Positions 1 to 64,000 of a stretch of 64,000 nt of DNA are shown here, one piece after another. The first letter of the stretch is position 1, and every line of letters begins with the position of its first letter. The notes beneath the pieces are model-generated. The model was not told where the DNA came from and did no database searches. It saw nothing but the letters and a program-made list of their open reading frames with translations. Source of the DNA: Callorhinchus milii. Lineage: Eukaryota. Made by a program: the position numbers and the translations under genes. The stretch covers positions 9,610,001 through 9,674,000 of the forward strand of contig NW_024704752.1 in NCBI RefSeq assembly GCF_018977255.1, read 5' to 3'.

Positions 1-375
1 TTTGAATAGTGTTGTGCAATCTTTAATAGCCACAGACAGACATGACCTTGGTTTAACGTCTTACTTGAAGGAGCACATACCTAAGAAAACAATGCTCCCC
101 AGTGACACTTGATACTGAATTCAAGTGTCAGCCTAGACTGAGCTCAGTCTCAACGTGGAGCTCAAATCTACAATCTTCTGAATCAGGGGTGTCAGTCAAC
201 TGAATAACACTGACACTTGATCTAACCAAGAACCTTCCTTATGGATCAGTGCCAATTACTCATTAAATGACCAATTCTTATACTCAACATACACAGAAAA
301 ATCACCAAATTGGCGGAGAAGTTTGGCAGAGTGACATGATTCCTGATCTCATGGCAGTGGATCTGGTGATGTTAC

Positions 376-3300
376 CTGGGCAGAGAGGTTCTTTAGGCGT
401 TCTACATCATTGGACTTTGTGATTTTTAAAAAGTTAAGTTCCAATTGTTTGGCATCGGTGTCCTTATCATACTTCTCCATCCAGTGCTCCAAGTTTTCCT
501 CCATTTCCTGTTTGGGAAAGAGCGAAGCACAGTCAGGGAAGGGCTTGGAGCAACACTGAACCTCATAATTGAAAGTTGTATTAAGATATGGATATTTCCA
601 AGGTATTTTAAATATTTTGCTCATTGTCTCCCTCTTTATGCACCTAAGGAATGTTTGCTTTTGATATCCAAAAACAAACATTTCTTGCACTTACTGTCTG
701 GTGCTGTTTCAGGAAATTCTCAATCTCCAAATGTACCCGAATCTCTTGATCAGTTTTGTTTTTCAGGCACTGGAGAGAAAAGACAACATTATTAATCCAG
801 AAGATTTGTTTTTTCACCCAAATGAAGTAGTGTTTGAATGTTTGGCCTGTACTGTAAATGGTACATAGTGCACTTCTGTAATGATACCTTGGTGAGAACT
901 CGTACTGTCGTGCCCATCTTATTGGTCCTGCAGATCCCTCCCACCCAAACTGAGACACCAGAGCCTAGCTATCCTGTACATCTTCTGGAACACTGGAATA
1001 CATGCACGGCTAGCTCAGAATCTAGATTGATTCTCTGAACAGATTGAACTGTTTAAAACTGTTTTCCCATCGCCTCGCGAGCAAGAGGGCCCAGGTTCAA
1101 TTCCCAGGCGGGATGAGTGGGCAAGTTTCCTTACTCCATATGCCTCTGTTTATCTAGCAGTAAGTAGGAACCCGGTTGGTAGTCGATTATCGGGTCGCTT
1201 TCCAGAGGTAATAATTGCTTCAAAAAAATAATAACTTGGTCACTCAATCCACGACTGTTTGTGGGACACTGTTGTACTCAATTGGCTGCCACATTTCACC
1301 CACAAAATATAGTCAATTTACTTTACAATATATTCTCCAAATGTACCCGAATCTCTTAATCAGTTTTGTTTTCTGGGAGCTGGAGAGAAAGGGAAACATT
1401 ATTAATCCAGTAGATATGATTTTTCATCCAGTTTGAAACATCTTGACTAGATAATAAGGCACTACATCATGTGAAAGGATTCTTATTATCATTTCTTCTC
1501 CTGACCTCAAACTCGTCCTGCAGCTCTTGTTCATTCTGTGCACATTTCTTCTGTGTTTGGAGGACCTGAAGTTCTGCATTTTTCTTCATGTATTTCCTTT
1601 CCATGTTGGTTTTTGCTTTCATCTCTTGTAGTTGGTCTTTTAGATGTGCAATAATCTCATCTTTGCGCTAATCAGAGACAGAAAATACAAGCGCTGACAG
1701 TTGAACCTATTTCAGGATGTATACTGCCCTGCCCAGCAGCTATCTGGATTTGCATCAGCTTTAACAATGAGGCTTTACATTTGATCCCTGGAATCTGATG
1801 GCAATTTATTTTGTACCTTTTCCCTTGGAAACTAGATTCAAATTGTCTGAACTTTTAGCTGCTCTGTGCTCTCTGTAATTAAAACAAGACAAACTCTGTA
1901 TTATTGTAGACTGCAAGGTGAGGTATCTCACAGTCAGATTCCATGATGTTTAATTCATTTAAAACAACAATGATTATTCATTTGATTTTTTTCCCCCTCC
2001 AAATTTTTGTTCCACCCAACTTGTTCTGCGGCACCTTTACATGTTCCTCACTCATTCTACCTATGAGAGTTTTAATCAGAAATGATACTCAACCATGGAG
2101 GGCATCAAACCCAACCCGATCCTGTCCTTACCCAATCTCCACATTGCATGCAGCAGGGGATAAAAACTGTTAGTAGCATTTCTAGTCAAATGCTAAACCA
2201 ACATCAGATAATTCAACACAGATTAGGAACTGTTTTTGTTTTGGACGGATCTATAGATAACGGAAAGCAACCTTTGGATTTTTTAAAAATACGGTAAAAT
2301 TTCTGATCTGATGTCTCAGTAGAGGATTACGTGAGAAGTATGTGCAAGACAAAGAGTGAATCACTAACAGTGAAACATTTCCAAACCTGCAACTCAGACT
2401 CTTTCTCTTGTCTCATATCTTGCAGGTGTCTTTGCAGAACTGCGATTTTCTTCCTCCCTTCCTCCTCCCTGTGAAACGCAAAGATGCACACGTTAGTGGA
2501 TGGCCAGTTAGGTGGTGAGGGAGTTAAGCTGGTAGCAGTTACCTGATAATAGTGTTCTGGTTGTCAGCTTTCTTCTCATTCTCAAACCGGACAGCATTGA
2601 TGAGAGTCAGGAATGTTCCAGAAGTTGTAATCTCATGCAAAGTGTCAGCAATCACATCCATTGCAACCTGCCTGTTATTATAAGAAAACAACCCTTGTTA
2701 GACATGCTGAGTTGCAGAGAAGCAGTTCACCCAACATAGCCCTCACCTTCAACAACCATTTCCAGAATTGATGCTGAGGCCAATTGTAGACATCAACTGC
2801 TGACATCAGCTAATACATTACCTAAAACAAAAACAGAGACCTGGGAAAACTCAGTAGGTCAGGCAGCATCTATGGAGAAAGGAAAGTGAGTCAACGTTTC
2901 GGTTCCATGACCCTTCGTCAGAACCCAAAAGTTGACTCACTTTCCTTTCTCCATTGATGCTGCCTGACCTGAGTTTTCCCAGCTCTGTTTTTGTTTCAGA
3001 TTCCAGCATCTGAAGTATTTTGTGTTTAATACAGTACCTGTACAGTTTACTGTGAATTAAGCCTGATCTGCTAAGATGGTCATGCGAACTGCTTGACAAA
3101 GGTCTGAGTGCAGATTTGATCTGACAAACAACTGAGAGCAAAAGATCGGTGCCAAGCAAGTGTCAGTGCTGAGAGCAATATGCCAGTGACAAGTGCAGTA
3201 TGTCAGTGCAGAGTGCTGTTTATCATTGCTTACGGTTTATGTATGTCAGTGCCAAGCACTCTGTGCCAGCCTGAAAACAATACTGTATGCATGTACTAAG

Positions 3301-5486
3301 TGCTGTTTGTCAGAGCTGAGCACAATATCTGAACAGTGTTTCACCTGTCAGCTTGCACTTTTATTAGATTATCAGGGGTCACAGGGCTGTTCTGGAAGGA
3401 GTTACTAAAGAGCCAATTGCTTCTCTTTATGTCCCTGGAGGTTTCTTGCAGTTGATCTCCCAGCTCTACCAGTCGCGCTGCATTCAACATTCCAGACATC
3501 CTCTCAATGTTCTTCGAAAGCATGATCTCCTCATACTTGTACTCCAAACTTTTTTGACTGAAGACTATCTGGTCAATTTCACTCCCTACAATCTGGAAAT
3601 TGGAATAAGACATGAGTGAGTGTCAGCAGGATATTTTGTGGTGGGGTATCACAGTTGTTCCCAATCTTGTCCTCCCCAGCCAGACAGGCAATCACATTTT
3701 CCAGCAGAAGTTTCATGACAATCATCAAGAGTGAGAAAATCCTGATGTTTCTCTCAATAGTTCCATGGAATGGAATGCAATCCTATTAACTACATTATTG
3801 CTGTACTGAGAAGCATAGTTTCCAGTTGAGGATTTCTAAATACTGGTAAAAGAATGGCACATTCTTAGAATGGTTCGATATCCTTAGAATGGTTAAGCTC
3901 TGTTCCATCTAATGTTCTCAGATCACACAGAACTAGAATGTAGGTTATATACGGAATGAAACTGACTAGTTTACTAACTCATAGAATCGAAAACTAATTT
4001 TACTCACATTCTCCATGTCTGATTTCTCTTCATAGGACACAGGCATGATGTATCCCAAGATGGCTAGCTGATCCAAGCATTCCTTCAGCACAGTGGAGAC
4101 CTGCAGAATGGTTGTCCTGGAGAGTGGCTCCATCTCTCTTGTTTTTCTAATTAAATGACACAGGCAAATCATATTGTGTGAGTAAGACTCAAAGTGTTAA
4201 CAGTGCAGCCATTTCAAGTGGAGTTGATCTACACGCTCGGTAAGTATCTGCTCAGCACTGTCTAACCAATGAAGTTGGGCATTTACTCCAAGACACTTCT
4301 ATTCGAAATTGGCTGCTATATTCACCATCAAAATACACAATCACTACACTTTACTATACCAAATGCAAGGACTATTATTATTATTTTATAGTAATTCTTG
4401 TGAAATGCTTTGAGACATCCTCTCAATGTGAAAGGTACAATATCAAATGCAGATAATATGATTCATAATACATCCCCCCCCCCCCCCCCCCCCCCGTAAC
4501 AGTGTTCTGGGAACAGGTACTTATTGCACATTTATTTTCTGAAGCAGTTGATAAGCACAGCACAATTTCTACGTTCTGCAATGTGAAAGCTATTGGGGTT
4601 ATTGCTGAAAATCAAAAAGCTCTCACCTGGGGGATCCCTGGTCCTCATTGGGGAAGCCTTGATCTTCAGTGGGTGAGCCTGGTTGCCCAGTGGGTGAGAC
4701 CTGGAGCTTAGTGAGTGAGCCTGGTTGCCCAGTGGGTGAGACCTGGAGCTTAGTGAGTGAGCCTGGTTGCCCAGTAGGTGAATCCTGGAGCTTAGTGAGT
4801 GAGCCTGGTTGCCCAGTGGGTGAGACCTGGAGCTTAGTGAGTGAGCCTGGTTGCCCAGTGGGTGAGACCTGGAGCTTAGTGAGTGAGCCTGGTTGCCCAG
4901 TGGGTGAGACCTGGAGCTTAGTGAGTGAGCCTGGTTGCCCAGTGGGTGAGACCTGGAGCTTAGTGAGTGAGCCTGGTTGCCCAGTGGGTGAGACCTGGAG
5001 CTTAGTGAGTGAGCCTGGTTGCCCAGTGGGTGAGACCTGGAGCTTAGTGAGTGAGCCTGGTTGCCCAGTGGGTGAGACCTGGAGCTTAGTGAGTGAGCCT
5101 GGTTGCCCAGTGGGTGAGACCTGGAGCTTAGTGAGTGAGCCTGGTTGCCCAGTGGGTGAGACCTGGAGCTTAGTGAGTGAGCCTGGTTGCCCAGTGGGTG
5201 AGATCTGGAGCTTAGTGAGTGAGCCTGGTTGCCCAGTGGGTGAGATCTGGAGCTTAGTGAGTGAGCCTGGTTGCCCAGTGGGTGAGCCCTGGAGCTCAGT
5301 GGGTGAGCCCTGGAGCTCAGTGGGTGAGCCCTGGAGCTCAGTGGGTGAGCCCTGGAGCTCAGTGGGTGAGACCTGTTCCTTGTTGGGGGGCAGCGCTGAC
5401 CCATTGCTCTGATCCTGACTGAGGGATATTCCAACCCCTGATTCAAGGCTCTGCTTCTGCCCAAGAGGAGGTGACGGCTCAGACAT
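376..5486 (-). CDS. IQCG: IQ motif containing G / dynein regulatory complex protein 9 (DRC9), 3'-incomplete; exons 5486-4627, 4146-4008, 3592-3345, 2671-2543, 2468-2387, 1667-1506, 769-695, 507-376
   Basis: All eight exons have GT-AG boundaries and join in frame. Peptides [46 protein letters not shown] and [20 protein letters not shown] match recalled human IQCG segments ([55 protein letters not shown]). Also adjacent to RPL35A, as in human. The terminal IQ-motif exon lies left of the window. The start ATG at 5486 is inferred. Confidence 0.93.
1064..1490 (+). mobile_element. Older tRNA-derived Deu-type SINE interrupted at 1334-1430 by a copy of an IQCG exon
   Basis: B-box GGTTCAATTCCC, then GGGCAAGTTTCCTTACTCC and GACTGTTTGTGGGACAC body as in the full copies. 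The tail (TTTGAAACATC...AAGGCACTACATC...GGATTCTTATTAT) resumes at about 1432. Confidence 0.8.
2824..3026. mobile_element. Palindromic non-autonomous repeat, probably Penelope-derived, with hammerhead-like core on the minus strand
   Basis: About 65-bp inverted arms (AAACAAAAACAGAG..CTGGGAAAACTCAG..GGTCAGGCAGCATC.ATGGAGAAAGGAAAGTGAGTCAAC versus its reverse complement) flank CTGACGAAGGGTCATGGAACCGAAACGTT (2921-2893). A half copy lies at 30810-30912. Confidence 0.7.
4669..5375. repeat. Coding minisatellite in IQCG: 14 x 42 bp ([14 protein letters not shown]) plus 4 x 21 bp (SPTELQG)
   Basis: Unit GTGGGTGAGACCTGGAGCTTAGTGAGTGAGCCTGGTTGCCCA starts at 4690 and repeats every 42 nt to 5277. Unit GTGGGTGAGCCCTGGAGCTCA starts at 5278, 5299, 5320 and 5341. 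Confidence 0.97.
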
Positions 5487-5564
5487 GAGGCTCAGATCCT
5501 CTCTCTGGAGGCTGCTGTTGTGGCAGACACTGTTTACACGTTGGCATAGCAACGCCTGGTGACT

Positions 5565-5565
<1 letters not shown>

Positions 5566-5596
<31 letters not shown>
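5566..5596. repeat. (CA)n microsatellite at the acceptor of the IQCG first coding exon
   Basis: Run of about 15 CA units. On the minus strand it reads (TG)n-TCAG immediately before position 5562. Confidence 0.9.
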
Positions 5597-5597
<1 letters not shown>

Positions 5598-5682
5598 CCC
5601 GAGCTGTCCGCGGGGCTATCAGACACCACAGACATGTACAACCCCCTCCTCCTCCTCATCATCTAACAACGTAAAGACGTAC

Positions 5683-6037
5683 CTCAGCAGCTCAGCGTTT
5701 GAAGACATTATAAGTTAAGAGTTTTCCGCCGCAACGGATTTTATTTCGCCCTCAGTTTACGCGCTTCGGGAGGGGGGGGGTCCTGCGCTGGTACCGTTTG
5801 TCCGTTGCTTTCGCCTGAACATTTTAATCGCCGTTTTCTTTCCGCGTGTGTTTCTCTTTCTTTCAAATCGAGTTAAAGTTCCCAATTCATTCGATTCTTT
5901 AAATCAATGAAGTGGCGGCGCGAGGTTGGTCGGGTCCGTCCCTCCGATTCGGGCTCCGGACAGGACCTCTCCGCGGGCACCTCGCGTCCCAGCGGGCCTT
6001 GCGACGCCCTCTTCGTCCATCTTGGATTCGGCTCCAG
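5683..6037. promoter_or_regulatory. CpG-rich bidirectional promoter region IQCG/RPL35A, including RPL35A non-coding exon 1 with 5'TOP motif
   Basis: CCCTCTTC pyrimidine start at about 6007-6014, then YY1-like CCATCTTGG and donor CAG|GTGAGA at 6037/6038. A minus-strand donor AG|GTACG at 5683/5682 suggests an IQCG non-coding exon 1. CpG density is high over about 5590-6620. Confidence 0.75.
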
Positions 6038-6291
6038 GTGAGAGGCGGCGAGTGGCGCCGATTAAATCCGCCAAATGGTGTGAAACGTGGCGGTGGCGGA
6101 CCGTCGTTGTGACCTGAACGGCAGCTCGGAAGTGCGGGGACCCGAGATATGTCCTCCCGGGGCCCGTGCGAGTGCGGATGCTTGTGATATCGAACGGATT
6201 GTGCTGCCCGGCCCTGAATGTCGTGTCTCCCCCATTTCTCTTTCCAGGTTCAGCCGCTGCTGGAGACACCTCTCCGCCTCGCACCGTCGCG

Positions 6292-9200
6292 ATGCCTGGA
6301 AGGTAAGGACCCGGAGCAGAGAGAATGGTTCCCTGGAGTTTTTTTTAAAAAAAATTACGGGAAGGGGGATGGGGGGGGGAGGGGGGTACGTGTTGGCTTC
6401 GCAGGGGTTTGAAGTTTGTTGGCCCGGTTTCAGCCTCTGAGACAGGTTTCGGATAGAAGGCCACAGAGTACCGGTGGATCAGAGCCGCGTCTGGTCGTCG
6501 AGCGAAGTTGTGAAGGTGTGATGATCCCATGTTCAAACGGGTTTGAGAGTCCCGTGTGTTTAGGCGCCAGGTATTTCCGACGGCCAAACGTTTCAGGCTT
6601 GATCCGGTGCCCATCTGGCTATTGAATCTGGCTTCAGCATGGGGTGGATCACAGCCCCTTCTCACCCAATGGCTACAAATAAGACATGACAGGGACATGA
6701 GCAATCAGGTGTAACTGTTGCCGGCCAGGCTGATCTAACTGCAGATACTAATAAAGTTCAATGTGTTGGCTTCGGCCATCCTTACCAGTTGCAATAACCA
6801 TTTTATGAAGAAATGCAGTTAAAACTTGCTTAAGTCTTTATAAATCGTATAATTGCCGAAGTCGTCCATTCACCCAAGTCCCATTCAGCTTCCTATCAAA
6901 GCAACTTAGATTTTGATGCACTTCTCATATTAATATTTATAATGCGGCTCCCCTATTTCTCCATTACTCCCGTCCTTACTCTCTGTATTAAATTGCAGGA
7001 AATGATATCCTGGACCGTCAACGTTGGCCCATTTACTGGTCGGTTGCATTTAATCGCGGGAAACTTATCTTGATCCACTGACGCATGAGCAGAACTTAAT
7101 TTCCTGCGATTCTAATGCTTGTCAGTAAGTGCCATGTGGTGGCGGTTCAAGACTCATTGAGTCGCGGGAAATGTAGGTTTGACTGCATGCGCACTTACCG
7201 ACTGCATTACCAGCTCAGTGTAGATCATTGATGAAATCTGATTTTCTGCAACTTTATAGTTTGCCTCCAAATCAGACTTTGCGAAAGTTGCATCAACAGC
7301 TTGCACTTATATGTGAGTTTTCCTATACTTTGTGCTGCCTTGGTGTGTCTGAAAGTATTGTTCCCGGTTTACTTTCTCTACAGCTACTGTTTGCATTTAT
7401 ATAGTAACTTTCATGTAGGGTAACTTGTTGAAGCACTGTACAGACAGTGTCAGACACCAAACCTTCGGCATCTTACAGACCTTCAAAATTCTGTCTGAGA
7501 TTTCACAATCATGACCTGTGTCATACTCAACTTGGGTGCAGGATTACATTTATATGCTATTGAGCATCTTAAATCAGTTCTCATAGATCATTACTCTTAA
7601 CCCTGCCTCTATGTCTTGCTACCTTAAGTTGCGACAACGAGACCTACTGCATGTACAGCCTGACTAGAGCATTGGATAGTTTGAGTGTGACTTTTAAAGA
7701 TCTAAACTGAGCTGGTATTGTTGTCCAGCATTTTGTTTGCTGCCTCATGCTGAACGTTTTGTGGACCAGTTGACTATCAACGCTACTTTCAATTTCCCTT
7801 TGTCAAGTTCTATCTCATTCATCTACCTCAAATGCTTACTATCAATGTGTGGTTTCTTGCAGTTATCTGTATTCAACTTACATTTGTCAGTATTCTGAGC
7901 CCTGTCATGGTTTCTTAGTAAGATCTTGGCTTTCTTCTCAGTTCCCACAGTCCTGTTCTCTTTCCATTCTAACACGTATCTTAGTATAACTGCTTCTCAT
8001 TGAATCTATGATTCCAAGTAATTTGTACTGGGAATGGAGGGTACCTTACTCTTTGCCGTTTTCATCTTTGTATTGCTTTTCATTGTATACCTACAAATAA
8101 TTTTTTATACAATTCTGCTGATGTAAATGACTGACGTTGTATAAGTAGTGTTGCTGTACAGTGATTCAGTAATTTGTGACAAGCCAAATACACTTACTAG
8201 TTGTTTGCAGGTTAAGTTTCAGCTCAGCAGATAAGTGCTCTGCTGTCGTTCCCCCTGCAGAGATTGAATTGTTTCATACTATCCCTGACTGCTTTCCTCC
8301 TCCAGCTGGCAGGGACGCTTGGGAACGAACAGTGTTTTAATGCGTTCACCTATAATAGCTACCGATTTGAGATGTCACCCAAAAATATCTGTGATGAACT
8401 AAAAACAGCTCCATATCTGTATGTCACATATGCAGGTTTACCTACAAATAAGCAATACATTTTACATTNAAAAAACTTCTTTGAGATGTTTCACTGAAGT
8501 GATAAGGCACTATGTCACAGACCCCTGCCTGACCCCCAAAAAGGCACTATATCAAATGCAAGGATTAGTAAACCCCACCTTGCCAGACAGACTCTACCTT
8601 ACCAGACAGACTCCAGGTATACAAAATTCAACCTAACCAGAACCAGGCCCGAAAGCAAAAGTATTTTTTAAACATTTCCATGGGCGCGCACGTAGATTCC
8701 TGCTGACCCAACTCTACGCACGTGCACCAACTGCTAACCCACGTGAGTAACTGCTAACTCTGCTGTCGTTCCCCCTGCAGAGAGTGAATCCATTATGTTA
8801 GAAATCCATATGCATTGGTAAAAAGATGCCTTTTTATGTATCTGTTAGTAAGGATGCGTCTAGGGTTAATTGTAGATTATCTTCCTCCCGCAGACTATGG
8901 TCCAAAGCTGTGTTCAGCGGCTATAAGCGTGGCCTCCGCAACCAGAGGGAACACACTGCACTCCTGAAGATTGAGGGGGTGTACTCTCGCAATGAAACCG
9001 ACTTCTACCTGGGCAAGAGGTGTGCTTATGTCTACAAAGCAAAGAAGTGAGTATTTTATCCCAATGCTGTGTTCTCTTTATAGAGATGGAATGTCTTAAA
9101 TTGTAATGTTTGTAGAATTAGTCTGTGCATCACTGTATTGGGAAAGGAGATAATCATGCTTGCATAAGTGTACCAAAATGTCTAGGGTGAGTTTATCCAC

Positions 9201-12200
9201 CCATGGCTCCGTTCGACTGCAGGTGTGACTATCATGTCAGACAATTGACATGGTCATATCTATGATGTAACACGTCCACCTTTTAGGTTTTCATTGATCA
9301 GAAAATCATATTTGAAAAGCTGAAAATCTAGAAACAATTTTTTGCCAGGTAGTATTGTGTAATACTATCAGTAATATCTGCTGATGTAAATGGCTGACTT
9401 GCTTTATATAACAACTTGATTTATATAGCGTCCTGGAGTGCTTTGTACTGTAAGTTCTGTTGCTGTATGTACAGTGATGCAATAGTTTGTGACGAGCAGA
9501 ATACATTTACTAGTCGTTTGCAGGTTAAGTTACAGCTTAGCAGATAAGTGCTCTGTTGTCGTTCCCCCTGCAGAAATTGAATTGTTTCATACTATCCCTG
9601 ACTGCTTTCCTCCTCCAGCTGGCAGGGACGCTTGGGAACGAACAATGCTTCCAGCAGCCTTTTCTGTGATCTAACTTTAAGACAGCCACAACTCCCTTCT
9701 TTTGAGAATATAATCAATAACAGGATAACTAGCAGTTAACTTAATTGAAGGATTTGAGCTGTCTTATATTTAGTATTGTTTCCATTTTCAAAGTAACACC
9801 GTCACCCCTGGTGGTAAACCAAACAAGACTCGTGTCATCTGGGGAAAGGTAACACGTGCTCATGGCAACAGCGGAATGGTCCGCGCCAAGTTCAGCAGCA
9901 ACCTACCCGCAAAGGCCATAGGACACAGAATCCGTGTGGTAAGTGGATTTCAAAGCTTTTCTGTGACAAAAACATTCAAAGGGGGATATTCGCCCTTTTC
10001 TCTTTGGGCTAGATTTGGAGGAGGTGCCGTTCTTCCAATTTTCAGTTAGGTGTGTTAATTTATGATGAAGTAAGAGCACCGGTTACTCATTGGAACATCT
10101 CTTAAGCAGCTATTTGCTTGCAATGCTATCAAAGAATGTCTTTGAAATGTCTCAAAGTGCTTCACAGAATATACATTAAAGTGAATTGACTGTAAATTTT
10201 GTGGGTGAAAAGCGGCAGCCAATTGTGCACAACAGTGTCCCACAAACAGTTATGGACTGAGTGACCAAATTATTTATTTTGAAAGGATTATTACCCTTGC
10301 CTTGTAGACAGTAGCTGTACTACTGTTAAGTCCTCGAGGAAGTCTATTGAGCTGGGTGCCGATGAAATCGGGTAAACTGGTTTGGAAGAAGTTACTTGAG
10401 TAAAGAATTGCATTGAAATCCTGCTGGTTGTCAGGTGTGCAGTTTATTATAAGTGTTGAGATGAGGGCTGCTGTTGAGGATTCTAGATAAAGAATGGCAG
10501 GTTAAGTTACAGCTGAGCTGTTTAGTGCTGTGCTGTCGTTCCCCCTGCAGATATTGAGTTGTTTCATACTATCCCTGACTGCTTTCTTCATCCAGCTGGC
10601 AGGGACGCTTGGGCACATACATGATTGCATGCTGAGGGAGTCTTTTCTTTCCAAGGGTTTGTTTGAGATGAAATATTTTATAGATGTTTTGCTTGTCAAA
10701 ACAACTATAATCCAGTGTCACTCCTTTAGGCTGTGTGATTTCATCTGTGAGGTTGAAATTGCGGTGAGCAGGTTGTCTCTAATCTTCAACTGTCAATATT
10801 TATATTGGCATTTGAGTTGAAACAGTTGAGGTCCAATTGATCACTGGGCACAAGAATGCTGCTCCGAAACTGCCCCTGGTAGAGGCCAGGCATGGTTTGT
10901 TTTGGCATTTCTGGGTTATGCATTATTCAGGTAGGGTATGTAGTGAGATTGGAATTTTAGGTAATCCATTGAGTAACATCCAAGTAATCTTTATGCCACT
11001 CATCATTTCAGGATATTGTTCACCTGGCTTGTGTTTGCACACTGGCCTGGAAATGAGCTCTAGTGTTGCAGGCAAATATAGTTCCCCTGATGTTAGAACT
11101 GGCTCTGTTGATTTGAGACTGAATTGCAATTTTTAGTGAAAATATGGAAATGGATAAACTGCAAACCTGAAACAGAAGCTGGAATTGTTCATTGTGTCAA
11201 TCAGTTTTAGGAAACTGATCAGTGTCAATCCTATGCTCACTCTATAGCCAAGGGGCAGGCAGATCTATAGTACTGCTGATGACAGACCAGCCACCCTGGC
11301 TCATTGGCAGCACTTGGAGGGACAGGGCAATGGTTCTTCCCACTTGGCTCCTGTCTACTCTGCAAGCCAAAGCACCAGTGGGTAGTATGGTCCTAGCTGG
11401 ACAAGCAGTGGGAAGCTTCCCAATCAATGCTTTCAGTGGGAAGCTGTATGGTTTTAGATGGTTAACTCGAGCATTACCGCAAGAGATACTGAGGGATCTG
11501 CAAGCAAAATTTATTGCTTGCAGATCAAATTCATGCCATCTGGCGTCTAATAGTTTCTGGAATTAGGTGAGCAGTATGCCTTGGGGATAGCGTTCCATTC
11601 AAGGGAATGTCCATGTGTTAGGTGGCATGTGTAGTAGTCTTATCTGGTTTGGATACTCTCAAGCACAGTGATTGGTTTCAGTGCCCGTTAGACACCTGAC
11701 TGACCCCCAAAAAATCTGATGAAGCATTGCATCCAAAGAATGTTAACCTCTCTCCAAAGCTGTATATTATAATAATAATTTTTGCATTTGATATAGTGCT
11801 TTTCATGTCTTCTCGTTGTCTCAAAGTTCTTCACAGAATATACTGTAAAGTGTATATTTTGGGGTGAAAATTTGCTGGTTCTTTCTAGTATCTTCTGTTT
11901 TTATTTTGAGGAAAATGAACTTCCTGTATTAGTTTATCTTTTCCCCATCCTGATTGTTGACTTTTATACTTCAAAATCAAGCTTCTTTCCAACTTGTTTT
12001 ATTAGACCTCGTTTTTAACAAAAAGCAGCTGAGTGGGGAAAATAGGAGGCTTTGACGAGTAGGTCAAACTGCTCCTGGAGTTGAGTCATTCAGTAGAACA
12101 AAAGCCCAGGGAGACTGTTCACAGATGGTTGAAACAAATTAGCTTGCTGGTGATTGATGCTCGATGGATTAAGAGTCCAGTGGTTTGACAAATAAATCTT

Positions 12201-12335
12201 CCAATTCTGAGTTTAGCAACTGCTTAAATCAAATAGTTTTTTTTCTGTCTGGGCAATGCTAAAAGCTTTTAAATCCCTGTTTAAAATGATCCCTTTTTTC
12301 TTCTATTCCAGATGCTGTATCCTTCAAGGATTTGA
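6292..12335 (+). CDS. RPL35A: 60S ribosomal protein L35a (eL33); coding exons 6292-6302, 8894-9046, 9794-9938, 12312-12335
   Basis: Spliced product [33 protein letters not shown]...[38 protein letters not shown]...GHRIRV-MLYPSRI* is typical RPL35A. Splice sites are canonical; AATAAA at 12359 and 12370. Confidence 0.98.
8205..8334 (+). ncRNA. SNORA63: H/ACA snoRNA SNORA63 (E3), copy 1, RPL35A intron 2
   Basis: Two hairpins (GCAGG...CCTGC; TCCCTG...CAGGGA) and ACA 3 nt from the end. Contains E3 signature strings TGTCGTTCCCCCTGC, TTGTTTC..ACTAT.CCTG and CAGGGACGCTTGG as recalled from human SNORA63. The 3' pocket CUAU/ACGCUUGG is complementary to 28S CCAAGCGU-UC-AUAG. Confidence 0.88.
9518..9647 (+). 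ncRNA. SNORA63: H/ACA snoRNA SNORA63 (E3), copy 2, RPL35A intron 3
   Basis: Near-identical to copy 1, with the same hairpins and guide pockets; ACA at 9642-9644. Confidence 0.88.
10495..10624 (+). ncRNA. SNORA63: H/ACA snoRNA SNORA63 (E3), copy 3, RPL35A intron 4
   Basis: Same structure. The 3' end GACGCTTGGGCACATACATGA is closest to the recalled human ending (GACGCUUGGUCUCAUACAUGU); ACA at 10619-10621. Confidence 0.9.
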
Positions 12336-12358
12336 AGCACAGTTGTACATAAGTGATT

Positions 12359-12375
12359 AATAAATCATCAATAAA
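12359..12375 (+). terminator. RPL35A polyadenylation signals (two AATAAA)
   Basis: AATAAA at 12359-12364 and 12370-12375, 24-35 nt after the stop, followed by a GT/T-rich downstream stretch. Confidence 0.8.
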
Positions 12376-13786
12376 AATATTAAATTGTTCAAGTTTCTAT
12401 GTTTCCTTTATTCAGTACTTTAAAGAATGGGATTCAGGAGTTCCAGAGTCCAATCTGATTGAACCTGAAACCAATTGGATCATTGATGTTAAATACAATA
12501 TTAAAGGTTCTTCAATAAATTTTGCTTATCAAATGAGTCTTGTCTAATCCAATTAGATTTCTGCAAATCTGTGTTTTGGTTTGTTTTAACACTTTCTGAA
12601 GTATTGGGTTCAATTTCCTATTTTAATATTCTATTGTGCTAACGGCTCCCAAATCCTTTTGTCCAGGCTGTGTTGGCCTCGGCTAATGTGACCACGGAAC
12701 ATAGCAACTAAGTAAACCTTAACGGCCATTTTGATTGTTTTATAACTTTCTTACATATTTATGAGCCTTATGCATGTGATCATATAGGTGTAAAGCAGAA
12801 GCTGGTATATTACTACATTGAAAATCATTTAGGGTGCCTTTTCTTTAATGAATTGTTATTAACCGACATGAACATTGCTTGAAACGGATTGTAGCCTGCC
12901 TCCATCTAGTGGCACGAACAGTTGCCAAACTGCTTGTGCAATTCTTTACAAAGTTAATTTTGAGCTTCTGTACTTCACCCGTTGAGATAAGACATTGAAT
13001 TTATGGTTGACAGGTTCAGCTAAGTGAGAGACCTGACCTGTTATTTAACATGTTTTCAGACTACGTTCAGAATTTGTATATTGGCTGAATTGAACAAAAA
13101 CATTTTGATCAGGAACTCTGCTCTGGCTGGGTCTTTGCCAGAGTGGGGCTGGGAAAATACAAACCAGCTTGATCCATTGCCAGATATTTACAAAGGCTCT
13201 TTTCTTCCCACTGACTGTGTGATACGTGTGAACAGTGTAGCGTTTTGCTATTTTTGATTTATAGGCAGGAGATCAAGCTTTACCTTCAGAAGCACTTCCT
13301 CCTGTAGTGAAAGGTGCTATATAATATGCAGTTTATTGTTGGGTTATGCCTTAAAGGAAGAGAAGCTTTATTGCAAAAAGGGGTCAAATTGTCTTAAGAC
13401 GTTAAAGCAATAAAGTACAGTGGAAACTCACTGCCCATGTACTATTCTGTATATGGCAAACATTTTAAATTCCGGTCCTGTTATAAGGCTTTTTTATTTT
13501 AATTCTTGAGTCAAGTTTGCCAGTTTACATTTCCAAGACCTGGGTCAGGATCGCTTTCCCTCTCTTCTCCCCCCCCCACCCCACATTAAGCTTTTCTTAA
13601 TGAGAATGTTTAGCTTGATATACCTCCCCATTAGCGCAGAGCATTGTTCTATTATCCTTGTACTGTTTCTTGAACCCTCAATGTCCTTTTGAATGTCATT
13701 GCCCAAAAGTTCATACAGCAGTATTTACTCATGTACTCTGGAATTTATACAAGGATTAATTTCTTTCCAACTTGTAGTCGAATTGT

Positions 13787-14241
13787 AATAATCCTTGCTT
13801 TTGATTTCTTCAAGACATCTCAAAGCACTTAATAGAATACACTGTAAAGTGAATTAACTATTTGGGTGAAATGTGGCAGCCAATTGCGCACAGCAGTGTC
13901 CCACAAACAGCTGTGGATTGAAGTGACCAATTTATTATTTTTTTTCTTGAGAAATGATCAGGCGTGTGGAGTAATAATAATAAAATAATAATCCTTGCAT
14001 TTGATACAGCGGTTTTCACAGTCTTCTAGTTGTCCCAAAGCGCTTCACAGAATATTGTAAAGTGAATTGACTGTAAATTTGAGGGCCAAACATGGCAGCC
14101 AATTGCGCACAGCAGTGTCCTACAAACACAGTCGTGGATTGAGTAAGGAAACTTGCCCACGGTTTCGTCCTGCTGCGAATCAAACCCAGGTATCTCGCTT
14201 GTGAGGTGGGTGAGTGCTCTAACCACTAAGCTACACGACTC
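13787..14241 (-). mobile_element. Two tandem tRNA-derived SINE copies (truncated 13787-13975; internally deleted 13975-14241)
   Basis: Both show the reverse-complement tail AATAATCCTTGC and core GGCAGCCAATTGCGCACAGCAGTGTCC. The second keeps the tRNA-like head (GCTCTAACCACT.AGCTAC). Confidence 0.85.
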
Positions 14242-14244
14242 GAG

Positions 14245-14402
14245 TTGGAGGACGTCCTCTTGCAATTGTGGAGGACAAGTTTGCAGGACTATGGGGAGAG
14301 AGCAGGGGAGTGAGATTGGTTTGGATACCTCTTTTTGTTGCAAAGAGCCAGCACAGACACGATGGGCTGAATGGCCACCTTCCGTGCTCTATGATTCTAT
14401 GA
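14245..14402 (+). mobile_element. CR1-type LINE 3' end remnant
   Basis: GATGGGCTGAATGGCC...CTATGATTCTATGA, the 8-bp terminal repeat typical of CR1 3' ends. Confidence 0.65.
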
Positions 14403-14604
14403 AATTCCCTCGGGAATAAGCTGCATATTGTCTCCGCGAGGAGCGAGTAGGTCATACCAGGTGTTAGCACATCCTTGACTCGTTTCTTTCTCGGAGGTTG
14501 CAGAAACATGTCAAGATGCCCGTAAGCATTAAAGCTTTCCAGTTTCCTTGGTGGTCCAAGTCTCTTCCTTGTGGCCCTTTGGAGGCGTCTTATCCACTAC
14601 CATC

Positions 14605-15112
14605 CCACCCCCTCCCATCCTCTCCCCCCTCCCTCCCATCCTCTCCCCCCTCCCTCCCATCCTCTCCCCCCTCCCTCCCATCCTCTCCCATCCTCTCCCC
14701 CCTCCCTCCCATCCTCTCCCCCCTCCCTCCCATCCTCTCCCCCTCCCTCCCATCCTCTCCCCCCTCCCTCCCATCCTCTCCCATCCTCTCCCCCTCCCTC
14801 CCATCCTCTCCCCCCTCCCTCCCATCCTCTCCCCCCTCCCTCCCATCCTCTCCCCCCTCCTCCCATCCTCTCCCCCCTCCCTCCCATCCTCTCCCCCCCT
14901 CCCTCCCATCCTCTCCCCCCTCCCTCCCATCCTCTCCCCCCTCCCTCCCATCCTCTCCCCCCTCCCTCCCATCCTCTCCCCCCCTCCCTCCCATCCTCTC
15001 CCCCCCTCCCTCCCATCCTCTCCCCCCTCCCTCCCATCCTCTCCCCCCCTCCCTCCCATCCTCTCCCTCCCATCCTCTCCCCCCTCCCTCCCATCCTCTC
15101 CCCCCTCCCTCC
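14605..15112. repeat. About 21-bp polypyrimidine minisatellite (CCTCCCATCCTCTCCCCCCTC)n
   Basis: More than 20 near-perfect units over about 500 bp, almost pure C/T on the plus strand. It explains the six low-complexity ORFs here. Confidence 0.95.
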
Positions 15113-15204
15113 CCTTCCCCACCCCTCTCCCCTTCCCACCCCCTCTCCCCCCACCCCACCTCTCCTCTCCCCACCCGCCGGTGTGAATGTTACTTCAGTT
15201 ACAT

Positions 15205-15384
15205 GCGGTGACCCTGGGGGCGTGGCTTTGGATTAATGAATGAAAGGGGGCGGGGGCAGAGATGGTTTGTGACGTGTGTCCAGCCCCGCCCGCCCCGGTC
15301 CGGCGGCGCAGCTGATTGGCTGCTGGGGTTCCAGGAAGGCGGGGCCCGGGCGGAGGTTCCCCTCTGGGAGTGTGAACGTGACAA
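15205..15384 (+). promoter_or_regulatory. Proximal promoter of the C2orf72 homologue
   Basis: GC boxes GGGGCGTGGC (about 15217) and GGGGCGGGG (about 15247), CRE-like TGACGT (about 15270) and inverted CCAAT CTGATTGGCT (about 15312), at the start of a CpG island. Confidence 0.6.
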
Positions 15385-18300
15385 ATGGAGGACCGCGAGC
15401 AGCGACTCCCGGAGCGGCCACTGCCGACCGCGATCAGGGGGCAGCGGGGAGAGAGCCGACTCCCGGAGCGGCCACAGCGGGACCCGGGGCAGCGGGGAGA
15501 GAGCCGACTCCCGGAGCGGCCACAGCGGGACCCGGGGCAGCGGGGAGAGAGCCGACTCCCGGAGCGGCCACAGCGGGACCCGGGGCAGCGGGGAGAGAGC
15601 CGACTCCCGGAGCGGCCACAGCGGGACCCGGAGCAGCGGCAGCGGATTCAGGCGAAGCAGCAGCAGCAGCAGCGCCCGCGCCAGGGAGAGATCAGGGGGC
15701 ACCCGCCGGAGCAACGCGGGCAGACCCGAGGGCAGGAGTTGCTCGGAGCGCCGACGCAGCGGCCGGAGGGGAATCGCGGAGCGATCCGGGGACGAGGGGA
15801 GCAGCCGCTGGCACCGCCGGACCGGGAGCAACCGGAGCGGACGGACCGCGAGTTCGAGCAGCTGGTGCAGGCGATCGGCGGGCGGGAGCGGATCCTCCTG
15901 GTCGGGGAGCTGTGCGAGAGTCGGCAGCTCATGTTCCAGTTCGTCAAGGCGTTGTTTCCCAGACCGGAGGAGGCGGACAAGGAGCCCGAGCCTCGGCGGC
16001 TGCTGTCGCCGTGCCCGAGGGTCACCGAGCTGGTGAACGGCAGCCGGGAGCAGCGGCGCCTCCGAGCCCGTCTCCTGCTCTTCCTCTTCCGACAGGAGTT
16101 CCTGTGCAGCCGGAGAAACGAGCCGCTGATCCGGGAGCTGCTGCGGGACGTGCGCCAACGGTGCTGCTCCTGGGAGCCGCTACCGGGGCTCGTCGGGGTG
16201 GTTCACACCGAGTCCGACACACAGGGGGAAGATCTCAGCGCCGCGGTCCGGTTCATAGAGCACCAACTGCGGACCGTCTTTCACAGACACCCCAGCGACT
16301 GCGTCCAGGCGCTGCCCTTCGTCGCTGACCGGGTGGATTCGGTCAGGGAGCTGAAAAAAAGCAGCTGCGACGTGCTCCGAGCCTCGTCGGGGATCACATC
16401 AGGTGCGGTGCCTCGGTACCGGGTCGCACACACCCCGGTGCTGTTCTGTGGCAGAGGGCCACACGGTTGTTTTTAAGTCTTACCCATTCGATTCGTGTCT
16501 GGGCTGAAAGAGAGGGGGATGGGGGTGGGGGGTGGGTGGGGGGGTTGGGGGTGGGGGGTGGGGGTACTGGGGGGGGATCGGACACCATCCCGTGACCGGT
16601 GGCTCACGTTAGGGTACGAGGTGTGTTTGCGTGGATGTTGAGTCCTGTGGCTCAGTGGTTAGAGCACTCGCTTTGCAAGTGAGAGACCTGAGTTCAATCC
16701 CAGGCAGAGGGTGAAACCTTGGGCAAGTTTCCTTACTCCACACAGAGCCTAATAATAATCCTCCAAAACCAAAAACAATAATAAAAAAATTGGTCAGTTT
16801 CAATCCACGACTGTTTGCGGGACATTGCTGTGCGCAATTGGCTGCCGCGTTCGCCCACAAATGTACAGTCAATTCACTTTACAGTGTGTTCTGCGAAGCG
16901 CTTTGGGACATCCTCCCGACGTGAAAAGCGCTATATCAAATGCAAGGATTATTATTATTATTATTATGTTGATGGCGGTGCCTGACCCACGCGGTTGAAC
17001 ATCCTGCAACAGCTACTGTATCCATGACCGCGATACTGTACCGATAACAGCAGAAAGTGACCAAAATTTGAGTGTGTGGGGGAGGAGGAGGAGGAGTGGG
17101 GGTCGTGGGGGGGGGATATGCAACACAGATTATTCGGACCCTCTGGTAGAAGAAAGTTTTATTTTCTGAAAGCAGACAAGGGGTTTGGGACAACCCCAGA
17201 GTGACCCCCCACCCCCCCCCCCCTCATCTGTATTGATGAGTTCGATCCTCTCACATCAGTGTCACAGATTTATTTTGGGGGATACCCGAGTCAACCAGGA
17301 ATAAGAGGATTGATCCACAACTGGTGTGAGAATGATGTATTCCTCGTGGGAGTCCTTTCAGTTCTGAGGTGCCTACACCTGTATAGGGTTAAGCAAAAGG
17401 AAGAACAGTTGTGGGCAGAGAACCTTCTGTTCGGAACACATGTTAATCAATTCATCCTTGAGTTGCGCTGGAAGTGGTCCACATTGGACCGCTGTGTCCA
17501 TGGACCCCCCCACCCCGACAGCTCACCCACACCCCCATTTCAAGTGGTCCTTCTTTGCACATTGATCCCGACAGCTCAGCAGAGCCAGATCTGGCCAACA
17601 CATTTGAGCGTTTTGCTTCCAGCTCTATATGGCCACGTCTTGCATTGACCATTGCCTTCAGTAATTAAGCCCCCAAGGGGGTGGGGGGGATCCTGTAATA
17701 TTTAATCAGTAAAGGATTTAGGGAGACTTTAAACCGAAATGATCTGCTTACATTTCACAGTGTGTCAATGTATGCACGAGTGAACAGTTGTGGCGCTGAG
17801 CGAATAATGTCTTCATTCTATTGTAAAAACATTCAAACCGAGAAACTTGTTTAACCGAGAAGGCGCTAGAATTTGTTTTCAGTAACGGAAAAGGAGATGA
17901 AATCTTCTGATCCGAGCGGAGCTTCTTGTCTGGGAATGTTTGGTGGCAGTGCGACGTGTCAATTTACACTTCATAAAAACTGCTGAATGGAACCTTTCAT
18001 CGTCCTTGTTTCTGGCATCTCCTGGGTTTCCTCCATCAGCTGATCTGTGAGTGGAACAGTGACTGGAGGCAATTACAGTGAGCATGTTCCTTTGCTCTCC
18101 AGCCCAGAAAGCTGTTCAGCACCACTCCAGTTTAAATGTGCAACGAATAACTATTTATAATAATTGCGCGGTAACCACATTCAGTCAGTCGCCTCTGGGT
18201 CAGAAGGTCGTGGGTTCAAGCCCCAAATACGACTTTAAGCACACAGTCTAAACTGAGACTCCCAGGCAGCACTGCCAGAGTGCGGTCCTTCAGTAGAGAT

Positions 18301-20695
18301 GCTAAACTGAGAGCCCATTTGCCTGTTTTGGTGGATGTTGAAGATTCTTTTGCACTATGCGAAAAGAGAAGGAAGTCTCTCTCGGTGTTCTGGCTTTTAA
18401 TAATTTAAGACTGCAACAAGTCTTAAATTATCCGGAGAGAAAATGGGCAGGGTATTAGCATAGTGCATTTGGAGCACAGAAGCAACAAAGAGGAAAGTTC
18501 AGAGAGCAGTGTCGATGACCGCTGTAGTATCGATTGACATGGAGGGAGACCGAGCGGGTGGAGGTCACAGTTTAGGAAACTTGGAGTTATGTCTGATGTT
18601 TAAGAGATTTGAGGGTTGTGGGTCACATTTGACAGGTCAGTCTATTCCATCATAATATAAACACAGAAAAAAGAGCAAACACAAAAGCTCCCAGATTGAT
18701 CTGAACATTTGCAAAGCTGAAGCGTCTGCTTTTGTTTCGGCACACTCTGACAATTAATCATTAATATTCAGCCAGTGTTGGTCGATGAAAAGAAACAGTA
18801 GGCTTAAAAGTATCTGCTTTGAGTTCCATTCACTGTGGTGGTGCAATGGGTCTTGTACTTGTGGTGCCACTGTCCATTATCAGGGCATCTCAAAGAAATG
18901 ATCTAAACAACATATGTTGATAAACCAAAGAGCTATATCAGAAATACTTGCATTTGATGTAGTGCCTTATCAAGTTATCAAAAAATCTTGAAGCGCAACC
19001 CATAACCTGTGTCAAGATGAGAGTGCTACTACCTGAGTCAGGGAAACACTGCATTAACATAGGATTTGGTAATGTGGCTTGTTCAAGCTCTTCCAACCCC
19101 TCCACATGTGTGAGACCTGGATACTTCTTTAGATTCTGAGTAATTCAGGTCCTTCATCTGAGCTTGATGGATGAAAGGGCTGATCTATTGACCAGCTATA
19201 CCTGGGAGGGGTCCAAGTGGGACAAAGTACTATAGACGAAAGAAGGTTAACAGTAAACCTTTAACCTGGACAGAACATGATGAGAAATGTTGACAAAATA
19301 CTTTGGAAGTGCACAGCTAGTTGATCAACATTCGAAAAAGAATGATTACTACAATAATTGATAAAGGATCACATACAAACCACTAGCTTGTCTTTCTTCT
19401 TTGAGATGTTGCTTGACTTGCTGTGCATTTCCAGTCTTCTCAGGGTTATGAAAAGTGCAATTAGATTGAAATGAATGGATTCTACTGTCCTGACGAAATT
19501 GTATGTTTAAATGCTTTATTTTATATCCAGATTTAAGCAAGAGAAGGCGTTCGTGTCTTTCCCGATTCCTGTGTTTTCTCCGGAACAGTGCCAGAAGCAG
19601 GGAGGACAGACCTCCCAAGAGTGCGTGGAGCGCTACAGGACCAGAGGGTAAATGAAATAGACGATAACCTTGTTCTTACCCAGGGGCAATATCTGAAAAG
19701 CGGTCAATTCATTGCAAATGATTTCTTTGAGGGTGTTCCTCCATTTTCTCCTCCTGAAAATATCAACCGTGCTGAGGTGCAGATCCACTGGCTGCCCAAG
19801 TAGACCGTGTACACTCGTGTGTGATTGTTGGCTGGGAATCACAAGACAACACGGCTGATCCTGACCACTCTCAACATCCTCAAACCCAAACAATTCTGGT
19901 GGAGGGGATGTCGCAGGATCAAAAATGGTGGACTCCAGCTGATTTTCTTAGCCGCCACCCCCCCCCCCCATCATCTCCCCAGCCAAAAGAGCTGAGGTTA
20001 ATTTTTGCACTTCTTCAGTTCCCCCAGCAGAGATAACAAACAGCACACATCATCTGGTATGGAGTGTCTCTGTGCAACATTGGAGAAGCCTTCACAGGGG
20101 TTCAATCATTTGTCTCATAGGTGTAATAACCTTTTAATTAAGGTGACTTTTACCTGGGAAACGATTTATTTCCTAGTCTTCATTTGCCCTTTGGATGATT
20201 GGGGTAGAGTCCATGATAGAGCTATTATACATTCCTTTAAGAAGCGCCTTGATGCTGTTATGGGCAGGACAAAAGGGAGCGTATTCTGGATGGATGAGAT
20301 CAGATGGGCTGAAGAGCCTCCTTCATCCAAACCAATCTTGTGATCATATGAGTGATCTATACAGTAATGCTGTTATCTGGATTTGCTACAGTGTTTAACG
20401 GGTAATCTAAATCAAATAAACTTTAACCTTGGCTTCCAAAATAGAGCAAAGAGACGACAAACAGAACATGACATTTCAACACAAAGCTTTACACTGCAAC
20501 TAAGCTTTAGATTCTCGGGCTTGTAGAACCGTGGACCCGGGCTTGAAACGCTTTTGTTTTTCAGGAATGTCTGCGGAGCGAGAGGGCAACATGTGCTCGC
20601 AGCCACTGACAGTGGGACCATCCCTGAACAACAGCACAGTCACACAGATGGACTCCGAGGGGCTGAAGGAACAAGATGTGGAAACTGAAGTGTAA
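15385..20695 (+). CDS. C2orf72: C2orf72 homologue (uncharacterised); exons 15385-16402, 19531-19647, 20565-20695
   Basis: [34 protein letters not shown] and QLRTVF match recalled human C2orf72 motifs ([40 protein letters not shown]). It lies directly upstream of PSMD1, as in human. Exons 2-3 were joined by phase-1 GT-AG sites (DLSKRRRSCLSRFLCFLR...; ...EQDVETEV*) and are less certain than exon 1. Confidence 0.82.
15400..15645 (+). repeat. Coding 48-bp tandem repeat (SRLPERPQRDPGQRGE) about 4-5 copies in the C2orf72 N-terminus
   Basis: Unit AGCCGACTCCCGGAGCGGCCACAGCGGGACCCGGGGCAGCGGGGAGAG starts at 15454, 15502, 15550 and 15598 (last partial), with a degenerate unit before. Confidence 0.93.
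16640..16967 (+). mobile_element. Full-length young tRNA(Ala)-derived SINE with Deu-type core and L2-like tail
   Basis: Head GAGTCCTGTGGCTCAGTGGTTAGAGC (A box), TTGCA anticodon loop and GTTCAATCCC (B box). Tail GCGCTTTGGGAC.TCCTCCCGACGTGAAAAGCGCTATATCAAATGCAAGG(ATT)n. Highly similar to copies at 38178, 52733 and 57869. Confidence 0.93.
18175..18397 (+). mobile_element. Ancient Deu-domain SINE remnant (SacSINE/AmnSINE-like)
   Basis: TCGCCTCTG.GTCAGAAGGT.GTGGGTTCAAGCCCC head shared with 26565-26730 and 54745-55152; similar remnants at 1-220, 33180-33440 and 61610-62020. Confidence 0.65.
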
Positions 20696-23269
20696 ACAAA
20701 TTGTATAAAGTAACGTTCTCTCAGCATCTGGGCATCATGAAGGAATGCTAATTTTTAATTAAATGCTTGGTTTTCCAGATCTGGCATGTTCCCCCTTTTC
20801 CAATAGATGGCGGGATTGCTTGAGGAGGGTTGTTGTCACATTATCTGCAGGAATCCTTGTGTAGATATAGTTTAAATTGCTCAAATAATTTGAGTGCCTG
20901 ACATGTAAACGCTGTTTCAGTTTTAGAGCTGTCTGTCTCTCAAACTCCACATGTTGCATTGGGCAAGTCGCAAAAGAAGGCCAAGTATTCTATCAGGAGA
21001 CATCCTGAGATTGTGCAGCTACTCTCTACTTCAGTGCATTGCCACTGACTCGGAGATTAACCTTATGAGTCGATTCCTTATGCCTTGGGTGCCTCAATGA
21101 GGAACATTTTTATGCAATAAGACCAGAGGTTTATTCACACAAAATCATATCAGAGTTCACTGAATACCAGCAATATGTTACTGTATACTGTCCCAGATTT
21201 TTAAATTGTTATTCCCATTGCACTTCTAGTTGCTGCTCCGCAAGGGGAATACAATGTTGCCATCCTTAATCTAATTTTTTTTTAGAGTTTTTAAGACCAT
21301 GGGTTTATCTCCTGTTGTACAGCCCAGCAATGCCAATACACACCAGAAATGATTTAAACCAACATAAATACAATGATGCAAACCAACATAAATCTGACCT
21401 TCAACTCCATTTCATCAGGAGAAGCCTGACGATTGGATAGCAGAGATTGTAAAGTTAGTGAGATAGAGCTTGATTAAATTATAATCACTGCCTACTATCC
21501 AGGGCATTGTAAGTAACATTCTTTTGATAGATCATTGATGGAATCCAACCATTACAGAAATCCTGGTGTAGTTGTAGCAAACAATTTCTTAACGTTTTGT
21601 GGGGAAAGATGCAGACATTCCCCTACATCTCTTCCAGTGAAGATTCCATTCCACATGTTAGAGCAGAAATTAGAATGGGACATTTTTATATAACTTCTGA
21701 GTAACCTGTTACCCAAGCGACAGAATCACTGGAATGGGTAGTTTTGTCACTTCTTAGATTCAAAAGTGCCTATATTTGAGATCATTCTGAACCAGGAATT
21801 CAGACTGAGCAGTTGAACAACCAGCAATTTTCAGACCATGGTTTAATATGGTCAAAACAGAGCTAGTCATTACAGAAAGGGGCATCCTGGCTACAAGCTT
21901 ACAAAATGAAAAGATTACTCTTTGGAACTCTCCTCGTTTTAAAATGTGTCTGACAGTTTGCGGAGAAATTGGCTGACAAGATGGTTTTTGATCATCTTCA
22001 CAACCCCCACCGACATCTTCCCAAAATGAAAGATGGAAAAAAAATGTAGATCGTGTTGTGTAGAATGCCAGCGAACTTGCTGAAGCAGCTTTTATTAATG
22101 GTTAGTTATATCTAGCCACTATTTCACAGTAAATGCAAGTATTTCTCCTCTTTGTCAGGGAGAGTTTGTAGCCAAGGCATCTTTCAACCCTGTGTCTGAA
22201 CCAGCCTGTGCCTCATCTACAAATCCACAACAACTCAAAACAGACAGACTGGGTGTTCCTGGTGGCAGACCGTGGACCATTTTCACCACCAATAAGAGAA
22301 ATCTGGTGGAGAAGTTTGAACCATTGATGAACCCCCATCCTTCACTTCCCCTCCTATGCTACTTCAGTTTTCTTTAGAAATATAAACAGAATATCTAGTT
22401 GCAGTAGGCTAGATGGTTCAGTACCCATTTCCTATCTAGTCACCACTGCATGCACTGTTAAGCTCTCTGAGAGGTCTCTGTACATCAATGGTGCTACATA
22501 AGTGCAAGTTCCTGTCGGCCAAATAACTGCAATTTGTGTCTGACATAGTTTGAGAGCGAGACTCTTCCTTCAAATGCACTTTCTCCTCTATTTGGCACAG
22601 GCAGAATGAGAAGAGCAGATGTTTCTGATTCTCCACACTGCCTTTCTGACACTACATGCTGAGAGCTGTGTATGTAAGAAAGCACGGAGGTCAAGGTGAC
22701 TCATTCATTGCAGCAGGGCTGTTATGTGGGGAGATGCTTCAGAAATGAGCATCATTACTGTTACATCAACAACCACATGCATTTATAATAGTACCCTTCA
22801 TGCCAGCTGGCGTCTCAAAGCGCTTAACAGTGGCGGAGCCTGATGCCGATGTTACTGATCAGTGGAGTGAAAATTAAGAAAGTAAAATGTGTAGCAATTT
22901 AGTTTTTGAAACTAACATTTTCAAATAAGTGAGAATTTTTTTTAAAAAATACTTAACTTGTGGCTTTAAGCCTCTGAGGTTCAGATGCTTCACTTTGAAT
23001 TTCAATGTGTCCCTGTGCCTTCAGTAAGATATAGTTACTGTGTCAAATAACCTGAGAGTAACAGAAATATAAACGTTTCACACACAATTTTTATGACTAT
23101 GATACACCCATGGATGGGGTGGGGGGTGGATGTACTGTGTATTCTCAACTCTAATAAACTTCCAGGTCTGTTGTCAGAACAAAGTCTTCAGACTGACATC
23201 TCTGATCATTTCAAACCAACTGCCTGAGGGTCATCCTGAGCAAAGCACTGTTCCACATTGGTGGATCAC

Positions 23270-23482
23270 TTTTCCCTGGGTAATAATTCCTTCAAGAAAA
23301 GAAAAGACCAATAATTTGGTCACTCAATCTACAACTGTTTGTGGGACACTGCTGTGCGCAATTGGCTGCTGTGTTTCACCCACAAAGTATGCAGTCAATT
23401 CACTTTACAATATATTCTGTGAAGCGCTTTGAGATATCTCAACGATGTGATAAGGCGCTACATCAAATGCAAGGGTTATTAT
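23270..23482 (+). mobile_element. 5'-truncated SINE (core and tail)
   Basis: GGGACACTGCTGTGCGCAATTGGCTGC core and AAGGCGCTACATCAAATGCAAGG tail. Similar partial copies at about 10110-10280(-), 35065-35235(-), 48715-48885(+), 53465-53680(-) and 56115-56225(-). Confidence 0.8.
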
Positions 23483-24429
23483 CAGATTTAAAAATGTAAA
23501 TGTCTCACCTTGAAGAGTACTGCCTCATAGTATAATGAAATACAATGGCTTTGTTGTATAATCCTCAACAGGATGACTGCACTGTAAACTTAATCTCTGT
23601 CTAATAACTTCCCATCTGTCAAATTGGAAAAGAAAAAATAAAGTAAGCTCCTGATATCTTGGCACTCCAAAGGAAATGGCTTAAGAGACGACTTATTAGG
23701 GGTGGTGAATTAGGCATATCTATAAATACAAAATAATTGCTGCCAGGATATTGACAGCATGATGACTTAATTGGTAGTGACAAGTTAAGACAGGGTCTTT
23801 ACAATTCTTTGTGAGCCTGAAGATTTAGTAACCAGGGAAATTACAGGCTAGCCTGGTTCTGTCCTTATCTGGCATTCAATGCACATACAACACACAGGTC
23901 ACTCATCATATTGTCAAGAATAGGAATCTTGGTACAACTATTTACTTCTGAGCACAAGGATATTACCACCAAAGAATAGTTAAATTACCTTCCAGACCTG
24001 TGTAGTTCAGTAGTACTGCACTAGAACGTCCATACACAATGCCCACTGAGCTAAAAGGGTTTTATGGGATCATCTGCATTGATGGTTTTGTGGAGAAGAG
24101 TTTCAGTTCATTCAAGGATTTGTATCTCACCAGTGCCAGTAACTCATTCACATGGTGCTCGCAGTTTTGGTCCTGTAAAATTTACCAGAGCTGTTGCAAT
24201 GAATATTTTTGGTGACTTGAGTTGTGAGCTAAAGTCTGCATGTAGACATCTTGTGATTTGGAGCATTGTCGACAACACTGAGGAAATGTTAGTCCTTTTG
24301 ATTTCTAACCAACAGGAGCACAGATTGCAAACACACGATCCCAACTACTCGGCTAAATCGTGCCCTCTGGTGTTGGTAACCATCAATATACTGAACTGTT
24401 TGTCCAGATTAATCTTGTCAAAATACAGT

Positions 24430-24766
24430 CACTCTGCTTGTTCACATTGGACGCTAAAGATCCCCTGGCACTGTTCGAAAAGAGAAGAGAGTTTCTGCCA
24501 GTGTCCGGGCCAACAATCCCCCCACCCCCCCCAAACAAAACTGGTCCCTCGCTCCATGGCTGTGTGTGTGGACTTTGCTGTGTGCGAGTTTGCCGACAAA
24601 GTACACAGCCAATCAATCCACTTTCCGGTATGGTCCTGTGCAGCGCTTTTGAGACGTCTCGACGACGTGATAAGGAGCTGTAGCAAATGCAAGGATTATT
24701 ATGATCATTATTATCATCATCACCACCATCATCATCACCACCATCATCATCATCACCATCATCATC
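24430..24766 (+). mobile_element. Deu-type SINE remnant whose tail expanded into a (CAT/CAC)n microsatellite
   Basis: AAAGATCCC.TGGCACTGTTCGAA core and GCGCTTTTGAGACGTC...AAATGCAAGGATTATTAT tail running into about 17 CAT/CAC triplets. Confidence 0.75.
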
Positions 24767-25232
24767 CGAAGAGGACAAGACCGCCCAACGCCTGGCTGCC
24801 ACCTGTCCTCGCGCGTTTCTTGAGATGCGGTGTTATCTTGAGCACCTTTTAAAGGGCCATGAGGAAGAGTTTGCCTTCCTGAGCTCCAAATTGGTCACAT
24901 TCCCCCCCCACCCCCCACCTTCTCCCCTTCCCCCCTCCACACGAAATAATCATCACTACTCCTTGCGCTCTGCAGTCAGCGCCGGGTCCTCCGCGCCGCC
25001 AGGGGGCGTCCGAGGGAGAGCGGTACCTCCACCGCACAGTCAGGACCCCGGTGTGTGTGTGTGTGGTTGCGGGGCGGCGGGAGGGGGAGGGGGAGCCTCT
25101 GTCAGGGAAAAGCCTGAGTCACACACACACACAGAGAGAGACGGACGGGAGCGCGGGGCCTGGACACGCACGTACAGCGGCACACACAGCCACCACACCC
25201 CGGGGGCTGGGCAGGGCAGGGCGGCCGGCAGG

Positions 25233-38788
<13,556 letters not shown>

Positions 38789-39053
38789 GTACAATTCAAT
38801 TATTTCTAGATAAAATTGGGTGTTGCGTGTTGGGTTTTGCCATTTCCGTCTACTACCACATGGTGTCCCCAGTTTGCACGTATCTGCATGGGAGCTATGA
38901 AAATCACATCACCACCGATAGGAAAGTATTTTCCTGATTAGAAGCAATCCCTCTCTGTATACACAAGGAAATTCCTTTCAGTCTATTTAATCTTTCCACT
39001 TCTCCACCAGACATTCTATCGCCGATTGCTTCCCTGAGCATTACACAGTCTGG

Positions 39054-39265
39054 TTTGGCCGAGCCTTCAGCTCCCCTCTCGACTCTCTTCCCCCTCCTCG
39101 CTCCCTCCCTTCCCTCCCCTCACCCTGACCATTTCCCCCCTCCTCGCTCCCTCCCTTCCCTCCCCCTGACCATTTCCCCCTGCTCGGGTCCTGACCCAAC
39201 TGTGCAGCGCCTTGGGACGTCCTCCTGACGTGAAAGGCGCTTTATAAATGGAATCTTGTTGTTGT
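39054..39265 (+). mobile_element. L2 LINE 3' end (3'UTR and tail)
   Basis: Pyrimidine-rich UTR, then GCGCCTTGGGACGTCCTCCTGACGTGAAAGGCGCTTTATAAATGGAATC(TTG)n; homologous to 63227-63477. Confidence 0.82.
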
Positions 39266-42200
39266 GGTTCCTTGTTGTCAGTTGCGACTGAAGTGAGACT
39301 CAAGTGTCATTTTAGACTAGTGAAAATACACAAGTATTGGCTTCCTTCTGCCAGGACAAAAATGCTCTCCTCCCCTTGAAAATACGTGTCTGGGTGAGAT
39401 TAAAGTTCGGTTTCCATTTAGAAAATTGTATTTAATCAGTTGAAAATAAAATATAATTGGATACGTTCCTTGTTGAATATAAAAATACTGAATTACTTTG
39501 TGATTGTGCCAGATCTGAATTTATAGGCCATGTGTGCTGATTATTAGGAGACCCAAGTTCAAACTCTGAATTGATTTACTTTGGACTCAGTTACTTTTTG
39601 GTCAATTCCACATCATCTGAGGGAAGAAAGGAAGAGAAAACTGCTGGGGAGGATGTTCTTTCCCATGCGATCTGATGCTTCTCCTGGTGGCCTGACCCAG
39701 GAGTAATATTACTAAGAAGCAAATATTATCACTTGCCTTTGGCAATGCACCTATTGTATCGAAATACTGTACCTCAAAAAAGCACCCTTCGAAAAAATGA
39801 AGTACTTTGAAGGGTGGATTTTATAGTCATAAATGGAAGTAAATCTGTTCCAATAATGGCCCACAAATAGCAATAAGACTATTGAACACTTTTAATCTTT
39901 CTTGTAAATTTAGTTGAGGGAGGCCAGGACACTGGGAAGGTCTGCTGTTCTCTTCTAAATGATATGCCAGGATTTGTTATCTTAGCTTGAACCAGCTGGT
40001 TTCTCGGTTTATCATCTCATTTGGAGGGTGGCACTTACCACTTAGTTGCTCACTATCATCACTTTGCAGAAAAAAAATGCTTTGAGGTATTTTGATGATG
40101 TAATAAGACACATTAATTATTAGTTTTATCACAGGTGTTTAGCAATTTGTCATATTTACAATATTGCACTAAATTGGTACTGGACTGAGACGATTAGATC
40201 AAGGGATCAATCAGCACAAAATGGTTGTTGCGCTCTTTTGAAACTTTTGTTTCTATTCTATGGGGATAAAATATCAGAAGTTTATTCAATGAATGGTATT
40301 ATCCTATCTTTATTTTCATTATTTAATTTAATCGCTCTAAGACGCTACACTGCACAAAGAGTGCTCTAAATGCAAGTTATTATTATACTGCCTATAAGTT
40401 TTAGAGCATGATGAAGAATCTTTGGACATGCTTATTCAATTACAAAAATTCTTGTTGGTTATTTTTGACGTAGCTAAATAAAATGGTTAATTGTGCGGAG
40501 GAACATTCTGGTGTGGCCATGTCTTCAAATGTTTGTAACATTAGACTCCATCTTTCAGAACTTTAAGTTATGAGCTGTGATAATTTGTTTAATGATAGTT
40601 TACATTCCTGCCTGCCTAAATTTCCTTGGAGGGAATAAAGGTGACGTCTGATCAGAGTTGTTATTACTTGTTGAGCCAGGAATGATAGACCACCTGAGCA
40701 CAATAACAAATGTTGGAGAATTCCAGGACCGAAGCCAGATGATTTGTTCAACCATTGTTTTTGTGAAAAAGAGCTGAGATTGACTCGCTACAATTTTCTC
40801 TATATTTATTCTCCAAGGCAATTAAAATGATTGCTCAGCATTTAGTCATCCTCGTTAAATCTCTTCACTTCCCAGAAAAATACCCAAGGGGTAGGACAGA
40901 TAGAGATCAGTGACATTATGATGTTGGGTTAATTAAAAGCCTTTTGACAAAATTCAATTTGAATCTTCTAAGAATGAATTTCAACAAAGTCACGTGATTC
41001 TTTGAGCATAAGACAAGCAAAATTGGGTAATAATAGGAAACGAGAATGGCAAAGTTAGGAAGAGTTGAGTGAATGCCACAAGGGCCAGTGCTTAGACTTT
41101 TATTGTTTCTGATTTCCATGAATTGCAAGGAAACTGAAACATACTATAAACTCATGGCTATCTGTGGAACATTGCTATACCCAAATTGGCTACCGTGTTC
41201 TCTTACGTAATGTATGGTCACGACACTTTGCAGTATAGCCTGAGAAGTTAATTATTATTATAATAAGTTCCTTGAAACATATTTCTGATGTGAAAGGCAT
41301 TAGATCAAATGCAATAATATTATCATTAATAATTGGATAACCTTGGCACAAGAACAGGAATGGTAGGGATGGAAGATGCAGAAACATATTTGCAAAAAAG
41401 ATTTTGATTGGTTGTGCAATGGAGAGAAATGTGCCAACTGAAAAGTAACACTGAAAAATGTAAAGCATTATACAGAGCTTGAAAAATGTGGGATGTAAGT
41501 ACACAATGAATGTGGCTGATTTACAGTTGGGGAAACTTGGAAAGGGACCTAGGAGTAATAGTAAGTATGGCTCTTTCAATGTCTAGATAATTGCTGACAC
41601 AATTGAAGAAACAAATAAAATACTGAGGAATCTACAGATGTTAAAGCTGTGTAAGGCCACATCTAGAATACTATGTTCAGTTTTAGGCACTGCATTGTGT
41701 GAACAACAACAATAAAAGAATGCTCCTAAGTATAAAGTAGGATTAGAGAAACCTAAACCAAGAAAGTAGGACCAGAAAAACTGCATGGAAATTAGTGAGC
41801 AGAAAAACTAGATTAAAGATATTAAAATTTTAAGGTGGACAGATTCCCCCACCCGTTCCTAAAATATTTTGTGTGTCCTACCTACAAAAGGGAGGTACTT
41901 ATTGATCTGATAGGCTTGTCTGTCTTAAATACACTATCCCATATTGTATCCAAGGCATCCACTAATTTAGAAGAGTTAATAACAGTAGAACAGAGGACCC
42001 CACCAAAAATGGAAATTTAATAGCTTTTAATTTAAAAATTTAATTTAAAAGCATAAACACACAAATATTTTGCATATGTTTATCAGTAATGAATGACAAT
42101 ACAGCAGCAGATCCCATTGATTGCCAAGTATAGCAAATGGAATTCAAATACAGGCATCTTCCAGACTAAAATTTAAAATGGACTTGTTCACGTTGTGCTG

Positions 42201-45200
42201 GCTGATTGGGCAGAGGCTTCCCCTTGCAGTGCCTTTGTCTCACTCAATCTAGGATTGGCAGACATCAGCTGCTTTGCCCAATAAAACAGAAGAAAAAGTC
42301 TGTTTGCAGATTAGTCACAGTGATACTATCTGGTATAGAAGCTCCAGGGAAGAGTTGGTAGATGGACTTCTTAGTTGGTGCGCAATGTGAAAAATGTAGC
42401 AAAAGAGAAATGAGCCTCGGATATATTTCTGCTGTGGAACCAGTTTAAACCCAGAGTGAGTAAAACAGCCGACTGGGTTAAATGACTGCGTGACAGCAAT
42501 ACTCGATCCATGAAAGACATTCCACATAATTAATTAATCTGGGTTTGCCAGATTTTTCCTTCAGTTCTGAAAGGAGGACTGTTCGTATTATAAACTCAAT
42601 ATACTTGGAGGAATACTTACAAATGGCAGACACCTGAAATAGACTCTCTCCATGGCATTGCAAATGAAAACTATACTGATGAATTCACACCCTGTGTGAA
42701 AGCTAAGCAAAGAGAATTTAAAAATAACAAGGAATGAAACTACAATCTTAACTGATTATACCTGAGGGCATAATTTCAGAATATAAAATTCTTTGGCCCT
42801 TCAATTTCTCCCTTTTCCTGTTCTCGATAATGTTTAACTTGGGATGTGGAAAATAATAGAACAGCTTTTTCTGTCCACCCACCCCTGAATCAGTCCTATC
42901 GTGGATTGCAATCCAATTGAAGGATGATTTTAAAAATGAAGCCATAACTGTATAATGACTCCATACAGTCAGTTGGTAGAGACATTCAGAAATTATGTTT
43001 TTTTTGTTTCAACAAAGACTGAGGCGCAGCTTGACGAACAAATGGGAAACAAGAGCCCAATAGGCCAAAAGCCTAAATGTCCCAAAGGTGGACAGTTCCT
43101 TTGGGAAAGTCGATTGCTATACTTTGGAAAAATAGTTCCCCCAAAAAATGAAACCGGTATTTTAATTTTATAAGAAATCTGCTTTGATCAAGACATGCTG
43201 ACGTAAAGCAGCTTTGAAACACGGGAATGTGCAAGAGTAGAAGCAACCATTGCGGTCCGTCTGGTTAGTTCTGGTTTCTAAATACCGTTCCTCATTATCT
43301 TGTTTGCCCCATTCTCCCCCGCAATCAAATCTATTAATTCCTTCTTGATATTATCAACGCTATCCGCCTCCACCAGCTTCCTGGGCAATCTGTTCCACAT
43401 CTTTGCTACCCTCTTAAAGTACTCATTTCAATTACCTCCCATTGATAACATTATTTTCCTGACTCACTGGTGTATTGTAGCTATGAGCCATTCGGTGCGT
43501 GAAGTACAATTTCTGAATGATGCTGAGTTCTTCGAGCTGTGTTACAGATATGACAGCAGGCTACAGCGCACCCCTCCTCAATATAGCATAATGTGTTGAA
43601 ATTATTTACAGGAGACATTTGATGGTAAAATATTGCATTTGATCTGACTGATTATCCTGTAACTTTATTTGTGGTTGGAATTATCACCCTGCTTCGAGTT
43701 TCACGTCGGAAATGATGATTTTGTACCACCCATGTTGGATTGCGTCTTGTCATGAAGTAGTGCTTGTCCAAGAAATCTCTGGACTGCCTGTTCAGTAGAT
43801 TTGTAGCCAAATTCAGAAACTGTGCAGATGATCTGTGACTGGATAAACAAAGTGATTAAATCAGTTACTAAAAAGTTTACATTTTGTAAATTGGAAAGGT
43901 TGATATGCGTGGTGTTTATATCCTGTGGGACAGCTTCCTGCCAGCATTCCTTTTCATCTTTTGCGCAGTGCCATTTATCTCACTGCCTTTATCTCAAAAG
44001 CAGTTTGTATCGAGAGAATGATGTGTAGAAAGTAGCTTTTTAAACCCTTCCGCAGCAGTGGCAGGAGCTCATTAGTATACCAATCGCGTTAATAGCACTC
44101 CTCCGTAATGGTGACCTTCATAGTGCTTGTTCTCAGCCCACTCTTAGTGTTTTTTATTGCATTCTTGTAGTTATTCCCTCTTTTATCTTTCTTACTCTAT
44201 GTTGTATAAATTGACATCGTTGCTGATTTCATTTGTTATGGAATATTGGTTATAGAATAGCATATTACCCCGTACTGGGATTGAAGGTATTAAAGCAATT
44301 GCAACCTATTCAGGGTCTGGTTGTTGTGGTGTCGAGCAGCGAGTTGCCCGGCGTTGAGCAAATTAATGTTGATAGCTTCTAAACTTCTTTTTCATCAAGA
44401 ATGGTGGAATTTTCAGAAATAAAAGTTAAGTGATATACGGAGTCATCAGTTGGTTAGCGATGTGGGTTACTGTCTGCAAAAAGGTAAATGGATTGTTCCT
44501 CAAAGCTTTGTTTTAAATATGGATTAAAATGTGCTCGCTGTTGGGCAGAGGTTTCATTCATTAGTTTTGTGAGCAAATCTGACATGTCCATTCTGCTGTC
44601 TTTGATCATGGTGATCTGATTATTTATTTTAAAAGTTCCTGTTTAAGAGGATAAGGTCTGGCAGATTACTAAGTGGAATGAGTGTTAACTGTGTGTTGTT
44701 TTTCAATTTCTGGTTAGCAATTTCTGCAGGTCAGACATGGAGCAAAATTTAGTACTTTACCTCCACTGCAAACGTTATTACTGTTATTTGAACAAGTACA
44801 AGGTAGATAATAAATTGTTTAATATGAAGCTTTGTGCAGCAATTGATGGTTTTAGTTGATAATATAAGAAAACTGTGAGCAGGAGCAATCCATTTGGCCT
44901 TTTGAGCCTGTTCGTACCATCAACTTTGTTTACTACACTCTTATGGCCCCTCCCCAACCTCTTTCATTTCCCTAGGAGCACTTTCTCCTTTCTTCTCAGA
45001 AGATAAATTGAAATGCACTCTGATAAATCTTGCAGCTTAGTTGGACGATAATGGTCTCTTGTTCTGTACATTCCTATGTTCCTATGACGTGGAATTTCCA
45101 TAGTCCCAGTGGCTCGAGGCATTATGTTCCATACAGCATTCCATCATATCTCTTATGTACTTATCCGTGGAGTTCTAAATCTGTTCCCAACCAGATATTT

Positions 45201-47706
45201 ACCCCTTCTTTAGGAAAGGAAAATGATTGACATAACATTAACTGTTGTAGACAGATCCATTGGAAGAAAACAGTATAAATACAGTACTACACTTCAGGTT
45301 TGCTTGAAGCTAGTTTCCCCCTGTTGATTCCAACCCTAGCTAGGGTACAAACCCTTCACTGTGCCTTGGGACATTATTCCAATGTGGAATGCATTATATA
45401 AATGCAATTTGTAGTTGTTGTTTCTGTTTGTTTGATATGGATTGTGCATTTCCCTAACCCAAAGGTGCTTAACCTAACCTTGGAGAGTTTAGGTATAGGC
45501 TGATAAGAGCCAAGACTTGAGGATTCCAGTGAGATTTTGCTGGAGTTTAATCAGCTGAAAGAAACCGCACAGTTTACCACTGAGAACACTGACAAACTTG
45601 TCCAGCTAAATCCATCCTCCTGTTAGGGCTTTGCCTTTCAAGTTAACAAGAGCTGAGTTGGAAAAATCCCAGCCCTTAGTTATGGGCCAGGATGCAATCC
45701 ATTTACAAGCCAAGCTGGTCAGTCATCAACAGTGCTGTGGAATACTACAGACCTGCCTGGCTCAGGAACTGGACTACTGAGACAATCACAGATCAACTGG
45801 CTTCCGATATTTTATTGCCAGGTATGTCATCTTGATCTCAGATTGACCACAAGAGTTATCTCCGCACCCCTTTCCATGGTAGTGCATGTTATAAGTAAGT
45901 AAAGAGTGTCAGAACATACTGTCAAGTTTACTACAGCTCGTGTACAATTTAGTGCTCGGAGTAACTGGCAGAACACTCATTGATGTAGTATTGTCATGGA
46001 AGTCAGTATGATAGAAGTATCAGTGCTTCAGTGTATGTAGATCTATTTGCATACTCAAGGTGTACTCTGCAAGAGATATGCTGCAGCCTGCACTGCAACA
46101 CATTTATTTTTATTTGCCTTACCATTTTTGGCATTCTGCTTCCAACCAATGAATTAAATCCTGCTTTCAATTTGTGGACTTTCTCCACTGGACTGCAATA
46201 ATACCATTTAAATCTGGCACACTGATAAAAGCGAGTTAACAACTCCTCTTCCCCCTGAAATTGTCACTGTTACATCTATTTTAATACAGATCAGGAGGAG
46301 CTCACGGGTTTGAACTTTATCTCCAATCAGATAGCCAATTTGAGTTGGAATTTTAGCGTTGTAATTAATCCCAGCATCCTGGTGCTGGAGAGACTCCTGT
46401 CCTCTATCCAGCTTTGGCATCCCCCCCTCAATATACACAAACATGCACACACACACTGCTAGCTGTGACCATGATAGGTGGATTTGGTTCACTACCCCTA
46501 TGAATGAATGGATTGCTTACACTCACTGTCAGTGTTCATAAACCAAGATTAACATCTTGCTGAGATATCAGACGAATTAGGTCTATGGACCTGTACCCCA
46601 GTACGAGTCATTGCCTTTGACGCAGATGGATACATAAAGGGAAATATTCTTGAATTTAGTGGCTGTTTTGTTGACACACATGAAGCTTCGGGGAGGCACT
46701 TCTGCAATAGGATGCATATAGAGTGGCCAGAACAACCCAGCTCATGGTGCCACAAGTGGAACCAGCAGTGTTGATGCTACTCTTGGGGACTGTAACATGG
46801 AGCTCACTTAACACTTGCTTCGACAAACTCACGTCCTGTAGTGTTTTTGAAACAAGGGGAATAGAAAATGTAACCATGGAATTGACTTATCTGTCCATAA
46901 TTTTACATAATTGTATAGTAATTTGCCTTTGTTACTATAATTAAATGTACATGAATAGGGATTTCACCTCCAAGGGATGCAACAGTTCACATTAGTATTC
47001 AATTATTAGAGCTTTTGCTTTACAGTTTGAGTCGAAATAGATTTTAAAAAATCAGTCCTGAAGCATGTATACAATATTTCATCTTTTTAATTGTTGCAAT
47101 GGAATCTCTTCAACTCCCAAAGGTCGAGTTCCTTTGCCAGACCAAGTTCACCTTGAGGAAGTCTGTGGCATTTTCTGTCCTAGCAAAACATTTGTTCTAT
47201 CACCTCCAGTAGACTGTTGAGTTGTCAGTTGTAAATAGCAGTATCAAAGATAGGAGTCCTCTTCTCTTCACTGCAGTGTAATATCACACCATGTCTTTGC
47301 ACATTTTTTATACTGTAGTATGTAAATCTAAACATGGATAGACATGGCTCATAAAATAACTGTTTGAAATGCAGAACAAAATTGTTCAGGATTCCATGGC
47401 TTTGTACTTCATTTTATAAATTACATCAATGTTAATGTTTCTAATAGGATAAGCCGTCTATGGCATGTCACATGGGATTTTACAGGAGTCCAAGTGCATT
47501 CAATTCAACCCCCTAAATAATGGCATCCAAAACCTATTCAGCCTGGGATGATGTACTGTAAACAACTATTAAAGTAACGTACCACAAAGATTATTATGCA
47601 ATCTTCAAACATTTACCGGGTAAAGCTTTGATCCACGAGCTCGATCCCTGCACGCTGCAGATTTTAAATTGTTGGTATTGTTTCCCTCCCCACCACATAC
47701 CCCCTT

Positions 47707-50700
47707 TTATACATAGCTCACGGCCTCTTCCGCTTTCTCCATTTCATTCTCAGCAAGCAGCAATGTGTCTAACATTACTGATGATGTGGTTTGGATAGGA
47801 GCAGACCTCAGCCGCAGAGGACTTGGATACATTGGGTTCAGCCCATTGTGTCTCATGAAGAACCTGGAATTCTCATTCATGGAAGTTCGAAATGAGATTC
47901 GACTGGAGCATTTTCTAAGCATTTTCACCGGTTTATTTCTTGCATAGTTGCATGTAATGTAATGCTGGAAAGCCTGGCGGAAGGTCTTATTGAAAAGAGT
48001 GTAGACAAGAGGATTAACCCCTGAGGAGACATAACCTACCCAGACAAAGATTTCCATCAGGGTTCCGATGAGTTCTGGGTCACAGCTCTTGCAGAGCACA
48101 GAAGTGACGTTTGTTACAAAAAAGGGGCACCACATCACCAAAAACAGGAGGAATACAATTCCTAGAACTTTGGATGCTCGCTGCTCATTGCTGATGCTCT
48201 GCATAGACTTTTTACCCAAGGTGGAGAGTCTTCTGATAGGCATGTCGTCAGTGGAGAGGGAAAGTGTCCTGTCCTTGTGGGAGCCATTTAGCATTGCCAC
48301 CTTCTCTGGCGACGTGTTGGATTGAAAGACCGTTGAGACAGTGGCCCAGTTGAAGTGTTGGGGTGGCTTTGCTTTAATCAGATAGGCTTTCTTCCTCAGC
48401 ACTTGAATTGTCAGGAAGTAAATAACGATCATGATAGCAAGGGGAATGAAAAATGCAGCCATTGATCCATAGATGATGAAATCTTTGAATTTATCAATTT
48501 TGAGGATGCAGGACTTGTTCATGAAGGTGTTTGTTTTATCTTGCAGACCTTTGATGGGAATTGAAACAGCAATGCCTGAATAAGACAATTATTTGGAATA
48601 TGTTAATTGTTTATAAGCTGTTTTAAACGATTATTGATGCTGATCATGTAAGCAATACATTTGCTACGTAACACTTCTAAACTGGAGGTTATCAGTCTGT
48701 TAATTAAAAAATAAAAAATCAGTCACTCAATCCACGACTGTTTGTGGGACACTGCTGTACACAATTGGCTGCCATGTTTCGCCCACAAAATATAGTCAAT
48801 TAACTTTACAGTATATTCTGTGAAGCACGTTGAGACTCTTGAAGACGTGATAAGGTGCTATATCAAATGAAGGATTATTATTATTACAAATTAGGTGGGA
48901 GTTTGCCTGTATGGTACCTGAATAAAACCTCTTTGAGTGTAAACTGTGTGCAGTCAGTAACTGAGAGCTAAAAGGAACTAAAAAAGGTTCCAGGCTAAAT
49001 GTGTTGCATTTAGACCACATTTATGAAATTATATTTGGAAAGTCTCTCAATCACTGAAAACTTCTTCACCCTCCACCACAACCCCCCCCCATGATTTGCC
49101 CACTTCTAAACGCTCTCTGTGAGTCTGATGATTTGCATGCCTGGTATTGGTTTAATGATTTTCTTTCAAAAATCTAAATAATGTATTGCTATGGTATATA
49201 TTGTATTTGTTTTAGGATTGTTGTCGTGCGCATATAAGTTTGGGCTCTGTTGCTGAGATACACATTCAGAGGCATGAATCCAGTACTTGCCAATTGAGAT
49301 GAGCCACACCACAGTGATCTTAATGAGAACCTTGGCCCTAGAGTTGAAGCGACTGTGATGAATAGGCTTTTTAATAGCAATGTAACGGTCCAGCGAGATT
49401 GCACACAGGTGCATGATGGAGGCTGTGGATAGAAGGATATCCAGGAAGATCCAGATAGGGCACAGCTCAGAGGGTAAAACCCATTCGGAATCTGAAAGGC
49501 AGATTAATTGGTTAATACGCATGGTGATGTTAGTGAAGATTACAATAATACTCTTTGCAATACAATGATTACAATAATACCATAACATTTGCTTTTCGTT
49601 CAGTTTGAGCTGTTTTTCTCTTGCCATTGCTTCTAAGGCACTATTCTGTTGTCAAAATGAGATCATCCCAGTTGCTAAATACTAAATTCTCATTGTGTTT
49701 CCATGTGGTATAAAATTTATATCCTGTATAACTTATTTCCTGTTTTAAACTGTTTCAAACTGCGTTTAGAATTGACCTTTGCTTGGTTCTGCCAATCGAT
49801 AGTAATCAGTGAGCACTAGCCGGTGTATTCTCTCTTTCCTTGGCAACGCTCCATTTGTAAGGTTATCAAACAAATACACTGTAGTCCTGTCATGGGAAAT
49901 TGACTGATTGATGAGTGTGTTTTTAAAATGCTTCCTTAACCTTCCACTGACTAAAGTAGATTAAGAAGTCAGCTCTACTGCAGCAATAAACACTATGGCA
50001 GATGGAGATTTGCTATGTAATATAAGCCAGATGTTTTCCTTTAAATTTTAACCCACTGAGCCACATGGTCAAAATTATCACAAACTTACTTCCTCAGACG
50101 AACAAAAATGTTGCAAATAGGGCTTTCAAGAGGTGTGTGCAGAGTTGACTTTGAGACAGTGGAGATGAGGAAATATAGCAAAAATGAAGCTGATCAATAA
50201 AGTGCTCAACTCCCAATACAATCATTTGAGCAATGGTTAATTCCACAGGCAGAGATCAAAATTAAATTTCAACACCAGATTAGTGATTTTACCATGTCCA
50301 ATTTACAGTTAGTTCTGGTCGGTGCTCAAGCTAAATGAGACATGCACTGTTTTCTGAAGCATGACCCTGTCTTTAATATGCTACAAGTTAGTGAAATGCA
50401 GCCCTTATTCAGATATTGATATTCTTTGGCTACTTTATAAGAAGCTCTGGGAATACAATACAAAATTACATTTGTATAGAGCCTTTCGCATCGGGAGGAC
50501 ATCCCAAGGCGATTATCTATCAGAGTGGAAGCTGGACTGTTTTACTTCCTTGCTATGCTCATCTGAAATCCAGTTGAAATTTTGCCGAGTAGTGTGCCTT
50601 GAATCCAGAACAAAAATGTAAGCAAGACTTTTATTTCAAGTTTCAAATTAAACTTGAAACAGTTAATGTGTGTGTAAATAAATGTTGGGAATAAACTTCC

Positions 50701-53700
50701 AGTGTTGCTGGTCATTCATGGATTGAAAGAGTCACATTTATTGCTTGAAAAAATATAATTCAAGCTTTGCAGCTGCAATTAGGTTAGTCGTTTTTTTCTA
50801 TTATTTTCCAAATATTTTAAAAAGGATTTGTCTATTTAAAATAGAATAATTTGTATCACTGCTGACCCAAACCCCAGTCATTCAGTGGAATTAAACACAG
50901 GCTTTGGGTGTCTTTTTAAAATAAATTAACAGTGAAATCAAATTTGAAACCCTTATTGCTTGAATATTTGATTCCCTCAGTAATCAATCATTGTAGTTGC
51001 CCTGGTCATTTTAAGTAGTTGAAGTCTTGAGTTCTGTAATTTAGTGGTTCATCTGGTAATTTACTTTATTTTATAGATCGTATGGGGGTCATTGTTGGGT
51101 TATCTGTGATGTCCACATATCCCAAGTGACTTTCAAGCTGGTCCTAACCAATAGTATGGATGCACATTAAATATACATATATATAAAATTACAATCATAC
51201 AGAATAATATCAACTGCTGAATAAGGAAATAATCCTCATCAGTAATGATTCATGTATGTTAATCCGAAGTGGAATAAGATGGATATTCTTCTTTCGCTCT
51301 GTGTGTTGCTTATGCAGGAGTAGTAAAATCTTTGTTTTTGTATAACTGGTATTCTGGTTTCTGGGTGGGTTACTACCACCAGGAAAGATGTTTGTTTTGC
51401 CAATTTAGTTGTAGACTCACTCTTTCCACCCTGTTGGAAATTGTCTGAGGGATTGTAAAAGACCTTAAACTCCACTTTCATGACATTCATGAAGTTAGAA
51501 GTATTAATCTTTGTAACAGAGTTCCAAAACAAATAGAGGCAGAATTTGTTAGTTGTTTTATGGAAGCATATGCTGCCATTGTCTCATACAGTGAGTTGTA
51601 AAGATGGTGCTGAATATTAGTTATATCAGCACTTAGGGAGTGAGATGTTTGAACAGCAAGATAGTTTGTACTGCACTAGAATGTGTTAAATTCTGGTTAA
51701 GGAAATAAAATGACAGTTGTTTAAATCAAAGTGCTTGAATTACTTCTGAGGTGAGAGATTTTAATTATGGTATGTTTCCATTGGGTACTATATGATTTCT
51801 TTTTTAAAAAAAGACTACAATGTGCACATTGCAAGTACATTTCTGATCTTTACTAAACCCATTTGACCTGGGTTTCTCTGCTAAAGGAACATTGTGGTTT
51901 TATTTTATGAAATGTGCAGGCTTTATTAAGCCAAAGGAGTTGAAGATCAACATTTGGCTTCAGCTATTTATAAAATTGACGGAGCGTTTTTGGTTTGTAT
52001 GAATAGGTTCCCTTTCCTGATTGGGTTTGAAAGAAATTCGGGACAGTAATAATTTGTGAACACTAACTTATTTTAAAGATACAAGCACTTGCATTTATTA
52101 TTAACTTGTTCCTTTATACATGTTTATGTCTCTGTGGGTTGACTGGCTCTGCAAATTTTCAGCTTGTGCAATGCGATGCTGAAGAACAACTAATCTTACA
52201 AATATATGGTTAGAACAATGACTTGAAATACTTTACAAAAACAATTCCAGACATGGAGGGGGAAAGTGATCATAATGACTGATGAGGAAGTAGGTTTTCA
52301 GGTAGTTTTCAGCATGGAAGGAGTTCTAGAAGGTAGGATCATAATAACTGAAGATTTGACAATCATCTGGCGGAGGGATTGGGCAGGAGTTTGGCAAACG
52401 AAGGGGACAAACAGTAGAATGAACCTCGAGAAGATCACAAAAATAGGGAGATGCAAGGGTATGAAGGAATTTGTACATGGGGATGAGCATCTTGAAGTCT
52501 CCTGTACAATAACGTATGTAATTTTGTAAACTTGTTTTACATAGTAAAACAATTCTTACTATCTCATGTGTAAGTACACTTGATATTTTAAAAACAAAAT
52601 TAGAAAATGCACTATTTTTGAAGCCTTCTACTACTCCCTTTTCTTAAAATGTTAAAGAAATCAACAACTGATTTCACATGAATTACAGCATCCAGTATGC
52701 CACCCATTATCATCCCATTATCAAGCCCTTGAAGTCCTGTAGCTCAATGGTTAGAGCACTCGCTTTGCAAGCGAGAGACCTGAGTTCAATTCCAGGCAGA
52801 GGGCGAAACCTTGGGCAAGTTTCCTTGCTCCACACAGAGCCTAATAATAATCCCTCCAAAAACCAAAAACAATAATAAATTGGTCATTTTCATTCTACGA
52901 CTGTTTGTGGGACATTGCTGTGCGCAATTGGCTGCCGCGTTCGCCCACAAATATACAGTTAATTCACTTTACAGTGTGTTCTGTGAAGCGCTTTGGGACG
53001 TCCTCCCGACGTGAAAAGCGCTATATCAAATGCAAGGATTATTATTATTATTGAACAGTCTGAACTGAATGTTAACATTTGCTTGTGTGACATATTCACT
53101 CCATTCAGCCTGTGATTACATGTAATTTCCATATCATTTGGCGTGTTACAAATATAACTAATGACTATTCATATTGTGTTCTTTTGAAAGATTTCTAGAA
53201 ATATGTTGGCTCACGGTAAGCAAAAATGTATCTTGAGTTTATTCCAAAAAAGCCTTACATTTGATGCAGTGTTGCATTCATTATTCTTAGGAACGTATCA
53301 AGTATCCACTGAAATCTGTACTCCCGAATTAACTATTAACTATATTGGTGACACTGTCAGCAATGTGTTCAGACGAGGGATGATATAACCAATGGTTTCT
53401 GCTAGCAACAGGGAATTGCTGGACGTGAGCTATGATGGGCAAGAGTGGTGTCTTTTTTGAGTCCTAATAATAATCCTTACGCGCTTCACAGAATATACTG
53501 TAAAGTGAATTGACTGTATATTTTGTGTATGAAACACGGCAGCCAATTGCGCAAAGCAGTGTCCCACAAGCAGTCGTGGAATGAGTGACCAAATTATTAT
53601 TTATAATTTTTTAAATATTGTTTAAAGGAATTATTACCCCTGGAAAGCGATCTGCCAATCAACTAACAACTGAGTTCCTAATTAACTAAATAATTTCTAA

Positions 53701-56700
53701 TTAGCAGGAAACAGAAATACAGATTGGTGGACTGCTACATAGACTGGCTGAAGAGAGTATTTTGATTTACTGGTCTCATAATCATTTTCGTTTTGAGTTT
53801 TGTATCACCAAACATGCCTCTGTTTTAATGTGCTGCTATAGACCATGCAGCAACCTGCTTGTGGGATGGGGGCCATTGTGAGGTGGATATAGTGGAAGCC
53901 CAAACCGTGGTACTTCCCGCTTAGGCTGCGCTCTTTCTGACTCCGAAGGCACGCTAAATATGCCATGAAATGAATACCGCATCATTCAGGACGGTTGGTA
54001 CAAGGGAAATGGACATTTTGAAACCAGTAGAGAATTTCCCACATAGCACTAAAGACTGATGAGAGCAAAGACCAGGGTAGCACACCATTCCAACTGTGTG
54101 TTTTCTTGTACTGGGTGTTTATGAAGGGCTAGGTATTTGTTTTGAAGGTATTATGAGCTGCTTCCTAGAAATAAAGTGTTTTTATGACTGTTTGAAGCAA
54201 TGCTACCTGGGTGGTAGCTTGTTTTCAAGGTAATGTGAATCCATGTTCGCTCAGTTTTATTGAATAACAATTTTTTTCAGTTCTGTGTCCAACTGTTAGC
54301 TTTAAGGTAAATTATTAGAGCAAAGTAAAGGGAAGGGTTAGTGTTCAAATGGCATTAAATGATGTGGGATGGGGCTACTCCTGTTTTTTAAGGTTGGGTC
54401 ATTAAACAGTTCTTTGAGATGGAGAAAAGTGTTCAAGGCCACTGCAGTAAAAAGCTAGATTTATTCACATTACTCAATCCAAATGTGTGGGAATGCTGAT
54501 AAACAAACTAGTGGTTCCAAGACTTGCCCTGCTTGAAGGGCACTACATAAATACTAGTTGTTGTTTTAAAGTAAATGTTGTTAATCAGTTTTAGCTTCGT
54601 AAGTCGTAACCTGAATGACAAGTTCTGTCATTATATGTTCTACATTATTACTGGTTTTCAGTACTGGGGGATGCAAATCTGTTCATATTTACCAGTGTTG
54701 TCTATGGCTAGCCTATGGTGACCCTTCTCATTGAAGTTGAATGAGTTGATAGCACTCCTGCCTCTGAATAGGAAAGTTTTAAGTTCAAGCCCTACATTGG
54801 CCTTTGAACCCAGTCTAGGCTGACACTCCAATCCAGTGGGGTGTATTTTGTATGTATTGTCAAATGTGCTGTCCTTTGGATGAAATGTTAAACCACGGTT
54901 CTGTCTCCTTGCTCAAATGGATTGTAAAGATCCCATGGCACTACTTAACAAGAAAAAAGAGTTTCTCCTGATGTTCTGGCCAAGAATCCTCCACATAAAA
55001 TTGGCTATTCACCTTATGAGACATTGCTTGTATGCAAATTGCAAACACCTATAAATTACGATCACTACAGTTTATAGTAAATCCTGTGAACTGCTTTGAG
55101 ACATCCTCCCAGCATGATCAGTGCCATATCCAATACAAGAATTATTATTATTAATTTTACTTGAACTTGAAGCCCTCATGTCACAAGCACCATACGGAGC
55201 GGACCAAATGCTCAGATATTGCCTGCACCCTTCAAGCTAATTAGTAACCTGAATGACAACTTTCTTGCTTTTCAAAGTGACTTTCCTGTGTATTTGAAAT
55301 GTTCATTAGGGTTGGACACAGTTGCTAAGAATAGATGGTTAAAGGCTACTTGCTCATCAGGGCTTGCTCTCATTAAACCAGAGGCTGATTAACTATTAGC
55401 TTTATGTTTGTTTCTAATAAGTCACACTGGCTACGCAGATTCTGTTCTGAGTGCTGGAACGCTGTCTCCTTTGTGATACCCTACACCTAGTTATGCATGT
55501 GTGATAACAGCAACTTTATTTCCAAATTTTCCAACAATGAGACTTATTTCATACTTCTTTCTTTTGCCTCCCTACTGAGCTCTGCCTCCTCTCACTTCAC
55601 TTCTCCATCCCAACCAGTAATTTCAAGGGTCAGAGGTTGAGTTTTGATGTGGTATAGACCTAGATGAATCTGCTGTGCAGAGAAATTACTTGCTGTAATG
55701 CGATGTCACTTTGAGTTTAGTGCCTTTAACCGAGATGCTGTCCTTAGTGTCTTACCCTGAAACTCAGGCTGACCTTAGGGATGCTAGAGATGATGCAAGT
55801 TATGTGGCTGTGGGCAGATCTTGAGGATATCTTAATGAATGTAAGAACAACTTAAAAGGTCATTTGTTATAAAAAGTTTATAAGAATTGGTTTTACAGAT
55901 TTAACACTATGTTGGATTCTTCTGTAAGTTGTCCTTTCAGAATCGATGGGTTTTATAATTTGAGTACCAATTAATTTTGACGACTAATTCAAGCTTGCTT
56001 CAACACCAGTTGTCAGCCACTTTGCCCTTGGTTTCTGGAATTCTCTCTCCAAATTCCTCCAAGACCAGAGTCCCACTCCGTCTCTGTGTACTTACCTCTG
56101 TAATGCAGCTTAATGATAATAATAATCCTTGCATTTGATATAGACCTTATCACTTCTTAGAGACATCTCATAGCACTTCACAGAATATATTGTAAAGTGG
56201 AATGAAAGTATGTTGTGGGCGAAACATTTTCAGACATTCCTATCTGAAGACCATCAGGTAAGTACAGTTTGATCATCCACAAGATTTCTATCAAATATGT
56301 TTCTATGGACTGAGCTCAATTTGCTCCTGCCAGTCACTGAAGATTTTTTTTATTTTCGTTTGGACATGAATTTATTTCTGTATTAGCTTCGTAGCAGTTT
56401 TTAAAATGTGGGCATTCAGCCTCCTTTCTCTCTCTTGCTTTGCCTCTCTTATTTGTAAGTGCAAAATTCCTGATTCTGGAACAGATGTGTGACAGTCCAA
56501 TACCTGAACAAGATTAATTGGTTAACTATTTCTGATTAGGCATTGTGGATATTTTCTACCTGAGAGAACAGCATTTTCTATTTGTTAATAATAATAATAA
56601 TCCTTGCATTTGATACAGCGCTTTTCACGTCTTCTAGACGTCTCAAAGCGCTTCACAAAATATACTGTAAAGTGAATTCACTGTATATTTGTGGGTGAAA

Positions 56701-59157
56701 CCGGCAGCCAATTGCGCACAGCAGTGTCCCACAAACAGTCGTGGATTGAGTGACCAAATTACTATTTATTTATTGAATTTTATTGAGGGATTATTATCAG
56801 GCATGTGGAGTAAGGAAACTTGCCCAAGGTTTCGCCCTGCTGGGAGTTAAACCCACGTCTCTCGCTTGCGAGGCAACTGCTCTCACCACTGAGCTACAGG
56901 ACTCCATGTCATGACCCGAATGCAGACCCACTGAGTATTTAAGAAGCCTAAGCTTGTGCTATCTTTGGGAATATTCACCTTTTAAACTGCCCATTTGTAG
57001 GCTCTTGTACTGTGATCACAAATAAAATATAACTAAATTGCTTCCCTCCCAAAGACAAGTTTTTTTTAAATCTGAGAAAGGGAAAATTAGCTGCATAGCA
57101 CAATTGATGTGTATTGATGTGCCCTTCTAGGAGACTGGTTTCACCAAACGGGAGGATTTACAGATCAAACTGTTTGCCTACAAATCTAAAGTCACTGCCA
57201 TTCATCGGAAATCCTGTAAAGCGCTTTGAGACATTTCAACAAGATGATGAGGTGCTATATGAATTGCAATGGCTATTACAAACTTGAAGGCAGATTAAGA
57301 TGGAGTAATTTTAATATAATGAAAACTTGGAATCCAGTAAATTGCAGAGTTTAATGACTCTTTCCATAGCAGGACAGCACCTTTATCTAATAAAATTAGC
57401 AACTTAACAGCTAATATGGTAATTAGGTCTGACACTGGAGTATGAAGCTGTCCAAGTGTATTCTGTTGGGGGTTTATGCTGAATGGCAGTTAAACATTGT
57501 TTTGGTGTTTTTCTCTATTAGCTGGCCTGGAGTATGTATTGTATGACCCCGCATTTGCAATAATAGAAAACTGCTGTGAAGTTTTCTTTCTGGAAGAGAC
57601 GAGTAGAAATATAGGAAGAGATGCTGAATATGGTGCCTCTTGTTTTGCATCACACCTGCTGAAGAACCTTAGAAAGTGACTACAGAATAGGAGGCCATTC
57701 GGCCCATCGTGCCTTTGCTGCCTCTGAAAGAGCTACCTTTTTAGTCCCATTCTCCTGCCTATTTCCTGTATCTCTCTATATTTCTGCTTTTCATATATTC
57801 ATCTAATTCTTTCTTAAAAGCTAATATGGCTTGTACCTCAATGACTGTTCCAGGTTGGGCATTCCACATAATAATCCTTGCATTTGATATAGCGCTTTTC
57901 ACGTCGAGAGGACGTCCCAAAGCGCTTCACAGAACACACTGTAAAATGAATTGACTGTATATTTGTGGGCGAACGCGGCAGCCAATTGCGCACAGCAATG
58001 TCCCACAAACAGTCGTAGATTGAAACTGACCAATTTATTATTGTTTTTGGTTTTGGAGGGATTATTATTAGGCTCTGTGTGGAGTAAGGAAACTTGCCCA
58101 AGGTTTCGCCCTCTGCCTGGAATTGACCTCAGGTCTCTCGCTTGCAAAACGAGTGCTATAACCACTGAGCTACAGGACTCCACAATCCCAACAATCCTCA
58201 GTGTAACAACATTTCTCCAACCTCTCTTGTTTTGCTCGTTTGATAATGTATCTCAAATCTATGCCCTCTAGCTATTAACTTAATAAACAGAAAAAAAATT
58301 CTTTCCTATTTATGTTGTCAAAATCTTTCATAATCTTAAATCTGTGGTAACAATTTTGAAACTACTTTAGAAGAAAAAAATCAGATATAGAATTTGATAA
58401 AAGATGGATGAGCAGTTCTATTGGGAAGGACACGTGAGTGATTTTAAGTAGTTTAAATCAGCAACTCCTGAACAAGAAAATCATTACTCAAATTGCCTGA
58501 ATACAATGCTTTATATTCTTATTCCAAAGGTTTATTCACCTAGACAGGTTGTGTTTCATATAAAGGACTTGGTATATGATTGAAACACAATTTGGGATTT
58601 GTGACTCAATTAGTACGTGGGTTGCATTGCGATACTGACTCCAGCTTGCAATCCTATCGTGTTTAATAAAGTAATATTGAATGAGACTTACTGAACAGAA
58701 TGTTTAGAAGAGCGACCGGCATCACCAGCAGTCCAACCAACATGTCCGCTGCCGCGAGTGACATGAGAAAGTAGTTAGTGGCGTTCTGGAGTTTCTTCTC
58801 CAGAGACACTGCTAAAATAACAAGTATATTCCCTCCGATTGTTGGTATGATGATCATTAGAATCAGAAGCGCTGCCCACTGCAGCCCATTCTTGTGCAAC
58901 TGCTCGCCTTTTAAAAATCCTGAGTCCAGAAGTGAAGGGAATTTGGACTCTTCCGTGATTGTCAGATATAAGGTTGTGTTGATTCCAGAGGTGTTGAAGG
59001 GCTGGATTAGAGACTCCTGCATCCTGTCGATGGCCAGCATGCTGGTGGAGTCTGGTGGGTTGGACAAGATGTTACCGGCTGAACCAGACATTGTATTCTG
59101 AAGGCTGATACTTGTCCCTCTTGTTGGTTTTGGAGACTCGAGAGGATCAGGCAGCAT
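47707..59157 (-). CDS. HTR2B: 5-hydroxytryptamine (serotonin) receptor 2B nested antisense in PSMD1 intron 16; coding exons 59157-58692, 49491-49291, 48575-47707
   Basis: Class A GPCR motifs are present: [77 protein letters not shown] and [12 protein letters not shown]. The C-terminal VSYV is characteristic of 2B, and the nesting matches human. Start Met is uncertain (59157, 59091, or upstream 59739). Confidence 0.97.
52733..53050 (+). mobile_element. Full-length young tRNA(Ala)-derived SINE
   Basis: Almost identical to 38178-38506; flanked by TTGAA on both sides (probable TSD). Confidence 0.94.
54745..55152 (+). mobile_element. Degenerate near-full-length Deu-domain SINE
   Basis: GTTCAAGCCC B-box, TCTAGGCTGACACTCCA, AAAGATCCCATGGCACTA core and GCTTTGAGACATCCTCCC...ATTATTATT tail. 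Confidence 0.7.
56587..56905 (-). mobile_element. Full-length SINE, second subfamily
   Basis: Same head, core and tail as the young copies, but the anticodon loop reads CTCGCAA and the middle differs (GACTCACTCAATCCACGACTG type). Confidence 0.92.
57869..58181 (-). mobile_element. Full-length young SINE inserted into an old CR1 3' fragment (about 57678-58340)
   Basis: Reverse complement of the 52733 copy with CCACA on both flanks. Flanks carry CR1-like GGAGGCCATTCGGCCCATCG and GCATTCCACA|ATCCCAACAATCCTC. Confidence 0.92.
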
Positions 59158-61609
59158 GGTCTAAAAACTGAGCTCACGGACTGCTGCCTCTACGCATTTG
59201 TCGGAATGCCATGTCTACTCCGGGATCCTTAATTTAAAGCTTGCCCCCTGGCTTTTGGCAGTGCTGCAGTGGTGAATATTAATTTCTCACTTTACATCTT
59301 ACGTTCACTCCTTGCATCTCAGAAGGACTGTTGTATCTTTATTGTACTTGTCGGGCAGAACAAAAATGTTCCCAGCTAGTTTATGAGAAGAACCAGGAGT
59401 TTCTCGTCAGCACTCTGCTAGCAGCTTCTCTGAATTTCTCTGCTCTCGACATTTCCCATTAAGACATGCAGGTTTCTAATTAAATATACTGCACGCTGCT
59501 GCAGGCTCTGCGATTCCTCTTACCTCGGTCAGTCTGGCACTTTTCAAACATTCTCCAGAATGGTTATCGTAAATCCAGTCATCAGTCAGCAAAATGAGTA
59601 GGTGTTTGCGTTGCTGTGTCAGGAAATCATCTTGGCTGCTGCTTCTTTTTCTCTCTCTCTCCCCAGCTTGACAGACTTTGAGCCAATTGGTGTGCTGCTG
59701 TCCAGTTGCTCCTGCTGTCTCTGCTCTTTCTGGCTGCATTACATCTCTGTTACTCACTGCTTGCTGTTGGACACTTCTCTCTTCTGTTCACTGCCCTTTT
59801 ATGCCTCAATTGTGTAGAGTACTGTCACATCAGAGTTCTGTGACTTCATTCTCCTTCTGATTCCCTCTCACAGCCTGTAGCGCTGGGTTTATCCCTGTGC
59901 TGGACAATGCGGAGATCTCTCACACTACTGGTTTCCTCTAATGCAGAGTGCTGCTATTTGCAATGTTGCTCTCAGGGCACTATCAGCCTCGAATGCAAGA
60001 AAACGAATGTATGTTTTTACTATTGGAAAAAAGCCAGTGGGCTGAAAGGTAATCTCCTGAATGACTGGAGCAGAAATTGAATGTCCTCCTTTATGGACAA
60101 ATCTATACTCCAAATTTTGTACTGTGAAAGAGCATTCTCAATTTTATCATTGTATCTTGTTTTCCCCGATAAATTAAACCTAACTCCTGTCTTACCACGT
60201 CCTCTTCCTTGCACTGCTGCGTCTTACTTAACCCTTTACTTCTGAGGCATCAAAGCTTTAAAACTGGAAGCAATTAACTGCCTTTGCTCTGGTTTGTAGG
60301 GAAAGGGTTAATTGACATGAGAATTTAAACTGGTCTGTCCATTGTTTACTCTCTTTCATAGAGCTTGTGAAAACCATATGGCATAAATGCTTTTGATTCT
60401 GTAAGAATGTCAGCCGGATAAACTCCTGCGGGTCTGTGCTGTATAAGTACCAGAAGGATGAAGCAAGACCCTTAATAGAGTCATCATTGCAGATTTACTT
60501 AGCTGTCAAATTCAATAAATCGTTCATTGTGGCATTATTGTATATCTTGTTGAGTGGACAGATGATCCCGGATGCTTAGATTCAGAGATTCATCACGTGT
60601 TGGAATTTCCGACATAAAGACAGTTTGCCGTTTCTCCTGAGGCACTGGCTTTTGCTGGGCATTCAGCCATCTGCTAGCAATGGGGTGCTACAGTGATCCC
60701 CAGTTTGGGGAGATTCTTGCTTTCAGATTTTATAGATCTGGGGTGAGGACAGTCTTGTGTTCCTGGTGCTTATAACCTTGAAAATTCCTTGTGGTGCAAC
60801 ATGTTGCTGTGAGGTGAGGGACAGGCTTAGCTATGATTACATTGTAATAGACAGCCTGTTCCCATTTACCATCTGCGATCATCGATAACCTCTGTTAGTC
60901 ATGGATTGATAGCCCAGCACAAAGAAAAAACACTTGTCGAAGGGACCACCTTTTATATAATATATATTATATATGAAATCCTTCAAAAATCCATGCACTG
61001 AATAATTGACATCCTCAATCTCAAGCCAGTAATGAAACCAATGTGGTTGGCTTTCAGAAATGTTCAGCTTTTCTTATCATCATGGAAGGAGATGGAGTGA
61101 GACCAGTGCTGCAGAAATGGGAATAGGAGCGTTAATGAATGTTTGAACATTACCAGAACAGTTAAGCCAAATGAACGAAGCATCAAGGTTTTCCTGTGCT
61201 GCTGTGATAGTGAATGGAAGTCTAGTTTGGTGCCTTGTTGAACCTGGAGCAGTATAGTTATTCTCCTATAAATAATTCCTGGTCCTTTTTTTTAAACTGC
61301 TCACTAGGGACATTACATTCAATTTTAAGCTGTGATAAGGAAAGGTAGTTTGGCTCTTGATTGAAGAGATTGGTATCAGAAGAGCATACAAAATAGAATT
61401 CAGAAATGTTACTAACACTTGCATATGTGATATTTCTCCCTCCCCCTCTTGTTCTGTAAATATCAATAATAATAATTTTAGTACTTCAATTCTTGTGGAT
61501 TTACTTTCTGGAAGTTTTAAAAATATCCGGGAATTACAATTTAATGCTCTACATAAGTGTGCAATATCCCTGGATATTTTTTTAAACTTGAAATGCAACT
61601 ATGGTAAAT

Positions 61610-62020
61610 AAAAATCCTTACATTTGGTATAGCGCCTTTCATGTCATAAGGATATCCCAAAGCCCTTCACAGGTATATTGTAAAGTGGGGTAACTGTGTG
61701 TTTTGTGGGCAAATAGGGTAGTCAATTTGCGTACAGCAGTGTCCCGTAAACAGCCAGTGGATGATCATTTTTATTTGGGGCAATTGTTGGCCAGGACACC
61801 AGGAGAAAGTCTTTCTCTCATTCTGAGTAGTACCATAGAATTTTTAATGTTTGTCTTGACATACAGTCAGGACCTCAGATTAACATCTCATCCAAAGGAC
61901 AGCATGTCCAACAATTAGCACAGCCCCAACGCTGCTTTGGAGCAGCAGCTTAGACTGTGTGAATTCCAAGACCCGACGTGCGATTTGATCACAACCTTCT
62001 GACTCAGATCACTCAACACC
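61610..62020 (-). mobile_element. Degenerate Deu-domain SINE
   Basis: Reverse tail ATAGCGCCTTTCATGTC, TTGGCCAGGACACCAGGAG, AACATCTCATCCAAAGGACAGCA and ACAACCTTCTGACTCAGA head. Confidence 0.7.
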
Positions 62021-63226
62021 TGAAAGAGAAAACTAGTTTAATGATCTGGAAGAATCTTACTAAGATTTCTCTAAGATTTGCAGTATTTGGAATGGATGTT
62101 TAGATCTTGGAGCGAATACGACATGCTGACTATGAACATTTTCTTATAATAAGTGAACTTTAATGTGAACTGCCTGTAGCAATTGCACTCCACTGAAATA
62201 ATAATAAATGTACAGTAGTTGAACCCTTAATGCACAATCATTTAATATTTGTCTTGTCATCTGCTATGAAATATAGTTTATAAAAAGCCGCATTTTATAG
62301 AGATTACATGAGACTTTGAGCTCAAAGTCTAGGCTGATGCTCAGTGCTCAACTTTGACATTGAACACTGCAATGTCAAAGTTGTGCTCCAGATGAGATGT
62401 TACAATTTACATTTTTATAGCACCTTTCACAGTGCTTGAACAATAGCACCGTGTGTATTCGCAAGACATTGTGCCTTTACTTACCAAATCATTTTGAGAT
62501 TGCCAGTGATGGCTTGTTTAAAAAATGTTGTTAGCAGCTGAAAATGTGGCTTGAACTTTACTGGTTTGCTAAATTCTGAGTAAACTGAAAAATATGCAGT
62601 GATGAAACATTATACCTGGAAAGTCATTGACCATTATATTTACAAGTTCAAATAGTGTAGCGAGCTTCTCCATTCCGTACTTCCCGTGGAGGAAAATTTC
62701 TAAGATAAAATTGTCTGTGTTTGCATGCGGTAACAACATTGATTCAGCTTCTGTTTTGCTGTGAATTATGGCGTTTCATTTGTGATGCATCTTCCGTTAA
62801 AGGAAGTTTCCAGTTTTAAGCCCTGTAGCAATATAGTGGAGTTAATGTTTGAAGTCTAAGCATATCTTCTTGCTTGATCGGCCAACCTCTGGGTTGTCAG
62901 GTTCCCACTTATGTCCTTTTCTGCTATGTGTATGTGAAGTGACATCAGTGAGAACCTAATATCTTAGAAGTTGACCACTGTGGTGCAAAAGTTGGTAAAC
63001 GCACAGGAGGTGAGTGAGCAGGCCGGCTGCACACATGCAAAGTGAATGGGGTTCATAGTGCAAACACATTATAACCAAATTCACATCATATATGAGTGCA
63101 TTATAGTGGGGGGGGGGGGGGGGCGCATTTTTTTTTCTCTCTCTCTAATGGGAGAAACAATCATAATTCTTCGAGCTTGAGTAGAAGACTAATGCAATAG
63201 AAAATTACATTTGTAAAGCGCCTTTC

Positions 63227-63477
63227 AACAACAACGACAAGATTCCATTTATAGAGCGCCTTTCACATCAGGAGGACGTCCCAAGGCGCTGTACAGTTGG
63301 GTCAGGACCCGAGCAGGGGGGAAACGGTCAGGGTGAGGGGAGGGAAGGGAGGGAGCGAGGAGGGGGTAGAGAGTCGAGAGGGGAGCCGAAGGCACGGTCA
63401 AAGAGAAAGGTCTTGAGACCGGTCTTGAAGGAGGAAAGGGAGGAGGCGGCGAAGGCACTGGGGAATAGAGTTCCAAA
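63227..63477 (-). mobile_element. L2 LINE 3' end with ORF2 C-terminus
   Basis: Minus frame gives SSLSSFKTGLKTFLFDRAFG (L2 ORF2 terminal motif), then the same UTR and tail as 39054-39265. Confidence 0.85.
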
Positions 63478-64000
63478 GCCTACAAAGTTCACGTCAGGAG
63501 GATGTCCCAAGGCGCTGAGAGAAAGGATTGATAGAAAAATGATACAAAAATCATTTTTATTAAGGCAGTGTTGTATAATTAGTGAGCGCTTTAAAAAGAA
63601 AGAATAGAAGGAAAACCGTGGAGTTTGAAGATAAAATGAGTCTTAATTCCCATAAAAAACAGTGTTGCTGTTGTGTGGGCTGACAAGTAGATTATGAATC
63701 TTTTTCTTTCTCCATAAGTGTAGCTCAAGATTGATTCCTCCGCAGGACAAAGCCTTAGTTTGTATTGTAAATGTCAGTTAGAAATTTCATTTTCCCAGAA
63801 GCTTTTTGTGAAAACGATGGAATAAAACCAGCCTTTGATTTTTATGAGCGATGCTGGTCAGGGTAAAACAGTTGCTGCTGTCATTCTTATCTGTAATAAA
63901 AAGATGTCCACTTTGCACACACATGACGGTGCCTTATTTCTCATTCATTTGACCTATTGCCTTGATGCCCTAATTACCACCAGTGGTGCCTACGTTCAGC

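Follow-up and report, generated by a model that had tools for sequence, protein, structure and literature searches.

RPL35A of the elephant shark

We analyzed a 64,000-nt stretch of the elephant shark (Callorhinchus milii) genome, here called the window, and found the gene RPL35A on its forward strand. Four coding exons encode an intact 110-aa protein, and exons 3 and 4 each match the Pfam domain Ribosomal_L35Ae (PF01247). This domain, the intact frame and the head-to-head position with IQCG/DRC9 identify the gene as the RPL35A (eL33) orthologue, in line with the initial annotation. The neighborhood presumably matches the human IQCG-RPL35A arrangement. The exons are:

6008..6037, forward strand: RPL35A exon 1, likely non-coding, with a putative start at a TCT-like pyrimidine initiator and GT at 6038
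6248..6302, forward strand: RPL35A exon 2, with the ATG at 6292 and a joint to exon 3 in contigs
8894..9046, forward strand: RPL35A exon 3 (PF01247, E 7.4e-21; best PDB matches eL33/L35a), with joints in contigs
9794..9938, forward strand: RPL35A exon 4 (PF01247, E 5.2e-19), with joints in contigs
12312..12335, forward strand: RPL35A exon 5, coding part up to the stop codon, with a joint in run X4

Splice joints were read from assembled contigs of four public runs, and the runs that carry them are presumably RNA. We found GT..AG joints for the introns 6303-8893, 9047-9793 and 9939-12311 (2591, 747 and 2373 nt); the joints of these three introns were absent from run X11. The first intron (6038-6247) has GT..AG in the sequence, with no joint among those shown, and the initiator motif YCTYTYY at 6008 is one of 7 matches within 5700-6260.

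Three SNORA63 copies in RPL35A introns

The window was searched with the Rfam model of SNORA63 (RF00092), whose curated gathering score is 90 bits. Three matches were found, all of them full-length (model positions 1-130 of 130) and above this score. Class membership was defined as a score of at least 90 with full length, and the three copies are filed under RF00092 by this threshold:

8205..8334, forward strand: SNORA63 copy 1, in RPL35A intron 2, 559 nt upstream of the 3' splice site (Rfam match 8205-8332, 90.8 bits, E 1.2e-13)
9518..9647, forward strand: SNORA63 copy 2, in RPL35A intron 3, 146 nt upstream of the 3' splice site (Rfam match 9518-9645, 97.4 bits, E 5e-15)
10495..10624, forward strand: SNORA63 copy 3, in RPL35A intron 4, 1687 nt upstream of the 3' splice site (Rfam match 10495-10622, 102.4 bits, E 4.5e-16)

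Copy 3 is the highest-scoring copy, and copy 1 clears the cut-off with a margin of just 0.8 bits. The ACA boxes start at 8329, 9642 and 10619, and ACA plus 3 nt gives the predicted 3' ends at 8334, 9647 and 10624. The Rfam matches and ACA positions thus agree with the three 130-nt H/ACA units proposed in the initial annotation, and the search confirmed their assignment to SNORA63/E3. All three copies are in the sense orientation inside the spliced host gene. The placement of one copy per intron is borne out by the joints; the numbering 2, 3 and 4 leans on the unjoined first intron, since that intron is counted. Copies 1 and 2 are identical at 125 of 130 positions, and copy 3 is identical to each of the others at 113 of 130.

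At E values up to 10, the Rfam search revealed no additional snoRNA in RPL35A. SNORA19 matches overlapping the copies were rejected as weak (20-29 bits, with a cut-off of 80). Upstream of copies 1 and 2 there is a C/D-like motif (TGATG...CTGA), which occurs at chance level, with 14 in the window compared to 10.2 +/- 3.1 in shuffled sequence.

Guide pockets and predicted 28S rRNA targets

Both guide pockets are identical in the three copies. We compared them with human 28S letters and numbering (PMC6984369 supplement), which may differ from the elephant shark 28S. The 3' pocket forms 8+4 Watson-Crick pairs with the flanks of U4390 and lies 14 nt from the ACA in every copy, and the 5' pocket forms 7+4 pairs, including one G-U, with the flanks of U4491, 14 nt from the H-like box. 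The pockets are intact, as had been proposed. The U4390 target was upheld as well, and the earlier target list was incomplete, having missed U4491. This second uridine was already assigned to SNORA63 (PMC6984369), and the chicken counterpart of its guide was published as 4+7 nt. All 18 variable positions lie outside the 31 positions of the guides and boxes (P 0.005, hypergeometric, across three copies, with 2 of the 31, the H-box adenines, chosen with the alignment in view). The copies likely mark two uridines of the large rRNA.

H boxes and folding

The hinges carry H-like boxes of the form ANANNG: AGAUUG at 8261 in copy 1, AAAUUG at 9574 in copy 2 and AUAUUG at 10551 in copy 3. The sixth letter is G in all of them, whereas the RF00092 consensus line has A. 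A strict H box (ANANNA) was found in the hinge of none of the three copies. For this reason the copies were assigned by the RF00092 threshold, and their status as functional H/ACA guides is kept at likely. The relaxed form ANANNR, taken as box H in a plant study (PMC2685112), is present 14-15 nt below the 5' pocket in each copy. An ANANNA at unit position 72 was rejected as the H box, because it falls within the 3' guide pocket. Since box conservation is among the top predictors of snoRNA expression (PMC10234308), the ANANNG in all three copies counts against the guide reading.

A hairpin-hinge-hairpin-tail fold with two internal pockets is predicted for all three copies. Their folding energies are not clearly beyond those of shuffled sequences (z = -1.42, -2.00 and +0.89 for copies 1, 2 and 3). 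The minimum-energy structures of copies 1 and 2 have the hinge base-paired to the ACA tail and are 3.3-3.4 kcal/mol more stable than the open H/ACA fold. In copy 1, the 5' upper stem has lost one basal pair. Copy 3 shows no better folding energy than its shuffled versions and has a weak lower 3' stem.

Probable duplication steps within the gene

We also found traces of duplication around the copies:

8114..8204, forward strand: stretch of intron preceding copy 1, co-duplicated with the copy 2 flank
8758..8789, forward strand: intron 2 remnant of a fourth SNORA63 copy, 32 nt long (blastn E 3e-8; 31 of 32 identical to copy 1)
9377..9517, forward strand: stretch of intron preceding copy 2, homologous to the copy 1 flank

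Regions 8142-8337 and 9451-9650 are 90% identical over 200 nt (blastn). The proximal flanks of copies 1 and 2 align with 53 matches, 10 mismatches and 4 gap columns, and a further block of 20/21 lies at 8114-8134. This shared upstream DNA points to a DNA-level duplication inside the gene. The two copies are more alike than their common flank (125/130 compared to 53/63; Fisher P 0.007), and this high identity could instead come from gene conversion. Copy 3 probably represents an older split; it differs from copies 1 and 2 at 17 of 130 positions and has no alignable flank. The remnant covers the 3' strand of the 5' hairpin and the start of the hinge, and gave no Rfam match at E values up to 10. 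None of the three copies is followed by poly(A).

These data suggest that a single SNORA63 settled in RPL35A and then spread into adjacent introns by DNA-level duplication. Copy 3 would have separated first from the line that later gave rise to copies 1 and 2, these two would have carried their flank along, and a subsequent partial duplication may have left the 32-nt remnant.

SNORA63 hosts in other vertebrates

SNORA63 lies in EIF4A2 in human and chicken according to published tables, which agrees with the initial annotation for human. The Xenopus gene lies in a SNORD2/SNORA81 cluster and is assigned to EIF4A2 by synteny. Zebrafish has two copies in rplp0 (chr5:1955269 and chr5:1956128; PMC11880993 supplement). 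Thus, RPL35A is at least a third SNORA63 host. The initial annotation had offered a switch between two genes linked on human 3q, or mammalian loss of an ancestral host, and both proposals are weakened. The 3q-linkage argument is set aside because rplp0 is a third host, and any loss predates mammals, since the chicken RNA is hosted by EIF4A2 and the Xenopus one lies in the corresponding cluster.

No snoRNA was known in human RPL35A according to the initial annotation, and the human host table of PMC13736004 has no RPL35A row. RPL35A was also absent from the human, Xenopus and zebrafish supplements searched and from the chicken main text, and neither SNORA63 nor RPL35A has entries in the PMC3511168 supplements or the PMC3412847 text. 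Our literature search found no paper on RPL35A-hosted SNORA63. Scanning metagenome contigs for a SNORA63 motif returned 36 loci, which we rejected as chance (0/36 match the snoRNA by blastn or RPL35A by tblastn), and a stricter pattern gave no match in viral and none in prokaryote genome contigs.

Human SNORA63 (E3) and SNORA63B in EIF4A2 resemble the elephant shark copies in matching the full Rfam model, in having both pockets (U4390 and U4491; PMC6984369), and in lying in introns of a translation-machinery gene with more than one copy per host; they differ in that the elephant shark host is RPL35A, with three copies and a remnant. The zebrafish pair is likewise duplicated in a large-subunit ribosomal protein gene and not in the tetrapod host, but it comprises two copies in another gene, beside other snoRNA-sized entries. 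Triple copies in one ribosomal protein gene are known for the chicken U18 counterpart (RPL4 introns 2, 5 and 6; PMC2653536), and SNORA3A moves among ribosomal protein genes (PMC13736004), a host change within the ribosome/translation class as seen here, although both cases concern other snoRNA families and hosts.

Origin and fate of the copies

Box H/ACA snoRNAs accumulate as discrete RNAs bound to dyskerin, NOP10, NHP2 and GAR1. We consider it probable that the three intronic SNORA63 genes of RPL35A arose by duplication within the gene, with likely release as guides and likely interchangeable hosts. Once the introns are spliced out, the copies would be processed from them into box H/ACA guide RNAs, and one pre-mRNA could yield up to three guides, as the initial annotation proposed. 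As in established H/ACA biology, the dyskerin complex would bind within the pre-mRNA, and the lariat would be debranched and then trimmed to a 130-nt RNA. The predicted products are pseudouridines at the equivalents of 28S U4390, through the 3' pocket, and U4491, through the 5' pocket. RPL35A, EIF4A2 and RPLP0 would be interchangeable, broadly expressed hosts.

It is rather unlikely that one or two copies only yield a stable snoRNA, the rest being young silent duplicates that decay like the remnant at 8758-8789. That decayed remnant, the lower scores and possible hinge-tail pairing of copies 1 and 2, the missing pair in copy 1, and the 5 human SNORA63 rows marked not expressed among 12 in published data would fit such silencing. 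However, divergence between copies 1 and 2 is lower than in the flank they share, and variation at guide or box positions is zero across the three copies. An assembly artefact or retroposed pseudogenes are exceedingly improbable sources of the triplication. The 96% identity of copies 1 and 2 and the window's one N, in intron 2, would fit an artefact, but contigs of other runs connect every copy to a unique flank of its own (X11 at 7334-8331; X1 at 9017-9823, without differences; X1, X3 and X11 across copy 3). None of the variants listed for these contigs lies inside a copy, and too few were expected for this to carry weight. Retroposition is disfavored by the sense-strand position of the copies, one per intron and without poly(A), and by the upstream intron DNA common to two of them, which is not expected in a retrocopy of a mature RNA.

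Cartilaginous fishes branch off before the tetrapod/teleost split. RPL35A could be the ancestral SNORA63 host of jawed vertebrates, with later moves to EIF4A2 in tetrapods and to rplp0 in the zebrafish line. This early branching, the disagreement of two bony-vertebrate lines on the host, and the older copy split, which makes residence in RPL35A not very recent, all favor the proposal. Against it, a single species represents the group, three different hosts in three lineages provide no polarity, and RPL35A is missing from the tetrapod and zebrafish sources named above; we judge it unlikely. SNORA10 is reported absent from fish except Latimeria (PMC6984369), so the three ANANNG copies would be the sole U4491 guides. 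The joint reading, in which cartilaginous fishes kept RPL35A as the ancestral host, independent hops led to EIF4A2 and rplp0, and the copies are the sole U4491 guides, is very unlikely. If true, it would provide a three-host trajectory with dates, along with a natural test of how much H-box deviation is tolerated.

Significance

Three intronic SNORA63 genes in RPL35A represent an ordinary change of snoRNA host gene. It is well documented that snoRNAs switch hosts and that one host can carry several copies, and movement between introns and genes is described as general (PMC6984369, PMC13736004, PMC3511168). The pairing of SNORA63 with RPL35A is a new instance that we did not find in print, and it points to no new mechanism. 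Together, the copies, the flank and the remnant form a record of duplication steps within one gene, and with EIF4A2, rplp0 and RPL35A, SNORA63 offers a neat case of three hosts on which to date host switches. Taken together, the elephant shark gene adds one case, from the earliest branch of jawed vertebrates, to a known pattern in which the guide and its rRNA targets are fixed and the host varies within the ribosome/translation class.

Three SNORA63 copies in the introns of RPL35A

We scanned the whole window with Rfam and found nine matches at gathering thresholds, three to the box H/ACA snoRNA SNORA63 (E3; RF00092) and six tRNA-like. All three SNORA63 copies score above the family cut-off of 90 bits. 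The initial annotation had correctly described a real feature. The unit ends it gave (8334, 9647 and 10624) coincide exactly with those predicted from the ACA positions.

RPL35A exons and SNORA63 copies
6248-6302, 8894-9046, 9794-9938 and from 12312: RPL35A exons, together encoding an intact 110-aa protein
8205-8332: copy 1, intron 2, full-length, 90.8 bits; ACA box starts at 8329
9518-9645: copy 2, intron 3, full-length, 97.4 bits; ACA box starts at 9642
10495-10622: copy 3, intron 4, full-length, 102.4 bits; ACA box starts at 10619

Exons 3 and 4 match Pfam Ribosomal_L35Ae, and the best solved-structure matches of exon 3 are eL33/L35a. Intron 1 (6038-6247) was placed from sequence alone. Evidence for splicing came from contigs of 4 of 14 public runs, which are tentatively taken to be RNA. 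GT..AG joints of 2591 nt (runs X3 and X4), 747 nt (X1, X3 and X4) and 2373 nt (X4) cross the host introns, and X11 contigs showed none of these three joints. A spliced X3 contig ends at exon 4. Another contig from this presumed RNA run (10261-10940) is unspliced across copy 3 and the 5' portion of its host intron; intron 4 is possibly retained in X3, though contigs are unable to demonstrate retention. An assembly artefact is an unlikely source of the triplication because contigs join each copy to its own flank, although the independence of such runs from the assembly is not guaranteed.

Guide pockets and boxes

Folding predicted two hairpins with internal pockets in all three copies. Using human 28S target letters from the PMC6984369 supplement (Xenopus is identical at the paired positions), we found that the 3' pocket pairs with the flanks of U4390 (8+4 pairs) and the 5' pocket with those of U4491 (7+4 pairs, one G-U), each pocket lying 14 nt from its box. 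Both sites are attributed to SNORA63, and SNORA10, the other U4491 guide, is reported missing from fish except Latimeria (PMC6984369). Folding energies were not clearly better than those of shuffles (z -1.42, -2.00 and +0.89 for copies 1, 2 and 3). In their lowest-energy folds, copies 1 and 2 have hinge and tail base-paired, a structure more stable than the open one by about 3.3 kcal/mol.

No ANANNA was found in the hinge of the copies, where the H-box position reads AGAUUG, AAAUUG and AUAUUG in copies 1, 2 and 3. This variant is plausible, since a plant study took ANANNR as box H (PMC2685112); counting against it, box conservation predicts expression of human snoRNAs (PMC10234308). The main rival to three working guides is that expression is limited to some of the copies.

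Most likely, all three copies are ordinary intron-encoded H/ACA guides; their intron position, host splicing and target complementarity were observed. H/ACA snoRNAs assemble with dyskerin on the pre-mRNA and are released by splicing, debranching and trimming. Dyskerin and its partners would thus assemble with SNORA63 on RPL35A pre-mRNA, and the snoRNA, freed by splicing, debranching and trimming of the introns, would guide the two 28S pseudouridines. We infer that the copies are processed and modify 28S in elephant shark.

Probable constraint and duplication

Copy 3 is identical to each of the others at 113/130 positions and is the closest to the family model. The 31 positions that make up the guides and boxes contain none of the 18 differences among copies (P 0.005); two of these 31, the H-box adenines, were picked post hoc, with the data already seen. 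Copies 1 and 2 share 200 nt of upstream intron DNA at 90% by blastn, which aligned nothing in the copy 3 flank. Their snoRNAs are more conserved (125/130) than their upstream flank (53/63; P 0.007), a difference that gene conversion could also have produced. A 32-nt remnant (8758-8789) matches copy 1 at 31 positions, and poly(A) is absent 3' of all three copies. The sequences fit duplication at the DNA level inside RPL35A. Such within-gene duplication is described as the chief origin of snoRNA paralogs in chicken, where RPL4 carries a U18 counterpart in three copies (PMC2653536).

Upstream of copies 1 (8114-8134) and 2 (9377-9397) we also observed a 21-nt block, identical at 20 positions, with a C/D-like TGATG...CTGA motif, whose frequency in the window is at chance level. 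By eye, a short inverted repeat seemingly flanks the block at 8105-8141.

Genomic neighbourhood

Features around RPL35A
352-690, 3344-3613 and 4623-5591, minus strand: IQCG/DRC9 exons (the last a candidate), upstream and head-to-head
15385-16476, plus strand: repeat-rich frame, downstream; weak DUF4630 match below cut-off
about 28750-37560, plus strand: PSMD1 exons, downstream
47707-59157, minus strand: HTR2B exons, opposite to PSMD1
14165, 16648, 38438, 52737, 56832 and 58113: tRNA-like matches (Rfam)

The open frame at 4623-5591 encodes a long array of 14-residue repeats, has no Pfam match and may be an IQCG 5' exon. Human RPL35A has the same head-to-head arrangement. One nearby HTR2B exon is 100% identical to a Callorhinchus milii protein (second-best match 83%), and HTR2B is likely nested inside PSMD1. 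The linkage of RPL35A to these two genes differs from human, because human PSMD1/HTR2B lie on 2q37 and RPL35A on 3q29. Interspersed-repeat fragments in introns 2 and 4 (8540-8570, 10139-10280 and 11765-11870) belong to a repeat that recurs across the window beside the tRNA-like matches, likely a tRNA-derived SINE.

Hosts of SNORA63 in other vertebrates

Human SNORA63 has 12 rows in the PMC13736004 supplement table (EIF4A2 2, SNHG33 2, OSCP1 1, an unnamed lncRNA 1, intergenic 6), a table in which RPL35A does not occur. The chicken counterpart lies in EIF4A2 intron 8 (PMC2653536). Two Xenopus copies adjoin SNORA81 and SNORD2 (PMC6984369 supplement), a cluster that lies in EIF4A2 in human, so their host is probably EIF4A2. 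The zebrafish supplement of PMC11880993 lists SNORA63 four times, twice within rplp0 introns and once each on chromosome 21 (conflicting host labels) and chromosome 4; rpl35a is absent from it. RPL35A is therefore at least the third translation-related host, because EIF4A2 (human, chicken) and rplp0 (zebrafish) also carry SNORA63. The two histories proposed initially, a host switch on 3q or an ancestral host lost in mammals, are neither of them favoured.

Exact host conservation is uncommon, and SNORA3A moves among ribosomal protein genes (PMC13736004). Copies are more numerous in Xenopus than in human, and snoRNAs move between introns and genes (PMC6984369), which has been named "constrained drift" (PMC3511168). 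Our literature search, judged partly by title and abstract and largely outside subscription journals, found no report pairing RPL35A with SNORA63. The copies are probably already in automatic annotation, since all pass the Rfam cut-off, and cross-species host assignments in PMC13736004 beyond the rows matched here may bear on novelty. Taken together, a known guide RNA has been triplicated, through well-known processes, in a host for which our search met no published record of SNORA63.
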